Part shown: piece after piece, positions 1 to 64,000 of the stretch
Position numbering within the stretch: the first letter of the stretch is position 1
Layout: each line of letters starts with the position of its first letter
NCBI RefSeq assembly: GCF_037042905.1
Contig: NW_026974141.1
Coordinates: 10,540,001-10,604,000, forward strand
Direction: 5' to 3'
Source: Lytechinus pictus
Taxonomy: Eukaryota
Length of the DNA stretch: 64,000 nt
The notes under the pieces: model-generated
What the model saw: only the letters and a program-made list of their open reading frames with translations
Databases searched by the model: none
Told to the model about the DNA's origin: nothing
Made by a program: the position numbers and the translations under genes

Positions 1-3000
1 AGACAGTGGACGACTATTCACAATAGCTGCTGCCTCACATAACAATGTTCGCAGTGAATCATCGTCCAGTTGCTGACTATTTTGACACAGCAATGCTTCC
101 AAGACTCTACGAACAGTACGTATTTGCCTTTCCCAAGCTCCTCCCATGTGGCTTGAGTAGGGGAAGTTGAAGGTGAAGTCAAAGTAATCGCATCCTTCTT
201 TGAGCAAATGCTGTTTAACTTTCTCATGATTCATCTCCTTCCAAGCTTTCACGAGTTCATTCTTGGCACCAACAAAATTTGTCCCTCTGTCCGACCTCAG
301 TTGACGAACAGGACCACGAACAGAGATAAAACGTCGAAGGGCGTTAATGAAAGCATCAGTGGACAATGAGTTCAGTACTTCTATGTGGATTGCACGCGAT
401 GACATACAAGTAAAAAGAAGGCCATATCTCTTTACCTCCTTTCTGCCTTCTCTGATTATCCATGGTCCAAAGCAATCCATACCGCAGTAAGAAAATGGCG
501 GTTCAGAGGCTAGACGATCCTTTGGTAGATCCGCCATTTTTTGTACCTGTGTTGGTCGTCGTAGTTTCCGACAGGTAACACATCGAGAGATGAGCTTGGA
601 TACAAGATTACTGCAACCCAATATCCAATAACCATGGGATCTGATACAGTTAGTAGTCATGCCTCTTCCCTGATGAGCAACTTCTTTGTGACAATGAGCT
701 ACAATCAGGTCTGTAACATGACTTTGAGGTAGGATGGCGGGATGTTTGTTTGTGAACGAAGTTTCAGACCTTCTCAAGCGACCTCCTACTCTCAGGATGT
801 TCTCACCATCTAGAAATGGGTCAAGTTGATGTAGACGGCTGGTAGTCTTACAATGACGTCTCCTCTCACGAGAAGATGTCTGAGTGGCATTTTTCATAAC
901 TTCCTGTCTTTGAATTTCATCATGGAATGCCTTTCTTTGCATATGCCTTATTATCTCCTTTTCTGCTTGGAGAAGTAATTCAGCAGACATAGGCTCAATA
1001 ACTGTTTTCTTAGCATCGCTCCTCTGGTTAGCTCTCTGATGCTTCTGTTCACACCGTCTTCTTAAGGAGGACTTTAGTCTGAGACAATTTGCTACAGCCC
1101 TTCTGGTTTGATGCCAACTGGAAAATCGGTCTAGTCGTTCCAGCTCAAACTCATCATTCTTCTTGAAAGCAGCATGAGCTTGAGTTAGCTTCACTTCAGG
1201 GTCGTTAGGAAGCATTTCGCCATCATCCTTACTTTCAATAGCTGGAATTTCCTTCTCCCATAGGAATTTGGGGCCAGTTAACCATCTCGATTGCTCTATC
1301 TGATTGACAGTGAGTCCTCTTGAAGCTGTATCAGCAGGGTTATTTTTGGTGTCAATATGATGCCACTGTGAAGGCATTGACTCGTCTCTGATCTGACTCA
1401 CTCTATTGGCTACAAAAACATGATATCGTCTTGCTTCATTCTTAATGTAGCCTAAAACTACTCTGCTATCAGTCCAGAAGAAATGCTTGGCATTTACAAA
1501 ATCGAGTTCATTTTGCAGAAAGGAACTCATTTTCACAGATAACAGGGCTGCTGTTAACTCTAGTCGGGGCACGGTTACTGTCTTGATAGGAGTGACCCTA
1601 GATTTTCCCATCACCATGGTACAGTGCACCTTGTCTTCTTGATTTGTAAGTCTCAGGTAGGTACACTGCCCATAACCGGCGTTACTGGCATCACTGAAGT
1701 GATGAAGTTGCACATCTCTGGTTTCTCCAAAGTCTTTTGGTTTGTAGCATCTATCGATGGAGATGTACTGAAGTTGGAGAATGTCGGTCTTCCACTGTTC
1801 CCACTTAGCTTTGAGTGCATCTGATAAGGGGTCGTCCCATTCAGCAGAAGTTCGACATAATTCTTGGAGAATCAGCTTTGCAGGAAGTATTATGGGTGCT
1901 AATAGTCCTAGAGGATCATACACTGACATGACTGTAGACAGGATTCCTCTTCGAGTCAGTGGTTTATCCTGAAAGTTGATCCTGAATTGAAATTTATCTG
2001 ATTCAATGCACCATTGGACTCCGAGAGCCTTTTCCACAGGCAAGGTGTCTTGCGAAAGATTCAATTCCTTGAGGTCCTTTCCTCTGTCATCAACTGGAAC
2101 AGATTGCATTACCTTTCTGGAGTTAGATACTATCTTATGCAGGTGAAGACGTCCACGTTCACATATCTTTCTCGTCCTCATGATGAGATCAATGGCTTCA
2201 TCTTCGGTTGATACAGATTTCCATCGTCTACGTAGAAGTCGTTCTGTATGAAATCTGATGCATCATGTCCAAACTCATCTGCATAGTCTTTTGCAATCTG
2301 CTTCAATGCAAAGTTCGAACAGCCAGGCGATGAAGCGGCACCGAACAGATGAACGTTCATCTGGCAGTCACTAAGTCGGCGACTAACATCTCCGTTTAAC
2401 CACCATAGAAACCGGAGATAGTTTCTATGCTCTTTGTTTACCTGGAATTGGTGGAACATTTCATTCACGTCACACATGAAGGCCATGACTTCTTTCCTGA
2501 ATCGACAAAGAACACCGGTGAGGGTATTAGTCATGTCCGGTCCTGTTAACAAGTGAGCATTCAATGAAGTTCCTCTAAACTGCGAGCTGCAGTCAAAAAC
2601 AACTCTCAACTTGTTGGGCTGTTTCACTCCATGATGGGGAATGTACCATACTTTACCCTCTTCTCCTGATTCTGATGCGACCTCTGCATAGTTGCTATTG
2701 AAGAGGGTATTCATTTGTTTTGTGTATTGTTCGTGATACGCAGGATCCTTCTTAAACTTTGTCTTGAGATGATTGAGTCTTTTCTCTGCAAGGACCCTAT
2801 TATTTGGAAGAGTAGGATTTTCATCACGAAATGGCAGAGGCATCTCATAATGACCACTTTCAGACACATGAACTTGACGCTCCATTATCTCTAGAAATCT
2901 CAAGTCATTCCTCGAATATGGCCTTTGTCTTTTCTCTGGTGCAAAGTCTGCTTCTAAAAGACGTATGACTTGAGAAGGAGTGATCTCCTCCTTAATCCTT

Positions 3001-4604
3001 GATTGATGGCTGAAGGTAACTGTGGTTGGATGGCCATCTACTTGCAATTCTTCTGGAATAACGTGCACCATAATGCGATGACTGATTCCAATATGATCAT
3101 GTGCACTGTCATGATAGTTGGGTTCCATTGTACCGACAACACTCCATCCAAGATCAGTTTGTAGTCCAAATGGTCCACCATCATCAGGGGAGCTTAACAC
3201 AGCTCGCGGAGTGAGGGCCCTTGCACAATCATAGCCAATGAGAAGTCCAATCTCACAATCTTGGAGGGGAATCAAATGTTTGGCTATGTCGTTAAGATGA
3301 GGGTGCGCCTTAGCAATGTCTGGCGTTGGTATGTGTTCTCCATTTGCCGGCATAATATTCCGAGTGTAAGTTGGGGGCAAACAAATTTCTTCTCTTCCAT
3401 TAAATGCTCGAACTTTAAGTCCACTGATCTTTTCACTCGAAATTCTCTCATTGGCCAGCGTCATGGTCGAAAGAAGCAAGTTGACTGCTATTCCTTCAAT
3501 GCCCATTGCTTCTTTAGTCTTATCTAAAATGAAGCTAGTGTCTGACTGAGTGTCCAGCATAGCATACACTAACCTCTCCCCATGTACCGATTCATGCGAT
3601 AGCCACACAGGAACTATAGTAGATCTCTTTAGAGATCTGTGATTGTCCTTCGTGGTTGAAGCATGAGATCTTGTGGTTTGAGTTTCCTCAGCTTCATTCT
3701 TTATGTCAACTTTCTTAGATTGTTGTCTTTCTGTCCAGTTTTCATCATGCAGAACAGTGGGGTGACGTCTTTTGCATGTTGAACATGATGACCTCTTCTT
3801 ACAATTCCTAGAAAGATGACCGGACTTTAAACATCCGAAGCACAGACCATGATCGAAAACAAACTTGGGTCGGTGATCTAATGTCTGTGACATGAAGGAT
3901 TTACAAGTAGCAAGATGATGTTCTCCCTTACAGTAGGTGCAAAGGGGTTTCCATTTTCCTTTCCTTCCATTTGCTTGCTGCCCCTGCACACTGGTTGATA
4001 ATGTTCTCACATTAGAAGACTGCTGTCTCCTTTCTTTCAAGGGTGATGTCTGATTAGAAGTGATCGGATCACAAGCAATATCTGCCTCATTGCTGATAAA
4101 TTCTGTGAAGACAGAAAAGGGAGGAAAGGATCCTCTGTCTTGCCGCCATTTGACTACATTCCTGCCCCATCTTGTGATTAGCCAATCAGGCAGTTTGCTC
4201 ATCAATTTTTTGTTCTCTCTTTCATCATCCAAATGATGTAAGTGATGGACATATCTGGCTGCTGTACAACACTGGTGAAGAAAATCTCCAAATCTCCGAA
4301 GGCCTAAATAGTCCTTGGGGCTGATTTTAGGCCAGTCATCGAGTTTGTCCCGGAAGGCATTGGAAATAACAAAGGGATTTCCATATCTCTCTTGTAGCAC
4401 CTTCATGGCTTCCACATATGCAGCGTCATCTCCTAGCATGGAGTATCCTTTCACTAACACCAATAGTGCACCTTTAAGATACTTCAGCAGGAAGTAAAAT
4501 CTCTCTCCGGCTGGAATACCGCGATGTTCAATGAGAGCGTCGTAACTTCGCTTCCATGATGTGAATTCCAGTGGATTACCATCGAAAACTCCAGGCTCAG
4601 GTAT
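1..4604 (-). pseudogene. BEL/Pao gag-pol polyprotein, frameshifted just after the YVDD motif
   Basis: ORF 2178-4463 diverges after DFYVDDG. The shifted frame (KSVSTEDEAIDLIMR...) is the same frame as the integrase motifs at the window edge. Confidence 0.9.
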
Positions 4605-7391
4605 TAGTCCAGGATAGAAGGGGTCGAACCTTGTTTTTTTATATATACAATGTTTTTTTATGGTTTCTTGTCAATTCGAGGGTGCTGATTCCGAATCTGA
4701 ATGATGCCACTCGTGTAACCTTGAGCATTTTCTGCAAATTGGCAAAATCCAATATGGCCGCCAAAATATTCAAATTACCCATGAAAATCATAAAATTGTC
4801 CACACATTGGCTTTAAAGTACATGCAATTGTGCTGCCGGAGTGAAATGATATCTGAAAAAATGATTTTTGTCAAATATTTATTTTCTTGATATCAAAATG
4901 GCCGCCATCATAGACCCCTGTACAATATGAATGGGGAAAATTAATTTTTACAAAATTGAGCACTGAAATGCAAGTAATTATGATCTATGAGTGAAGCAAT
5001 GTCTGTAAACATGATTGCTAACGATATATATCATTTGTTATGTCAGTTATGTGATAAATCCTGTATTTTGATTTTCAAAATGGCCTTCAAAAGCCCTAAC
5101 ACTATTATGTACAATGTGAATGGTGACACACAAAAATCACAAGAGTGAGCACTAAAATGCATTTTGTTGAGATAAACGAGTGGAATACTGACTAAAAACA
5201 TTATTGTTAACGAAATTTATTATTTAACATGCCATGTATGTGATAAACCCAGTATTTTGATATTTAATATGACCGCCAAAGGCCCTAAAATTATGATCTA
5301 CGATGTGAGAGAGGACAAAAACAATCACAAGGTGAGCACTAAAACATATTTTTTTGTGGTAAATTAGTGGAATACTGTCTTCAAATATAATTTGCAACGA
5401 AATATATTATTCGGGTTTCATATTTGTGTTAAATATTGTATTTTGACTTTCAAAATGGCCGCCAAAAGACATTGACTGTATTATGTACAATCGATCTGGG
5501 AAACCAATTTTCACATGAGTCAGCACCATAACATGCATATAATTGTGATTTAAGAGTAAAATATTGTCTGAAAACATAATTCCTAACAAGATATATCATT
5601 CATTCTGCCAGGTAGGTGATAAATAATGTATTTTGAAAGTCAAAATGGCCGCTACAGGCCCTAACGGTAGGCCTATTATGTACTTTGTGAATGGGAACAT
5701 ATAATTTTAACAGAATTTAATTGGCTTTGCTTGACTATATGGTGTTGCATGTATGAGTGAAATATCGTCTGAAAATATGATTTTGTAACCAAATAGATCA
5801 TTTCTTATGTTATTTAGGTGATAAATGCTATATTTAAATTTCAAAATGGCTGCAATATGTTTCTTTGTGGAAATTATCTTTCCCCATTCAAATTTTACAT
5901 ATTAAGATAAGGGACTATGGCGGCCATTTTTCATTTTTAAAAGGCTGCATTCATCACCCTTATGACACAAGCTATGATATATTTCGTTAGAAATCATTGG
6001 GTTTAGACAATACTTAACACTTACATCAAAATTAAGCCATTTTCATAGTAAAAATTTTGTCAAAATTATCTGTCCCCAGTTACAATGTACATACTACTTT
6101 GGGCTATGGCAGCAATTTTGAATTTCAAAGTAAGGCCTTTATTACCTTCTCAACCATTATGTGATGTATTTAGTCAGAAATCATGTTCAAGACCAAATTT
6201 TACCTATACATCACATAGTTACGTGCGTTTTTGGTTCTCATTCTGGTGATGATTAGTTTCCCTATACGCATGTTACAGAATTTGTAGGGGCTTGTGCGGC
6301 AGTTTTGAAAGTCAAAATACAGTAATTATCACCTATGGGAGAGGAAATGTTATATTTCATTAAAAAAATCACGTTTTCAAACAATATTTTCCTTATACAA
6401 CAGAATTATATGGATTTCATAGTCAGGCAAATCCTAATTCTTTCAAAAGTATTTGTCCCCATTTACATTGTAGATAATACTGTAAGGGCCCATAGGGGCC
6501 ATTTTGAATTTTACAATACAGCATTTATCTCATGCATGAAAAATGAAATGATATGTTTCGCCAGAAATCATGTGTTTAGACAATATTTCACTCGTATAGA
6601 TTACAATTACATTCATTTTATTGTTTTTACTCTTGTGAAAATTAGTTTCTTCATTCGCTTTGTTCATAATACAGATAGGACCTATGGCAGCCATTTTGAA
6701 TGTCAACATGCAGCATAATTACCGAAATTGCAAGGGAAATTATATGTTTCGTTAGAAATCCTTGTTGTCAGACAGTGTTACACCAATATTTCGCAGTTAT
6801 TGGCATTTTAAAGTCAAACAAATTCAAAGGTTGTGAAAATTATTTGTCCCCTTTTATATATTGTACACAGTATAAGGGGTCTATGACAGCCATTTTGAAT
6901 ATCATAATACAGCATTTATCACATTAAATAGTATACAAATGACATAGTTTTGTTAATAGTCATGTTTTCAGACAGTAGTCCACTCGCAGGTCACAATCAC
7001 ATGCAATAATAGTGGTCTTGTTTGAAAAAATATTTTCCCCATTCATATTCTACATAATAAAGTATACAGGGGTTATGGCGGCCATTTTGAATATCAATAA
7101 AATAAATATTTTGTCAAATATCGCTTTTCCAATTGGTATTTCACTTCTGCACAACAACTACATGCATTTTATAGCTAATGTGTTGGCAATTTTATGATTT
7201 TCATGGGTAATTTGCATATTTTGGCGGCCATATTGGATTTTGCCAATTTGCGGAAAATGCTCAAGGTTACAAGAGTGGCATCATTCAGATTCGGAATCAG
7301 CACCCTCGAATTGACAAGAAACCATCAAAAAACATTGTATATCTAAAAAAACAAGGTTCGACCCCTTGTCTATGGGGCCTATCCTGGACTA
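4605..7391. mobile_element. Non-autonomous DNA transposon with long TIRs, Academ-like (TAG...CTA termini, 3-bp TAT TSD)
   Basis: Ends are TAGTCCAGGATAG...CTATCCTGGACTA, with TIRs extending several hundred bp. TAT is duplicated at 4602-4604 and 7392-7394. Removing the element restores gag (LRLNRLPI|PEPGVFDGNPLEF). The Academ label is inferred from termini and TSD length only. Confidence 0.85.
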
Positions 7392-7394
7392 TAT

Positions 7395-8042
7395 TGGAAG
7401 TCTGTTCAAGCGAAGAAGTTCCGTCAAACTACTAGCAAGGGCAACTTCTTCTTTATGAAGGCTTGATGTATGCGCATTTTTGTGTGATACTGCTTCAGGG
7501 TCATAGGTTGGTTCATCAATCCTTCTCATCGTGGTAATGTCCTTTTCCTTTGGAGAATTTACCTTCCTTTAATCGTCTACCCACTCCTGGCACAACTTTC
7601 GTGATGTTGACGAGACGGACAAGTGAGAAGTTCCTTTATGTGAAGACATTTCGCCTCGTAGTGCAAGAAGCGTCCTTAAAGTGTCCTTCATCAAGGAGGA
7701 ATGTTCTTCTTCAATTTCATCCAATTTCTCCTCACTGCCGTCGTTAATGTTCATGGATGAAGACAATTGGGCTAAATTCTCCTGCACTGAGATGACATTG
7801 TCGATGGCTGCTTGCAAGTTATCACGGCCATCTTTAATCGCCGAAGATTCAACATCATCTTCAACTAGAAGCTCTCTAAGTTTATTAGACAGCCTCCTCC
7901 ATTTAGTGAGAGAACTTTTCCATACTTTAAGCTTCGCATCCAACTGATTTTGAAATCCCTTCTCAGTAGGCTTCCGTGTTCTTACACTTGTATCACCACC
8001 GCCATCAGCTGTGACTTGCTTTAATTCAGCTGGCTCAGACAT
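7395..8042 (-). pseudogene. BEL/Pao gag N-terminal part with an in-frame TAA at 7569-7571
   Basis: ORF 7569-8042; the same frame continues past the stop to the insertion point (..ELLRLNRLPI). Confidence 0.85.
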
Positions 8043-8090
8043 CTTGAATCCTCTTTGGTAATGATGTTAAGTCGTTGCAAGAGTTTTCAC

Positions 8091-8880
8091 TGTAACTGAA
8101 GACTTGCTTGAGAGTTCAAAAATAAAAACAAAGGTCTCAACAGGAATATAAAGTTTCATGTCATCCTTTTAATTCTTCATTCATTTCCTTCTGTACATTT
8201 TCTCTGTATTGACATGAAGCAAATTCCGTGAAAACTGTTGGTAGAAACAAAATGATAGGAAAGTCATAAGTACAAGAGCAAAAAACCTTTACATCATTTA
8301 TAACTTTGACCATTATGATAAATCAATCATTTGACCTGAATGTAAATCACAATCCACTTTCAAGATACATTGATATATTTAGCACTGAAAAGCTTCTCAC
8401 TAAATTGTATACAACCAAACAACTTCAGCAATCAACATTAAATTACACCTGTGAAATTCATGTACTTAATACTAACATAAAATTGTCTCTTAGACATCAT
8501 CAATTGGAATTAATAAACTATAGCTTTATCAGGTGTTTGAATAAAGTGTGCTTTCCAAGAGATATGCATTTGACAAACATACTTTCTGTATTATCTTTCT
8601 TCACATACATGTACATTAATGCATTAAGCCTGTCATGTCAATCAAACCAAATTAGAATCAACTTTTCTTGCATTATAATATTCATATTTCTTAAATACAT
8701 AAATCAATGTTTCTACTGACCTCTTTGCCTCCAAAAATCTTCTTATATAGGGCAATCCCATGTAGGATGCTTTAGGTTTATGTTGATTCAAATTCTCAAA
8801 CAGAATCTCCAGAACTGATTCCAATATCACATTACCTCAGTTCACCAAGAGATGGCGCTATTAATAAAGAACCTCAGACA
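8091..8880 (-). repeat. Probable 5' LTR of the BEL element
   Basis: On the minus strand it starts TGTCTGAGG and ends ...GTTACA, directly followed by GTGAAAACTC and then the gag ATG. The partner LTR is outside the window, so the outer boundary is unverified. Confidence 0.55.
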
Positions 8881-10892
8881 AGGCATACATAGCACATATA
8901 CTATACATGCACAGTGTAAATACATAGGAAAACGTGTGTGTACTCACTCAAGTAGACTGACCCTCAGACCCAATGAAATTCTTCAGTTTTAACACATTAA
9001 ATCATTTGATGGCTTTTCAGAAAAATTAAATATACAAAATTATCTTCAAAGCAGCTTTCATTACAAGTTGCATTTTAAACAGTTCATCCAAAGTTTTGCA
9101 AATGTGACATTTATATTATTCTGTATAAGGCCAGGTGGCTTAATCAGAAAAAGGGCATGTAAAGAATACAGAATACAATGTAGGCACACATCTTTCCTTT
9201 TTGTTTCATCTAACAATAAGTTCTGTGGTCTCGGAATGGCTGTGATTATAACATTATTTATCCCCCTAAAAATGTTTTCCCTTTGAATGGATTAATTTCA
9301 GTAGCTTCTCAACTGTTTCTTTCTTTCTTTTCTCTTTCTTTCTTTCTTTCTTTTTTTCGTATATCCTTCATGTGTTCATGTTTAATAGAGTAACGAAGAA
9401 TCAGCTCACCAAGTTGATACTATAATTTGGAAAATTTATTTTTTTAAATAAGGGCCAATCCTTAGGAAAATAAGGTGCTGCCCGTCATTCCCATTGGTAT
9501 ACTGCTAATTGGGTCCTCAACCGCTTGGTCTATGTATTTTGTGTGTGGTCTCATACGACATGATCCAATTTTAGTTCGTCTCCTAACCATTTGGTCTAAT
9601 CACCACTTAGCCCATGTGCCATTTTGTTTCATACATATGTATGCAGATAGGCTTTTATATTTCATGGTGTTAATAGTCTTGGTCTAACGTCCCCTGGTAT
9701 TCATGATTTTGAAAAGTGCAAATTATTAAGCAGACACCGTGGAAATTACCGTATATTAGGCATATTGCTCAAATAACACTTAGACAAGATGAGTATTGGC
9801 CAAAAGTGGTGGTTGGAACAAGCGGTTATTAAGCATTAATTATCAAACTTCTACAAACTTCTACTCACTTCTGAATTAACAAAGACCTGATTATTACGCA
9901 GGCCTGGTTTAGGTCAAACGGTCATGCGGCAGTTAAGATTATGATGCGCGCGAAAAACTATTGATGGGAAAGTAGTAACGGTCAATTAGAAGGATCGTAT
10001 TCAACATCCGCAGTTTTTACAATCATTTAATTTTTTGACGAGTACTTAATGAGAAGAAATGTTCGGATTATAAATGTTTAATACACTGGAGTTCAAGACC
10101 TATATTACCATTTCTATTTACTTACATTCTGTGATCCATGATTTAGGATCTTCATCTAAACTTTTTATTTACTGATATGCCCTTCACTTGTTTGTAAATA
10201 TATGACTATGGATTCCTGTATTCATGCTATTGATTGAAAAAAATGTTCCTGCAAATAAAACTTTAAAAAAATACAGCATATTTTTTGTAACGCATGCTTT
10301 AATGATTTTAATATAATCATTTCATCATTATATATATCTTACAGCAAAAAAGGCCTAATGTGAAAAAACGAAATATTTACTTTTCCCTAGTTGGCAATGC
10401 TCGCCTCTTGAGATTTTTCAATCGAGAGCAAAATATTCTAAAATCAAATCTATAGTCTTCGATCGTTATGAATTTAGACTCCAGCACATTTGCCATTAGA
10501 AATTAACACGAAATTCGATCCGATTGGAACCAGCAGATCGCCACCTTCGGTGTTAATTCAGTAAAGATGATTATCTACCTACTAATTTAACAGGTGGATG
10601 GGTCACTAATCTATATTAATGTCTCGTATAACCGTCACCAAATGGTTTGACGTCACATGGACATTTTGTCGACGACGTCCACTTACGAAAGCGACTGGCG
10701 CGTATAATCTGGAGAGAGAAGAGTGCCATCATTGTTCAACAATAACTAATCCTAATGATGTCTCACGTGAGATTAATCCATATTCAAATGTCCAACGTCT
10801 AAAGCCTGTGTTCTTATATTAATATCGCTATGTTGGTGGAGGGTCCGTCCAGGTTCCTAAAATTGTAGCTGTATGATTTACCACATGATGCA

Positions 10893-10985
10893 GGCATTCG
10901 GCTTCGATTCGGACCTGATCGGTATTCAGGCGGAGAAGATGTCATAGTGGTAAACGGCAGTTGGAGATGGACAATCACTCGACCA
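10893..10985 (+). pseudogene. Degenerate SRCR-domain-like exon fragment, copy 1; runs into the assembly gap
   Basis: Reads GIRLRFGPDRYSGGEDVIVVNGSW, resembling the SRCR start IRLxxGxxxxxGRVEVxxxGxWGTVC. Paralogous to 27396-27485. Confidence 0.35.
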
Positions 10986-12864
10986 NNNNNNNNNNNNNNN
11001 NNNNNNNNNNNNNNNNNNNNNNNNNNNNNNNNNNNNNNNNNNNNNNNNNNNNNNNNNNNNNNNNNNNNNNNNNNNNNNNNNNNNNNNNNNNNNNNNNNNN
11101 NNNNNNNNNNNNNNNNNNNNAGTTTAAAAAGTTAATTGGTTTCATTTATTTCCACGAATCTGTAACGTTACAACGCTTTAATAAAAAGTGATATAATTAT
11201 GATGAACAAATTTGACGTGTTAATGATAAACATGAAATGTAATACAAGCAAGCATTTTCGATTAATACTCAAAATGATTGAAGTGCATAAAAAGGATATG
11301 TGGATAAAAACTAAGAAGCAGAATGTTTATAAAACAAGACTCCCTTTATCGTTGATTATTCGAGCTTGCGATTCTTCGTTTTTGCAGCAATTAATGAAGT
11401 TCAATTAAGTTTTAATTAACATATTGTATTTTTTTAAGCCAAAGAGAGAAATAAGGACTCTCTCAAAAAGCCCGTATGTGTTGACTCGTGCAGAGGGCAG
11501 GGAAAAACCAAAATAAAAAAATGAAATTCCTTAAAGCGATTTTACTTGAGTTGCGTAATACGATGATAAATGATTATCTAATAAATGTGTTTATTGGCAT
11601 ATGAGAATTGTCTACATGTTTTCGTGAATAACCGAAATTGCAGCATTGAATTAAATACACATTAGACTTATGGGTTAAACGGTTATTAATTTTCCCTTAG
11701 CATTGTTTAGGAAACTAAAAGATTATCTACGACTGGGCCTTTGTTATTTTTTTCAGATATCACGGAACACGGTGATGGGGTTAAGAGGAAAAGGAGAGAG
11801 AAAGCTTTAACAGAGAACTGGCAAATTAAAAGAAAAGAAGAGAAAGAAAAAAAATAATGGTCAAGTTTTCAGACGGCACTTGGGGTAAACTGTACATTTT
11901 TGTGATAGGTATACAATGTTTTAGGAATCATATTAGCTAATCATCAGCTTAGACATGGTGAGCATAATAGTGGGATACCCTTAACTATGCCATCTCGATC
12001 GCTATGGCAATAGTGTTCAGCTGTACTTACGGGTTTCACATCTCCGATTCAACACTTTTTCTACGAAAAACATATACCAAGTATCCATATTTCAGATGCC
12101 ACAAACCAGGTGAGACGTTAACTTGGAATCGACTTATATCAGTAAATCTTCTCTATAAAATCTTCTCTATCGTGTCTATGAAACAATACACAATCAAATT
12201 GACCGGAAAGGCCCATTATATTTCCTTAGCCAATTTTAGCTTTGGTATGAAAGTAATGTTTGATCTTCATTTAATTTGTTATTTACATCTTTAATTTTGA
12301 TCATGAAAGGAAGGGAATACCACGAAATCCATATAAATCGTGGTATTCTAAACAAAGCTTAATCTCCGATTCAGTTATACTAGTGAGTTTTGGAGGTCCT
12401 TGATAAATCTTGTGAATAATAACGATTAGGCCTATACATTTTCGTCATTGCCTTAGTTAATTTCTTCTTTGCTATGTTCTCTGCACACACTCAGCCCCAC
12501 TCAGGTTTCATATTCATTTTAAATTTATGTTTAACCTTTAGGGAAAAAATGCAATCTTTGATCCTTGTCTATCACATGAAATTAAATAGTATATTTTTAG
12601 ATTTATAGGGGCTCAGTGGAGATTCTGATAGGCCCCGCGCACAATGCAAACCGATTTAGCATTATGAAAATTTTGGATTTTCTAAACTTCTACACAGCTA
12701 CAGATTAGTTTCAATTCACTCTTCTTGAAATGGGGGCGGGGCCCAAAATTCCCCAAACGACATGTGCTATTTTCGCACCCCCCCCCCCTTTCGTTTCTCT
12801 GTTGCGTTCTTAGCGCCCACCGCCGAAAATACGTCACTGACCATGTACCAGTTAGGACAAAAAT

Positions 12865-13074
12865 TGGTAATGGTTGTGATTTTTACCTGATTGCTAGGAG
12901 AAATTAATGCTTGAAGCAAGTAACCAGAAAACCGACTGCTTAAGGTCCTATCCGAGGGACATGGTAATGAAGATTTAAATGCCTTATCAAAGGGCACTAG
13001 TACACCATCTGGGAATCGAACCCGGGTCACCCGGAATACGAAACCACCGCTCTATCGACTGTGCTATCGCGCCT
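12865..13074 (-). mobile_element. tRNA-derived SINE
   Basis: A-box-like TAGCACAGTCGATAG and B-box GGTTCGATTCCC, followed by a GTGCCCTTTGATAAGGCATTT core-like body rather than a tRNA 3' end. Confidence 0.75.
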
Positions 13075-13112
13075 CGAGTTCATACTCCAGTAAAGTTTTC
13101 TTCTTTTCCACT

Positions 13113-13145
<33 letters not shown>

Positions 13146-13305
13146 TCACTTGACCTAGGGATGTGTTAAAATTGTTGTATGGAGATTCGCAAAGGATCGC
13201 ATTTTGAATGGCGCCACCATAAGTGTCTACCACAATGTGATTGCCATTTGGGATAATGTGGGACGTGTAAATGACGGAGGTTATTCTTACTTTCTAAAGA
13301 CCGCC

Positions 13306-13523
13306 ATGACCATAGTTTTGTCAGACAATGCATTCTGATTTGTTCCCGTTAGCAAGGTTCAACAACACTTGGTTCATCAAAATTTAACAAAATAACGACA
13401 GGTCTTTACAGTCAAGTGTATCATCACACAAGTGTATATCATGCAGCGAAAGTTAGAGCGCCTCCTAGAGACAAAATAAAAAGAAATCACAAGAAGATCA
13501 TCGCTTTTGACGTCATCCAATTT
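13306..13523 (-). repeat. Diverged direct repeat, candidate 3' LTR of the old BEL
   Basis: Aligns with 26995-27191; shared blocks include ggtctttacagtcaagtg, tgtatatcatgcagcgaaa and cctcctagagacaa. Confidence 0.6.
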
Positions 13524-15840
13524 CAGAAACAATTAATACCTTTAAATTTGTTAAACATGCATTTTACATGAATGTATGTAAAAACTACACACAGATTTTC
13601 TTCCAAGACATCTATACGCTTAAAGAATGATAATCTTCTTTATTTATCCCTTTAAATTATAATGCAAAATAATACTAATCAATAAAATTGCACATCGTTA
13701 AAACTGAGTAATCAAAAATATGCAAATTAATTTTGAAAATTTGCTACTTGCAATTCTGTTAATTAATCTAGACTCGTTTTGCTTTGGAATAAGATCTAAA
13801 AGCTCTAAAGTATTATCTATAAATGCCCCTGAACTTAATGTATATACAAATCAAATTATAGGTATCTGTCAAACTTCTCAGACTCCTTGAACACAAAATA
13901 TTTTTTGAAAGCATATCTATATACTCCAAATAACCACTTCATTATGCCAATATAGAATACCAATTTTTACAATTTATGCTATAAAGATGAAAAATTCACA
14001 TTAAATAATGAATTGGCAGGCATTAATTTTTTGTTTCTCAAGCACATTCATTGTCTGTTTCTTTTTTTTTTAAGTAGCTGCTTCCGTTTTTTTTTTTCTT
14101 TTTTTTCTTTTGCTCCAAATTAATGAATTACACAAATATCATTGGAAAGTTCATGCACTTTTCATCAGTTAACGATTTCACTGAAAGCATTTTCACTCAC
14201 ACAATATATTAAAATGAGTTGTTTAAAATAAAGTTTCATCATAGTTCCGAGTTTAAATTTAATCATGTGGCGATGATCTTAAGAGTTTTCAAGTTTCTTT
14301 AAAGTTCAATATCAAATTTCATCTCAGCAAGTCATCTCGATGATCATTTTCTTTTCTCTTGAAAATATTCTAAGGTCATTACTTTGAACAAGCGTCCACG
14401 AATTCGTAAACTACTTCTTGAATGGGAAATAAATTATGTATCCTTTAGATGATTCCTTGAATAGGCGATAATATTCTTCCTTTCGTTAGCCAATTTTGCA
14501 GATCAATTGATGGCGATCTGTATATGTGAATCTAAAGTAAAAGTTCTTGATCATCCTATCCATCGATACTGCTATGGTTGCCGCCATGAGTTCTACTATT
14601 GGAAGCATCACATTCATGAGGGTTGCCAAACGATACTTGACCATGATTATGCTGCAGTTGACCTGCTCCTTATCGTTCTTCATGCGAAGATGTCACTACT
14701 CCATACGCCTTCTCTGAAGAATCACAGAAATTATGGAGCTAATTCTCTATCTCTTGTCCAAAGTCAGAACTCCTATAGCATCGTCTTACCTTCCTATATT
14801 CCATCTATGGCAGCTCTGCTTTCCGTTTTTGCCATCTGATCCGATATCCTTCAGGAATGGGGTCATCCCATCCTAACTTCTTTGTAGTCAGTCCTTAAAG
14901 CAGTCAAGATTAATGGGCCAGTAAATCCATAAGGATCGCACACCGAGGCTAATTCACTCAATATACCACGCCGTGTTAGCGGCTTCTCCTTGGGAGTAAT
15001 CTTATAATTGAAGCAGTCCGGTTCAGTTTTATATCACCCCACAACCAAGAGCTCTCCCACAGGCAAAGTATCACAGTTGATATCCAGTCCTTTAACTTTA
15101 AAATACTTGGCTCTATCACTTTCCTGGATTGATGTAAGGACCTTAAAACTATTACTTGCTTACTTTAGTAGTTTGAGACCTTCCTTGCGATTAGACTTCT
15201 TAATTCTGTGGAAATAGTTATTGCCTTATCATCATTCGGACAGGATCATCTACATAAAAGAAAAATCATATACATAAAAGTTTGGCAACAGCTTTCACTA
15301 CTTCAGGAGTATATTCTTCCTGCTGGTCTTCTGCAGTCCTTTTCAAGGCATAACTACAAACGCTTGGACTTCAGGTCCCACCAAATAAATGATCACACAT
15401 TCTAAAACCTTGGGTTCAAACGTCAAGTTACCTTCTGGCCACCAGAGAAACATCAGAACGTCACGTTGAATTCATTTTATGGCACACGGACCTGGTGGAA
15501 CATAGCCTGAATATCAGCCATCATAGCAGTAGGCTCTTCACAGAATATCAGTAGAAATCCTGGCAACTTATTTGTCTTGTCTGGGCCTTGCATAACAGCA
15601 TCGTTCAAATATCTTACTTGCCACGTCGCAGCACAGTAAAAACTATTCTCGTTTTGTCTGGCTTCCTTGGGTTGAAGACAAGGAGGGTGGGCAAATACCA
15701 AGTTGGTTTGTTGTCTTCATCCTGGTCTGTCACCTCTTCTGAATAATTTTGCTGTAGCAGATCTGTAATGCCCTCCTTGTACTTGATATGAAAATGATCA
15801 TCCTTTTGTCAACCTCCTATGGAGTGACTTCAGTCTTAAT

Positions 15841-16277
15841 AAGCCAGTTCACGGTTAGCTCATGATCAAGTTTTCTCAAATGACCTTCGTGATTTTTCAT
15901 TAGGATAAGCACTATCATTTTTAAATGTAGATGTTGCGTAAGCTTGACCGGTAGAGTATTCAAATTCTAAGAACAAAGGGCATTGTATAGACCAGGTGAC
16001 TAGAATAGTACATCAGGGATAAAGTTTGAAAATCTGTTTTATTGTCTGCCTTTGGCACATTTGACTTTTGTTTAGGCTACTGTCAAATACCAGTGATTAT
16101 AAAGGCTCTATTTATTACTCTTCAGCTTGGATCTGATAAAATGAATATTTTGAAAGGAACACATGAATAATCATCAAATCACAAATGCCTATGTCAGTGA
16201 ATTTGAAAGCCACGTTCATGGTTTATCTCAAATGACCCTTTTCTGCTCGTGCGCAGTTTACAACCGTGAATAGGCTT
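15841..16277. mobile_element. ISL2EU/PIF-like MITE with AT TSD
   Basis: TIRs AAGCCAGTTCACGGTT / AACCGTGAATAGGCTT. Removing it with one AT restores the BEL frame LAELRLKSLHRR. Confidence 0.7.
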
Positions 16278-16668
16278 ATTCAGCCAAGGAATGATTATCT
16301 GGAAGTCTAAAGGACCTTCCTTGAAAAGAATTGAAAGCTCATAATGGCCGTCCTTGAGACTGATTTGTCACAAATTTCAATTGCCTTTTTGTAATTGACG
16401 GACATTGTTCTTGTGTCTGCTAGTCGCTAAATATATTCTAAGGATCAGAACAATTTCAACTGAGCAGACTATCATCACTGGAGACGAAATTGGTTGATGC
16501 GTGCTGAATTTCCCCATCTGTGTTTTCTGTGGTTACCAGAGGTACATTTATCATCGAAGTTTCGTCTCATCATGCTCATGGTAAAAGGACCATCTTCACC
16601 CTTGCTTACATCCAATGGAATCAGAGCTTCTGGATGTCTTGTCCATTTAATAATTCCACCTTCACAAA

Positions 16669-17915
16669 TGTGATATATGCAAATGCATTTGCGATTATGA
16701 CGTCATTGTAACCAGGAAGCATTATGCCGAAGTAAATGTATGAACCGTAAATCACCGCCTAGCGTAGTTCTGTCGGTAGTCCTCAGTCAGACGGCAGGTC
16801 CCAAGAAAGTGGCTTCTTTCATCCAAGTGATATTCATGACTTGAGATGTTTTGCATATTTAATGAGCTTGATGCGGACCAAAACACCTCTTTTCATTCGG
16901 TCATTGCTGCTCTAATTGTGCATCGAATTTCATGAATTTGGTACCATTGTAAAGAAGAAGAATCATTCTTTCAGGTCATGTGTTTGGATTTATTCAAAGA
17001 TTTTGTAATATAGGTTAAAATTTTAATCTAAAATATGCTACAAAATAAATATTTTCCCCTGACAAAAGCTGCTATTTTTACACTTTATTTTTGTTTGAGC
17101 CCAAATGATTTTTATATCATGATAAAGCTGAATATGTATGCTTTGAAATGATATAGGTTTCAAAATAAGAATTGGTTTAATCGGGTCAAGATCACACTTT
17201 TCATTTGCCAAGTACATAAAGCAGCTTGAAAACAAGAATACTGCACTCTGATTGGTCAAAGAGACCGCACACTGGCAAATTCCGACGGTTCCAGTGCCTG
17301 GGTTCGTGGGAAGGTCACACTTCCCATGTGGTAATCTCCTCAAATACCCCGCGCCTGTTGTTCTGTGAATCTTATCCAGCCAATCAGAACTCTGGATTTC
17401 ATGCAAGTACAAAATTTCAGAAATCTCGTCTTGTACCTTGGTGGGAAAAGTGTGATCTTGACCCGATTAAAAGGTGCTGCATATCAAGAGTGGCATTGTG
17501 AGAAAGTACAGAAGTTCAGCTTTATGTTGATATAAATATCATTGAGGCTCAAAATAAAAAGTTTTGCACAATTTGCAAAAGAAAACAGAGGAAGAAAATT
17601 CAGTTTTGAGGCACATTTTCAGGCCAGAAATTTACTTATTTAACAAAATATTGTATACAAAATAAATGACCAATATGAAAGAGTAACTTTTACTCTATCT
17701 GATGGTGCAATAATATTTCATTTAACTTGAGGTTAAAACAGGTAAATTTTTAGAGAAAGAAAATCTCACGAATCACGAGATTTTGCAAGGAGGAGGATTC
17801 AGCCACGAGATGATTTGGATGAATCTGGCCTTTTTGCTCATTAACATAGGGACCTGCGGTCTGACTGTCCTGGATGAAAGAACTTGTATGATTGAGTTAT
17901 GCATGAGACATGACA
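16669..17915 (+). repeat. Gypsy 5' LTR, split by a 1084-bp MITE
   Basis: 16669-16783 plus 17872-17915 matches the 3' LTR; 6 substitutions counted by eye. Confidence 0.9.
16784..17867. mobile_element. Non-autonomous DNA transposon with CAGTCA termini and 4-bp TSD (TCCT), copy 1
   Basis: TIRs CAGTCAGACGGCAGGTCCC / GGGACCTGCGGTCTGACTG; TCCT duplicated; absent from the 3' LTR; inverted twin at 62136-63219. Confidence 0.92.
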
Positions 17916-20284
17916 CTGGCGACGAGGACGGGATCGTCTAGGATTATGAACTAGCAACGTTAAAGGAAATTTTTCAGAGAAAAACGACACGACGAACCAT
18001 GGATTTTCTGTGAGGGCAATAACGTGTTGTCCCACGTACTTAATTCTCTGTGGTGTTTTTCGGAAACGTCTGTTCACGCAATCACGGGTACGTCGCCCGC
18101 ACGGATACGGTGAACTTTGAAATAGACTCTTAACTTAAGTCTCTATAACAAGTTAAGTGAAATAACTTGCAATGGCTTCGGCACCCTCGCGTTTTGTGTT
18201 TGAGGAGTTTGACAAAGACGGAGATATTGAAGCATATCTAGACAGGCTTGGTCAATATTTCATCGCTTTGGATATCACGACGGAGACCAGACATGAGGGT
18301 AGCGTAAAGCTATTCTTCTCAGTAGTATTGGTAGTGACACGTACAAAACGGTGAAAGATTTGGCATTTCCAAGCAAACCAAGTGAGATAACGTATGATGA
18401 ACTCAGTGGAATTTTGAGGGGACATTTCCGTCCTAAGCGCTTGGTTGTATCAGAAAGGTTCAAGTTTCATAATGCCAAGCAATCACCAGGTCAAACAATC
18501 TCATGTTTTGTCTCCTACTTGAAAAAGCTTGCTTCTTCATGTGAGTTCACAGGGGGGGGGGCGTTAGAGGAAGCTCTACGAGACCGCTTCATTGCAGGCT
18601 TGTATTCAAGTTCCATTCAGAAGAAACTTTTGTCCAAGAACTATAGATTCCAGGAAGCTGTGGAATTAGCATTAGCAGAGGAGGCAGCATCATGTAACAT
18701 CAAGGACATGTCCAATACTAAAGTAGATAATGGGAAGGTGAATAAGGTGTCATATTCACACAACAGACGTAAGGATGCTACCCAGGTCAAAGCAGGGTCA
18801 ATCTAGTACCAGTAGGCGGCCTAAATGTTATCGCTGTGGACTGTCAAACCATTCCGCGCAGCAGTGCAAACACAAAGATGCTGTGTGTTTTAAGTGTCAG
18901 AAAAAGGGGCATTTGAAGTCGGAATGTAAGTCAGGTGGGAACCAAAGAGGAAAAACAAATTTTCCGCGTCAAGATTATGGTTGCAGATCAGTGAAACAGG
19001 TCTAGGAAGATGATGATGACGGAGCTTACGATGGTAAAATCAACGTAGACTTCCTATACTCTGTTTTTAATGTGAACAACGTGACATCTCAGCCTCCCTA
19101 TATAGTACCAGTGACAATTGAGGGGGTTGAACTGCAGATGGAATTAGACACGGGAGCTGCAGTGTCTATCCTCACCTATGACGATTACTTGAAACAGTCC
19201 AAGCATGTATAATTGCAAGCGATCAGACGTCCGCTGCACGTATATCGAGGTGCAAGGTTAGACTTAGCAGGAGAGATTGATGTGGATGTCAAGTACCAGT
19301 ACATGAACCAAGCTATGACACTTACCTTGGTAGTCGTCAAGACTTCTAAACAGGCTCCACCTCTCTTGGGACGCTCTTGGCTGAGGAAACTGAAGCTAGA
19401 CTGGAAATCATTGATATCTGATCCTCAGTATTCAATCAGTGTTGATGCAGATGTGGGAACGGTTCTGCAGCAGGAGTTTGCATATGTATTTGAGGAAGGA
19501 CTTGGGAAACCTAAAGGCCCACCAGCGTCATTGCATCTGAAGGAAGGTGCTCGACCAAAGTTCTGCAAGGCACGCAACGTTCCTTTTGCTCTACGTCCTG
19601 GTGTTGAGGAGGAACTAAAACGGATGCAGGAAGATGACATCATATACCCTGTAGATTACAGTGAATGGGCAACCCCATTGGTATGCATACCGAAGGCCGA
19701 TGGACGGGTACGCCTACGTGGAGATTACAAGGTGACCGTGAATCAGCAGATTCATTGTGATCAGTACCCCATTCCTACTACAGAACAAGTCTTTTCAAAC
19801 TTAGTGGGAAGAAAGAAGTTCTCTAAGATTGATCTTAAATGTGCATACCAGCAAATGATGTTGGACGAAGCTCCACAGGAACTGGTAACGATCAACACCC
19901 ACCGAGGTCTCTTCTGCTACACAAGGCTGCCATTTGGTATTTCATCTAGCCCAGCCATTTCAATTGGCAGAAATTCATAGAGCAGGTCATATCTGGACTG
20001 GATTGTACTTGTGCTTTCATGGACGATGTGCTCGTGGCGGGAAACACAGACCAAGAGCACATGAGAAATCTGAAGCAAGTCTTCAAGCGTTTCCAGAAGT
20101 TCGGACTTAGAGTGAAGAAGGGGAAGTGTTCCTTCATGAAAGACAATGTGGTCTACTTTGGACGGAAGCTGCCATCCAAAGGAATTCAACCAACTAGTGA
20201 TAAGATTGAGGCAGTTCGCCACGCCCCAACCCCAAAGAATGTGTCTGAGCTTCACTCCTGGTTAGGGATGGTTAACTATCATGC

Positions 20285-22200
20285 CCCCTCTCATCACTAC
20301 TTTTTATTATTGTTGCAGAAGTTTTGGCGACGAAAATTAAACAGAATCATAAAATTGAAGGTCTCAGTTTACCGATTTCGCAGATGAATGATGATCAAGC
20401 AGAAGTAAAAATATCCCAATTTGCAGATGATACAACTATATTTATGAAAAATAATAATTCTCTTTCTATTTTGATGGAAGAATTAATACTATTTGGTTCA
20501 AATGCTGGGCCAAGGATTAATTTGCAAAAAACCAAGCTGCTGAAGCTTAATATTGATATTGTCCCCGGACAAATAGAATGTACTGAAGAACCGATAAAAT
20601 ATTTAGGTATATATGTTGGGAAAAATGAGAAAGATGTTGAAGATTATAATTGGCAAAATAAACTAGATAAGATACAAAATATTATTAGAGTATGGAAACT
20701 AAGAAATCTAACATTTTTCGGAAAAATTATTATCATCAAAACTTTGTTGGTGTCTCAAATTGTGTATCCTGCAAAAGTGATTAGAGTTCCCCAGAAAGTA
20801 ATCAAATCTCTAAATAAAATGTTATATACTTTTATTTGGAATTCTTCAAAAGAAAAGGTTAAAAGAAATGTTTGTATAAATAAAACAAACGAAGGTGGTC
20901 TTGGTATGGTCCACTTGGAATCGAAAATTGAATCGCTTAAGATTTCGTGGATAAGCAAGTTGTTAGAGCAAGGCGAACGTAGTTGGAAATTTCTTTTTAA
21001 TTATTGGTTATCAAAGATTGGTGAAATTCCTTTATGTTTTGAATACAATATATCAACAAAAGATATGAATTTTCTTTGTACAAAAGCAAATATACCTAGT
21101 TTTTACCATGATGTTTTTTGTAGCTGGTCTAAGTTAAGATATATTGGTATATTTGGAGTTAAAAACATTGAAAATGAAATCATTTGGAATAACAGCAATA
21201 TTACTTTTAATAAACGTATGTTGGTATTTGAGAAATGGAAGCATGCAGGTATAATTAGGGTAAAAGATGTTATAAGAAATCGTCAGTGGTTAGCACCAAA
21301 TATTTTAAATAAATCTGTCCATTCTTCTCAGCTTTTATTTGATTTAGAATATGCTAAATTAAAAAAGTCTTTTCCTGTTTATTGGTTGAATAAGTTGTTT
21401 AAGGAAAATTATCCACTCGAATTAAAAAAAAGTGAACGAATCGTAATTTCATTAAAAAGTGGAGAACAAATAACTCTAGATTATTTACCAACAAGAAAGA
21501 TATATTCTTTATTATGTTCGGAGGTATCGGAAAAACCAGGCATTGTTTCTTTTTGGTCTAATCTTTTTTCATTACCAGTTTCCTTTAGTTGGAACCATGT
21601 ATTTTATTTTAAGTTGCATTTAATTGTGGATAATAGAATTAGACAATTTAGTTTTAAATTTTTGAACAAGATTTTACCCTCAAGAGACAATCTATTTAAG
21701 TGGCATGTAGTAGAAAACAACTCATGTAACATTTGTGGAGAAGTTGATACCACTTTTCATTTCATACTGTATTGTAAATATGTTCGATTTTTTTGGAAAA
21801 TTATAGAAAGGTTGGTATTTTATATTTTCAAGATTACTATTTCTATAGATGAAAAAACATTAATCATAGGTTATGATCTGCAAAGTTCCAGCAATGTTAT
21901 GTGTAATTTATTTTGTGTTATTGCTCAATTTGTTATTTATCGAAATTATATAAAAAACATATTCAAAGGAAAAAGATATGATGCGAATTCTTTATGGATT
22001 GAATTCAAGCTTACTATGATTATTTATTTAGAAAGTTTATGTAAACAAAAAAGCAAGTTCGGAATTTTGAAAAAATGTGATATTCAAAAAATTATTGCAT
22101 TATTGAAGTGAATTGATTTTTTTTTTTTAATTGTTTGTATATATATATGTACATGTTATTGTGAATAAATACCTCGATTAAGAGGATAAAAGAAAAAAAA
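20285..22200 (+). mobile_element. 5'-truncated L1/Tx1-clade LINE
   Basis: Begins at the RT motif (C)PLSSLLF and ends with AATAAA and an A-rich tail. 11-bp TSD AACTATCATGC at 20274-20284 and 22201-22211. Much more AT-rich than the host Gypsy. Confidence 0.93.
20324..22111 (+). CDS. L1/Tx1 ORF2 C-terminal half (RT C-terminus, thumb, CCHC zinc finger), uninterrupted but 5'-truncated
   Basis: 595-aa ORF with QFADDTT, IKYLGI, EGGLGM and CNICGEVDTTFHFILYC. Confidence 0.9.
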   Translation: MATKIKQNHKIEGLSLPISQMNDDQAEVKISQFADDTTIFMKNNNSLSILMEELILFGSNAGPRINLQKTKLLKLNIDIVPGQIECTEEPIKYLGIYVGKNEKDVEDYNWQNKLDKIQNIIRVWKLRNLTFFGKIIIIKTLLVSQIVYPAKVIRVPQKVIKSLNKMLYTFIWNSSKEKVKRNVCINKTNEGGLGMVHLESKIESLKISWISKLLEQGERSWKFLFNYWLSKIGEIPLCFEYNISTKDMNFLCTKANIPSFYHDVFCSWSKLRYIGIFGVKNIENEIIWNNSNITFNKRMLVFEKWKHAGIIRVKDVIRNRQWLAPNILNKSVHSSQLLFDLEYAKLKKSFPVYWLNKLFKENYPLELKKSERIVISLKSGEQITLDYLPTRKIYSLLCSEVSEKPGIVSFWSNLFSLPVSFSWNHVFYFKLHLIVDNRIRQFSFKFLNKILPSRDNLFKWHVVENNSCNICGEVDTTFHFILYCKYVRFFWKIIERLVFYIFKITISIDEKTLIIGYDLQSSSNVMCNLFCVIAQFVIYRNYIKNIFKGKRYDANSLWIEFKLTMIIYLESLCKQKSKFGILKKCDIQKIIALLK

Positions 22201-24867
22201 AACTATCATGCGCAGTTCATTCCTAATCTTTCTACAATAGTCCATTCCTTGTATGAACTACTGGGATCAAAGCCGTGGTCTTGGGACAAGGACTGTGATA
22301 ATGCCTTCCAAGCTGTAAAGAAGGCGATCTCTACAGAGAGATTACTTACACACTATGATCCAGAGCAGGAGCTAGAACTGAGTGTAGATGCTTCACCCTA
22401 TGGAGTGGGTGCAGTTATCTCTCATGTTGACAACAAGGGCAACAGGAAGCCAGTAGCATATGCCTCAAGAAGCTTAAATCAGAAGCATGAGAAGGGCTAT
22501 GCACATTTGGACAAGGAAGCACTGGCCATTATGTTCGGTCTTCAGTGTTTTCGCACGTACCTGTATGGAAGGAAGTTTGTGATACGTACAGATCACAAGC
22601 CCCTGGAACGGATTCTATGTCCAAGGACTGCAATACCTACCTTGGCTGCCCAGAGGTTGCAACGATGGGCAATCATCCTGTCAGCTTTTGATTATGAGCT
22701 GAAGTATATTCCAGGCAACCAGAATTTTGTGGCAGATGCTTTGTCACGACTTCCCTTACCGGAAACTGTGCAAGGAGATGACGACATCTATAACATTGCA
22801 GCCTATCACATTGAGAGCCTTCCTATCACTAGCAAAGAAATCCAGAACAAGACAAGCACAAATCCTGTGCTTTCTAGGATTTTTAACATGGTGAAAACGG
22901 GAACATGTGTGGAGGACAAACAAGATGAAAGACTCAAACCATTCATCAGAAGGAAGGATGGATTAAGCGTGGAACAGGATTGCCTCTTGTGGGGTTATCG
23001 AGTAATTGTCCCTCCTAGTCTACAAAGAGACATTCTACAAGAGTTGCATACAGCGCATCCTGGCATGGTGCGTATGAAGGAAATTGCTCGCAGTCATGTT
23101 TGGTGGCCCAGGATTAACTATGACATAGAACGGATGGTGAAATCATGCCAGACTTGCCAGCAGACTCGGAACGTTCCAACAGTGGCACTACTTATGCCTT
23201 GGGTATGGCCACAGTCACCATGGACACGTATACAAAATAGATTATGCCCAGGACAAGAAGGACTATCTAGTCATCACAGATGCATATTCCAAGTGGCCAG
23301 AGGTCATTATGATGTCAAGCACAACATCAGCTGCAACTTTTTCAGCATTGAGGGACTTGTTCAGCAAGTATGGAATCCATCTGCAATTAGTTAGCGACAA
23401 CGGCCCTCAATTTGTGAGTGAGGAATTCGAGGATTTTCTCAGAAGAAATGGTGTGAAGCACGTCAAGGTTGCACCATATCATGCCGCAAGTAACGGTGCA
23501 GCTGAAAGGATGGTACAACCCTTTAAAAGATCATTGAGTGCCAGCAAAGCTCAAGGTCGCAGTCTTCAGCAGTGCTTGGATAGTTTCCTGCTTACATATC
23601 GCTCAACCAAGCATGCGACAACTGGACAGACCCCTGCAAGTTTGTTTCTTGGACGGGAGCTTCGCACAAGTCTCAGCTTGGTCAGACCTAGTACCAAGGA
23701 CAAGGTCATTAACAAGCAGAGTGACCAAAAACTTCATCATGACAAACAACATGGTCTGCGTGAATTCTTCCCTGGAGATCGCGTGTTAGTCAAAGACTTT
23801 CGTCAAGAAGAAACTTGGTGGTCAGGAACAGTCGCTGAACGACGAGCACCAAAGTCCTATGTAGTCATCCTGGAGGATGGCAGAGTCTGGAAAAGACATG
23901 TGGATCAGTTGCGGTCAGAATGCAAGGTGTCGATGGACGATTCCACTCATACACAGGTGCCAACACCATCAGCGCCTGTGAATCCAACAGAGACTTTTGA
24001 AACTGAAAGACATTTGTCTGCCCCAGAAAGTCTGGAGGGTAATCACTCTCCCATACAGGTGGACTCACAGATCGAAGATAATCCTGACACTATGCCTCCC
24101 AATTCTGGCGAAGTACTCCCTCTTCGACGTTCTAAGCGTGTAAGGAAGACGCCGGATCGGCTCATCGAGTCCATGTAACAGATGAAGGATGAAGTTTGTA
24201 AATATAGTTTAAGCTTTCTAGTGTTAGTGTTTGAAGATATTTTGATGTTTATTTTTTTCAAGATTTGAGTAGTGTTGTTTGCACAATATGACAGTTAAAG
24301 CAATTATATTCTTTTAAACAAGTCAAACAAACACTTGAATCCGATTACTTTTTTTTAGCATACTATACTGGAAAAGGTAAATTTGAAAGAAATTGTTGTT
24401 GAAAGACAGGAGAAAACAAAATGATTTTCAAATGCCATTTATTGGCAAACCTCACATTAATTTTCGTCATTGATATTTTGGCGGTACAACAAAACAGTGC
24501 AAAACTTGTAAATCACAGAATCAACGACACAGCTCAGATTTTGTTTGTAAATATGTTTTTTATTTGTTGCTCGGACAAATTTGGGCAAAGATCATCATTA
24601 TTGCTTTCATGACTTTTATTTCTCTTTCAAAGGGAGTATTGATCGATTGGATGAAAATTGGTATTTTCATGGCTTGATTTTTTTTATGGAAAACAAAAAA
24701 ATTAATGGTTTTAAAAAAGAGATGAATTTTTCAGGCTTGTGACAATTGTTTATATTGTCTATATTGCAAAAGAAAGAATAAAAAGTTGATGTTAGTTTTT
24801 TTGCATAAAAAAAAAACACATTGGATTTTGGTTAAAGTTTTGGAGGAATAAGCTAAGGAGGGAGGAG

Positions 24868-25026
24868 TGTGATATATGCAAATGCACTTGCGGTTATGAC
24901 GTCGTTGTAACCAAGAAGCATTATGCCGAAGTAAATGTATGAACCGTAAATCACCGCCTAGCGTAGTTCTGTCGGTAGTCCTGGATGAATGAACTTGTAT
25001 GATTGAGTTATGCACGAGACATGACA
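24868..25026 (+). repeat. Gypsy 3' LTR
   Basis: TG...CA, preceded by the PPT and followed by the TSD. Confidence 0.92.
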
Positions 25027-25380
25027 ACAAAGCTAGATGAATCTAGAATATCAACAAGAGGAGGAAATTGTAAGATGTCTTCTTGTCTTATTTTGTTTGC
25101 AGCTGATGTTAATAGCCTTCTTAGTGTTGACATGGGTAAGGGTGATTACCTCACCAGTGTAACGCCCCTGAAATCTGAGACTTATTTCAAAACACCCCAA
25201 CTGACTATTAATCGGGCTATTAATGTTCAAATGATGACTAGGCGAATATGCGTTTTCTTCCAGTAGCTTGAAGCCTAGTACACAAGTCTTCAGTATAGAA
25301 CGAGGTCGGTGAGCCAGGGTCAAGCATATCAAACGTATCAACATTGACGTTATCCTCACATGAATAGACCCGTACTGGTA

Positions 25381-25656
25381 ATAATAATAATAATATGCAA
25401 CATTTATATAGCGTTTAATACAAATGTTTCTAAGCGCTGCATACTATTATCCCGGCTTTAGCACGGCTACCCTGATCGGGCGCATCGAGCATTCAAGGAA
25501 TTTCTTCCTACCGGGTACCCATTTCCTACACCTGGGTCGAGAGTGGCAAATGTAGATAAACGCCTTGCCAAAGGACGCTAGTGCTGCGGTGGGATTTGAA
25601 CCCCGGACCTTGTGGTTCACAGTCCGGAGACTTATCCACTGAGCCACAACACCAAC
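25381..25656 (-). mobile_element. tRNA-derived SINE with an (ATT)n L2-like tail
   Basis: A-box TGGCTCAGTGG and B-box GGTTCAAATCCC. TSD ACTGGTA at 25374-25380 and 25657-25663. Removal restores the BEL frame IVPVRV. Confidence 0.88.
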
Positions 25657-26994
25657 ACTGGTACAATCGGTGAAGCTACCTTCAACTTTCCGGCCCCTGT
25701 GACACGACTTTATGTATCAAGTGGTTGCTCATCAGGCTGGGATCGAGACTCAGACGGTGACTGTGATTGAGGCTGAGGACTTCCTGTCTAATGTCTACCA
25801 GCAGCTTTGTGTAGAAATGTTGTATTCTTCATGCTTCATTATGCAACTGAACAAGTTCTCTTTAAGTTACACTCCTTTGACGTGTGTCCTTTGACTAGAG
25901 AATTGAAGCAGATGCCAGCTTCATTTACAGGTGTCATCTTCTTGAATAAAAGGCATCCAATTAAACTGTGCTCAGCCTTGCGCAAATAACAATTCTTATT
26001 ATACGTTTTATTGTTCTTGTCCTTGTTGACATCGGCACATGTTGTGGATCTGTGAAAAAAGTAGTAGCCTTCTATTTCATAGTTTCCCATCCTAAAGGGA
26101 CATTTTTACCTCTAATAATGCATAAAAACACGGGTTCATTTACCTCTTCAGAGGCATCTAAAACAAATTGTACTACATCATTGATGTTTGGTGCACGATC
26201 AAGGTGACGAATGTCCTACACAACTCTTAGCCACCCACCCCTAAGGGTCTTCATAACTATGTTCTTGATTACTCATCTCAGACATCATTCCAAGTGCTTC
26301 GAACGTATGGATGCAGATTATAAGATCATAAGCAAACCTCTGCAAACCAGACTTGTCGCTTGGTCGCAAGTTTGGGCCACTTTTAACCTTCTTCATCCAG
26401 GATTGGTTGATCTTAAATTTACTGCCAAAACGCTCCTTTAACAGTGTTCTCATATCCTACAGTAGGATCTATTATCATACAGCACTGTAAGCTCTTCTTG
26501 TTTCTCCTTTACAACAAATAGACTCCCATCTTTAATGGCTAGAGACAACATAGGAAATGTCTGACTGGGAACAGAGATTATATCGTCCCGGTCTAGATCA
26601 CAAGGTTTCAAATGTTGCTTCTCGAAGCTGAAGTAAACCTCACTATCGTGACTTATTTGTGTCTTCTCTTCTTCATGAAACCTGCTGTATATTTCCTCTA
26701 CAGTTTTGGCAATGTCTAACCTTTAATTGCTTACAAGTCAAGCTGATGACTTTTTGAGTAAGTTTCAGCTGCTAAACCTCAAGTTCTTGTTTCTTCATTT
26801 AGGGGTCAGCTTCAAGAGCTGAATTAGTCTGGGATGGCACATTAATAGCTGAATCTTCAGGCTTAACAGGGAGTCTTTTGCTCTAATATCACTCATCTTA
26901 ACTGGCTGAAGACCACACTGATGACAATCATCGAAGACCGTGTTGTTAAACTGTCACTGACGGATCCAGTTATTCTAATTTTCTATAGACCATA

Positions 26995-27191
26995 ATGACC
27001 ATAGTGTTGTCAGACCATGCATTCCGAATGAACATGGGGTACATCGAAAATTTCACAAAATAACTGCAGGTCTTTACAGTCAAGTGCACCAACACTCACG
27101 TGTATATCATGCAGCGAAAATTAGATCGCCTCCTAGAGACAAGATAAAAAAAGTTCACAAGAAGACCCTCGCTTCTGGTGTCATCCAATTT
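26995..27191 (-). repeat. Diverged direct repeat, candidate 5' LTR of the old BEL
   Basis: Homologous to 13306-13523 and located just upstream of gag. Confidence 0.6.
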
Positions 27192-27395
27192 CCAAAGGAA
27201 TCGATCAGAATACTCAAATTAGCATATCGCTAATTAACCGGTGATAAATAAAGCCTTGGCAATTTACAGGGTGTGCCTTCGATCCTCATCAATGTGAAGT
27301 TTCAAACTTGTACAAAGGATCTGGATCGTGGGACTCACCATCCATGAGGAATTAAACAAAGCAAAAGGGTAGAAACTGGTTCACCACATGACACA

Positions 27396-27485
27396 GGCAT
27401 TAGGCTCCTGTCCGGACCAGACCAGTATTCAGGTTGGTTAGACGTCAAGCTGGCAGACGGCAGTTGGAAAATCATCTGCCCGATT
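27396..27485 (+). pseudogene. Degenerate SRCR-domain-like exon fragment, copy 2
   Basis: Reads GIRLLSGPDQYSGWLDVKLADGSWKIIC; shares the CCACATGA..CAGGCATT context with the copy near 10880. Confidence 0.4.
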
Positions 27486-27649
27486 ATTTGTTACGTTTAT
27501 TCATTTCTTTTACTGGTTTTTTTTTGGGCTGCTATAACGCCAAGCTGGTATATAAGCAATTACAAATGAAACATATATGCCTAAGTTAACCAGGCATAGT
27601 GGCTGATCTTACCGACGACAGAAATTATAATCGACTCTTTTTTTTCTTA

Positions 27650-27735
27650 GAACGGAGGCGATGGCAGAGTGGGTATTCGAACTCACAACATTACAACAAT
27701 GAGTCCAATGTTCTAACCACTAAACCACACGACCG
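27650..27735 (-). mobile_element. SINE tRNA-like head fragment
   Basis: GTGTGGTTTAGTGGTTAG...GAGTTCGAATACCC, degenerate. Confidence 0.55.
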
Positions 27736-27861
27736 AAAACCAAATAGTCTCGAAAAGTACTATATGACTATTTCTGTTACGATTGACAGTTTATCTGATT
27801 GATAACAAATCTGTATTTGAACAAATATTTTCAGTTTCTCTTATTTTAAGCAACACAAACA

Positions 27862-28166
27862 GGTAATCCAACAATTGCTCAACCGACTTTAATTGCTACG
27901 CAAAATGCGACAACTAATCCGCCGATAATTGCTCCGTACAATTGCTCCGCCGATATTCGCTCTGTCGACAATTGCTCCGCCGATATTGCTCCGCCGACAA
28001 CTGCTCCGATTATATGACAATTGCTCCGATATTTGCTCCACTAAATGCGACAATTGCTCCCCCGACATTTGCTCCTCATAATGCGACTATTAATTGCTCC
28101 GCCGACATTTGCTCCTCAAAATGCGACAATTATTCTACCGACATTTGCTCTGCGGACATTTGCTCT
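27862..28166 (+). repeat. Short tandem array of CGACAATTGCTCCG variants, probably the subterminal repeats of a DNA transposon end
   Basis: More than 15 imperfect units visible. Confidence 0.7.
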
Positions 28167-28581
28167 TTCTTTATTATCGTTGATTTGTTTGTAGTTTATA
28201 TGCCAACTGATAATGGGTAGGTAGCATATATATCTTTGTCAGTAGGATAACTGCTCTCCACAACGCACCTGTACGTGTTATACATACTAGTTAAAATCAA
28301 AGCATAATTTACTGTACACAATAACACTAATCCCATTTGAATACTAGAACTCATCGAGTTTTTTTACCCAACTAAACAATTTTTTTTTCAATCTAAACAG
28401 TGAAAAGTTAGAATTTGGTTTGAATTCACAAACACACATAAATATCTTGTTTAATATTATATACACCGCTGTTTACTTGTTAAACGATCGTCAATTGGTT
28501 TCTGAAGATTGAATATGTTACAAATTTGTTATTTAAGATTATAAACACTTCTTTAAGCTGTACGAAATACATAAAACAGTG

Positions 28582-28630
<49 letters not shown>

Positions 28631-28675
28631 TGTGATCAATCTTGGCGATGTACGTGTACGGGTCTCCTTCATAAT

Positions 28676-29178
28676 TATATTCGAGATCAAGTGTATGGAG
28701 AGGGCCGTAGCAAGGTCAATACCTGTCTTCATCAAGCTTTCGGGCACATGCCCTTCATCAGGATCTAAACCAATAAAATACAAAATATAGGCCTACTAAT
28801 AACAATGGTAAATACAATACAATGCAATACATAACGGAGATAAGTAATTGTAGTCCACCCCCGCACACCTGACCTCACTTCACACTTAACTTTACTATAA
28901 ACAACACACTATACTTACGGACCCTACGGTAACTATATATTCTATACTTCGTTACATATTGACTGACCATTACCTTGCATGTATAATTGGTTATTATTTA
29001 TGGACTACAATTACTTATCTCCGTTATGTATTGCATTGTATTGTATTTACCATTGTTATTAGTAGGCCTATATTTTGTATTTTATTGGTTTAGATCCTGA
29101 TGAAGGGCATGTGCCCGAAAGCTTGATGAAGACAGGTATTGTTGACCTTGCTACGGCCCTCTCCATACACTTGATCTC

Positions 29179-29185
<7 letters not shown>
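28676..29185. mobile_element. Penelope-like inverted pseudo-LTR pair inside (TA)n
   Basis: Near-perfect ~180-bp inverted arms (28676-28857 and 29001-29185) flanked by (TA)n tracts; each arm carries a hammerhead motif. Confidence 0.75.
29094..29127 (+). ncRNA. Minimal type I hammerhead ribozyme motif, with a mirror copy on the minus strand at ~28731-28764
   Basis: atc CTGATGA a gggca tg tgccc GAAA gct t gat: catalytic core, stem II, palindromic stem III (AGCT) and a short stem I. Confidence 0.65.
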
Positions 29186-29222
<37 letters not shown>

Positions 29223-29949
29223 ATAACATAAATCAAATAGCATATTTATTGTGTAAAGATATATTTTTCTAAAAATTAAAATAAACTAAAAACAAAATCA
29301 CATTATCATTGTTACACCAGGGCTTAAATGATTGCATGGCGATATATTTTTCCAGATTAACCGAGGATAATGCTGGATATGAATGGAAGAATATTATTTA
29401 TTTTTGCAGTCATTTTCTTTCCCGGTTCAGTCTAAAATCTAAACTCTGGACCTTTCCATTCTTATTTTGCTACCTATATCAAAATGGAAAATTGATTTAG
29501 ATCCGACCAGCTTTCGTTTCAATCCTGAAATGAAAATCTGTTTGTTAATTTATTTGATTTTTTTTTTCTTTTTGCAATGCCAGGTCACTTTAGGTTGTTG
29601 TTGTATCCCTAAATATATATATCATCGGGTTATATCATCCCATGATCATAATGACGAAGCACCGCAAAACCCACAAAAAGTCGCACTGTGTGATTTCAAT
29701 TTTCTGCCATTGATCTCCTTTTCTGCTGTTGTATCACTCTCATGTGATCCTCCTTATCTATTTGTCGTGTTATATCCATATAGGTTTGATTTTTCTGTAT
29801 TTGTATTCTAGTGTTTCCTTATTTACTATCCTTCCACAGTTAAACTTGTATAACTTTGTTTTTTGCCCTTTTTGTCTCCTTGTTTCTAGTGTTGCTGTTG
29901 CATGTCTATGGTCTATATTATGTTTGTTCCACTTTATGTTTGTCATTTT

Positions 29950-29988
29950 GCCTCCGACGAAGATTCTGCTAGAATCGAAAGCTTAGGC
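29950..29988 (+). ncRNA. Hammerhead-like motif (CCGACGA core variant) in a second Penelope-like remnant
   Basis: gcct CCGACGA a gattct gct agaatc GAAA gct t aggc; stems I and II pair perfectly. Confidence 0.55.
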
Positions 29989-32486
29989 CCCTTTTGACTC
30001 TCTGATTTCAATTGGAGCAAATTTAAAGTATTTTAGTCAGAATGTTGAAATTTAAGATTTTGGTGTTTTCTGAAACAGTATACTCTCCTCTATTTACTTT
30101 TTAAAAATAATTGATGTACCAATCAAACCTAAAGTGTAATTTTTTAGTGTATTTAGTAGACATATTTTTAATTGTAATCATGTTTTAACCTTAATATTCA
30201 TCTCTCTTTGAAGTTCTAACATCGATACTTGTTCAAACTAATAGACAGGATGTACGTAATTAGTGCGTCAACTTTGGAGGCCATCTGATAATTCCTTCTA
30301 TTGAAATTCTATTGATTTTAACAGGGGTGTTTAATCTTCCTTTTGTCTACAATACACGTTAGTGAAAGAGTAAGTGCTCTTCAATAGACAAGTGCTTTTT
30401 ATCCCCCTTTTCTCAAAAGGAGTATTCCATGGTAGTGAACATTCTCCTCTTACTTGAGTGGGTTTGGATTAATGATTGCTAATGAGTTATACATCATTAT
30501 AAAGCTTAGAATCTCCTCTTCCAGACGGTAATTTAACTAAAATTTCATTCCTGGCGACTTTTTTGTGGTGCCTGGTGACATATTTACTTTAATATTATAC
30601 ACACTCACAAACAAAATGATGAAGCATTTTACACCACAACTTTTCAAAACGTTTATTGATTTCAGATATACATTTGAAAGAATATAACTTTGCAAAGCAG
30701 ATACTTAATTTACATATCACACTCTAATTTAATCAAATTGCATTTGTACAAAAGATTTCATCAATATCGAAAACAATTTTAGCCACATATAAGACATCAC
30801 CACTCTTACTACTACTACAACCATGACAACTATACTACTACAAGTACAATTACTACATGTACTACTACCTTAACAATACATGCATTACTATTATAACACA
30901 TAATCACTCATTTCAAAACTACATCATTACTAGTATTCATCCTTCTCTTCCTACTCCTACTATAATGAAATAAGGAATGCTATACCGCAATTCAAACACA
31001 CAAAAAAAACAATACTAGGAAGCTGACACTTTTGCTTAGGATCGACCGACTTACAGCTATACTTTTATGAGTTTCGATTTCCTGAAAAACTAGAACCCTG
31101 CATGTTGCCATTCGTATAGTTGGACTAAGCGCAGAGTTTTAAAAACGTCTGCTGGTAAAACAGTGTATGATATTGGAAACGAACAGACCGATTAGTAAAT
31201 TAAAAACCTATGACGTGTTCGGTAAGACGCATCACGTTTCATTCATGAAACCCATTTTCGAGAGTACAGTACGTTAATTCATCCGAGAAGATTGATTATG
31301 ATTATTATGGCCAGTTGCCAAACCATGAGGATTCAAAAGATTTAGTGAATGACTTACTAAACAGCCTATATCCCAATCCATCATTTTTTCATGAAAGATT
31401 GAATTCGTATCTCCAGGAATGGTGTTATCGAGTATTACCCTCAATGCCAAACATGCAAAAAATCTGTATAATAATAGGTTATGCCTTTGGAAGTCAATAC
31501 TCAGCTGGGTATGTAATAATAAAGATGTCATATTTTACCCAGGTTAGTCACTTCAGTTCTGAAAATTGTTCTCCCAGCGGGCCCTGCTAAACATGATAAT
31601 GTTATTGTTACCCCAGCTTTATAGCACGGTTACTTTAATCGGGCGCTCGAGCATTCGAGGAATTTCACCCTACAGTTATGCAATATACATTTTAATCGCA
31701 TTATATTCATGTATATATATATATATATACATATGTATATAATTTTAAAACTTAATCTTCTTAGTATTTAAAGTAGGGTCCTCCTGCAGAGATCCCAGCT
31801 TTTGACAGCTTCCAGCAACGTTGGAGGGAAAACCTGTTTATTTATTCTATTTCCTTCATAATTATCATGCGGGATCTTCCTTCAAGCGTATCAAAATCGT
31901 CCTTAGCAATCGCTTTCTCTATGCGATTCTCTTGCAAGTATATGACTCTTGTCAAGTAGATTTATTCTGAAGAGAGTACCGTAGGTAAATAAATCAGAAG
32001 GAATAGATAAACTCGTATCAACTCGGTCGGTGACCTTTGGCGGTTTTTCATTCATGCGCTGGTAAGTTGAAAGATGGTCGTGAACTTTACCACTTCTCTG
32101 CTGGGTTCGCTTTCTCAACTCTTAAACACGTTGGTATCGCTGGAGATGACCTTGAACTTGATCTTGACACAGACGACAGGAATGAACTGGCAGACCGCAT
32201 GATGAAGGCAATGCAATTGTTGCCCAAGTAACGTTTAGGAAGATGAGACCTTGATGGAGAAAAAAAATTAAGACAATGGTTAAACATGTTGGGGTCATGC
32301 TCTTCAGTTTGTCCAGCACTTCAAGAGCAACTGTTCAATCTTTGAAGTGATTTGGGAGATTAGAATGAGACCCTTATATAATAAGTTCTTTATGATTAGT
32401 ATGATCTTCATCATACCCAATAAGGTTTTCAGGGCACAACTAAATAGCAGAGGATCAGAATCAAAAAATGGTTCCAACCAAAAAGG

Positions 32487-32528
<42 letters not shown>

Positions 32529-32654
32529 TTCTTTAACGGGCGAAATTAACATATACGTTAGGCCCGTAGGTTCGTCTACAGCATGGGCCAGTGTCTCTTT
32601 GATCCCTACATGACACATACTATTTGATTTCATATAGGCCTATATAAGCATAAC

Positions 32655-33188
32655 ATTAGCCTTTACACCAGACCTTTCCGTTGCTCAAAAGCATTTGGAG
32701 ACGTTTTGTGGGCTAGAAATAATAGTTTTCAACCATTTTCGGTCCGGATTTCGGGAAATTATGAAAATATGAATATTCCAAATGCAAAATTATGGAACGC
32801 TTCACAATCTTGTGTTCCATGAAGGATAATATTAGCCTACAAACCAGACCTTTTCAATGCCAAAAAATGCATTTGAAGTTGAAGACGTTTTGGGGGATAA
32901 AAATGTTAGTTTTTAACCTTTTTCGGTCCGGATTTCGGGTAATTATGAAAATATGAATATTCAAAATGCAAAATTATGGAACGCTTCAAGATCTTGCATA
33001 TCATAAATATTGATATTAGCGTTTCTATCAGACCCTTTCAATGCAAAAATAATTTGGAGACACTTTTCGGGCTAAAAATGTTAGTTTTTAACCTTTTTTG
33101 GCCCGGTTTTCGGGAAATTATGAAAATATAATTATTCAAAAATGCAAAAATATGGAACGCTTCACGATTTTGCGTGTCATCCTTGCGC
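32655..33188 (-). repeat. Three tandem ~180-bp units, each containing the U6 3' end plus its downstream flank
   Basis: Units start with ATTAGC at 32655, 32831 and 33015. AAAA(T/A)TATGGAACGCTTCA occurs at 32786, 32970 and 33146. Confidence 0.88.
33146..33188 (-). ncRNA. U6: U6 snRNA, 3' part (nt ~65-107)
   Basis: Reverse complement reads GCGCAAGGATGACACGCAAAATCGTGAAGCGTTCCATATTTTT. Confidence 0.95.
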
Positions 33189-33224
33189 CTGCTACATCTC
33201 AATCTTTTTCATTTTTATTGGAGC

Positions 33225-33444
33225 CTGCAGCCAATGACGTTGCCCCGTTTGCCAACAAAAGGAACAACATATGGGCCAGCCGACCAATCAAAGGCGTCCA
33301 TTCGGCATCTTTCCGTCCGAATCGTCTGCCATAGATCACGTCATAGATCACGTGTCACCACTACTTCAAATTGCTTTCTGACGAAGATCTCTCGAACTTC
33401 GAACGAAAGTTTTTGCCGACCTTCTTCTGCAATCAATTTGACAG
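33225..33444 (+). promoter_or_regulatory. Candidate transposase promoter and non-coding first exon
   Basis: CpG-richer patch with CCAAT boxes (~33231, ~33284), a duplicated CATAGATCACGT with an E-box, and a possible donor GACAG|GTAATT at ~33443. Confidence 0.35.
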
Positions 33445-33920
33445 GTAATTTTACCTTTTCTCATGCCAATATTAGTGTTGAATGCTGATATGATTGTTAC
33501 TGCAGAAATTCTGATAACTCTTGTTATGTTTTGATGTGCCATTAAGTGAAAAATTGGATGAAAAATATGACGAGTTTGTCGCGGTTTGTCAGTTGGAGTG
33601 CACTGACGAGTGATAGCTATTGTTTTTCACGTGTATTACAATGGTCGATTTTCACGCGTGTGTGGTGATGAATTGAACTGGTTTGAACTCTGATTGAATT
33701 ATTGATTAGTTAATACCTATACTAGTAACGGTCTGTGGAGCCTAATCCAAATCCGGTGATTAAGTATTGAGTGTTGTGATGTATTAATATCTACCCGAGA
33801 TCATTATTTGTGTCAAAGGCGTGTGTAGGGGATTGTCTTTATTTAGCTTGACTGTGTCTGTGACTTGTGAGAATTGACTTGAGTTTGATCTACTCTCAAC
33901 TTCAAGTATCATACCTCTGG

Positions 33921-34065
33921 CTACCTCAAGGCCAAGTGATGTTCGTGCAGGATCCACTCCACTTCTCTACCGCTACACTACGCTAGGTGGAGCGTAGACG
34001 TATGTAGCGGTAGTGAAGTGGAGTGGAGCCTGCACGAACATCGCTTGAGCCCGAAGTTGAGGTAG
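33921..34065. mobile_element. Hairpin MITE inside the Dada element
   Basis: Near-palindromic CTACCTCAA...TTGAGGTAG; CCTCTGG duplicated at 33914-33920 and 34066-34072. Confidence 0.7.
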
Positions 34066-35335
34066 CCTCTGGCTAACGTCAGTCTTGATGCCTGATGGTG
34101 GGGGAGGTGTTGACTTAACCACCGTGGAGCACTTAACAACATATTTAGGTGGTACGGGGATGGGCCGCTTTGAATGACCCCCCCTTTTCAGTTCTCTAGA
34201 CTAGATGCTTCATGACAGAATTCTATTTAGATGCCGCCCAGCCCCGGTCGCAAGACCCCCATTAGGCCTTACGAAACATGTCAATGCCCAGACCTAGCCC
34301 TGCCAAAATTGTCCAGTGAGAGCTGCATGCTCGCCTTCTCAACCCACTCCGCTTAGCACCGTAAGCGCCCATACATGCACAGCAAGTGTGCACCGTACCC
34401 CCTGTACCGCGATCCCGTTCCGTCACGCTGCCTGGAATAGAGTAGATAGATCTATATTTAGTTCCCAAGACCGTGTATTTTACTCTTGTCAGTTCCTCAG
34501 GGTGTTGTGAGGCATCCACACCCCCATCTAAACATAATTTTAGTGCCCACCCCCCCCCCCCCCTCCCCATTGGATTTAATTTACAAGATCAAAGTTTAAA
34601 AACTCATTCAATGAAGAAGGTTGTGATTTTCTGTTAACTAGGACTCCTTGTGTGGGAAATGAAGTGGGTAATGTTTGCTTGATTGTTTTTTGCATACTGC
34701 AGTTTGCAGTACAACTAGATATATCATCATTTAACTTTGCTCTGAAATAAATTGAATTATTTCAAAAAAAAATTGTAATGAATTAAAAATTGTAATTGTT
34801 GACTAATACCAGTTATGAAAGTGTTACATCACACTTATTGATATATTGTATGTCCATGTGCAATTAATTCCTTTAAAGAAGTGGAAATTTCATAAAAATT
34901 AGATGTAAATAAAGTTATGACATTTAATATTTTTGCTTAGTATCACAAAACAGTAAATATGCACAGCCTGATCGGTATGGAAATGAGGGGGAGTGATGAC
35001 TTCATGAATTTACTTTTTATTTTGCTTGTAAATACATGAAATATGAAATTTATCCATTTTAATTTTGAAATGAAGTTTTATTCCTCCTGAGCATGTGAAA
35101 TTAACATTGTTTTAATATTTGTTGGTTCAGCAAAGTTAGATGTGGCCTGTGATTCCTGCTAATAATTGTTTTTGTATGTTTTTCTCTTTCTTTACCTCTG
35201 CAGCAATCTCCATAGACATTTGGCGGCCATCTATTTGTTATCTGTTTCGTAGTCAGTCTTTGTTTTGTCTTTCTTGTGTCTCTGTGTGTGTTAGTACTTT
35301 TGTTCTTTTCAGGTCTTTGAAGGAGGGAGGAAGAC

Positions 35336-38300
35336 ATGTTCGAGCCAGCGTTCTTCTACAAAGGCAACATCCTGAGGTTGGGGGATTCAGATAGAGCCAG
35401 AGCCTTCACCAGACCAGAGGGATTCAAGGTACGCCCAGCTGTAGAAGTTGAGAAGGAGGCCAAGAGGGAGGTCCAACGCCTTGGTGGAGACCCAAGTCAT
35501 CGTGTGTCTGTGCTGGCCTTCTCCAGAGTGCAGTTTGGCAAGTACCCAGGACAGACCTTCAAGTGGCTGGTGGAGAATGCCCTGGGATGGTGTGCCGAGT
35601 TGATGTGGAACATGGAGCGGACTGGGGAGAAGTTGGACCCAAAGAGAGACCAGTCCGTCAACAAGTTTGCCCTTAAGGAGTACATCACAGCATTTCCTGA
35701 AGGGTGTGCCGCTGTTGAGATGAAGAGGAAGAAGGGGAAGCGTCAGACAGCAGGATGCAGCCAGAGTGAGAGTGGACGACCTCCAAAGACTGGATCCATG
35801 AAAGATCAAGGTAAGTCATTTTTTATTTAAATTTAATTAAATTTATATTAGAATTTTGAATAAACGGAAATGGGGTGCAAAGAATTTGTATGTTCGTTAG
35901 AGATGTGTAGGAATCCTTTTTATTGAAGTTTATTTTAAAGGTAAAATTATAGTAGATGCTGCAAACAGTTATTTCATGAGAGAGTCTTTGAAAATAACCT
36001 GTATATACTGGTCGGTCTGAAATAGCCCAGTTAAGATAGGGTTAATGTTAATTGCCACAATATTATCATAGATCTACATGTAATAAATTTAAAGTAACTT
36101 TGTGAAATCATGAAATCTTATCTCAAAACCAATAATTCTAACGATCAGTAGTGAGAAGAATGTATATGCGGCACAGTGTATTGATAATGTTTTTAAAATG
36201 CCCAACATATTTTATTTAACTCTGCTTATTTTGCTAATTTATCACCAATGACACATTTTTTTTCCATTAGCTATTAAATGTCATTTTAAGATTGCAACCA
36301 CAAGTGGTGTTTATAGCGTTAATAAATAGAATGATTGTTCATGAATAGAAATTGTTAATAAATATAATTTAATTGTTAATTGCAGTGATGCCACTTATTA
36401 TAGCAAGCTCTCTGACAATTAAGTCATTGGTGATAACTTTCATAAAACATTCCTTGGGATATTTATGACCAAATAGCATAAATATTGACAGTGAATGAAT
36501 ATTAAAATATTAGGTTGATATCAATATGAACTTTATACTTCCCCCAATAGGTGAGGGACAAGTTTTCGATGATGACCTCACTGATGCTCAGTTGATTGAA
36601 GCATTTCTACAACGTTCCTCCTTAGATTCTGCAGGTGCGTATTGTATTATAAGTTAACACATAATGTAAATTTTGTATTGGTCTTTCTTGAAATGGCTTT
36701 GCTAAAAAAAAAACCTACTTGTAATTGAAAAGAGGAGAGGAATGCGAGAGAGCAATAGAGGAGGTGTATAAAATGGAAGAAAGAGAGGAATTTGAGTAAT
36801 GTAAAAAACAAAAACAAAGTAAATATATTAAAGCATAAAAAAAAGGAATTCATTAAAAATTCCATCAAAGCTAAAATGTAGAACATACTCTTCATTCAGT
36901 GTTTTTATATTGTAATGTGTTAACAGGAAATGTGAATGCTCATATTATTTCACTGATCACTTTTTTGTATTTTTAAGAATTTGAATATCCCTCTCCTCTA
37001 ATAATCAATGTTTTGTTTTGTTTTTTCCTTTTAGAAGCCACTACATCAAGAAAAGTGACTTCAACATGCAAGAGAGCAGTAGCAGATGACGGAGATAAGA
37101 CAGGTAAATGTGGTTCATTTTTTCTTTTCTGGACATTTAACTTATGGGACAAGAAATATGTACTGCAACCAATCTAATAAAGTCCAACACTAGATATAAT
37201 TTTTTGTTAGTGTGCACTACACGTGTGGTTATTGAGAATACCTTGAAAGCATTGAAATAAATACATATGTTTCTTTATAGTAGAGACTGTCTTCCCTTGC
37301 ACCTGCCATTTAAGATTGAACTTTTTTGCACGATTAGTGTGAACAATGATTGGATGACACCTACATAGAGAAGAAGTAGCTTGATAATGTAATAACTGTA
37401 ACATTACTTGTACATTATTAGAAGACAAATATTGTTTTCCTTATTTTATTTGCCTTTATTCTCCTGATTTCATTTTTCAATGTACCAGCATGTTACATTA
37501 TTATGATGTGACTTGAATCTCTTTCAAAGATTAATATATCTGTATATTCGTCTAAATTATCTTTGTACTTTTTTTTCCAGAGTACCTCCTGACCGAAGGG
37601 TGGAAGCAGACACTACCACGTCAGGATCATCAGTGGGTTTCACGTGCTTTGTTCAAGGTGTCAGCCCGTGGGAAGCCTGAGTTTGACATGCAGAAGATCA
37701 ACACACTTTGGTTCTTCCCACCTTTACCACAGTTCGCTCAAGGCCAAGCTCCAAAGCCAGCACGTTACTTTGCGACCAAACTGCTGATGTGGATGCCTCG
37801 CAAGCTTTGGGGATTGAAGATTCTTTGTCCCAACAAAGAATGCAACGGTCAGGAGCTGTTATCAGCCGGTGTCTACTCCCATGTGCGACAGGTCATGGAC
37901 ATTGATGGATTCTACAACATGGGTGCTGAGTACCTGGAATGCAGAAAGTGTCACAAGAAGTTCATCAGTTGGAGCAAGCCCATCTTAGACCAACTGGACA
38001 CCAGTCACCGGCTGTCATTCCCGGTCTTGCTCACATACAGGTTAGTGAATATCTTGTCAATATCCAAAGAATATTCCTTTATTTCTTGTTTATGTATAGC
38101 TTTTGCATTGCTTTATTATTATAACACAATTCATATGTCATTGTATTTCTGTTAATTTATTTCTTAAACTTATTGTTTTCAAACTATTTAATTAATTAAC
38201 GTCATTGACTTATTATTATCATTATCTTGTATTTCCCAACTTTGCTTACCTAATTTGTAATATGAAAATACTTTACACTTTACATTTCCTTTCTTGTTTG

Positions 38301-41300
38301 TTAAATGATTAATTATGTTAATGTATGCTATTTGTCAAGCGCTTAGATACATCATGTTAAGCGCAATATAAATACAATTTTAATTATTAATACTTTACTT
38401 CATTGCACCCTATACTGCTATAATGCGATATTTCAAAACCATATGACAGACATATGACAGTGATATACTGATTCCTAAATTTCTTCTTTTTGCTACAGAG
38501 GTGCTTGTGACAGGAAAATCATCGGGATGATGCGGGACAGGACACTTGGCAACGGACCATTCCAGATGATCCGCAAGCTCAAAGAGGTCCACACCGATGC
38601 TTGGCTTGCAAAGACTGCCCAGTATTGTTCTGTGGTTGAGGAGTTCGTCAATGCCAGTGAAAGGGGCCTCATCAATCGACCAAACTGCCCACCACCGCCC
38701 GCAATGTCTTCTCTTCCCACGTATCGTTGGCTCCTGACGGTGTACTGCAACGACGTGCTGGAGCGCATCGATGAAGTGAAGGCTAGCATCACATCTACAT
38801 TCGGCCGTATCCTCAAGATGGACTCGACCAAGAAGGTGAACATGAATGTGCTATTCATTTGATGTAATATCATCTTGTGTAACAAAATGGTTAACTTAAA
38901 AAATTCAAGAAAATGGGTGATGAACGTTTGATTACAATCAACCACTTTTAAGCATCTAATTCTTTTATTGTTGCTTGTGTGGTTTAAGTGGTGACTGACA
39001 GCAAAAACATTACACTTTAAGGACTTTCAATTAAGACTTTGATTAATAATTGTAATCTCATTCCTGTTTGTTTATCAATGTTTCTTTACTTCCTTCATTT
39101 CTCTGTATAATATAAATGTGTATGATTGTATAAGATACTTGAAATTCATTCCATTTCTGAAATTTATCTTTTCATCACAGATCACAAGGAAACTGAGAGG
39201 CGAGTCAGCAGGGACTGCTGCTTGGGCATCCAACGTCGGCAACGAGTACGGACAAGTACTGATGTCCGTGATGACTGTTGGCGAGGGAGCCGGTCTCTAC
39301 GAGATGATCAAGGGCATCCAGAGACGGTATGCAGCAGCCGGCCAACCTAGACCAGAGCTTCTGTACGTGGACAGAGGCTGCTGTGGTGCGGAATCCAGGA
39401 TCTTCAGGGGGTGGCCAGACATGCCTGTCCGACTTGACGTCTGGCACTTCATGAGGAGGCTTGCTAGAGGATGCACCAGCACTGAGCACCAACTCTACCC
39501 GTTCTTTCTGAGACGGTTGTCAGCCTGCATCTTTGCATGGAGCGCAGACGACCTGAATCAACTCATCGCCGCAAAGAGAGGTGAACTCAGGGACCAATGC
39601 ATCGCTGAAACTTCTGATGAGGTCATCCTGAAGCACCTTGGAAAGAGCTCGATCGCACGACACTGCAGACGAGTGACCAGAGGAACGGAGGAGACTACCC
39701 AACTCATCGGAGATCTCTTGGCTTCCTTGGATGGCGAGGGAGGACATGACACACTCGGTGTTCCCCTCTTTGACTCCGACAGAGTGTGGGAGATTTGGGA
39801 CTCACAGCAGAAACACATCGCATGCCTACAAGATCCACCAGATGTCCAGCTCTACACCAAGATAGGAGAGTCAGTGAAAGGTGGCATCACATTGCCTGTG
39901 TACAGATGTGCTAGAGGGTCAACATCGCTGGAGTCCTTCCATCTTCACATGAACCGGTTCATCCCTGGTAAGTTCATGTCTTATATCACTTAAAGTGTTG
40001 TAAAACAAGTGTTATAAAATCTGTCAATGTAAGATCATGCTGATTCTTCACCATCATGTCACTATTTGGAGCATCTTTATTTCTACAGGTTTCTGTCTAC
40101 ATTCCTTTTGTGTATTGCAATGGATACATTTCATAATACATTCGAAATACTTTGTTCATTTCATTTTTCAGGGACATCAGCCAACAATGTCCACTTCCAG
40201 GCCTACCTTCTTGAGGGGGTACATCGATGGAACTGCGATCGTGCAAGGGATGCTGAAGCTGCCACTGCGCCTTCTCACGCATCATATGGCACCTACAATG
40301 AGTACGATGTCAACCGGTTGACCGAGAAGCTGTTCGGACTTAAGATCAACCCTACTCTGACTGCACCCCAGAAACACACAGGTATGCCAATGCCTTTTCT
40401 ATTGTAGTCCATTCATATATGACTCCTAATGGTCTATGAGTTATGTCAATATAAAATGCATTGAACTGATGAAATGAATTATTTTGTTATCTCAATTTTA
40501 ATTCCATTTATTCAAAATTTATCTAGATCTGTATTCCTTTCTTTCTGTCAATTTATTTGTTACAGGGGAGCTTATCGGCCTGGAATATCTCTTCAACCAG
40601 ACCAACGAGGAGCTACTTCCCATGCATCCTGATGAAGGGGAGGTAGAAGATGATGATGGCGAGGACGTAGGACGTCGGGAAGAAGAGGACGTAAAGGACC
40701 CGACTGAGCCACCCCCGGAGTTTGGAGTAAGCCCTGCTTCATCCCGACGTGCCTCGAGAGTGTCAAGCCAGCAATCAGTACCACAGCACGTTAGCAGTGA
40801 GTATTTCCTATATTTTCAACGACTTTTCTTTGATTGTATTTTCAGGGAGTCATTACTACGAGCTTTACTTCAACAATTTATTCCATGACAATTGGGAACT
40901 TACACTGCTGCTCAGATGTTGTTGCAGTCCAAACACATGCTGTATCTTTTACTTTTTTATTTCTTTGTAAGACATTGTACCATTTTTGGATCAATGTATT
41001 CTTCATTGCTAAATTAAATAACAATTCGATATACCTGCAAAAACACAATAATAAATCTTCCGAGTGACTTCCCAACATTAGAAAATATTTCTATTTCTTC
41101 TATCTCATTTTACCTACAGCAACACCACAGAAACACAGATCACAGAGATCATCACTGCCGGTTCCATCCACCAGATGCAGACCCCACACATCCAAGGCAC
41201 CGGCAACAGTATCACGTGCTCCAGATTCACCACCACCAACTTCAATTCACAGAACATCCACAGCACCAGCAACTGTCTCCCGGGCACCCGATTCTCCAAG

Positions 41301-43562
41301 GGATGACACACCGGATGGTGGACCACTTGCTGGAGATGAAGAAGTGAAGGATGTCGAAGATGTGGATCTTAGAGAAGAGTCCGACGTAAGAGAAATAATT
41401 TGTATTTTTATAATGCTTATTTCATTCATTTATTTATTATAATAAATGAATAAAATGAAATAAGTATGAATGATTCATTTTAAGTGTCCATGGGAAAAAA
41501 TAATACATGTTATTGATGGCTTCATTCAGAACAAGTTGGCCTGAATAATTAATTTATTTTAAGATGTTATCTTTTTTCTTGTCTTACATACAAAGCTTGC
41601 ATTTAAAAATATTATTTATTTCACTTTTTTTGATTTGATGTTCCTGTTATAATCACTAGTCATTTTATAAATGGATGGCTATAGAAAATGACATATAGAT
41701 TGTAGTCACACTGTTTATCAATGTGCAATTCTCTTTTGTTAATCCCATCATATGCATTGTCCTCTTTATTGTAATTTTACTTTTACAGGAGGAGCACACA
41801 GGTCGCAGACCAGGTTACGACCGTGTGCAAGCACTGGGGAACTACCTCCTCAAACTCAGAGGTGACGAACATCTGATGAGCTCCAGGGACTCCAAACAGA
41901 TCGTGAAACTTTGGAGCGAATTGGATCCATACGACCAACAAGTGAGACGCCCGGCCCGTCACCAAGAGAAGCTCACCAAAGGACGCTTCAAAGCCAGAGG
42001 AACATCTCCAGTTGTCCCAGGCATAGAGAGTACTCAAAGGTATGTACATTCAACTCTATTAATTTTTCTGGGTGATTTATCATGATGCAATCATGAGCAG
42101 CCTTCTTGTCTACTTTGCAAAGATATAGAATAAAAAAGAAGTATCTCAACTCGCCGATATTGATTTCATTCATCACATTCCAGTTCTTCGTTTATATCAA
42201 TCACCTTATTACTTTCACTTACAGCAATACAACCAGCAGTTGAAGTGTGCTGTACACGATTTCTTGATGTATTTTTCTATCATTGTATATTTTTTCCTCC
42301 CCTCGTACAGATGCTTTCTTGGAAGTAACTCAGGACCCGCCTCCGTACCCAACGCCAACAGGGTTATGGAGTATGTCATCGGTCAGCTCTGCAGCTACTA
42401 CCCAGAGCACCAGAGGCACAAAGGGAGAGTCATTCCCAGGTGGACCACTATCATCCATGACTACAAGAACATTCGAAGCAGGGTCCTGGCCTCCACCCAC
42501 ATAACATCCAACACCCGCCTACAATTGTTAGATATCAATCGATATGTCCTCATTCAATGGTAAGAATATTGTAAAATGAGTTAAATTTCGAGCACTTGGA
42601 AATTTCTTTTATTGAATTGAATTGATTTCTTTTACATACTTTGGAACATACAGATAATTAATATGGTATATCAATCATACCTGAATTAAATAATACAGCA
42701 ATTTGAAATCAAAGACAATTTAAAATATAATGAATTAGATGGAATCATTGAAAGCAATTCAATGGCATCACAATTTTATTTGTAACAATTTATCTGTGTT
42801 ATTACAAAGTATTTCAAATGTAGCAATAGATCGTATCTTTAGCAATATCTATCTCCCTATGAAATACAGCCTGTCTAATGGCATTTTTCTTTCTCTTCCT
42901 TTTCTTATTTCATGTACAGGCATAACCGAAGATCTAAAGAAGAGGAGAGGAGTGCATTGGAGATGGGAGCTTCGGCACCTAGACCTAGCATGACTGCCCA
43001 CCAATCTGTCCCACCACCAAAGGAGAAACCACATGCCTTGCCACCACCTCCCATCCAAAGGCCCTACCAGTTCCCGATGGTTTCCAACACAGTTGGTCAG
43101 GCAAAGATGAGAGCACCAATAGCACAACCAACATTTGTTCTGGTTCCTGTTCCTGTAATGGCCGTACCATCAACCCCTGTGTCCACCCCTGCCCCAACTA
43201 CAGTCTCTGTCCCTGGATTCCGGTCCATCCAGCCTACACCTCCAACCTGGCGGCCCAGTGTACCACAGCCGAGTCTACCACCACCTTCATCACTCCCGAA
43301 GTCCACCCATTACAACAGGAAGCGCAGAGCACAGCAACGACTCGAAGGACAGGTTTCTACCAAGGTTTACAAGGCCCGGAAAGGTCCGATTGTATGCAGC
43401 CAGTGTCATCAACCAAGGGATCGAGAGACTCACACTCAATATTATGGCAGCTGGTATTGCGAGACATCCCAGAACCAACCCTTGGCTGAATGGAAGGCGA
43501 TGATGTCAGAACGGCGACTAGCAAAGCTGAAAGCTGACAAGGAGGAAGCCAAGAAGGACTAG
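35336..43562 (+). CDS. Dada DDE transposase, 12 coding exons, ~1353 aa
   Basis: Exons with GT-AG boundaries and consistent phases: 35336-35810, 36551-36634, 37035-37103, 37581-38040, 38499-38835, 39181-39967, 40172-40381, 40566-40796, 41120-41385, 41789-42039, 42311-42559, 42920-43562 (4062 nt). Motifs: CPxxxC..ECRKC, KMDSTKK, YVDRGCC, RLDVWHF (DxxH), RGSTSLESFH and a C-terminal CxxC..H..C. Confidence 0.88.
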
Positions 43563-44665
43563 TGCAGTGAATAATATGTTTATCAAGACGGCAGAAGTCG
43601 GGTCGCCGGCGACTAAACTGGCGCCACCTACTGGAAGCTATGCCAGTAGGGAGGGGGATTAAGACCTCCTGCAGGATGAAAAACAAGACCTGTTAAAGTG
43701 GATCATTGCACCAGTCAGGCACAAGCAACATCGTATCTATGGATTTAGGACACACTAATGAGAAACCAGAGGAATGAGAAAAATGGAATGAAGATTGCTA
43801 ACCTTCAAGGAGAGAGGAAACAGTATAGGTAGAAAGAGGAGATTGTGGGCAGCTTCATATGAAAAAGGGTCAAACATTCATTGAGAAATAAGGACAGGTT
43901 TTAAAACAACAGTGAAAGACCATCTGGAAGATATAGAACATATTACAAAAATTGTTAGATGACAACAGCGGCAGCAGAATAGTGAGGAATCATTGCAGAA
44001 ATTTTCAAATTCAATACAACTACGAAAGCAGATGGGATATTTCAGCAGTTTTCGAGAAAAGCTACAATCTGATAGAAACTCATTTTCACCGCCACAAAGT
44101 ACCCCGAGGAGCTCTGGTTCTTGCAATCATTGAGCATCTCGAGTGGTGACTCAAGTTATATCGACATTCACGACGTCTCAGTGCTATAGTACGATATCCA
44201 TGATGGATAAGCATTGAGGACTTAGTGGAATGTGCAACAGAATTTAGTAACAATGAAACATGTTAAGAAAAATAAATGTTGGATGTTATACAACAAAGTA
44301 CTGTACCTTAGACAAGCAACTCCTAAGGTGACTATTTTTTCCGATCGTTCACGGGTATCCTTGTGAAGCTCCATATTTAATATGTTGAGCATCATTTGCG
44401 ATGACTTTGTGGAGCGGTCTCTTAAAACTAGTGTGATAATGTCAACTAGTTTGGTTTTTAATGCTGCCAAGACATTAACCAACTTTCTTCAAACTGCCAT
44501 TCAAATTTGTTGAAAATTGGTTGATGTTTTGAAGGTCCCAAGCCCTTGTCAAAAGCAGAGGGAAAACCAAGTAATGCTTCTTGAAAAATCCCAGGAGAGG
44601 AAAAGACGTAGGAAAAGAGAGAGATTAAAAATGATGGGGGAGGGATTTACAACCTTTCGGCACTC

Positions 44666-45100
44666 GCATCCTTCTTGTATAAATGTGACTTAATACCTTT
44701 TTCCACACTCATAAATGGGATTTACTACCTTTTAGCACTCGCACTCACAAATCTTAATGACTTCTTGAAAATAATTATTTTTAAAAATGTGACTTGCTTC
44801 CTTTTGGTATAAATGTGACTTAATACCTTTTTCCACACTCGTAAATGGGATTTACTATCTTTTAGCACTCACACTCAAAAATCTTAATGACTTCTTGAAA
44901 ATTATTATTTTTAAAAATGTGACTTGCTTCCTTTTGGTATAAATGTGACTTAATACCTTTTTCCACACTCGTAAATGGGATTTACTACCTTTTAGCACTC
45001 ACACTCAAAAATCTTAATGACTTCTTGAAAATTATTATTTTTAAAAATGTGACTTGCATCCTTCTTGTATAAATGTGACTTAATACCTTTTTCCACACTT
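44666..45100 (+). repeat. 130-bp tandem repeat, ~3.3 copies, in the Dada 3' region
   Basis: Units start at 44666, 44796, 44926 and 45056. Confidence 0.9.
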
Positions 45101-46104
45101 ACAACTACATATATATATATATATATTATATATCATTTTTTTTTTTTTATTCATGACTAAACTACAACAAATCTTTTGAAAGGTTTATTATTTATTCCCT
45201 GGGGAAGGAGAAATAGGAAAGAAACTTTTGCTTCAATTATAAATTAATAAAGAAGGCATTAATGAATAAAAAAATGAATGAGTAAATGAATTAATGAATG
45301 AGTCAAGGAATGAATGAAAGAAATAATAANNNNNNNNNNNNNNNNNNNNNNNNNNNNNNNNNNNNNNNNNNNNNNNNNNNNNNNNNNNNNNNNNNNNNNN
45401 NNNNNNNNNNNNNNNNNNNNNNNNNNNNNNNNNNNNNNNNNNNNNNNNNNNNNNNNNNNNNNNNNNNNNNNNNNNNNNNNNNNNNNNAAATGAAGGATCT
45501 TTCTCTCATTCTATTTCTTTTTCATTACTTTATCCCCCCTAACCCCCCCCCCCCCCTCTCTCTCTCTAATCAATAAATTTGAAAAGACAAGATATATCTT
45601 TCCTTCCATTCTTTCATTTTCTATTTATTTATTTATTTATTTATCTATCTAATATTCTTCTTATTTATCTATTTATTCATCTAATATCTATCTATACATA
45701 CATATCTTTGTTTATCTATATCTTTGTTTATCTATTAATTATTCTGTCTATCTACCCCCCCCCCCCCTCTCTCTCTTTCAGAAGTGAAAAATACAATGAA
45801 CACAAACATAAATGCAAAATACATTCATTTCATTTCAAACAAACTGCATTTATTAAAAAATCAACCGTCATTACATTACAATAAAAATCGTGCCTAAAAT
45901 GTCATTATTTACTTTCTTTTTCCCCCTCTCCGGCGTTCCATACGCCCGAACCCGACCGATTTGTTTTCAAACAAGGCTCCATTTCCCACGCCAGCGATGG
46001 CTCCGCCCCCCTTCTATGGCAGACGATCTGCCCAAAAATCCACAAAACAGCGCCGGCGTGGGGGCCTATGGGACGCGGGGACAGAGAAGATTAGTCGGTA
46101 GCTT

Positions 46105-46117
46105 TTGCGCAGGGGCC

Positions 46118-46149
<32 letters not shown>

Positions 46150-46174
46150 ATAGATGTGTTGCCGAAGCGAACAC
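46105..46174 (-). ncRNA. U6: U6 snRNA, 5' part (nt 1-70)
   Basis: Reverse complement reads GTGTTCGCTTCGGCAACACATCTATTAAAATTGGAACGATACAGAGAAGATTAGCATGGCCCCTGCGCAA. Joined to the 3' part with one TSD removed, it gives 107 nt. Confidence 0.96.
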
Positions 46175-46199
46175 GACTATGTCAGGAAACCTCTCTCAA

Positions 46200-46257
46200 T
46201 TTAAACTAGAGCACATGTATTTCAAACTCTACACAGTTAGCGCGCCAGCACCACGTG
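46200..46257 (-). promoter_or_regulatory. U6 type-3 Pol III promoter: TATA-like box, candidate PSE and E-box
   Basis: TTTAAA at -26 to -31, candidate PSE around -52 to -69, and CACGTG at -78 to -83. This matches the TATA-like + PSE + USF E-box layout known for sea urchin U6. Confidence 0.75.
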
Positions 46258-47189
46258 TACCCGTAGAATAGCGACGCTCCGGCGGGATATAATAGGTACT
46301 ATTGACCGACTGATCATAATAACAACTGGAAGGTATAATAGATTTGTCACGTGACCAGAGCTCCCACCAATAGGAGCCAAGCACAAGCCTTTATGCAAAT
46401 CGATTATATGGAACCGAGCCACCGACGCACACCGATGCTCGTAATGTGTGATCAAAGTCCACAGGAAGCTTTCCATTTGTAATAATATCAGAGAATAATA
46501 ACAAGCAAACGTCTATGGCGCTCTTGATCTCTTTGTTGACTGCAACGTTGACAAAGTACAAACGGGAATCGTTGTGATTGAAGTAGACCCATGAAGATAT
46601 TTGCTGATAGACGGTGCACCGTAGACATCTGTGATACCGAGGGTTATATGAATATTCCTTTACTCTCCGGTGGTCTAGTTCTCAGTAACCCTAGTCCTAG
46701 TCTGAAAGAGATTAGAAAAAAAAACATATCTATAACATAAAATGACAAGCCACATGTATGCATGGAAACGTATATTACTCATTGTGTATTGACATACATG
46801 TAAGTCTAATTTTGCAAAGGAACATTAAAGTTTAAGACAGAGTAACCATAACACACAGATGGGGGAAGAAAGTATACGGAATGAGATTGCGGAGGTTAAG
46901 TTTAATAGTGTATGAGAAAACGAAGTGAAGGTTAAGTACTAAGTAAAGCAGAGTAAAATACATAGTGAGCATAATAGAAAAAGGGATATGAATATACATA
47001 TACATATATATATATATATAAGAGAGATATAAGTACATAGGGATGTGAGCATATACAGGAAAGAGAAATTAATATAATTATATAGGAAAGGGGGCTATAG
47101 TAAACATCAGCCTATACCGATATGAGAGAAATGGGAAAAAGAAAATGGATCGAAAATAACAGAGAAAGTAGGGTGAACATAATTAAAAG

Positions 47190-48400
47190 AAAGCGACCAT
47201 ATATCAAGAAAAGGGAACATATATATATATAGATATATATTATATATGTATATATATATATTCATCAAGAATGAGAGCGAACATATATATCAGGAAAAGG
47301 GAACGAACATATATACATGTATATCAAGAAAAGAGAGCGAACATATATATAAAGAAAAAGAGAACGAACATATATATATCAAGAAAAGAGAGCGAACATA
47401 TATATCAAGAAAAGAGAAGAAACATATATATATCAAGAAAAGAGAGCGAACATATATATCAAGAAAAGAGAGCGAACATATATATCAAGAAAAGGGAACG
47501 AACATATATATCAAGAAAAGAGAACGAACATATATATATCAAGAAAAGAGAGCGAACATATATATATCAAGAAAAGAGAGCGAACATATATATCAAGAAA
47601 AGAGAACGAACATATATATCTCAAGAAAAAAGAGCGAACATACTGTATATATCAAGAAAAGGAAACGAACATATATATATCAAGAAAAGAGAGCGAACAT
47701 ATATATCAAGAAAAGAGAATGATATATGATATATATATTATATATGTATATATATATTCATCAAGAATGAGAGCGAACATATATATCAGGAAAAGGGAAC
47801 GAACATATATACATGTATATCAAGAAAAGAGAGCGAACATATATATAAAGAAAAAGAGAACGAACATATATATATCAAGAAAAGAGAGCAAACATATATA
47901 TCAAGAAAAGAGAAGAAACATATATATCTCAAGAAAAGAGAGCAAACATATATATCAAGAAAAGAGAACGAACATATATATATCAAGAAAAGAGAGCGAA
48001 CATATATATATCAAGAAAAGAGAGCGAACATATATATCAAGAAAAGAGAACGAACATATATATCAAGAAAAGAGAGCGAACATACTGTATATATCAAGAA
48101 AAGGGAACGAACATATATATATCAAGAAAAGAGAGCGAACATATATATCAAGAAAAGTGAATGAACATATATATATATCAAGAAAAGAGAGCGAACATAA
48201 ATATCAAGAAAAGAGAAGAAACATATAGATATCAAGAAAAGAGAGCGAACATATATATCAAGAAATGAGAGCGAACATATATATCAAGAAAAGAGAAGGA
48301 ACATACATATGAAAAGAGAGCAAATATATTTATCAAGAAAACAGAGCGAGCATAAATCAAGAAAAGAAAGCGAACATATGTATATATATATCAAGAAAAG
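47190..48400 (+). repeat. Minisatellite ATCAAGAAAAGAGAGCGAAC(AT)n with a ~500-bp higher-order duplication
   Basis: Dozens of ~26-32 bp units; the block at ~47250 recurs at ~47750. Confidence 0.92.
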
Positions 48401-49260
48401 CGGGTGAATATAAAAGTTAGTGAAAATGTAATAATAGAAGAGAAAGAACATGATGAGAAAAGGCAGCAGGAAGACTACAGTCAACACGAAGAGGGGCGAG
48501 AGTAAAATAATATACAAAGACAAATCACAAAAGTGAACATAATCCGAGAGATAGCGGAACGAGGATCAAATACAGTGAAAACATTGTGAAAACTTAAGTG
48601 AAAAGAGATTGAACTATATAAAGAGTGAACATACATGTATAGACAAAAGTGATCATACAGGTATTAAGATCGAGAGTGCACCTTACAAACAAAAGCGAGA
48701 GGACAGACCCAGAAAAGAGAACTAACAAAGGGTGTAGATAAAAGGAGTAATCGTACAAAGAAAAGATGATGGCCATAAAAGCGAGACTGGACACGCAGTG
48801 AACAAGAGTGGATTTGTGTACCAATACAGAGACTGAGCCCCGGGACGGAACGTAATATACAGAAACCGGGATAGAAAAAGAAAACAGACAGGGAAGGTCC
48901 ACAAATATGATTAGTAATTTATAAAGAGGAAAGGGTGTATAACCATTAAAGAAAAAATGATTTAACATATTAAAGAAAGACGGATGACCAGACCGAGAAG
49001 AAGAGAATAAACGCATAAAGCCCCTTGGTCTGCGACCATTTGCGATTTTTTCGGTCGCACGACAGGCTGCAACAGGCATCAATCGTATCTAAAGCCCCTT
49101 TCTCAATTGGCGGTGCGACTGTTTACAACCGTTGCGATTATGTGCAACATAATATCATATTGTGACCAAATGATCGCAAACGATCGCAAGAGCGATTGTG
49201 AAAGCATTGCGATAGGCCGTGCCACAGTCTCATGGTGTACTGGCGGCATCCAGTCGTAGG

Positions 49261-49419
49261 AGGCCATGCTAAAGCCCCTTTCACAATTGCTAGTGCGACT
49301 TGCTACAACCGTTGCGATTCTGTGCAACATAATATTGTGACCAAACGATCGTACGAGCAATTGTGAAAGCCCCTTAATCTTCTCTGTATCGCGGCTCCAA
49401 TTTTAATATATGTGTTGTC
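49261..49419 (-). pseudogene. U6: Truncated U6 retro-fragment (nt ~12-62), split by a 102-bp MITE
   Basis: GGCCATGCTAA [MITE] TAATCTTCTCTGTATCG..CCAATTTTAATATATGTGTTG; flanked by GCATCCAGTC(GT/AC)AGG direct repeats at 49246-49260 and 49420-49434. Confidence 0.75.
49273..49374. mobile_element. Small Harbinger-like MITE with TAA TSD; related copy at ~49093-49205
   Basis: CTTTCACAATTG...CAATTGTGAAAG inverted ends; TAA at 49270-49272 and 49375-49377. Confidence 0.75.
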
Positions 49420-49511
49420 GCATCCAGTCACAGGACTGGTCTCTGTAGGTCACTAGCGCACGAGTCGTGGAAGTGTTTCACGACCTCCAGCCGACTAGGT
49501 GCGACTTCTTA

Positions 49512-50301
49512 GACCCCTGTTACATCTGAGAGAGTCCCTACCTCAGGCCGGCCCGGGGCCTACCTCGGGTCGGAAAGAAATCAGATGTAAACATCCCAAA
49601 CCTACCTCGGGCCACCTTTTAGCGAACCTACCCGAGACCACATCCTGAGGTAGTCTCGGGTAGGTATCGGGCCGGCCCCGGTCCACCGATTCGTAGATGT
49701 AAACGCACACAAGCTTTCGAACCTATCTCGATCCGTTCGCCAGCTGTCAAATTACGTCATAGCGCGCGCTATCCCCTCCCCAGCCCCGTCGTTCTTCGAA
49801 TGTTTTGCGGCATGCGACATGTGAATTGTGATTGATAAAGTCTTTGATTTGAGTGGAAAGAAGGAAGGATTTTCAACGTTTCCTTTCCCGAAGAAATTGC
49901 TTACGACTTTCCCGAATCAGGGAATACACATTAATATTCTTCATAATGTATTCGAGGGTCTGTACTTTTCGGGGTTTTAAATATCTAGAAATAACAACTA
50001 ACGTACGCTATCCGATCGTAACCAAATGGCGAGCTAGCAGCCGCGGCGAGTGTAACGAAATGTAAACAACTTCAATTAGCGCGCGCAAATTATTCAGAGC
50101 CTAGATCGAGAGCGCCCTTTGGTGTCAGCAATCTGATACCGCTCGAAACCGTACCGATAGGGGAGGGAATGAACACTGATGTAAACAGACCACATTTCGG
50201 ACTCGATCCGTTCGCGAAGCTAATCCACCAATAATCCAGTCAAGGTTGCAAGTGGACTCGGTCGGGTCTCGGGTAGGAAACCTATAGATGTAACAGGGGT
50301 C
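49512..50301. mobile_element. PIF/Harbinger-like MITE with TTA TSD
   Basis: TIR GACCCCTGTTACATCT / AGATGTAACAGGGGTC; TTA on both sides. Confidence 0.85.
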
Positions 50302-51018
50302 TTAGTCGTGCCAACTCTCGCATCATTTCGTGCAACGTTGAACAACACTCGCACGACTGGTCCTACGATCTGATACCGAATAGTTCGTATTTGATCGCGT
50401 TTGGAGTTTGTACACGTTCAAAATTCAGATGCAAATAGTCATGACAATTTCGGGTTCGTGCGATCGTCTACAACGACACAAAGCGAACGATCGTGCAATA
50501 CTAGGAAAAGATGTTTCCGGCGGTCGCAAACTGATTGTAGATCAGTTGTAAAAGGGGCATTGCATCGTACTATTCAGAGGGGGAGGAGGCATTATCAGGT
50601 TGAAAAGAAAATGAAAAGTAATGAGCTATGATAGTGAAAAGAGGGATGAACATTATGATAAGCGAAAATGAAGAAACACAGACTAACATACAAACACGTA
50701 AAAGGAAAGGAAGTAGTGATCATCGTGAATGTAATAAGAGAATAAAATAATGGCAATGAAGCATTGATTGAGTTGATATATTCATAAGAAAGAAAGCAAA
50801 CCCATTTCAACTTACCGACTTTGGGTAGTCTGCAGGCACAGACCCCGATTGAAACGTTGATCAACAAGTGGGTCTCCACGCAAAGACTAGCACGTATAAA
50901 ACTTGATGTCTCCATTTGAAAGGACCTTCAGTATACATGGCATTATAGGCTCCACAGTCAGACTCCTAAGTCGAGGGAAGTGATTGCAGCAGGCGGGACT
51001 TAGGGCGTGCAAAGCCAA

Positions 51019-52557
51019 GGGGCAGTCAAATGTTTTACTGTACACATGCGTGGCCAAATTATTTCCAAATACCCCCTACACGAGTTTTTCTCTGTGTGCA
51101 AAATAACCCCTCTAAACATGTTTTCCGCGAGCTTCATTTACGCATTTTGGCCCTTAAGTTGTCGCCAGAATATGACTCCTTAACAAGTTCTATCTTCTTG
51201 CTAACCGTATATTTTAATATAGAAAAAAACCTATATCCATGGGTATTGCATACCCCCAGTGCAGTTAGGGTTAAAATACCACAATCGGGAAGAACCTGAA
51301 CACTTTTCAGAAACGAGGAGGAAAAAGCCTCGGGGAAAAAGCTTGGGGAATAAACATACCCTTGACACGTTTGGCCAATCTTAGGAGAAAAAAAAAGCTT
51401 TGGAAAAAAGATACCCTAAATACGTTTGCCCCTACGATTGACCATTGACCAGTCTTTCAAAACCACCCTTATTTTTGAAAATCAGTGTTTTTTATACCTT
51501 AACGAGTGCACGCGCGGCCCGCGTCCAAAACTGAAAAAACATCCCTTTAAGGACGTTCCACAGTTATGTTTGTGCGCATTATGATTTGCGCATAGTTTAC
51601 ACTCTGCGCGCTGACGTCACAATGAATGAACAGGTGATTAATTAGCTGCAGGTTTGAGCTGATTTTTCTCATCTTCTGCACTTTAACTGCAGATCCTATG
51701 TGTTATTTCATGAAACTAAAAAATTGAATTATTCCATGGACCATTTAAAAAAATGTCTCTACAATTTCAAAATACTTTACTCTGCAGTGCTGCCAAGAAT
51801 CACGAATATTACCCCGAGTTTGAATAAATGGTAGAGTGGTTTTGATTTTTCTTCACATAGATACAAAGCATTCGGCGCATTTTTGGTGTTTTAAAAAGCA
51901 CATTTGCTCTAATAAAAATGCTGATAGTTTAAATACAAGCACATGAACCCCTATTTTTTAATGTTTGTACCTCTTAGGTATACCTTCCTCTACAACTCTG
52001 CAAATTTTGGTGAAAATGACATGGATTTTGAATAAAGTGCAGCATATATTGTACGTTTGTAGTTTGTTACTGAAATTTCACATTTTTTAGATTGGGATTT
52101 TGTTATCTTTTACGCCATTTTTAAGAACTGGCAGTGCTGTTAAACTTAAAATTGCAAACAAATAGCACCATAAATAGATTCTCCATTCTAATGATACAAT
52201 TATTAACTCTCTTGCGAAATTTGATGACTTTTTCATGTATTTTGACTGAGTAATAGAGGTTTAAACTCATTGTAGTAATCTTGGGCGGTCTAAAAATGCC
52301 AAATTCGTTTGAATGCGCAATTCTTAAGAATATCAATTTGGGTGAACTTTGAAGCTCTATAGCAAAAAATCAAGCACATGGACCTATGTTAATTTTTGCA
52401 TATTTCGAATATTAAGGTTCTAAAGTATCTATGAGCAAAGTTTGGTGAAAATGACATGGATTTCACTTTAACTGTGGAACGTCCTTAAACGCGTTTTTTT
52501 TTTTGGTCACGCATGTGTACGGCAATATATTTCACTCCCCCCCCCCCCCTCCCGGGT
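51019..52557. mobile_element. Poly-G/CCCGGG-ended MITE family, copy 1, interrupted by a Kolobok-like element
   Basis: GGGCAGTCAAAT..TGTACACATGCGTG / CACGCATGTGTAC..ATTTCACTCCCC; homologous in inverted orientation to 59910-60392. Confidence 0.65.
51551..52484. mobile_element. Kolobok-like non-autonomous element (TTAA TSD)
   Basis: TIR GGACGTTCCACAGTTA / TAACTGTGGAACGTCC; TTAA at 51547-51550 and 52485-52488. Confidence 0.88.
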
Positions 52558-53062
52558 ACAAAGATGCTAATCCTGCAAAATAATCAATCAAAATGATCAA
52601 ATTAATGCTTAAGTAATACTCTCTTGTTTGTAAATAAAAGAAGAAGTTCACACGAAATTCAAAGCAAACAAAAGACTACTCGGTTAAGTGCGATTGTGCG
52701 TGTGGACTACTGACAACCACCACCAGCGGATAATCAACCTAAACTGCCATTGTTGGTGGCGGCTTAAGGCTTTACGCTAAGGGATTACAATTTCTATGAA
52801 ACTTGTCACAGTATACTACCCTGTACGATTAAACAATGGAAAACAGACTCAGCCTAATTACTTTCTGGGGTGCAATAACAAAAGCCATGTGTAAGAAGAT
52901 TGAAATAAAGAAAAACACTATATCAAGAACCCACGTAGATTATCAAAAACGTGAAATGGATGGCACAATACAGAGGGAAAGTGTTCGAGGAAAATAAGAA
53001 AAAAGCAATAAAGGAAACAAAATAATAAAGTAAAAGTAATGCTTTTGGAGAAACGTGGTCTG

Positions 53063-53146
53063 GGGCCCGTTGCAATCAATCGCAACTCTAAAAATCATGC
53101 GCATTTGGGACTTGCGTTTACACGCAACTCTTTCTGCAACGGACCC
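53063..53146. mobile_element. Tiny, internally deleted Harbinger-like MITE
   Basis: GGGCCCGTTGCA / TGCAACGGACCC inverted ends between CWG sites. Confidence 0.5.
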
Positions 53147-54809
53147 CAGAGGTTGTGAAAAACATTTAAAAAACAACGCATTGGAAAGGAAAACTTGAAA
53201 ATAACAGCTATTGTGAAAAGAGTATATGTTGACTTTGTTTTAGAGAAAGAAAAAAAAATGAATAGAGATGAAGAGATGAAGAACGGCGATAAAAACTTCA
53301 AGTTAGATCATCGTTGCCTAGCTCATAATCAAAATATACGGAATAAGGATTCCTGAAATATAGATGTTATCTGAACCCCCCTAAAAATATCCTTGTATAA
53401 AACTATACCATCATTTTTTGTTCCAGATTATATAGACCTCCCTTCGACGAATTTTTGTTTATTAGAGCCGGGAAGTTGGGGGAAGAACTGTATAAAGTTT
53501 TAAATGGAGGACAGCAAAGCACTTTGAAGTAAACGAAATGGGAGGGGGAAATGAAGACCAAGATCATTTATCATTCATAATCGTCTCTGCATGGTTTGGA
53601 CCAGGCCCCTGGTTCGGCCGGGTAGCTGGTCGCATAGTCACACCATGATCACAAACGAAGTGGAAAACAAGCGAATAGCCGGGCATCTTAATTGTGTATT
53701 CACTTTACATGTATATCAGTGAAGCACCACATGGACGTTTTCTGCAAGAATACTTATGCGAGACATAATGACCTTCAAAACAATTAATCTGATATTTCAA
53801 GAGGGAATATTGGAAGGTTTAGATAGAGATAGTTTTAAAATCACCAGAATTATAAGCGTATTTGTTTAGAGTTAATTCAAACCTCAAATATAACGATACT
53901 TTTCATGCACAGTTTTATAAAATAAGCAAAATGCGATAAGTTCCAAAGTCGGATCTTGGAAAAGTCGTGAAGGTGTGCAGGTTCCCTTTGACATCTCCAG
54001 TATTTCATGAATAATTATACCGCAGAACCGTCCCTCGGCCCCTGGAGATACGGAGATGGGGGTCAACGAAATGTACTATCAAGCCACAACATGATTGATA
54101 TGAAGACAATGGAGCCCACTGACTTCTAATTCCCACCTCAATATAAACACAACGAACTACAATTCTGTCATTTAGCAATCAACCAGATGCGCATGGTGTT
54201 TATCAAATTTGCGTGGCATGGATTTGCAAAAACATCGAATATGACTAACATTTTCCCTGCTGGCCATTAATACAACTTAGATAAGCGGCCTTGGACATGC
54301 AGCATTGTTCTTTCTTCATAAGACATAACAGTTGAACTCGGCGCCATTGAAATATGATGCATATACGCCCCCCCCCCCCCCGCAAAACCATAATAATTCC
54401 ATCCTAATTAGTAATAAACATAATAAGAAAGAAAGAATTAAAAAAAAATCAACAAGTTTAATTTCTTGCACTCCATTTCAATTCCACACTTGTTCGTACC
54501 AACGTGAAACAGTTAGGCACAGTATTGTTCAGGCCTCCAGGGACAGGTTCCTTATGATGTGGTACCTGTCATTATTTTATCTACTTCAAATCCACCACCT
54601 CAAAATAATTATGACTTCCCCATGTCCAAACCAGCCTACACCTTTGTCAATTACTTCATTCAATAAAGACTTACATAATATTTCTTCGGAAGATATTTCT
54701 TATTTAACTTCCCATGGCTAAATGCAAAATACGCCTGTGATACATCTCCATGGTTTTTATCCCTAGGCTACACACCATCCATCATGGTGTTACAGTGAGA
54801 GAAACTTAC

Positions 54810-55270
54810 CACCAGTGAATTGATCATTCACCAAGTATCAACGGATCGTTGATGCTTCGCGTCGCCAGGGCAGTCGGCGTAGATCCGAGAGAAGGACACG
54901 ATCCCCGCTACCAAGCATCTCTATGGGTGCGATGACCTTGCTGTAGACAAGATAGTTGTTCATCGAATCTGGGAACTCTGTCCCAGCCGATTGATACTTT
55001 GCAAAAGCTTTAGTAGTTTAGGATGGAATACATCGGAAAGTCCAACATTCTCTCGGCTGCATAAGCAAACGCAACTATATCTAATTTCTTGTTTTAGAAG
55101 ATTGAGCAACACAGTCACCCGTTCAGGAGCAAGCGCGGGCAGACGTGTAAGAACTATCAACCAGTCACGCACGTGCTTCTGTTTTGAGTTTTGTTATGCA
55201 AATAGAGGAAGGGGTTCTGACTTCACAACCACTTGGTTGGGTGGAAGTATGGCGCGCCATTTGTCCAAAG
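54810..55270 (-). other. Possible first exon and promoter of an unidentified host gene
   Basis: CpG-enriched patch with an E-box. It ends ATGATCAATTCACTGGTG|GTAAGT (MINSLV, then a canonical donor). No downstream exons were identified. Confidence 0.3.
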
Positions 55271-58200
55271 TGAATGCGATTAACTCAGGATTTTTTTTTT
55301 CGATCGACAAGCTCGGTTTATTACGAAAAGAAAAATCATATTGTCAAAACACAGAGGGGTTTTTTAACGACAAAACTTAGTTTATCGGCGATAAATTCTT
55401 TTCTTTTCGCCGGAAACTCAGTTGATCGGTGATAAGCGAGGTTTCTTTTTTCGAGTGATGAATGAATGAATGAATCTTGATTTCGTTTCAATTCCGACAA
55501 CAACAGAAACAGTAAATCATTGCATTACAAGTCAATAGCAAAGAACAAAAGAAAATACTTACACAATATTATATATATATATAATACATATTTTGAAACA
55601 TTTGCAACATTGATGAGACAAGATGGAAATGAAACGTGGTGGTGACCTACTAAGAAGCTTAGCTTGTGGGCCATACTAGGCCACCATAATGTTATATACT
55701 TTTATAATCAATCGTTTAAAACAAAAACAAACAAACAAACATATGAAACAATTTGGAGTAAATAACCAAAGTACATGTATACATATTTACAAAAGATACA
55801 CCAAAAAGTAAAAAATGCGAAATGCTGAATGCAAACGAATTCTATTTTACTTGAAGTATAAGAATCTGAAACTCAAAAAGAAGTAAAAGACAGAAAAGGG
55901 AAAAATGTGAAAAGTAGGAGACAGGAGGGAAGGTGGGGTAAGGAGTTTTCAAAAGGGGGGGGGGGGGTCATTAATCTAAGGGCGCTGAAAGTAAGAGGTA
56001 GAGAATGCTTAACCCCCCCCCAAAAAAAAAAAAAGGGGGGGGGGGAATTGGGGGAGAGGGCAAAAATTTCCATAGGGGCAAGATGCATATTAGAAGAAAC
56101 TCGAAAGCGAGTAAGCACAGTGAAAGAAGGATTTCGTGCACACTTAGGGATAATTTGTGAAAATATTCAATAAAACATGTTAGTTTTCAAAATGTCTTGG
56201 GCAAATTTTCCTTTTGCGCTTCGTACGGTCATGCCCCGCATGTGTCCCTTTAAATAATGAAAAAAAAAAATGAAGGCACTCTTCTTGTCTAACAATTGTC
56301 AATTATAATTGTAATAAAAAAAATATCTCTACATTCAATGTAAAAGTGAAACCCCCGATTTTCTTTTTCTTCTATTTTTTTCTAGCTATATAGAATATTT
56401 GTTCGTTGCTTAGTGCGTTTCACCAGAGGCGGCCGTTCTGGGGGTGCGGGGGACAGGGAGCATATAGCGCTCCCCCACACTTAGGTCTTTAAACCTGCTA
56501 TGTTGGCTATTGTGAATTACAACTCTATTCCATCCCCCCATTACTCGGAAATTGTGTAGTGTTTGAAAAAGGTATGAATATCATTTACTTTCATACGGTT
56601 TTGTTGGTTGAAGAAAAAGTTATCATCGGAAAATTCCCTCACGAAAGACATCTTTTTATTGCTTGAAGAGGACAAAAACGTAATGTTTATGGCCATAATA
56701 AAGGATAAGGGTGGAAATTTGCTTTTTTTTAAGGCATAAACTGTTCGTTGTATGATATTGTATCATCTCTGTAATGCATACATGCCCCTTCAGAGCAAAA
56801 AAAAGGAGAGAGAGAGAGAACATGGGTGGGAAAAGGGATGTATTTCACATTGTAAAATATATAGAGAATTGAAAACAAGTCAACTTCAAATAACCAGATT
56901 CAAAACAAATTGTTACATCGCAAAGGGCACATTTCATTCTAAAGACAAAACAATCATACGGGAATTATTTGGGGCAACTAAGTGCCTCCTCCCCCATCCC
57001 ATCCTCCGGTTCCATTGCCCATGCAGAAAGGAAATGGCGCTACACTTGCAATCACCTTCCATTAAACAGACTGAAATATCTGAACTATATAACGGGAAAA
57101 GAAAAGGGACGTTTATCAGAAGTATATAAGGGCATTCAATTGGGGCACATAATCAGAGGAGAAAAGGGCACAGTGGACAAAAATTTCACTTTGACAAAGG
57201 GAGAAAAGTGGGCGATTCCTCAATTTTCTTGCCTTTGAATAATTATTTCAGGTGACACATGGGGGTGCATGGCTATACTCAGCATCGGGGGCAGTTGCCC
57301 CCAGACAATAAGAACAAAAATTACATTTTTTCAATAAAGAAGTTCACAAAATTTACCAAAAGTGTATACGAAATTTTTTAACTTCACCTTAGAAAATGCA
57401 AAACTTCGAGAAACGCAATCCCACACGACAAAGAATCGAAAGGGCGTCATCTCTTGTTTACAATTTATATCCCTCGCTTCGCTCTGGAAGCAGCCGCCAG
57501 GGCCTCGACAAGAGGCTAAAGTAACACCAGAAAGAAAAGACGAAGGGCTGTAAAAGGGCAGAGAGAAGGAGAAAAGAAACGAGGGGATAATGGATTCGAG
57601 AAACACAATCCCACACGACAAAGAATTGAAATGGCGCCATCTCTTGTTTACAATTTATAATAATTTTTAGGAATTATTATTATGGAATCTTCAATGAACA
57701 GGTGGGTCAGTGATTTGCCTGGATTGTGTATTGGACATTCTTTTCCCTTTTTTTTTTTTTTTAGCTTGTTTTAAGGAAGCCCCCCCCCCCAAAAAAAAAA
57801 AAAAATCCTCCCTCATCTCGAAAATGTTGAAACCCATTTCTTTATTGTACATTTTAATAGAATTGCACCAAAGTGTGCACCAAGTCCTAATTAACTCCCC
57901 TCTTTGCCTTTCTCTTGTATATAGGCGTATTGCTTTCATTAAAAACGAAGGGCATAAAGGCGTCGCCATTTCCCCCAATTGAATGACATTTGTAGTGCAG
58001 CATATGAACAGACGACCAATCCCTTTTTCCTACAATTTACACATTCATTATTCTTCCCTTTGCCCCCCACCCCCTTGAAAAATCACGCGGTCGCTGCCTT
58101 CCCCCTCTAGCTAGCGCTGTCCCTGATTTTTGCCCCTTCTCCACAAAAAATAAAGATTAAATAAAAAAATCATGCATAATAATTATGGGCAAAATAGAGA

Positions 58201-59199
58201 ATGTTTGGACACGTACTGAAAATAGCGCCCCCCAACAACAAAAATCCAACAAATCATGCATTATTATGGTCATAGCGAGTAGGGGCTTGTATACTACCCC
58301 CCCCCCCCCCAAAAAAAAGAGAAAAATCCATAACCCCTCCTCACTCTCAATATGGGTGCCATCGATCTTTGGCCAAAAAAATCATCAATAAAATACCACA
58401 TCAGTTTTTGTATTTCACAGATTACATTTCGCATTTCAAGGAGGAGAAGTCCCATTTCTTCTGCATAGAATTAACGGCCAAAAAGGGTTTCTACTAAATG
58501 AAACTGAGGTGATTTTGGTTAAATTTTTAACTTTTAGCGTACTTTCCAGACTTCCAGGGGGTGCTGCCCGCCTGTGTTGTATAACACACTGAGCACCCTA
58601 AGGCAAATCTGGGGGGGGGGGGGGGGTGCTCGTCGCTTCACCACCCCCGCTTACCAGGGCCATGTCTTTATATAGATTTTGTTTAATGTTCTAAATCATT
58701 GTGTAAAGCGTTACGATTTCATTTTGTAAGAGCACTATAAAAACATATATTATCATTATCAATAATAAAATTATATTTATCATTATTAATTGCAAAAGGG
58801 TGACTTCATTTTTTTTTTTATTAGTGTTGGGATCCAATACATAAAATATGCATTGATAGATTTGTTTTCTTCAGGCCATCTTTTACATCATCCAAGGCCC
58901 CCAAGGTTTCACTTCATCATATTAAGCCCTTACAATTTTGTTCATGTATTATGCTTGAGGTAGGTCCTTATTATGATTTCTTCACCTTTGTCATTTTCGA
59001 TAATTCAGAATAAATGTGCCAGTTTCAATATACCTATTCATCTAATATGAAATTGCTAACTGACTTGACTTTTGTCGATGGTGGCAGCAAACAACATATT
59101 CTTCGGAGTTTGTTTGTGTACCATTTCTACTGGTACCACCACCACTACTCGCCGCATACTTGGAAAACCAAAGCTAAAAGAAGTGTTACCAAATCTTTG

Positions 59200-59665
59200 T
59201 ATTGAGCTAGTCCACCGCCCACGCCTATGCATACACGCCTAGTTTGTACGCATGCCTCATAAACCCCAAGCCCGTACACACGGCGTGCAGATCTGTTCGG
59301 CGACCGGTGCCTAGCTAGCTGGATATTCCGCGGGAGGGTAGCGTGTGATTGTGGAAGATTTCGTGGAATTATCACTTTTTTGGCCAGTGACAGCATTTTA
59401 TTTGATCAGGATCTGTTCAATGAGGATATCTTCCAACACGAGGAGTGCTCTTGCATTACTTCAGAAGTTTCGTGGGATATTTTTGTCTTCTGTAAGTTTG
59501 ATGACAAGTTTTGATTTCAATTTTCATTCACGGACCTCATTTGTCCAACATTCAATTCCAATCGAAACAAATGTTGTTACATTTGACTTCCGGTTATTAC
59601 TAGTTGAATGGCCCATGATTATTGTGAAACCTAAGAAGTCTTGTGCATGTATGCATCTTTGAAAT
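59200..59665 (+). other. Possible promoter and non-coding first exon of an unidentified host gene
   Basis: GC-box-like CCACCGCCC, a CpG-rich patch, and a GTAAGT donor at 59666. Confidence 0.28.
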
Positions 59666-59909
59666 GTAAGTTTGGCAAGACCAGTGTTCTAAATATTGTT
59701 TCTGGTCATTCTTCGCTTGCATGTGCAATATTTTTGGAGACTTGTTGAAAATGTGTGAACATAATTTTGTATAAATATAGATCTACCTGGTATAATTTGT
59801 GTGCATGCTACCAAACAATACATGAACATGTGTCTCCTGTGTGAAAAGTTGGACCAAGGGGGGGGGGGGGGGTGGCGGCTCTTTGTTTAACCAGGCCAGA
59901 GACCAAAAC

Positions 59910-60392
59910 CTGGGGGGGGGGCAGTCAAATATATTGCTACGTGCATGACCCCAAAAATGTGTTTAAAAGATAAAGGGGTGTTTTTTTCAGTTTTGGACGC
60001 AGGCCACGCATGCACTCGTTAAGGGTATAAAAACACTGATTTAAAAAAAATTGTAGTTTTGAAAGACTGGCCAATGGTCAATTGCGGGGTCAAACGTATT
60101 TACGTGTAGGGTACATGTACATGCACATGTTTTTTTCCAAAGCTTTTTTTTTAATGACTAGCCAAACGTTAGGGGATGTTTTTTTCCCAAGCCTTATCCT
60201 CGGGGCTTTTTCCTCCTCGTTTTTGGAAAGTGTTCGGGCCCAGACAAAACTTGTTTAGGGGTCATATTCTGGCGAAAAAATTCTATAAGGGCCAAAAAGT
60301 GTAAATGAGGCCTGGGACTAACAGAGAAAAACCCGTTTTGGGGGTGTTTGGAAATAATTTGGTCACGCATGTGTACAGCAATACATTTGACT
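59910..60392. mobile_element. Poly-G-ended MITE family, copy 2
   Basis: Reverse-complement homology to 51019-51550 and 52489-52557. Confidence 0.6.
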
Positions 60393-61364
60393 GATACAAG
60401 TGTTGCCAAGTACGACTATACTACTCAACGGAAGGAGAAGAAGAAGAATTTTGTTCTCCTACTGGCCATGTGCATTGTGCTCCTGGCCATACTGCTCTGA
60501 GACATTTTTTATACTCTATATATGTGCTAAGTATTGTCTCAACTCTCAAATACTACCGTATACACAAACAGTAGTCCATTTGACCATATCACTTGAGCAG
60601 TGAGCTAAAAATTAACAGGCGGCCTTATTTACCCCACTCTCCCCTAAATCTCTACTTTGTTGATAAATAGAAAAAAATGGGTCTTTAAATGATTAAACCT
60701 TCGTTTTGAAAGACTTCTACTTGGAAATATTACTCGCTGCAACCGCTTGAGTGTTGGAGCCTCCAAGCACATCAATCGTTGCCATTGATTTTGTGCAGTG
60801 GTCAGTTATGTGCTTTTATGGCATGATTAATTGCGATGAGATGGATCTACATTGTAGATCTATGACTATCCTTGGCTTGTATAGATTTCCATTACTCAAA
60901 TGACCCTCGATACTAATTTAGAGTGCACACACAGATCTACACCTTGGTATCTAATACTGGTTGCCAGCTATTAATAATAATATTATTTTGGACTTCATGA
61001 ACATTATACATGTATATTACCGTGAAAAAAACCCCATTATTATTGATTAAAAGTATTTATGTGTTTTTGTGTTAAACGTCAAACGATGAGGCACAGCTCA
61101 ATTTTTTTTTTCAGAGGCTTAGGATTATGGATTGTAGTTGTTTATAAATGCTTCCTGATATTTGGACAAGGATTTGTAAACATGTACATGTACACACACA
61201 ATTTTTGATCCATGTGATACGTATGTAATTTGAATTGTGAAAGTGTGTCAGTATACATGATGCTATTGTGTAGCGGGATGGAAATTTGAGATTTTTAAAA
61301 TGTTTTGGTATGAAAGTTAGTTTGCCTTCTCATGCTATTCACATTCAATAATTAATATTTTTAA

Positions 61365-62110
61365 AGGGATGGTCCATGCTAGAAATATTTATATCTGAAT
61401 TTATAGAGTAAAACTCTCAGAGCAAAACGCTGAAAATTTGATCAAAATCGGATAACAAATAACGAAGTTATTGAGTTCTATAGATTTGCATTATTCCTGT
61501 GAAACAGTTCTAGGCATGTCTTTACGAATATTCATTAGGTGGACTGATGATGTCATATCCCCACTTGTTCTTTTGTATTTTATTATATGAAATTAGGTTT
61601 ATTCGAAAAAGAATAGAAATTTTTCTACCAAGAACTAAAACAATGGGATTGACAACTGATTATTTATTGCTGCAACTTATTTCATCATAATGGATACACA
61701 TCATTTACACATATGTATGAAAAAAAATGAACATTAGGTTTATTCGAAAAAGAATAGAAATTTTTCTACCAAGAACCAAAACAATGGGATTGACAACTGA
61801 TTATTTATTGCTGCAACTTATTTCATCATAATGGATACACATCATTTACACATGTATGAAAAAAAATGAACACTTATGATTTCATTTAACATTAGAAAAA
61901 GGAAAGTGGGGATGTGACATCATCAGCCCACCTAATGAATATTCATGACAATGTGCATATAACAGTTTTCACAAAATATTGATAAACTTTAAAATTCAAT
62001 AAAGTTCTTCGTTATTTGTTATCCGATTTTGATGAAAATTTTAGCATTTTGCTCTGTGAATATTACTCTATTTATTTCAAATGTAAATATTTTCAGCCCG
62101 GACCATCCCT
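61365..62110. mobile_element. Kolobok-like MITE (TTAA TSD) with an internal ~140-bp tandem duplication
   Basis: AGGGATGGTCC...GGACCATCCCT ends with long imperfect TIRs; TTAA at 61361-61364 and 62111-62114; ATTAGGTTTATTCG block repeated at ~61592 and ~61733. Confidence 0.88.
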
Positions 62111-62135
62111 TTAATTTTAGTTTATGGGTCAGGGT

Positions 62136-63219
62136 CAGTCAGACCGCAGGTCCCTATGCTAATGAGCAAAAAGGCCAGATTCATCCAAATCATCTCGTGG
62201 CTGAATCCTCCTCCTTGCAAAATCTCGTGATTCGTGAGATTGTCTTTCTCTAAGAATTTACCTGTTTTAATCTCAAGTTAAATGAAATATTATTGCACTA
62301 TCAGATAGAGTAAAAGTTACTCTTTCATATTGGTCATTTATTTTGTATACAATATTTTGTTAAATAAGTAAATTTCTGGCCCGAAAATGTGCCTCAAAAC
62401 TGAATTTTCTTCCCCTGTTTTCTTTTGCAAATTGTGCAAAACTTTTTATTTTGAGCCTCAATAATATCTCTATCACCATAAAGCTGAATTTCTGTACTTT
62501 CTCACAATGCCACTCTTGATATGCGGCACCTTTTAATCGGGTCAAGATCACACTTTTCCCACCAAGGTACAAGACGAGATTTCTGAAATTTTGTACTTGC
62601 ATGAAATCCAAAGTTCTGATTGGCTGGATAAGGATCACAGAACTGCAGGCGCGGGGTATTTGAGGAGATTACCACATGGGAAGTGCGACCTTCCCACGAA
62701 CCCAGGCACTGGGACCGTTGGAATTTGCCATTGTGTGGTCTCTTTGACCAATCAGAGTGCAGTATTCTTGTTTTCAAACTGCTTTATGTACTTGGCAAAT
62801 GAAAAGTGTGATCTTGACCCGATTAAACCAATTCTTATTTTAAAACCTATATCATTTCAAAGCATATATATTCAGCTTTATCATGATATAAAAATCATTT
62901 GGGCTCAAACAAAAATAAAGTGTGAAAATAGCAGCTTTTGTCAGGTGAAAATATTTATTTTGTAGCATATTTTAGATCAAAATTTTAACCTATATTACAA
63001 AATCTTTGAATAAATCAAAACACATGACCTGAAAGAATGATTCTTCCTCTTTACAATGGTACCAAATTCATGAAATTCGATGCACAATTAGAGCAGCAAT
63101 GACCGAATGAAAAGAGGTGTTTTGGTCCGCATCAAGCTCATTAAATATGCAAAACATCTCAAGTCATGAATATCACTTGGATGAAAGAAGCCACTTTCTT
63201 CGGACCTGCAGTGTGACTG
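62136..63219. mobile_element. Non-autonomous DNA transposon with CAGTCA termini and 4-bp TSD (GGGT), copy 2
   Basis: Inverted, same-length (1084 bp) copy of 16784-17867; GGGT at 62132-62135 and 63220-63223. Confidence 0.92.
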
Positions 63220-63460
63220 GGGTGACGTTTCAAGCGTGAATGGGGGGAATGGAAATGTCTGTTTATAAGGAAATAGAGGGTAGAGTAAGACGGTTTATGA
63301 ATGAGCAAAGGATTGAGATGTTGCTAAGATTTGGGCTGTCTTAGTTTACTGTCATTATTCGGAGGTTGAATAGGTGTGACTAATTTCATCTCTTTATTAA
63401 AGATTTATTCCAGGCTCCTTGTTGTTCGGCTCGCTCGCATTCTTCAGTTTGCGTCTTTAT

Positions 63461-63995
63461 CCCGGGGCGGCCACTTACATTGGCGAGTGGATACCATGCG
63501 CGATCACAAAAACATGTAAAAAGGATGTCTTTTTCAAGACAGGGCACGTTACGTACGTAACGTAATAAAGGTGTCAATAACACTAAAATAATGAAAAAGG
63601 GTATCTACATGTATACATATTCTTTAGGAAAGCTACGTGTTTAGGGTCAAATTCGCGAGGGTGTAAAAAATTAAGACTAAAATGTTTTATAAAGGATGTG
63701 TTTAGAGTATGATTTTGCGCGAGATGTGGGAGGTGCAGGGGCTGTACTAAACCCAATTAGGTAAAGGTAAAACCTACGACAGTGACATATCGTTGTACTT
63801 GTTTAGGGGGTCAGTTCAGGGAATACTTGCCAAGAGTATTGTTTTGTTAACAATACTTGTTAAGGGTAAGGTTTCACACACCAATACTTGTTAAGGGGTG
63901 CATTTTCAGAATATGGAAAATACGTGTTTAGGGTGCTTTTCGAAACCCCATGGTAGCGCATAATCCACTCGTCAATAGAAGTGGCCCCCACGGGG
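63461..63995. mobile_element. CCCGGG-ended MITE
   Basis: GGCCACTTACATTGGCGAGTGGAT / ATCCACTCGTCAATAGAAGTGGCC inverted termini. Confidence 0.7.
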
Positions 63996-64000
63996 TCTTT

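What the first reader, a model, noticed from the sequence alone, without database searches (positions are those of the whole stretch)
33146..46174. U6 snRNA gene split by a complete Dada-U6-type site-specific DNA transposon
Seen: both halves of a 107-nt U6 flank a 12.9-kb insert, with GCGCAA duplicated exactly. The insert lacks TIRs and encodes a DDE transposase antisense to U6. Known: Dada transposons target small-RNA genes with 6-7 bp TSDs, and Dada-U6 was originally described from fish, water flea, oyster and polychaete. Inference: this is probably an echinoderm representative, which may be an undescribed family and a candidate for sequence-specific integration tools.
Basis: partly seen in the sequence, partly recalled or inferred. 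Interest (0 to 1): 0.9.

Follow-up and report, generated by a model that had tools for sequence, protein, structure and literature searches.

The report
U6-targeting Dada transposon in sea urchin
A 12.9-kb jumping gene of the rare Dada-U6 kind, which inserts only at one exact spot inside U6 spliceosomal RNA genes, sits intact, transcribed and apparently still functional in the painted sea urchin Lytechinus pictus, extending this family to echinoderms.

Summary
A canonical 107-nt U6 gene on the minus strand is split after nt 70 by a 12,916-bp insert (33189-46104) with an exact 6-bp duplication, GCGCAA. An uninterrupted U6 on another chromosome serves as the empty site.

The insert is an autonomous Dada-U6-type DNA transposon:
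- It has no TIRs.
- A CAGAGAAGATTAG sub-terminal motif mirrors the same motif in U6.
- An 11-exon gene antisense to U6 encodes an intact 1,325-aa protein with all Dada hallmarks (CCCC finger, DDE triad, DxxH, CCHC).
- The predicted core fold is closest to the ISCth4 (IS256-type) transposase.

The genome is Lytechinus pictus. Three copies about 98% identical all lie at the same U6 site, and at least one is an independent insertion. Their ORFs are intact, with exons 4-6 times less diverged than introns, and spliced transcripts exist.

Relatives in Diadema (urchin) and Patiria (sea star) are also U6-inserted. The searchable literature lists Dada-U6 from four phyla, not Echinodermata. Repbase and Dfam could not be checked.

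The assembly gap is non-coding and both its sides are collinear with the other copies.

Verdict: a new member of a known kind. A puzzle remains: only one unoccupied canonical U6 site exists in this assembly.

The parts
33146..33188 (-). U6 snRNA 3' part (nt 65-107), including the left copy of the TSD
   Evidence: Sequence. It is 100% identical to nt 65-107 of the intact C18 U6.
33183..33188 (.). Left target-site duplication, TTGCGC (GCGCAA in U6 sense)
   Evidence: The same 6-mer flanks copies c2 and c3.
33189..46104 (+). Dada-U6-type transposon: 12,916 bp including an estimated 158-N gap
   Evidence: The boundaries are defined by the empty site and by three copies ending at identical bases.
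33199..33211 (+). Left sub-terminal motif TCAATCTTTTTCA, 10 nt from the TSD. It is a degenerate counterpart of U6's CTAATCTTCTCTG; its 9-mer matches the published TCTTCTCTG at 5 of 9 positions, and AATCTT is exact.
   Evidence: The offset is the same as that of the motif in U6.
33933..34047 (.). Hairpin with 45-nt arms (93% complementary) in the 5' non-coding part of the element; role unknown
   Evidence: I1.
35336..35810 (+). Coding exon 1 (ATG at 35336), aa 1-159
   Evidence: Gene model. Matches P0001, P0019 and P0021. Homologous to the N-terminus of Dada-U6_DR.
37035..37103 (+). Coding exon 2 (23 aa)
   Evidence: A transcript-like contig joins it to exon 3 (loose end at 37578).
37581..38040 (+). 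Coding exon 3: DUF6729 and the CCCC zinc finger (C264, C269, C302, C305)
   Evidence: Pfam PF20499, E = 1e-47. Motif alignment.
38499..38835 (+). Coding exon 4: end of DUF6729 and the first catalytic D (D443, KMDSTKK)
39181..39967 (+). Coding exon 5: second D (D511), DxxH (D533-H536), the alpha-helical insertion and E698
   Evidence: Fold evidence.
40172..40381 (+). Coding exon 6
40566..40796 (+). Coding exon 7
   Evidence: The splice joint 40796>41120 is seen in RNA-seq reads and in a contig.
41120..41385 (+). Coding exon 8
   Evidence: Joints 40796>41120 and 41385>41789.
41789..42039 (+). Coding exon 9
   Evidence: Joints. Matches the Antedon, Ptychodera and amphioxus homologues.
42311..42559 (+). 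Coding exon 10
   Evidence: Joints. Homologue matches.
42920..43562 (+). Coding exon 11: CCHC zinc finger (C1271, C1274, H1283, C1292) and the stop codon
44662..45099 (.). 130-bp tandem repeats in the 3' non-coding part
   Evidence: D1.
45330..45487 (.). Assembly gap (N), non-coding, with both flanks collinear with sister copies
46082..46094 (+). Right sub-terminal motif CAGAGAAGATTAG, 10 nt from the TSD
   Evidence: The 9-mer CAGAGAAGA also stands near the right end in Diadema, Patiria and stickleback.
46105..46110 (.). Right target-site duplication, TTGCGC
46105..46174 (-). U6 snRNA 5' part (nt 1-70)
   Evidence: Rfam RF00026, 70.6 bits. It is 100% identical to the C18 U6.
46121..46133 (+). 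U6's own ACAGAGA-box region read on the plus strand (CTAATCTTCTCTG), 10 nt from the TSD. Together with 46082-46094 it forms a perfect 13-bp inverted repeat.
   Evidence: Fold z = -3.65.
46200..46257 (-). U6 promoter elements: a TATA-like box (46200-46205, about -28), TAACTGT (46233-46239, about -62) and the E-box CACGTG (46252-46257, about -80)
   Evidence: Sequence, shared with copy c3's U6.

Best explanation
This is an autonomous, probably still active Dada-U6-type cut-and-paste DNA transposon of Lytechinus pictus, inserted in a U6 snRNA gene.

Shown:
- It sits between U6 nt 70 and nt 65, with a 6-bp GCGCAA duplication.
- It lacks TIRs.
- It encodes, antisense to U6, an 11-exon, 1,325-aa transposase. 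The protein has an N-terminal CCCC zinc finger (DUF6729), an RNase-H-like DDE core with a DxxH motif and an alpha-helical insertion, and a C-terminal CCHC finger.
- Three copies about 98% identical occupy the same site in three U6 genes.
- The ORF is intact in all three copies and evolves under purifying selection.
- Spliced transcripts exist.

Inferred mechanism: the transposase recognises the DNA sequence of U6 around CTTGCGCAG. It probably uses the motif CAGAGAAGATTAG, which stands 10 nt from the cut site both in the target (the U6 ACAGAGA-box region) and, inverted, in the element's right end. In that sense the target resembles a transposon end. Staggered 6-bp cleavage and DDE-catalysed strand transfer then place the element at one exact position. 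Sitting in a multicopy Pol III gene limits the harm to the host.
For: Site and TSD. Empty site.

Copies. Copy c3 has flanks 17-24% diverged, against 1.35% for the element's introns, so it is an independent insertion.

Gene model: all ten introns are GT-AG and the ORF is 1,325 aa. All three copies have an intact ORF. Exons differ by 0.23-0.38% and introns by 1.1-1.4%. Summed over the three pairs, 24 differing codons are synonymous and 12 are non-synonymous.

RNA: GT..AG joints at 40796>41120 (raw RNA-seq reads plus a contig), 41385>41789, 42039>42311 and 42559>42920. The read orientation fits plus-strand RNA.

Motifs: D443, D511, D533xxH536 and E698. The D-to-D spacing of 68 equals that of Dada-U6_DR, and both zinc fingers are present (compared with PMC3706591). 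There is direct block homology to the named Dada-U6_DR protein in Dataset S1.

Pfam: DUF6729. The family has 1,779 representative clusters.

Fold: ISCth4 transposase, Z = 11.5 over 218 residues; Hermes and the integrase cores reach about 8.6. By my recollection ISCth4 is an IS256-family transposase.

Relatives in context: the stickleback, Diadema and Patiria homologues are U6-inserted at the same site, each with CAGAGAAGA near the right end. In the tree, the window protein falls in an echinoid clade with the U6-inserted Diadema protein (SH-aLRT 100).
Against: - No transposition event was observed directly. Activity is inferred from intact ORFs, selection and low-level transcripts (13 RNA-seq reads in one run, 2 in a second, none in a third).
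- The left sub-terminal motif matches the published 9-mer at only 5 of 9 positions.
- Copies c1 and c2 share flanks (2.4-5.1% diverged) and may be a segmental duplication rather than two insertions.
- Two old copies (c4, and the right end c5) have non-U6 flanks.
- Clustering with the named Dada-U6 families of Repbase could not be computed. Several close annotated homologues (Antedon, Hoplias, one metagenome contig) showed no U6 or tRNA nearby.
- The role of the mirrored motif in target recognition is a hypothesis, also raised in PMC3706591, and was not tested.
Confidence: 0.88

Rival explanations
1. The element is a dead passenger. One ancient insertion into a U6 gene was copied passively by segmental duplication of the U6 locus, and nothing transposes today.
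For: Copies c1 and c2 share at least 1.5 kb of left flank and 0.74 kb of right flank at 95-98%. Copy number is low: three full young copies. RNA support is thin.
Against: Copy c3 shares only the roughly 125 to 300-bp U6 unit with c1, at 76-83% outside the U6 itself, while the elements are about 98% identical. Passive copies would not keep exons 4-6 times more conserved than introns, with synonymous changes outnumbering non-synonymous ones and no indel in 3,978 coding bases in any copy. The c1-c2 flanks are also more diverged than the element's introns.
Confidence: 0.08
2. The gene is a domesticated host gene derived from Dada (like dDada of cyprinid fishes) that merely happens to lie in U6 DNA, not a mobile element.
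For: Purifying selection and an intact ORF. A related gene on C18 (P0001, LOC129281443) has no recognisable termini or U6 flanks. Domestication of Dada-U6 is documented in fish (PMC8869645).
Against: There are three copies with identical termini and precise TSDs in three U6 genes. The catalytic D, D, DxxH and E residues are all intact, whereas both D residues of the DDE motif are mutated in dDada. The conserved right sub-terminal motif is retained.
Confidence: 0.03
3. It belongs to another DDE superfamily (MULE, hAT, Kolobok or P) that landed in U6 by chance.
For: The fold also resembles Hermes (hAT) at Z = 8.6. The DxxH motif is shared with those superfamilies (PMC3706591).
Against: No Pfam MULE or hAT domain matches; only DUF6729 does. 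The identical insertion site recurs in three copies and in three other species. There is direct homology to the named Dada-U6_DR protein. The element has no TIRs and a 6-bp TSD.
Confidence: 0.01

Closest known systems
Dada-U6 families (Dada-U6_DR of zebrafish, Dada-U6_GA of stickleback, and others; Kojima & Jurka 2013, PMC3706591; Kojima 2022, PMC8869645)
   Same: - Same insertion site in U6 (nt 65-70) and the same GCGCAA 6-bp TSD.
- Transposase antisense to U6, and no TIRs.
- CAGAGAAGA sub-terminal motif at the right end.
- An 11-exon gene.
- CCCC finger, DDE with a D-to-D spacing of 68, DxxH and CCHC finger.
- Old copies with non-U6 flanks.
   Different: - The host phylum is Echinodermata; the literature lists Chordata, Arthropoda, Mollusca and Annelida.
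- At 12.9 kb it is longer than the published 4.7-11 kb range.
- The protein is 1,325 aa rather than 1,402 aa, and about 46-50% identical to the fish proteins over the core.
- The left sub-terminal 9-mer is degenerate (5 of 9).
- The CCHC spacing is shorter by one residue.
- One old copy (c4) is flanked by non-U6 DNA on both sides, which the 2013 paper did not see.
Other Dada lineages (Dada-U1, -tA, -tL, -tK, -tR, -5S)
   Same: The same transposase architecture and the same strategy of targeting multicopy small-RNA genes. Homologues found here in medaka and loach lie in tRNA-Arg/Lys and tRNA-Lys/Asn arrays.
   Different: A different target gene. In the tree the two tRNA-array proteins separate from the three U6-inserted proteins (SH-aLRT 99, five labelled rows only).
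IS256-type transposase ISCth4 (PDB 6XGX) and hAT Hermes
   Same: An RNase-H-like DDE core with an alpha-helical insertion domain. Z = 11.5 for ISCth4 and 8.6 for Hermes.
   Different: Only 8-12% sequence identity. Those elements have TIRs and no strict target-gene specificity. One is bacterial (IS256 type) and the other makes 8-bp TSDs (hAT); both statements are from my own knowledge. That ISCth4 belongs to IS256 is also my recollection.
Target-specific non-LTR retrotransposons of multicopy RNA genes (R1/R2 in 28S rDNA, Utopia/Keno in U2; PMC4640811)
   Same: The same ecological strategy: one exact site in a conserved multicopy RNA gene.
   Different: They move by RNA-mediated target-primed reverse transcription, not DDE cut-and-paste, and their proteins are unrelated.

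Membership tests
Dada superfamily | DDE catalytic triad with a DxxH motif after the second D | tested here: met
   D443, D511, D533-x-x-H536 and E698 are conserved in an 11-sequence alignment. The D-to-D spacing is 68, as in Dada-U6_DR (D567, D635).
Dada superfamily | N-terminal CCCC zinc finger | tested here: met
   C264-x4-C269-x32-C302-x2-C305. Dada-U6_DR has C389, C394, C429 and C432. The finger lies in Pfam DUF6729.
Dada superfamily | C-terminal CCHC zinc finger | tested here: met
   C1271, C1274, H1283 and C1292. The second spacer is one residue shorter than in Dada-U6_DR.
Dada superfamily | Sequence homology to named Dada transposases | tested here: met
   Homologous blocks were read directly in Dataset S1 for Dada-U6_DR (N-terminal block, the LPEGW..KQTLP block, both fingers). 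The protein is 38-54% identical to full-length amphioxus, fish and other homologues. No tree with the named Repbase set was made.
Dada superfamily | 6-7 bp TSD and no terminal inverted repeats | tested here: met
   An exact 6-bp TSD. No inverted repeat between the ends.
Dada superfamily | Distant kinship of the catalytic core to IS256/MuDR/hAT-type transposases and integrases | tested here: met
   AlphaFold model with pLDDT 84. ISCth4 at Z = 11.5; Hermes and ASV integrase at 8.6. The model was made on the 84%-identical paralogue P0001, not on the window protein itself.
Dada-U6 lineage | Insertion between U6 nt 1-70 and nt 65-end, with a GCGCAA or GCGAAA TSD | tested here: met
   for three of the three young copies.
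Dada-U6 lineage | Transposase encoded opposite to U6 (all described families except Capitella) | tested here: met
   U6 is on the minus strand and the CDS on the plus strand.
Dada-U6 lineage | [quoted passage not shown] | tested here: met
   46082-46094 is 10 nt from the TSD, mirrored by U6 at 46121-46133. The 9-mer is also present in Diadema, Patiria and stickleback.
Dada-U6 lineage | Matching sub-terminal TCTTCTCTG at the other end | tested here: inconclusive
   The left end has TCTTTTTCA (5 of 9) at the right offset, and AATCTT is exact. The Patiria, Diadema and stickleback copies examined are similarly degenerate.
Dada-U6 lineage | Copies flanked by U6; exceptions non-U6 on one side only | tested here: inconclusive
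   Copies c1-c3 are flanked by U6 on both sides. The old copy c4 (about 87-93% identical) has non-U6 DNA on both sides but keeps TTGCGC on the left. For c5, only the right end exists and its flank is non-U6.
Dada-U6 lineage | Phylogenetic clustering with the named Dada-U6 transposases | not testable with these tools
   The Repbase sequences are not referenceable here. The proxy tree with context-labelled homologues is compatible with one U6 group, but only five rows are labelled.

The most novel reading that the evidence does not exclude
Dada-U6 may have occupied essentially every canonical, promoter-bearing U6 gene of L. pictus: three of the four canonical U6 sequences in the assembly. The one unoccupied copy has an unrelated upstream region. 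U6 supply would then depend on that lone copy or on variant U6 genes whose target site is altered (CCCCTTGCACAAAG) and which keep TAACTG and TATA promoter elements. That would be a host-transposon arms race played out at an essential spliceosomal RNA.
Probability: 0.12. Interest if true: 0.8.

Novelty: new member of a known kind. Interest (0 to 1): 0.5.

Why it matters
Dada elements are described in the literature as the only DNA-transposon superfamily with strict gene-specific targeting. Nothing is known experimentally about how they find their site.

This copy is complete, appears to be under selection, and is transcribed. Its host, as far as I know, is being developed as a genetic model sea urchin. 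That makes it a practical starting point for a transposition assay and for testing the idea that the target mimics a transposon end.

It also extends Dada-U6 to a fifth phylum, with U6-inserted relatives in a second urchin order and in a sea star. The nearby tree branching roughly follows host phylogeny, which suggests long vertical persistence at one 6-bp site.

If the U6 census is real rather than an assembly artefact, it raises the question of how a genome tolerates loss of most canonical U6 genes.

Tried and rejected
1. Genomic context of close annotated homologues:
- Antedon (two loci), Hoplias and one metagenome contig showed no U6 or tRNA within 10 kb, so they do not help to label the lineage.
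- P0002 and P0019 were not on record.

2. The C18 array of five units of about 1.1 kb, roughly 80% identical to element positions 33280-33581:
- It has no Rfam family and no convincing ORF.
- My first guess, an snRNA (U2) repeat, was wrong. It remains unexplained.

3. Domestication of the C18 paralogue P0001:
- The L. variegatus counterpart (P0185) is collinear over the gene body.
- Its flanks do not align with C18, so orthology or synteny was not shown.

4. A compensating U4 variant for the variant U6: all U4 genes examined are canonical.

6. Reading the roughly 180-bp repeats beside the U6 3' half as Dada-made duplications was rejected. They align with U6 over about 85 nt and look like decayed U6 units.

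7. No complex prediction was run, and no claim of protein-protein binding is made.

Full report
**Observation**

Rfam places the first 68 model positions of U6 at 46174..46105 on the minus strand (70.6 bits). The rest of U6 (nt 65-107) reads on the minus strand at 33188..33146.

TTGCGC on the plus strand (GCGCAA in U6 sense) occurs at 33183-33188 and at 46105-46110. The neighbouring bases differ, so the duplication is exactly 6 bp.

An uninterrupted 107-nt U6 at C18:14849201-14849307 of the same genome matches both halves at 100%. The halves overlap on it by precisely those 6 bp. This is the empty site, so the 12,916 bp between the halves (33189-46104) are an insertion.

**Assembly gap**

The 158 N at 45330-45487 lie 1.77 kb downstream of the stop codon, in AT-rich DNA next to 130-bp tandem repeats. 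Both sides align collinearly, in the same order and orientation, with two gap-free sister copies. The element is therefore continuous across the gap and no reading frame is involved. I did not read the corresponding letters in the other copies.

**Host**

The best database relative, P0001 ('uncharacterized protein LOC129281443 [Lytechinus pictus]'), lies on a contig of 26,260,804 bp. That is exactly the length of C18 of this genome, and P0001 maps to C18 at essentially 100%. The genome is therefore L. pictus.

**Copies in the genome**

- c1 is the window copy.
- c2 is at C21:5360621-5373664 (minus strand) and c3 at C7:27792269-27805014 (plus strand). Both are about 98% identical to c1. Both lie at the same position of a U6 gene with the same TTGCGC.
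- c4, at C7:27836056-27850687, is about 87-93% identical, rearranged and carries stop codons. Its flanks are non-U6, although TTGCGC survives at its left junction.
- c5 is a right end only, 78% identical, with a non-U6 flank.

c1 and c3 share only the U6 unit. Their flanks differ by 17-24% in substitutions, against 1.35% for the element's introns. c3 is therefore an independent insertion into a paralogous U6 gene.

c1 and c2 share flanks that differ by 2.4-5.1%. They may be a segmental duplication or two insertions into recently duplicated genes.

**Gene**

Guided by homologues and by RNA joints, I obtained 11 coding exons on the plus strand. All ten introns are GT-AG and the ORF is an uninterrupted 1,325 aa. 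The published Dada-U6_DR also has 11 exons, and 1,402 aa.

Transcript evidence:
- A raw-read RNA-seq run of the same species gives 13 reads. Their orientation fits plus-strand RNA.
- Two of those reads cross the joint 40796>41120.
- Contigs of another run, whose library type is not on record, carry four GT..AG joints and the exon 2-3 junction.

Expression is low but real, and five of the ten introns are supported.

All three copies keep the full ORF with no indel. Exons differ by 0.23-0.38% and introns by 1.1-1.4%. Summed over the three pairs, synonymous codon differences outnumber non-synonymous ones 24 to 12. That is purifying selection on the transposase.

**Protein**

Pfam sees only DUF6729. 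An exhaustive search finds 1,779 representative clusters, all named 'uncharacterized' or 'DUF6729'.

An alignment shows every Dada hallmark of Kojima & Jurka:

| Feature | Residues |
|---|---|
| CCCC finger | C264, C269, C302, C305 |
| First catalytic D | D443 |
| Second catalytic D | D511 (spacing 68, as in Dada-U6_DR) |
| DxxH | D533-H536 |
| Catalytic E | E698 |
| CCHC finger | C1271, C1274, H1283, C1292 |

The paper's Dataset S1 shows that the named Dada-U6_DR protein shares the N-terminal block, the LPEGW..KQTLP block and both fingers.

An AlphaFold model of the core was made on the 84%-identical paralogue P0001 (pLDDT 84). It has an RNase-H-like fold with an alpha-helical insertion. The best match is the ISCth4 transposase (Z = 11.5 over 218 residues), ahead of the integrase cores and Hermes at about 8.6. 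By my recollection ISCth4 is an IS256-family element. This agrees with the distant kinships reported for Dada.

**Termini**

There are no TIRs.

At the right end, CAGAGAAGATTAG (46082-46094) lies 10 nt from the TSD. U6's own copy of the motif lies 10 nt on the other side, inverted. Together they form a perfect 13-bp palindrome around the junction.

The left end carries a degenerate version, TCAATCTTTTTCA, at the same offset.

CAGAGAAGA is present near the right end in every U6-inserted relative I could examine:

| Species | Distance from CAGAGAAGA to the TSD |
|---|---|
| L. pictus | 14 nt |
| Stickleback | 14 nt, counted to a degenerate TSD-equivalent hexamer |
| Patiria | 13 or 14 nt, depending on how the junction is parsed |
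| Diadema | 20 nt |

**Relatives in context**

- The stickleback protein P0255 lies in a U6 tandem array. A lone U6 3' half abuts its left end.
- The Diadema antillarum protein P0186 has U6 halves on both sides of an element of about 18 kb.
- The Patiria miniata protein P0217 has U6 halves on both sides of an element of about 12.9 kb.
- Medaka P0195 sits in a tRNA-Arg/Lys array, and loach P0157 beside tRNA-Lys/Asn.

In a 42-protein tree, the window protein falls in an echinoid clade with the Diadema protein (SH-aLRT 100). That clade is sister to the crinoid Antedon (99). The nearby branching roughly follows host phylogeny, with hemichordate, sea-star, priapulid and shrimp proteins close by. 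The two tRNA-array proteins separate from the three U6-inserted ones. Only five rows are labelled, so this is weak evidence.

**Mechanism**

Shown: the exact site, a 6-bp staggered duplication, an intact DDE enzyme, and repeated independent use of the site.

Inferred: sequence-specific target capture, probably by zinc-finger or DUF6729 contacts with the motif shared by the element end and U6, followed by DDE strand transfer. The 2013 authors proposed the same idea, and it is untested.

**Novelty**

The searchable literature mentions Dada-U6 in three papers and lists four phyla, without echinoderms. Sea-urchin genome papers report only generic 'Dada' RepeatMasker hits. Repbase and Dfam could not be queried.

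I rate this a new member of a known kind. It is valuable because it is complete, constrained and expressed in a laboratory urchin.

**Open puzzle**

- A pattern spanning the target finds just one perfect unoccupied site in the 812-Mb assembly.
- That U6, on C18, lacks the E-box, TAACTGT and TATA layout shared by the three occupied genes.
- Variant U6 genes with an altered target region carry TAACTG and TATA elements.
- All U4 genes examined are canonical.

Either the assembly misses U6 genes, or the element has nearly saturated its target.

Noticed in passing
G000:C18:14849201-14849307; window 46175-46260; G000:C2:21564484, C2:21576121, C6:16101906, C16:14319947: U6 census. There is only one intact canonical U6 in the assembly, and it lacks the E-box, TAACTGT and TATA promoter shared by the three Dada-occupied U6 genes. 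Three variant U6 genes (5' stem GTCGACAAGAAATTGTTGAC; target region CCCCTTGCACAAAG) have TAACTG and TATA elements, and poly-A retrocopies of the variant exist. All U4 genes examined are canonical.
   Followed up: partly
G000:C18:14833073-14837926 (L035): Five tandem units of about 1.1 kb, roughly 80% identical to the element's 5' non-coding region (window 33280-33581). They lie 11 kb from the intact U6 and about 21 kb upstream of the paralogous Dada gene. No Rfam family and no convincing ORF were found.
   Followed up: partly
G000:C18:14796815-14811690 (minus strand; L039-L041): A second Dada gene (P0001, LOC129281443, 1,124 aa), 78-89% identical in nucleotides to the window element. Its catalytic residues are intact, but it lacks the two conserved exons 41789-42559, recognisable termini and U6 flanks. 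L. variegatus has a 93%-identical counterpart (P0185) whose flanks do not align. It could be a domesticated gene or a second family; this is undecided.
   Followed up: partly
G000:C18:14103429-14104235; G000:C12:13747767-13748441: Two further, more distant Dada-like DDE cores (61% and 54% amino-acid identity) with open frames. L. pictus therefore holds at least four Dada lineages.
   Followed up: no
window 32646-33190: Three tandem units of about 180 bp beside the U6 3' half. Each holds a decayed U6-like stretch (about 85 nt alignable to U6), so the U6 gene sits at the end of a short array of U6 pseudo-units.
   Followed up: partly
window 49375-49420 (minus strand): A U6 5'-part fragment (nt 11-53, 87% identical) lies 3.2 kb beyond the split U6 gene.
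   Followed up: no
G000:C4:2989226-2989266: A lone U6 3' fragment that starts at about nt 67, right at the Dada target site, with unrelated upstream DNA. It may be the scar of an old Dada junction or of a one-ended event.
   Followed up: no
window 46095-46115: The element's last 5 nt plus the TSD and U6 read AGCTT-TTGCGC-AGGGG on the plus strand. This resembles a U4 snRNA 5' end (metazoan AGCTTTGCGCAGTGG by my recollection; L. pictus U4 reads ATCTTTGCGCAGAGG). That is expected for the TSD and U6 part, since by my recollection U4 pairs with this region of U6, but not for the element's own AGCTT. It may be coincidence.
   Followed up: no
L047 (medaka) and L043 (loach): The closest fish homologues by score sit in tRNA-Arg/Lys and tRNA-Lys/Asn tandem arrays. 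They are examples of tRNA-targeting Dada lineages annotated only as 'uncharacterized protein'.
   Followed up: partly

Follow-up and report, generated by a model that had tools for sequence, protein, structure and literature searches.

The window analyzed here is a stretch of 64,000 nucleotides from Lytechinus pictus. On its forward strand, a multi-exon gene runs from an ATG at 35336 to a stop codon at 43560–43562, at positions that agree with the two ends of annotated homologues: residue 1 of P0001, P0162, P0163 and P0155 aligns at 35336, and the last residue of P0001 aligns at 43559, in exon 11. The exons were searched separately, and the split codons were checked singly. All exon boundaries are canonical GT–AG with consistent phases, and no in-frame stop occurs between 35336 and 43562, which bears out the open spliced frame claimed in a preliminary description of this DNA. 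That description also counted 11 introns and ≈1353 aa; the homology-backed model has 11 exons, 10 introns and 1325 aa, leaving an extra 84-nt exon without homology.

Exon 1 (35336–35810) begins with the start codon and ends at the donor aagGTAAGT in phase 1, as placed by splice enumeration. The 23 codons of exon 2 (37035–37103) correspond to residues 164–186 of P0162, and a diverged paralogue, copy D, also has this exon in its RefSeq model. Exon 3 (37581–38040) contains the first part of DUF6729 and the N-terminal CCCC zinc finger, and exon 4 (38499–38835) contains the end of DUF6729 and the first catalytic Asp, with Pfam matches to DUF6729 at E = 1e-47 and 8e-19, respectively. The second catalytic Asp, the DxxH motif and the catalytic Glu are all in exon 5 (39181–39967), which was placed by homologue search and conserved columns. 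The codons split by the exon 5/6 and 6/7 junctions encode conserved Gly residues, defining exon 6 (40172–40381) and the start of exon 7 (40566–40796), which encodes an acidic, low-complexity tail. Exon 8 (41120–41385), a Pro/Ser/Thr-rich linker, matches residues 869–939 of P0162 and 876–961 of P0163, and the P0162 numbering runs unbroken from 939 to 940 into exon 9 (41789–42039). Exons 9 and 10 (42311–42559) encode the two parts of a conserved C-terminal domain, the latter with homology to P0002, P0022, P0155 and P0163, while exon 11 (42920–43562) contains the C-terminal CCHC zinc finger and the stop codon. The exon 9/10 and 10/11 junction codons encode a conserved Arg and a conserved Trp, so that the four split junction codons give precisely the conserved G, G, R and W.

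The RefSeq model of the paralogue has the same first seven exon boundaries. In all, nine of the ten junctions are fixed by continuous homologue numbering, conserved junction residues or the paralogue model. The least certain is the exon 7 donor/exon 8 acceptor, where homologue length varies. An optional exon of 84 nt (28 aa) at 36551–36634 has good splice signals, and the frame is open with or without it. Short-peptide BLAST against about 190 relatives gave no significant match to this exon, and it was found neither in copy D nor in the RefSeq model of the paralogue; an older copy on C7 is uninformative on this point because the whole region 34551–37031 is deleted there. The sequence thus supports a gene of 11 exons, possibly 12, predicted to encode about 1325 aa.

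Domains and predicted fold of the protein

In the predicted protein, an N-terminal region precedes DUF6729, which includes the CCCC zinc finger. Next comes an RNase H-like DDE core, in which a large insertion domain separates the DxxH motif from the catalytic Glu. An acidic and Pro-rich linker, the conserved C-terminal domain and the CCHC zinc finger follow in that order. The motifs singled out in the preliminary description were all present: KMDSTKK at 38815–38835, with the codon for the first catalytic Asp at 38821; YVDRGCC at 39364–39384, with the second at 39370; DxxH at 39436–39447, with the Asp codon at 39436 and the His codon at 39445; and SLESFH at 39925–39942, with the catalytic Glu at 39931. 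These residues all sit on conserved family columns, the first Asp being retained in 38 of 41 homologues. The two Cys/His clusters noticed earlier correspond to the CCCC finger, with Cys codons at 37826, 37841, 37940 and 37949, and to the CCHC finger, with codons at 43389, 43398, 43425 and 43452, again all on conserved columns. Over about 200 columns conserved among 43 long homologues, the window copy departs at only four, and the agreeing columns include D, D, DxxH, E and both fingers. At one conserved site it has Ser where 42 of the 43 homologues, and both sister copies described below, have Thr.

A search with exon 5 returned 1756 cluster representatives at E ≤ 0.001, and the homologues include proteins from fish, amphioxus and a hemichordate. 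The block ILKMDSTKK...VGNEYGQVLMSV...YVDR.CC was found in the published alignment of Dada transposases (Dataset S1, PMC3706591). The features that characterize the Dada superfamily are thus found together here: a homologous transposase, a DDE triad with a C/DxxH motif after the second Asp, and CCCC and CCHC fingers. The DUF6729 proteins of echinoderms, hemichordates and amphioxus that carry the label "uncharacterized protein LOC..." are thereby shown to be Dada transposases.

The fold was assessed on an AlphaFold model of the core of paralogue P0001 (residues 380–800; pLDDT 82), which is 87–89% identical to the window protein. In this model, D69, the first Asp, lies in strand 65–72 (strand 1); D137, the second, directly follows strand 133–136 (strand 4); and E324, the catalytic Glu, is in helix 321–333. 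The top structural match in the PDB was ISCth4, of the IS256 family, with a Z score of 12.2 over 240 residues, followed by integrases (Z 7–8.6), Tn5, the P element, Hermes and RAG1. When the core profile was run against PDB sequences, no match reached E ≤ 10. Judged from the model, the paralogue core is an RNase H-like DDE domain, the fold that the preliminary description had proposed looking for.

The surrounding element and its U6 target

The gene lies within an element of 12,916 bp (33189–46104, forward strand) that is bounded at both ends by halves of a U6 snRNA gene and a 6-bp target-site duplication. On the left is the 3′ part of U6 (33146–33188, reverse strand), identified by alignment to the Rfam U6 model, which begins with GCGCAAGGATGAC and has the same junction in two further copies of the element (copies B and C; the window copy is A). 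It ends in the left duplication, TTGCGC, at 33183–33188, which reads GCGCAA in the U6 sense. On the right, the duplication TTGCGC at 46105–46110 opens the 5′ part of U6 (46105–46174, reverse strand), which covers model positions 1–68 (Rfam 70.6 bits, E = 7.6e-16). U6 is thus split at model position 68, with GCGCAA on either side, and the transposase gene is oriented opposite to U6. The ends of the element recur in both further full-length copies, and U6 halves with TTGCGC flank all three on both sides.

At the end adjoining the U6 5′ half, there is a perfect copy of the published sub-terminal repeat CAGAGAAGA (46082–46090, forward strand; PMC3706591), 14 bp from the duplication; the same 9-mer is present in U6. 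The corresponding 9-mer at the left end agrees with the published repeat at five of nine positions and is identical in all three copies. An additional inverted repeat of 15 bp is located 132 bp from one element end and 77 bp from the other. Downstream of the gene, a non-coding block (43699–44601, forward strand) is 78–90% conserved with the diverged paralogue and is restricted to Dada copies. A run of N occupies 45330–45487 within the element.

Published Dada-U6 families all use one U6 site with the 6-bp duplication GCGCAA (PMC3706591). The locus fits the arrangement expected of Dada-U6, namely U6 fragments of about 1–70 and 65–end and a duplication of GCGCAA or GCGAAA, and, more generally, that expected of the Dada superfamily, namely a multicopy small RNA gene as target and a duplication of 6–7 bp. 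From the motifs alone, a KDZ/Zisupton-type or hAT identity had been considered; it was dropped once the interrupted U6 gene, the duplication and the alignment of published Dada transposases had all proved to match. Since the element splits U6 at the published Dada-U6 site with the published duplication, 35336–43562 is most likely the transposase gene of an autonomous Dada-U6 DNA transposon of L. pictus, a reading to which we assign a probability of roughly 85%. The preliminary description had called it simply a transposase, and this can now be made more specific.

The transposase would recognize the U6 sequence around CCCCTGCGCAA together with the matching sub-terminal repeat. Excision of the element would follow, and then its integration, with a 6-bp stagger, into a different U6 gene. 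Such insertions would be nearly harmless, since U6 genes are multicopy.

Full-length copies and possible present activity

The three full-length copies are located at 10.57 Mb on C21 (copy A, in the window), 5.36 Mb on C21 (copy B) and 27.79 Mb on C7 (copy C). Their junctions are identical, all splice sites are kept and the exons contain no stop or indel. Substitutions separate the copies by ≈0.8%, in agreement with the earlier suggestion that the element is young. The differences are unevenly distributed: 18 of 3978 exon sites are variable (0.45%), compared to 79 of 4177 intron sites (1.9%; Fisher P = 9e-10), the introns having an additional 146 gapped columns. Non-synonymous changes account for only 6 of the 18 in exons, against a chance expectation of 74% (P = 3e-4), indicating purifying selection. 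This dN/dS signature and the divergence of exons, four times lower than that of introns, imply that each copy descends from a lineage in which function was needed. The three near-identical, intact copies indicate that the element is young and has been kept functional by selection.

RNA-seq reads from four runs, two from each of two organisms, were aligned to 37563–43562, a region that covers exons 3–11, with 6–25% of each run sampled. The runs gave 0–16 reads, all at 95–99% identity, and no splice junctions. We estimate the chance that the element can transpose today as close to even, or slightly lower. The fuller reading is tentative and falls somewhat short of even odds: the gene would encode a cut-and-paste transposase that is still active and strictly specific for U6, and the element, with its three intact copies under selection, would be the first Dada-U6 described from an echinoderm. 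If true, working protein and ends could be taken from nature for the first biochemical test of small-RNA-gene recognition by a DDE transposase, and the system might serve as a starting point for safe-harbour integration into U6 arrays.

A serious alternative, also a little below an even chance, is that the element has recently died or been silenced: the frame is open, but the family would have stopped moving because the host silences it, a subtle change has inactivated it or its ends have degenerated. The near absence of RNA in the four runs is consistent with this, as are the very low copy number of the element, with only three full-length copies, the degenerate left sub-terminal repeat, the private Thr-to-Ser change at a conserved site in copy A, and the older Dada copy near the one on C7, which is rearranged and carries stops. 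However, low expression is usual for transposases, and only part of each run was sampled. Moreover, all family-invariant residues are kept, and the dN/dS signature and lower exon divergence argue that function was needed in the lineage of each copy.

The similarity of the copies could instead reflect segmental duplication or gene conversion of U6-bearing blocks, with the open frame a by-product of youth. Copies A and B are on the same chromosome, and for at least 1.2 kb to either side their flanks are 92–99% identical; they may therefore represent one insertion that was later duplicated. Copy C, however, has only the U6 unit in common with them; beyond it, the flanks align to those of A and B at about 60%, as expected for random sequence, so that copy C is an independent insertion. 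Duplication or conversion would also leave the four-fold lower exon variation and the shortage of non-synonymous changes unexplained, and we consider it improbable as a general account. The Dada-U6 family has transposed recently and occupies at least two independent U6 loci. No non-autonomous derivatives were found in a genome search with both element ends.

It is likewise improbable that the true transcript departs from the model and is interrupted, making the gene a pseudogene in practice. The lack of RNA-seq junction reads and of an annotated product fits this possibility, as does the fact that homology pins down neither the exon 7/8 junction nor the optional exon. The other nine junctions, however, are fixed, and the frame survives every alternative splice pairing listed. 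The expectation that gene predictors would call the locus an uncharacterized host gene held for the diverged paralogue, copy D, which is located on C18 and bears the annotation uncharacterized protein LOC129281443, but a word search of the protein collection with P0001 did not turn up an annotated protein corresponding to copy A, B or C. Domestication as a Dada-derived host gene, comparable to dDada of cyprinoid fish, would account for the purifying selection on the exons and for copy D, which is more than 20 kb from any U6 half, is missing exons 9–10 and has an annotated counterpart in L. variegatus, but it is very improbable for the window gene, which is present in three copies, each in a complete element with a target duplication in U6, and in which the catalytic D, D, DxxH and E are intact rather than mutated as in dDada (PMC8869645).

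Relation to known transposons

L. pictus can be bred and injected in the laboratory, and an intact, selected family with complete ends offers a concrete substrate on which to test transposition and target recognition. To our knowledge, Dada is the only DNA-transposon superfamily that strictly targets multicopy small RNA genes, and in the literature searched, the term "Dada transposase" appears only in computational work. Reported hosts of Dada-U6 are Chordata, Arthropoda, Mollusca and Annelida, with echinoderms absent (Kojima and Jurka 2013, PMC3706591; Kojima 2022, PMC8869645); the element described here would extend Dada-U6 to a fifth animal phylum.

The element shares its target gene, U6 site and GCGCAA duplication with Dada-U6_DR of zebrafish and its relatives. 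Like other Dada-U6 elements, it has no terminal inverted repeats, carries the CAGAGAAGA repeat 14 bp from the duplication at one end, has its gene opposite to U6, encodes the same DDE, DxxH, CCCC and CCHC motifs, and is present at very low copy number. Dada-U6_DR also has 11 exons, encoding a protein of 1402 aa, compared to 1325 aa here. Apart from its echinoderm host, the L. pictus element differs from published Dada-U6 elements in its length, 12.9 kb against a range of 4.7–11.0 kb, in its degenerate second sub-terminal repeat (5/9) and in the extra 15-bp inverted repeat.

More distantly, the protein resembles the ISCth4/IS256, MuDR, hAT and P-element transposases in its predicted RNase H-like core, where a helical insertion domain precedes the catalytic Glu, and in the C/DxxH motif after the second Asp. 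It differs from them in its strict small-RNA-gene target, its DUF6729 N-terminal module and its CCHC C-terminal finger, and it has no detected sequence similarity to PDB chains. The domesticated gene dDada of Cyprinoidei is likewise derived from Dada-U6, multi-exon and under selection (PMC8869645). However, dDada occupies one syntenic locus, and its D, D and DxxQ are mutated (PMC8869645), whereas the window gene is one of three copies in complete elements with their catalytic residues intact.

Insertion of the element into a U6 snRNA gene

The window contains a U6 snRNA gene in two parts: positions 1-68 of the U6 snRNA model are found at 46105-46174 on the minus strand (Rfam, 70.6 bits), and the remainder, starting GCGCAAGGATGAC, at 33146-33188. 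TTGCGC borders the intervening DNA in both halves, which, together with the split gene, shows that a 12,916-bp element (33189-46104) is inserted in U6, its 6-bp target duplication reading GCGCAA in the U6 sense. The sub-terminal 9-mer CAGAGAAGA published for Dada-U6, a DNA transposon that inserts in U6 genes, is present at the right end, 14 bp from the duplication, and its left-end counterpart matches at 5 of 9 positions. A run of N occupies 45330-45487 inside the element.

Two 15-bp stretches near the element ends, ATCGTCTGCCATAGA at 33321-33335 and its exact reverse complement at 46013-46027, form a perfect inverted repeat (chance expectation ≈3e-4); the left one lies 132 bp inside its end and the right one 77 bp. 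PMC3706591 and PMC8869645 do not mention this repeat, a candidate site for transposase binding. The 5' non-coding part includes a ≈250-bp repeat (34882-35137) with many copies genome-wide at 75-78% identity, stopping where similarity (87%) to a diverged paralogue, copy D, begins, ≈200 bp upstream of the ATG. The 3' non-coding part carries a 130-bp tandem repeat (44662-45099; 3.4 units, 95% matches), whose unit number varies among copies of the element. A 95-nt near-perfect hairpin at 33943-34037, common to all three full-length copies, has sub-threshold Rfam mir-885 matches on both strands.

Structure of the transposase gene

Within the element, short + strand ORFs between 35336 and 43562 form one frame once joined. 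Exon borders were set by enumerating phase-compatible GT-AG pairs around cores defined by homology, which gave 11 exons, all on the + strand: 35336-35810, 37035-37103, 37581-38040, 38499-38835, 39181-39967, 40172-40381, 40566-40796, 41120-41385, 41789-42039, 42311-42559 and 42920-43562. These sum to 3978 nt, or 1325 codons and a stop, with introns of 184-1224 nt; exons 3 and 4 together match the Pfam domain DUF6729.

The ATG at 35336 is the alignment point for residue 1 of several annotated homologues, and the final residue of the copy D protein, P0001, aligns at 43559. The numbering of three other annotated homologues (P0162, P0155 and P0163) runs unbroken over junctions 1/2, 2/3, 3/4, 4/5, 8/9 and 10/11, and the first seven boundaries of the paralogue's RefSeq model coincide with those of the window gene. 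Split codons were checked singly; those at 5/6, 6/7, 9/10 and 10/11 encode G, G, R and W, identical to the conserved column residues in 43 long homologues. The exception is the exon 7/8 junction, which falls in a low-complexity linker and is placed by splice signals alone.

The preliminary description had proposed 11 introns and a protein of 1353 aa, which equals our model plus an 84-nt exon at 36551-36634 (acceptor ...cccaatag, donor CAGGTGCGT). Including this exon preserves the frame, but it had no significant match among ≈190 relatives and is absent from copy D and its RefSeq model; a real exon here is possible but unsupported. The single open frame was confirmed, with 10 supported introns rather than 11. 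The decayed coding elements described elsewhere in the window agree with retroelement ORF fragments at 2178-4463 (-) and 19213-24178 (+), which include DUF1759, reverse transcriptase, RNase H and integrase zinc/core domains.

Among the listed records holding the stretch, none was recorded as RNA. Four raw RNA runs yielded 4, 0, 4 and 16 reads over 37563-43562, all at 95-99% identity and with 0 joints, too few to speak for or against splicing or activity. A word search with P0001 returned no annotated protein for any full-length copy; for copy D the annotation reads uncharacterised protein.

Copies in the genome and selection on the exons

Full-length elements are present in this window (copy A), on contig C21 at 5.36 Mb on the minus strand (copy B) and on contig C7 at 27.79 Mb (copy C). 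Their U6 junctions are letter-identical and their substitution identity is ≈99.2% across the element, with a star-like pattern of 56, 43 and 44 private differences in 11,353 sites. No exon of any copy has a gap or a stop, and all splice sites are retained. Exons vary at 18 of 3978 sites and introns at 79 of 4177 (Fisher P = 9e-10), the introns having an additional 146 gapped columns; 6 of the 18 differences in exons are non-synonymous, against 74% expected (P = 3e-4). The low exon variation and the paucity of non-synonymous changes indicate selection for an intact protein in the lineages of all three copies, as expected if only working elements reached new U6 genes. Past the U6 unit, the flanks of copy C have nothing in common with those of A and B, which makes at least two of the insertions independent. 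The flanks of A and B are 92-99% identical, and these two copies may represent a single insertion that was duplicated afterwards.

The proposal of a young element is borne out by these three intact, nearly identical copies with selected exons. We put the chance that the family still moves today at slightly below even, and the preliminary interpretation as a whole is partly supported.

Copy A has two private amino-acid changes. One of them, at 39229-39231, is a Ser (TCC) at a position that is Thr in copies B and C and in 42 of 43 homologues. The genome also holds more distant Dada families and one old, rearranged copy with stops (C7:27835500-27851499), 40 kb from intact copy C. The exons and the introns of this old copy are equally diverged (81-92% identity); it lacks window positions 34551-37031 and has an internal duplication.

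The exons of P0001 (XP_063969339, Lytechinus pictus) were placed one by one on contig C18 of the window's own assembly, 8 of 9 pieces at 97-100% identity and one at 81%, which identifies the window as L. pictus DNA. Copy D (LOC129281443, 1124 aa, C18:14796400-14811700) is collinear with the window gene, its exons being 78-90% identical; it is missing exons 9-10, no U6 half lies within 20 kb of it, and L. variegatus has an annotated counterpart. Copy D represents either a relic or a Dada gene that became domesticated. A non-coding block (43699-44601) downstream of the window gene's stop codon is 78-90% conserved between the element and copy D and is confined to Dada copies in the genome; it is possibly a 3' UTR or cis-acting region. 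On the same contig, C18:14832884-14837926 contains five segments, 1.1-1.3 kb apart, that share ≈80% identity with the left sub-terminal part of the element (33280-33581), with no U6 inside and an intact U6 at C18:14849201.

Predicted fold, proposed mechanism and relation to Dada-U6

A fold model was made on the natural paralogue segment P0001:380-800, which is 87-89% identical to the window gene over exons 4-5, using an alignment of 38 homologous segments (mean pLDDT 82, pTM 0.76). In the model, the first Asp is within strand 65-72, the second directly after strand 133-136, DxxH follows strand 156-158 and the catalytic Glu is within helix 321-333, separated from DxxH by a mostly helical insertion of ≈160 residues. 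The top solved-structure match was the IS256-family transposase ISCth4 (Z 12.2, 240 residues, rmsd 4.5), followed by retroviral integrases, Tn5, P element, Hermes, Transib and RAG1; a PDB sequence search gave no sequence-level match. The model and the ISCth4 match support the RNase H-like DDE core for which structure prediction had been suggested, and the predicted fold fits the published grouping of Dada among C/DxxH transposases.

By analogy with established DDE transposases and the Dada proposal (PMC3706591), the part that contains the zinc finger and DUF6729, together with the C-terminal domains, would bind the sub-terminal repeats and matching U6 sequence, and the DDE core would cut the element ends and join them across the 6-bp stagger at GCGCAA. 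The host cost would be small, the target gene being multicopy.

Copy A agrees with all but four of ≈200 strongly conserved columns, including every catalytic and zinc-binding residue, and the sequence block surrounding both catalytic Asp residues is also present in the published Dada alignment. Dada-U6 hosts are reported in Chordata, Arthropoda, Mollusca and Annelida, with echinoderms unmentioned (PMC3706591, PMC8869645); among papers on sea urchin genomes, one has a "Dada" line in a repeat table and another also mentions Dada. The element is of the known Dada-U6 kind, in a new host phylum. Dada-U6 transposons share its U6 site, duplication and orientation, and their transposase genes are multi-exon (PMC3706591). 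Dada-U6_DR, with DDE, DxxH, CCCC and CCHC motifs, has 11 exons, as does the window gene, and encodes 1402 aa, compared with 1325 aa here (PMC3706591).

Follow-up and report, generated by a model that had tools for sequence, protein, structure and literature searches.

At the left junction of a transposon that is inserted in a U6 snRNA gene of Lytechinus pictus, 14 nt of the element are complementary to the U6 sequence around the ACAGAGA box, and we argue that this complement is probably a repeat by which the element mimics its target at the DNA level, with the hybrid RNA that is predicted to arise across the junction being an unselected by-product rather than a device of the element. The window in which the junction lies is the whole stretch of 64,000 nucleotides that was analysed.

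The proposed course of events is as follows. Each end of a Dada-U6 element would carry the word CAGAGAAGA at 14 bp from its terminus, the U6 gene having the same word at 14 bp from the insertion site, and the transposase may read the same word in its own ends and in the target, as was proposed by Kojima and Jurka. With the end inserted beside its target, an interrupted palindrome would be formed at the left junction, which necessarily follows from the placing of a word-bearing end next to the target. The split gene would probably still fire from the intact upstream promoter words, and the resulting U6(1-70)::Dada RNA, ending at either a T4 or a T5 run with a length of 131 or 141 nt, would fold into a hairpin. 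As the fold-back comes from the published target-copying repeat, the hybrid RNA is most likely a by-product.

The Dada-U6 insertion in the U6 gene

The 5' part of the split gene, U6 nt 1-70, lies at 46105-46174 on the minus strand, where Rfam gives an RF00026 match (46174-46105, model positions 1-68, 70.6 bits as compared with the gathering score of 44), and it is 100% identical to the intact canonical U6 of the same genome. The match ends with GCGCAA (46110-46105, U6 nt 65-70), which is one copy of the target-site duplication, and the bases directly after it on the minus strand, AAGCTACCGACTAATCTTCTCTGT, are element sequence. The 3' part, U6 nt 65-107 with its own T5 terminator, lies at 33146-33188 on the minus strand and starts with the second copy of GCGCAA (33188-33183). 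The 6-bp GCGCAA is therefore present at both junctions, with the two U6 halves, nt 1-70 and nt 65-107, flanking the insert. The first-pass annotation had described U6 nt 1-70 running into element sequence and then reaching a T4 run at 46044-46047 and a T5 run at 46034-46038, which is borne out by the sequence and by Rfam.

To judge from its sequence, the insert, which occupies 33189-46104 on the minus strand, is a complete Dada-U6 DNA transposon, as it agrees with the published description in insertion site, in the 6-bp duplication, in orientation and in end sequence. Dada-U6 was described by Kojima and Jurka with the same site, duplication, orientation and ends (PMC3706591). The duplication in Dada-U6 is GCGCAA or GCGAAA, the insertions occurring only in U6 nt 65-70 and in one orientation, and the transposase is directed opposite to U6 in all the described families except that of Capitella. 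The present element is like the published ones in having the site at U6 nt 65-70, the GCGCAA duplication, the transposase opposite to U6, no long perfect terminal repeats and TCTTCTCTG at 14 nt from the left terminus, with the same word at the same distance in U6. It differs from them in that the left match to U6 is 14 nt long, that the right copy has only 5/9 matches, and that its 12.9 kb are beyond the published range of 4.7-11 kb. Note that 12,916 bp is the length as assembled, with a run of 158 N (45330-45487) present inside the element near the 3' region of the transposase.

The multi-exon transposase gene spans 35336-43562 on the plus strand, as delineated by pieces of open reading frames and by Pfam, which, with the exons scanned one by one, gave DUF6729 only, on two exons (1e-47 and 8e-19). 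By eye, a DVWH (DxxH-type) motif can be seen after a D-containing block in the piece at 39118-39993 (+), and Cys/His clusters can be seen as Cys pairs in 37649-38155 and as C..C..H..C in 42912-43562 (+). The AATAAA at 45880-45885 (+) is likely the poly(A) signal of the transposase. The element is well preserved and was probably recently active.

At the ends of the element, no long perfect terminal inverted repeats are present, only 13 of the 24 first positions agreeing between the two ends by eye, and the two ends of the window's lineage have GCTAC and AATCTT blocks in common. The left end carries the repeat word exactly, at 14 nt from the duplication, with the match to U6 extended to 14 nt. 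Its counterpart at the right end, TGAAAAAGA (33203-33211, minus strand), is degenerate, with 5/9 matches to CAGAGAAGA at the canonical distance of 14 nt, and is identical in a diverged copy. A second sub-terminal inverted repeat, ATCGTCTGCCATAGA, is located at 46013-46027 on the minus strand, 78 nt from the left end, and its partner at 33321-33335 on the minus strand, 133 nt from the right end, the two being an exact inverted match of 15 nt.

We also note U6-like sequences in the window. Rfam scores a stretch that joins the terminal 51 nt of the element's right end to the U6 3' half (33146-33239, minus strand) as a full-length sub-threshold U6, with 39.6 versus 44 bits. In the same right end, the AATAAAAATG and AAGATT blocks resemble U6 nt 24-33 and 46-51, respectively; these blocks could be either decayed target-like sequence or a matter of chance in A-rich DNA. 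An isolated fragment at 49375-49420 on the minus strand, with ACAGAGAAGATTAA, corresponds to about U6 nt 11-53 at 87% identity; it has no adjoining 3' part, and the split U6 gene is 3.2 kb downstream of it.

The U6-type (type 3) Pol III promoter of metazoan U6 genes is located wholly upstream of the gene, with the internal sequence not needed, and has a TATA-like box at around -30 and a proximal element at around -55 to -65. In the window, this upstream region (46175-46257, minus strand) contains a TATA-like TTTAAA at -31 to -26 (46205-46200) and a PSE-like CTAACTG, conforming to the word YYAACYR, at -66 to -60 (46240-46234). Both words are present at these positions in 6 of the 7 promoter-bearing U6 genes compared, namely the intact canonical gene, three variant genes and the occupied copies of the window and of C21:5.36 Mb, with YYAACYR at -66 or -67 and the TATA-like word at -31 to -29; they are weaker at the occupied copy of C7. 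Neither word was found in the same comparison upstream of a U6 retropseudogene that has a poly-A tail. That the external promoter is intact, as the first-pass annotation had it, thus holds at the sequence level, TTTAAA at -31 and CTAACTG at -66 being as in the intact genes, and it is because the promoter is wholly upstream and its words are intact that the split gene would be expected to fire.

In a search of the assembly with canonical U6 DNA, one intact canonical gene (C18:14849201-14849307) and three canonical genes split by Dada were found, plus fragments, so that three of the four canonical-type U6 loci are occupied by Dada-U6, where the gene counts are lower bounds and arrays may have collapsed in the assembly. 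Because of this occupancy, a considerable share of what the U6 promoters put out could be hybrid RNA if junction RNAs exist. In addition, there are three identical variant U6 genes (C2:21564484-21564592, C2:21576121-21576229 and C6:16101906-16102014), in which TTGCACAAAG replaces TGCGCAAGG and which have a different 5' stem-loop, good promoter words and the CAGAGAAGA word kept. These genes have no GCGCAA site and might be immune to Dada-U6.

The junction complement and the predicted hybrid RNA

The U6 segment ACAGAGAAGATTAG (nt 41-54; 46121-46134, minus strand), which contains the ACAGAGA box, would be the 5' arm of the predicted helix, and the element-derived CTAATCTTCTCTGT (46081-46094, minus strand), which is the left sub-terminal repeat of Dada-U6, would be the 3' arm. 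Read on the minus strand, CTAATCTTCTCTGT (46094-46081) is the perfect 14-nt reverse complement of ACAGAGAAGATTAG (46134-46121), so that the left junction has an interrupted palindrome with arms of 14 + 14 bp and 26 nt between them. The 9-nt core of the repeat begins 14 nt from the duplication. The repeat is invariant in 5 genomic copies. With RNAfold, the 14-bp helix is present in the minimum-energy structures of both the 131-nt RNA (-40.7 kcal/mol, z of -3.66) and the 141-nt RNA (-43.3 kcal/mol, z of -3.18), where the z values are relative to a background of dinucleotide shuffles. The earlier claim that 14 nt of the element pair with U6 over the ACAGAGA box is hence confirmed as an exact complement and as a predicted helix. 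Note also that covariation is impossible to see in this helix because its U6 arm is invariant.

The complement itself is not special to this RNA, being the sub-terminal repeat already published for Dada-U6 (PMC3706591, PMC8869645). The repeat TCTTCTCTG/CAGAGAAGA has a 9-bp core, TCTTCTCTG, that is common to all the Dada-U6 families, it has been reported at both ends of the elements, and its word is present in U6 at the same 14-bp distance from the insertion site, for which a function in target recognition was proposed (PMC3706591). The same arrangement of end and target, with ATTGCAC, is present in Dada-U1, whose targets are Pol II genes (PMC3706591), and a survey of 2022 has it that Dada recognises the primary DNA sequence (PMC8869645). 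There is no mention of Pol III read-through, of a hybrid RNA, of a hairpin or of a terminator in this Dada literature, which deals with the repeat at the DNA level alone (PMC3706591, PMC8869645). The inverted match is thus already known, and the RNA-level reading of it appears to be undescribed, in agreement with what the first-pass annotation had supposed of its own idea, no such transcript being present in the same literature.

Two T-runs that may serve as Pol III stops lie within 58-71 nt of the junction. The first is the T4 run at 46044-46047 on the minus strand, corresponding to RNA nt 128-131 and giving the 131-nt RNA, and the second is the T5 run at 46034-46038 on the minus strand, corresponding to RNA nt 137-141 and giving the 141-nt RNA. 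The T4 run is present only in the three near-identical copies, CTCC being in its place in the two diverged ones. The T5 run is invariant in the 5 copies of the lineage, the two diverged ones included, and the native U6 genes of the same genome also end in T5. The T5 run belongs to the terminal 170 nt or so of the element, which are conserved nearly throughout, and, as the second inverted repeat of 15 nt comes just past it, it is inside DNA that resembles an end-recognition region. The T5 run was considered as a conserved terminator and set aside as uninformative, most of the terminal 170 nt being equally invariant and the second inverted repeat abutting the run.

That both the inverted 14-mer and the T-runs are mere coincidences is hardly credible. 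Runs of T4 or T5 are common in any DNA, and the first T4 of the window is at the 25th percentile of the background waits for T4. Against this stands the 14-mer, for which, with at most one mismatch allowed, 0.01 chance matches are expected per window and 3 were found, and which is invariant in the five copies and located at a fixed distance in about 10 families. Chance is rejected for the inverted repeat; it is adequate for the T-runs.

An alternative to the by-product reading is that the fold-back is kept by selection, as it would disarm the free ACAGAGA box of the 5' U6 fragment and thus lower the cost of the insertion to both the host and the element. We consider this to be unlikely, though several observations speak for it. 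The complement at the left end is perfect and is longer than the published 9-nt core, the right copy having decayed, and this left-right asymmetry, with 5/9 matches at the right and 14 perfect nt at the left, would be in keeping with a function of the left junction at the RNA level. Moreover, 3 of the 4 canonical U6 loci are occupied with the promoter words kept, and in each of the families folded the predicted helix includes the whole ACAGAGA box with a probability near 1. It is also to be noted that the copied word would be a functional single-stranded site for both U6 and U1, the ATTGCAC word of Dada-U1 being what we take to be the U1A-binding loop of U1. On the other side, we know of no harm that is caused by a U6 fragment without the 3' part. 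In addition, for an element with a specific target, no words make better DNA anchors than the most invariant ones of the snRNAs, and this would give rise to the same coincidence. In other families, moreover, both ends are reported to carry the word, as is the case for U1 targets that are transcribed by Pol II.

Dada-U6 copies and families compared

In the genome of 811 Mb, two further copies that are 98-99% identical to the window's element at both ends are present at C21:5.36 Mb and C7:27.80 Mb, together with one copy at 83-88% identity and one fragment at 78%. The two C21 copies lie in an inverted segmental duplication, the flanks of which are 94-97% identical and thus less alike than the elements. 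The split U6 halves are identical among the three occupied copies; with the elements 98-99% identical to one another, only 1-2 changes would be expected, so that this identity is uninformative on purifying selection.

The left ends of the two diverged copies (L004, C7:27836056, and L005, C7:27910585) are flanked by non-U6 DNA, and the right end of a diverged copy (L009) adjoins GCGCAA followed by non-U6 sequence. These flanks resemble the one-ended or rearranged insertions of the 2013 paper (PMC3706591). A search with the DDE exon gave more distant Dada copies at C18:14802053, C18:14103393 and C12:13747767, with amino-acid identities of 88%, 60% and 54%, respectively, and the 20 kb around each of the three contained neither a U6 nor any other Rfam small RNA, no tRNA, and neither of the words of the left and right ends. 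A tandem array at C18:14833058-14837926 (L010-L014), with a period of about 1.1 kb, is 77-79% identical to positions 33280-33495 of the window, matching the right sub-terminal region. The only intact canonical U6 is about 11 kb away from the array, and the transposase copy at C18:14802053, which has one in-frame TGA, is about 31 kb away.

Metagenome contigs were scanned with a pattern consisting of the U6 end, 12-16 free bases and TCTTCTCTG, giving 18 contigs (L029-L046) with about 10 distinct left junctions of Dada-U6. The gap from the word to the duplication is exactly 14 nt in all of these junctions, though 12-16 nt were allowed, and the complement to U6 is 10-14 nt long. When the hybrid RNA of each family is folded, the core helix has a probability of about 1 and covers the whole ACAGAGA box, where the hairpin in every family is partly by construction because the search pattern required the word. 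For the same reason, the set shows the constancy of the distance and of the fold rather than independence, families without the word being invisible to the pattern. No right junction was found in the 18 contigs, and no contig appeared to be human.

The distances from the junction to the first T4 are 45, 45, 58, 58, 67, 77, about 102, 129, 156, 160, 194, 410 and 492 nt, and within one closely related family (L037, L039 and L041) they are 58, 410 and 492 nt. Against a background of distances to the next T4, measured from other points on that strand of these elements, the first T4 is at percentiles from 0.09 to 1.0, with 7 of 12 being above 0.5. The position of the terminator is therefore neither conserved among families nor earlier than in the background. 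The first-pass annotation had proposed that related families be checked for a conserved hairpin and terminator: all of them could form the hairpin, which is partly owed to the pattern having required the word, and the terminator distance, at 45-492 nt, is not conserved. This lack of conservation or enrichment in the position of the terminator also counts against the selection of the fold-back for disarming the U6 fragment.

In 9 of 11 families, position 24, past the required word, is T, which would pair with the leading A of the ACAGAGA box. The next positions (25-30) have no match to U6 and are, in most families, rich in C, so that the conservation extends beyond the RNA pairing. The variants at the helix edge are A to T in three families, A to C in one, T to C in two and A to G in one, being mostly mismatches rather than changes that preserve G-U pairs. 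The running of the conservation into non-pairing bases and the edge substitutions having no G-U preference are both points against selection on the RNA fold. With the edge mismatches and with the first T4 spread over 45-492 nt and unenriched, neither the structure nor the transcript ends were found to be conserved beyond what the DNA function entails.

The terminal 14 nt of the promoter-side end have a consensus among about 11 families, AGGATGGYGCGCAA, which agrees in 12 of 14 positions with U6 nt 70-83, the native sequence that comes after the insertion site and is displaced by the insertion. In the window's lineage (46091-46104) the agreement with U6 nt 70-83 is weak, at 6/14. As the terminal 14 nt resemble the displaced U6 sequence, the left junction would rebuild a near-native context of the internal stem-loop. 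The anatomy of the ends thus seems to suit a protein for which the ends and the surroundings of the naturally palindromic stem-loop at the insertion site offer similar half-sites. A simple model in which the whole left end mirrors the U6 5' flank in register was rejected for the terminal 14 nt, as none of the positions 4-6 and 8-10 matches in any of 11 families.

Possible roles of the hybrid RNA

It might still be considered that the Dada repeat serves twice, being recognised as a word in the DNA and acting in the RNA as a safety catch that locks the copied word of the truncated snRNA, that is, the ACAGAGA box and possibly the U1A-binding loop, in a hairpin. We regard such a double use as quite improbable. 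Points that speak against the by-product reading are, besides the left-right asymmetry, the T5 run that is invariant in the five copies and the occupancy of 3 of the 4 canonical loci, by which the hybrid RNA could reach an abundance of consequence.

Another proposal is that the hybrid RNA is a regulatory or targeting RNA by which, for instance, the transposase would be led to U6 genes or its expression would be controlled. We consider this very improbable. In its favour are the layout, with target-derived and end-derived sequence in one predicted RNA, and the T5 run that is conserved within the window's lineage. For a control of expression, however, the predicted stop comes some 120 nt past what is likely the poly(A) signal of the transposase, so that the hybrid RNA would not overlap the transposase mRNA. 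For a guiding function, the tenfold variation of the terminator distance between families is a point against, and we know of no eukaryotic DDE transposase that uses a guide RNA. Moreover, the targeting of Dada is explained by protein-DNA recognition (PMC3706591, PMC8869645). In short, the neutralising, regulatory or targeting role that the first-pass annotation had suggested found nothing in its support.

The arrangement may be compared with several known systems. The R2/R1 retrotransposons are alike in being target-specific elements in a multicopy RNA gene, with a hybrid RNA made from the host promoter, that of 28S rRNA, and R2 depends on the co-transcript, from which it frees itself by a ribozyme. 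Here, by contrast, the transposase is antisense to U6 and the predicted Pol III transcript ends about 60-70 nt into the element, so that the U6 transcript would bring no gain of expression to the element. The U6-promoter shRNA cassettes are alike in the order of U6 upstream promoter, hairpin and oligo-T stop. The predicted hairpin differs from them in its 14-bp stem, 26-nt loop, 40-nt U6 leader and tail of 37-47 nt. The processing of shRNA needs a stem of roughly 19 bp, and 14 bp is too short for Dicer-type processing; the predicted hairpin is thus below the stem criterion (about 19 bp) of shRNA- or miRNA-like Pol III hairpins, and its short stem with the 26-nt loop is a further point against a regulatory RNA. 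The bridge RNAs of the IS110 family are alike only in layout, being non-coding RNAs from an element end with target-like and end-like sequence; they belong to a bacterial serine-type DEDD recombinase rather than to a eukaryotic DDE transposase, and their RNA architecture is different.

With the 14-nt complement read as a target-mimicking repeat of the DNA and the hybrid RNA as its by-product, the present insertion adds a further genome with Dada-U6, and the structure of its ends confirms and sharpens the published picture, the word being at a fixed distance of 14 nt in about 10 families and the terminal 14 nt resembling, in most families, the U6 sequence displaced by the insertion. Dada-U6 is present in zebrafish, Daphnia, oyster and Capitella, for all of which public RNA data are available. 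Junction RNAs, should they exist, would be a naturally occurring hairpin transcript of a U6 promoter. If, in addition, the hairpin is protective, it would represent a novel means by which a transposon keeps down the harm of its landing in an essential gene family, and it would also be relevant to the plans for targeted gene delivery based on Dada.

What the first reader, a model, noticed from the sequence alone, without database searches (positions are those of the whole stretch)
46081..46134. Transposon end mirrors its target: 14-bp inverted repeat symmetric about the TSD
Seen: ACAGAGAAGATTAG (element) - 10 bp - TTGCGC - 10 bp - CTAATCTTCTCTGT (U6). The left end has only a degenerate equivalent at the same 10-bp offset (TCAATCTTTTTCAT, 33199-33212). 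Known: short subterminal repeats shared with the target have been noted for Dada. Inference: one DNA-binding specificity recognises both the element end and the invariant U6 ACAGAGA box, so the host cannot escape by mutating the target.
Basis: partly seen in the sequence, partly recalled or inferred. Interest (0 to 1): 0.72.

Follow-up and report, generated by a model that had tools for sequence, protein, structure and literature searches.

The report
Dada-U6 transposon end mirroring U6
The 14-letter mirror repeat is real, but it is the published sub-terminal repeat that U6-targeting Dada transposons share with their target gene, seen here in a reportedly sea-urchin genome; it probably helps the transposase find U6, and nobody has tested that.

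Summary
ACAGAGAAGATTAG (46081-46094) and its reverse complement in U6 (46121-46134) lie 10 bp either side of the 6-bp duplication TTGCGC.

It is already published. Kojima & Jurka 2013 (PMC3706591) described a 9-bp sub-terminal repeat, CAGAGAAGA/TCTTCTCTG, in all Dada-U6 families. [quoted passage not shown]

- The box is 14/14 in five copies of this genome, including copies only about 80% identical.
- It sits at the same offset in 11 fish consensus ends.
- In 17 distinct U6 junctions from metagenomes, retrieved without reference to the box, 12 match it at 11/14 or better.

Three qualifications:
- The mirrored core is 12 bp. Letters 11-12 match only in this lineage.
- The far end keeps only ATCTTC at that offset, so a shared specificity would read GAAGAT, not ACAGAGA.
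- The box-bearing end abuts the U6 5' half whichever way the transposase gene points.

"The host cannot escape" is not supported. This assembly holds variant U6 genes with the same box and spacer but a changed insertion site, and none is occupied. Binding itself remains inferred. This scan also noted the same stretch under s1-306778 and s1-306856.

The parts
33146..33188 (-). U6 snRNA 3' part (from the duplicated GCGCAA to the T-run terminator)
   Evidence: Read directly. Identical to the 3' part of the intact U6 at C18:14849201.
33183..33188 (.). Left copy of the 6-bp target site duplication, TTGCGC (GCGCAA in U6 sense)
   Evidence: Same TSD as published for Dada-U6.
33189..46104 (+). Dada-U6 DNA transposon, 12,916 bp, with a multi-exon transposase on the + strand (antisense to U6)
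   Evidence: Bounded by the two U6 halves and the TSD. Exons hit PF20499 and share the YVDRGCC, RLDVWHF and CARGSTSLE-S-FHLH motifs with Dada-U6 transposases of Kojima 2013 Dataset S1. Two further ~98% copies exist in the genome.
33189..33198 (+). Distal (left) end, 10-bp terminal spacer CTGCTACATC
   Evidence: Shares GCTAC at positions 3-7 with the other end (read by eye).
33199..33212 (+). Distal-end sub-terminal box TCAATCTTTTTCAT (8/14 to the U6 box; core AATCTT)
   Evidence: Identical in three copies and in the ~86-88% copy L010. Fish left ends keep [A/T]TCTTC at the same offset.
33321..33335 (+). Second sub-terminal inverted repeat, left arm ATCGTCTGCCATAGA
   Evidence: 15-bp exact inverted match to 46013-46027. 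The right arm is conserved in the diverged copies.
46013..46027 (+). Second sub-terminal inverted repeat, right arm TCTATGGCAGACGAT
46081..46094 (+). Proximal (right) end sub-terminal box ACAGAGAAGATTAG, 14/14 identical to U6
   Evidence: Conserved 14/14 in L004 and L005.
46095..46104 (+). Proximal-end 10-bp terminal spacer TCGGTAGCTT
46105..46110 (.). Right copy of the TSD, TTGCGC
46105..46174 (-). U6 snRNA 5' part (model positions 1-68), with upstream promoter-like elements (CACGTG near -80, TATA-like near -28) at 46175-46260
   Evidence: Rfam RF00026, 70.6 bits. Upstream sequence. Reading the motifs as promoter elements rests on my own knowledge of sea-urchin U6 promoters.
46121..46134 (-). 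U6 ACAGAGAAGAUUAG segment, 10 bp from the TSD, mirror of the proximal box

Best explanation
The repeat is the junction between a Dada-U6 cut-and-paste transposon and the U6 snRNA gene it has split. Its outer arm is the U6 ACAGAGAAGAUUAG segment. Its inner arm is the element's U6-proximal sub-terminal repeat. On each arm the box lies 10 bp from a strand-transfer point, and the two points are separated by the 6-bp staggered cut. The symmetry about the duplication follows from that geometry.

Shown:
- The element belongs to the Dada-U6 lineage.
- The box and its 10-bp offset are conserved across copies, fish families and environmental eukaryotes, while the spacer is not.
- The far end keeps only the GAAGAT core at the same offset.
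- The box-bearing end always abuts the U6 5' half.

Inferred: a sequence-specific DNA-binding part of the transposase, probably the N-terminal CCCC zinc-finger/DUF6729 region, binds the box and places the catalytic site about 10 bp away. The U6 5' arm has the same layout (box, 10 bp, ...CT, scissile bond) and so is recognised as a pseudo-end. This would fix both the site and the orientation of insertion. The sequence at the cut (CT|GCGCAA) is probably also read.
For: Identity of the element: U6 is split at model position 68 with TSD GCGCAA. Transposase motifs are shared with Dada-U6_DR. CCCC and CCHC cysteine patterns are present.

Conservation within this genome: the proximal box is 14/14 in five copies, two of them about 80% identical in the flanking terminal region.

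Conservation in fish consensus 3' ends: the GAAGA core lies 14 nt from the terminus in 11/11, and ACAGAGAAGA is intact in 7/11.

Unbiased metagenome junction survey: 12 of 17 distinct junctions have at least 11/14 identity at offset 11-24. Across the 17 junctions plus the window's own, positions 13-24 match U6 in 12-18 of 18, against 1-7 of 18 for positions 4-12 and mostly 1-5 of 18 beyond position 24 (up to 11/18 at positions 27-28). Eight of these contigs encode Dada transposase homologues.

Distal ends keep [A/T]TCTTC at the same offset in 11 of 14 families read. Only a DNA-level role explains that.

Kojima 2022 independently concludes from target comparisons that the protein binds mainly on this side of the insertion site.
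Against: There are no binding, footprint or integration data for any Dada transposase.

The proximal end is far better conserved than the distal end, which a simple 'same site at both ends' model does not predict.

One metagenome family has the box 14 bp rather than 10 bp from the terminus (L071 group).

U6 variant genes with the same box and spacer are unoccupied, so the box cannot be the whole recognition signal.

A crude search found no comparable mirror in tRNA-targeting Dada lineages.
Confidence: 0.6

Rival explanations
1. RNA-level role. The intact upstream U6 promoter transcribes the U6 5' part into the proximal end, and the end's complement of ACAGAGAAGAUUAG folds back on the U6 box. 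That would make the truncated U6 inert. Selection for low host cost, not DNA binding, would then keep the proximal repeat long and exact.
For: The minimum-free-energy fold of the 135-nt chimeric RNA contains the full 14-bp stem (-42.1 kcal/mol, z = -3.1). A T4 run lies 58 nt into the element. This explains why only the U6-proximal end keeps the ACAGA part, and why that end abuts the U6 5' half whatever the transposase orientation.
Against: It does not explain the conserved ATCTTC core at the same offset on the distal end. It does not explain the fixed 10-bp distance from the terminus. Across 15 families the first T4 run lies 46-208 nt in, not clearly earlier than I would roughly expect from base composition (my own estimate, not computed). 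Cod families with a mutated box would pair poorly. Dada-U1 shows the same arrangement at both ends. No expression data were available.
Confidence: 0.2
2. Historical relic. An ancestor captured a piece of U6 at one end, for example by aberrant or one-ended transposition or by gene conversion, and the repeat has no present function.
For: The match in the urchin is to U6 itself and is perfect. Dada copies flanked by non-U6 DNA on one side exist, so irregular events do occur.
Against: The box is inverted relative to the adjacent U6, so it is not read-through capture. It stays conserved across vertebrate, Daphnia-like and urchin lineages while the adjacent 10-bp spacer and the inner flank have diverged to chance level. 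In two old copies it survives within the longest invariant block near the terminus, though other terminal blocks are conserved too.
Confidence: 0.07
3. A chance palindrome with no meaning.
For: None beyond the small size of the repeat.
Against: A perfect 14-mer at a fixed mirrored offset is not expected in 64 kb; searching with up to 2 mismatches gave 4 matches against 0.75 expected, and only these two are exact. The repeat recurs in every copy and in unrelated genomes.
Confidence: 0.01

Closest known systems
Dada-U6 families (Dada-U6_DR, _DPu, _CT, _CGi and others), Kojima & Jurka 2013, PMC3706591; Kojima 2022, PMC8869645
   Same: Same insertion site in U6 (nt 65-70) and same TSD GCGCAA. The transposase is homologous and is antisense to U6 as in most families. 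There are no long terminal inverted repeats. [quoted passage not shown]
   Different: The host is reportedly a sea urchin (other agents' notes, unchecked). The two papers list Dada-U6 from chordates, an arthropod, a mollusc and an annelid. The element is 12.9 kb, longer than the published range of 4.7-11.0 kb. The proximal match to U6 is 14 bp. The distal box departs from the published 9-mer (TCTTTTTCA, 6/9).
Dada-U1A/B_DR (Kojima & Jurka 2013)
   Same: [quoted passage not shown]
   Different: Different target gene and box. Not examined here.
Bacterial insertion sequences that insert next to sequences resembling their own inverted repeats (IS30, IS911/IS3 family; recalled from my own knowledge, not tested here)
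   Same: The transposase's end-binding specificity doubles as its target specificity, so the target looks like a transposon end.
   Different: They are prokaryotic and belong to different transposase families. Their targets are other copies' ends or IR-like hot spots, not a conserved host RNA gene. The resemblance is an analogy only.
P element and hAT target preferences (cited in Kojima & Jurka 2013 discussion)
   Same: These are related DDE transposases with long TSDs and an extended target motif that includes the TSD.
   Different: Their target motifs are weak and degenerate and are not copies of the element's own sub-terminal repeats.

Membership tests
Dada superfamily, Dada-U6 lineage | Insertion inside U6 snRNA genes between positions 1-70 and 65-end, with 6-bp TSD GCGCAA/GCGAAA | tested here: met
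   U6 model positions 1-68 end at 46105. The 3' part resumes at 33188. TTGCGC is present on both sides.
Dada superfamily, Dada-U6 lineage | Transposase homologous to Dada transposases, with the DDE region and the DxxH motif | tested here: met
   Exon 39118-39993 carries LLYVDRGCC, VRLDVWHFMRR and VYRCARGSTSLESFHLH. The same strings occur in the Dada-U6 rows of Kojima 2013 Dataset S1. The catalytic E was not located. No profile-based comparison was run.
Dada superfamily, Dada-U6 lineage | N-terminal CCCC and C-terminal CCHC zinc-finger motifs | tested here: met
   By inspection only: C-x4-C ... C-x2-C in exon 37649-38155 (inside PF20499), and C-x2-C-x8-H-x8-C in exon 42912-43562. The spacing is within one or two residues of the published pattern.
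Dada superfamily, Dada-U6 lineage | No terminal inverted repeats; 9-bp sub-terminal repeat CAGAGAAGA at the U6-proximal end, same distance from the TSD as in U6 | tested here: met
   46081-46094 contains CAGAGAAGA exactly, 10+ bp from the terminus and mirrored at 46121-46134.
Dada superfamily, Dada-U6 lineage | Matching 9-bp repeat TCTTCTCTG at the other end | tested here: inconclusive
   The same offset holds TCTTTTTCA (6/9), conserved in four copies. Most fish consensus left ends also keep only TCTTC, so the published 'shared among all families' holds only for the core.
Dada superfamily, Dada-U6 lineage | Multi-exon transposase gene encoded opposite to U6 (all published families except Capitella) | tested here: met
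   All coding pieces lie on the + strand and U6 on the - strand.
Transposons whose end-binding specificity is also their target specificity (IS30-like behaviour) | The transposase demonstrably binds both its own end and the target sequence | not testable with these tools
   This needs protein-DNA binding assays. Only sequence mimicry and its conservation are shown.

The most novel reading that the evidence does not exclude
The U6 5' arm is a true pseudo-end. One transposase domain reads a 12-bp box and cuts or joins about 10 bp away, on element ends and on U6 alike. The exact-box end is always paired with the U6 box across the 6-bp stagger, which sets insertion orientation independently of the transposase gene's direction. 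The host has answered with U6 gene variants that keep the catalytic ACAGAGA box but alter the stem-loop sequence at the cut. If so, Dada targeting would be modular (box plus spacer plus cut site) and re-targetable by swapping the box in end and protein.
Probability: 0.3. Interest if true: 0.6.

Novelty: already known. Interest (0 to 1): 0.3.

Why it matters
Dada elements are the only DNA transposons known to integrate at one precise site in multicopy RNA genes, and they have been proposed as safe-site gene-delivery vectors. How they find the site is unknown. The end/target mimicry is the only concrete clue and was already published in 2013, so this finding adds an instance and not a principle.

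This follow-up adds four modest things:
- an unbiased survey showing that the mirrored core is 12 bp with a fixed 10-bp offset in many unrelated hosts;
- a general asymmetry between the two ends;
- independence of that asymmetry from transposase gene orientation;
- a genome in which few canonical U6 genes were found, most of them occupied, while variant U6 genes with a changed cut site are free.

Together these give clear substrates for a binding and integration experiment.

Tried and rejected
1. Other Dada lineages of this genome were fetched: 60%, 54% and 41% protein identity, at C18:14.10M, C12:13.75M and C17/C45. Their termini and targets could not be found in the 10-kb pieces obtained. 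Rfam and tRNA scans gave only two intact 5S genes near the C17 copy.

2. The end of the 88% copy at C18:14.80M could not be located.

There were no hits at element ends. This null is weak, because the tRNA words came from memory and had to match exactly.

4. An early Pol III terminator as a conserved feature of the proximal end is not supported.

5. Reading occupancy as '3 of 4 canonical U6 genes hit independently' was rejected. The two C21 copies share at least 1.5 kb of flank and are a segmental duplication. The C7 copy shares only the U6 unit. That leaves at least two independent events.

I did not try another route.

7. The large protein searches were not run. The family was settled by motif comparison with the published alignment.

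8. The single-nucleotide spacing in Figure S2 of the 2013 paper could not be trusted, because the stored PDF text is garbled.

Full report
**What is in the sequence**

- On the + strand, 46081-46094 reads ACAGAGAAGATTAG. It is followed by 10 nt (TCGGTAGCTT), TTGCGC (46105-46110), 10 nt (AGGGGCCATG) and CTAATCTTCTCTGT (46121-46134).
- The repeat finder reports a 14-nt arm pair, 100% complementary, 26 nt apart.
- The 14-mer has no other perfect match in the window.
- Rfam places U6 model positions 1-68 at 46174..46105 on the minus strand (70.6 bits).
- The rest of U6, from GCGCAA to the T-run, is at 33146-33188 on the minus strand.
- The element therefore runs from 33189 to 46104 (12,916 bp), with TTGCGC duplicated at 33183-33188 and 46105-46110.
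It is also 10 nt from the terminus and matches the U6 box at 8 of 14 positions.

**What the element is**

- All long coding pieces lie on the + strand, antisense to U6. Two of them hit PF20499.
- The 291-aa exon at 39118-39993 contains LLYVDRGCC, VRLDVWHFMRR and CARGSTSLESFHLH. The same strings occur in the Dada-U6 rows of the protein alignment deposited with Kojima & Jurka 2013.
- A C-x4-C...C-x2-C pattern and a C-x2-C...H...C pattern correspond to the two zinc fingers those authors describe.
- Insertion site, TSD and gene orientation equal those of published Dada-U6.
- Other agents' notes call the genome the sea urchin Lytechinus pictus; I did not check this. An E-box near -80 and a TATA-like box near -28 upstream of the split U6 fit what I recall of sea-urchin U6 promoters.

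**It is already published**

[quoted passage not shown] They speculate that the repeats serve target recognition, and they report the same arrangement for Dada-U1. The 2022 follow-up does not discuss the repeats. From target comparisons it concludes that the protein binds mainly on the side of the insertion site that holds the U6 box. I found no functional study of Dada targeting.

**Conservation within this genome**

- There are three ~98%-identical full copies: the window's, C21:5.36M and C7:27.79M. There are also one ~85% copy and fragments.
- The proximal box is 14/14 in all of them. That includes two old copies whose terminal regions are 81% and 79% identical and which are no longer flanked by U6.
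- The 'degenerate' distal box is identical in all three young copies and in the ~86-88% copy. It is therefore a conserved variant, not decay.
- The two C21 copies share at least 1.5 kb of flank and are a segmental duplication. The C7 copy shares only the U6 unit.

**Conservation in other species**

- Fish: in 11 consensus 3' ends from Kojima 2022 Dataset S1, the GAAGA core lies exactly 14 nt from the terminus in all 11, and ACAGAGAAGA is intact in seven.
- Left ends: the same dataset, Daphnia, one complete Daphnia-like metagenome element and the urchin keep [A/T]TCTTC at offset 14-19 in 11 of 14. The TCTGT part survives in only three.
- Unbiased sample: I scanned metagenome contigs for the U6 5' half plus GCG[C/A]AA followed by A, a pattern that says nothing about the element's box.
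  - The scan returned 43 contigs. After removing intact U6 variants and short inserts, 17 distinct junction sequences remained.
  - 12 of the 17 have at least 11/14 identity to the U6 box at offset 11-24.
  - Per position, across these 17 plus the window's own junction, 13-24 match the mirrored U6 arm in 12-18 of 18. Positions 4-12 match in 1-7 of 18, and positions beyond 24 mostly at chance.
  - Eight of these contigs encode homologues of the urchin transposase exons (27-48% identity), so they are Dada elements.
- One family has the box 14 bp rather than 10 bp from the terminus (L071 group).
- The conserved mirror is therefore 12 bp (AATCTTCTCTGT). The urchin's 14 bp adds two positions that match U6 in only 4 and 7 of the 18 junctions.

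**Asymmetry and orientation**

- The end next to the U6 5' half carries the long exact box. The other end keeps only the GAAGAT core.
- In contigs L075, L076, L084, L088 and L098 the transposase is antisense to U6, as here.
- In L077, L079 and L109 it is in the U6 sense. Even so, the first 22 nt of their U6-proximal end are almost identical to those of the antisense L088/L098 family. Kojima & Jurka noted the same reversal for Capitella.
- The identity of the proximal end thus goes with the target, not with the gene.

**Mechanism**

- Shown: on the strand that ends in a 3' OH, both element ends read box, 10 nt, terminus. The U6 5' arm reads box, 10 nt (...CCCCT), scissile bond. The cuts are staggered by 6 bp, so the proximal end and the U6 arm necessarily form a palindrome about the TSD.
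- Inferred: a DNA-binding part of the transposase reads the box and sets the catalytic site 10 bp away on ends and target alike, so that U6 is taken as a pseudo-end. The sequence at the cut is also read.
- The main rival is an RNA role. The U6 promoter is intact, the chimeric transcript folds with the full 14-bp stem, and this would explain the extra conservation of the proximal end. It does not explain the distal core or the fixed offset, and an early terminator is not conserved.

**The 'no escape' claim**

- Only four copies of the canonical U6 core exist in the assembly. One is intact and three are occupied.
- A second U6 type (95.6 bits to RF00026) occurs three times, with T-run terminators and shared upstream motifs, plus one retrocopy. 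It has the same box and 10-bp spacer but CCCCT-TGCACA-AAGATG at the insertion site. None of these is occupied.
- The numbers are small and arrays may be collapsed in the assembly. As far as it goes, the pattern suggests the box alone does not suffice and that the host's U6 can vary at the cut site.

**Verdict**

The phenomenon is already known. The urchin element itself is a new member of the family.

Noticed in passing
G000 C2:21564484, C2:21576121, C6:16101906 (L017-L019); retrocopy C16:14319947 (L020): A second U6 gene type has a different 5' stem-loop and CCCCT-TGCACA-AAGATG instead of CCCCT-GCGCAA-GGATG at the Dada insertion site. The ACAGAGAAGATTAG box is identical. The three genes have T-run terminators and shared upstream motifs. 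None carries a Dada insertion.
   Followed up: partly
G000 whole assembly: The canonical U6 core occurs only four times in 811 Mb, and three of these are split by Dada. The one intact copy (C18:14849201) has a different upstream region without the CACGTG box. Orphan canonical U6 3' halves at C5:346391 and C4:2989231 have no 5' half nearby.
   Followed up: partly
window 33321-33335 and 46013-46027: A second, longer sub-terminal inverted repeat (15 bp exact, ATCGTCTGCCATAGA). It starts 133 nt from the left terminus and 78 nt from the right terminus, and is conserved in diverged copies. It could be a further transposase-binding or promoter element.
   Followed up: partly
window 49374-49420 (minus strand): A U6 5' fragment (about positions 15-52, including ACAGAGAAGATTAA) that then diverges, 3.2 kb from the split U6 on the same strand. 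It is below the Rfam threshold.
   Followed up: no
L061 (G000 C18:14830000-14839999): A tandem array of at least five ~1.1-1.3-kb units. Each carries ~300 bp that is ~80% identical to the Dada 5' region 33280-33581 but lacks the terminus. It lies about 10 kb from the only intact canonical U6 and about 30 kb from an 88% Dada copy.
   Followed up: no
window 44660-45330: Internal tandem repeats of about 130 bp in the 3' non-coding part of the element. BLAST hits are offset by multiples of 130, and copy number appears to vary between copies.
   Followed up: no
L059 (G000 C17:20579000-20588999): Two intact 5S rRNA genes lie about 4-4.7 kb from a distant Dada-like coding region (41% identity). This may be a Dada lineage associated with 5S genes, as described in fish. 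No split 5S gene was seen.
   Followed up: no
L073/L108 and L085 (metagenome contigs): U6 genes carry a short insert (37 and 24 nt) exactly after GCGCAA, then resume with GGATGACAC. These could be U6 introns or transposon footprints in unknown eukaryotes.
   Followed up: no
L071, L093, L094, L096, L100 (metagenome contigs): A Dada-U6 family whose box lies 14 nt rather than 10 nt from the terminus. It is otherwise close to L075, which has the usual 10 nt.
   Followed up: no
L004 (G000 C7:27836056) and L010 (C7:27850696): This old ~85% copy has non-U6 DNA at the proximal end and TTGCGC plus a possibly decayed U6 remnant at the distal end. It resembles the one-sided flanks that Kojima & Jurka ascribe to one-ended transposition.
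   Followed up: no
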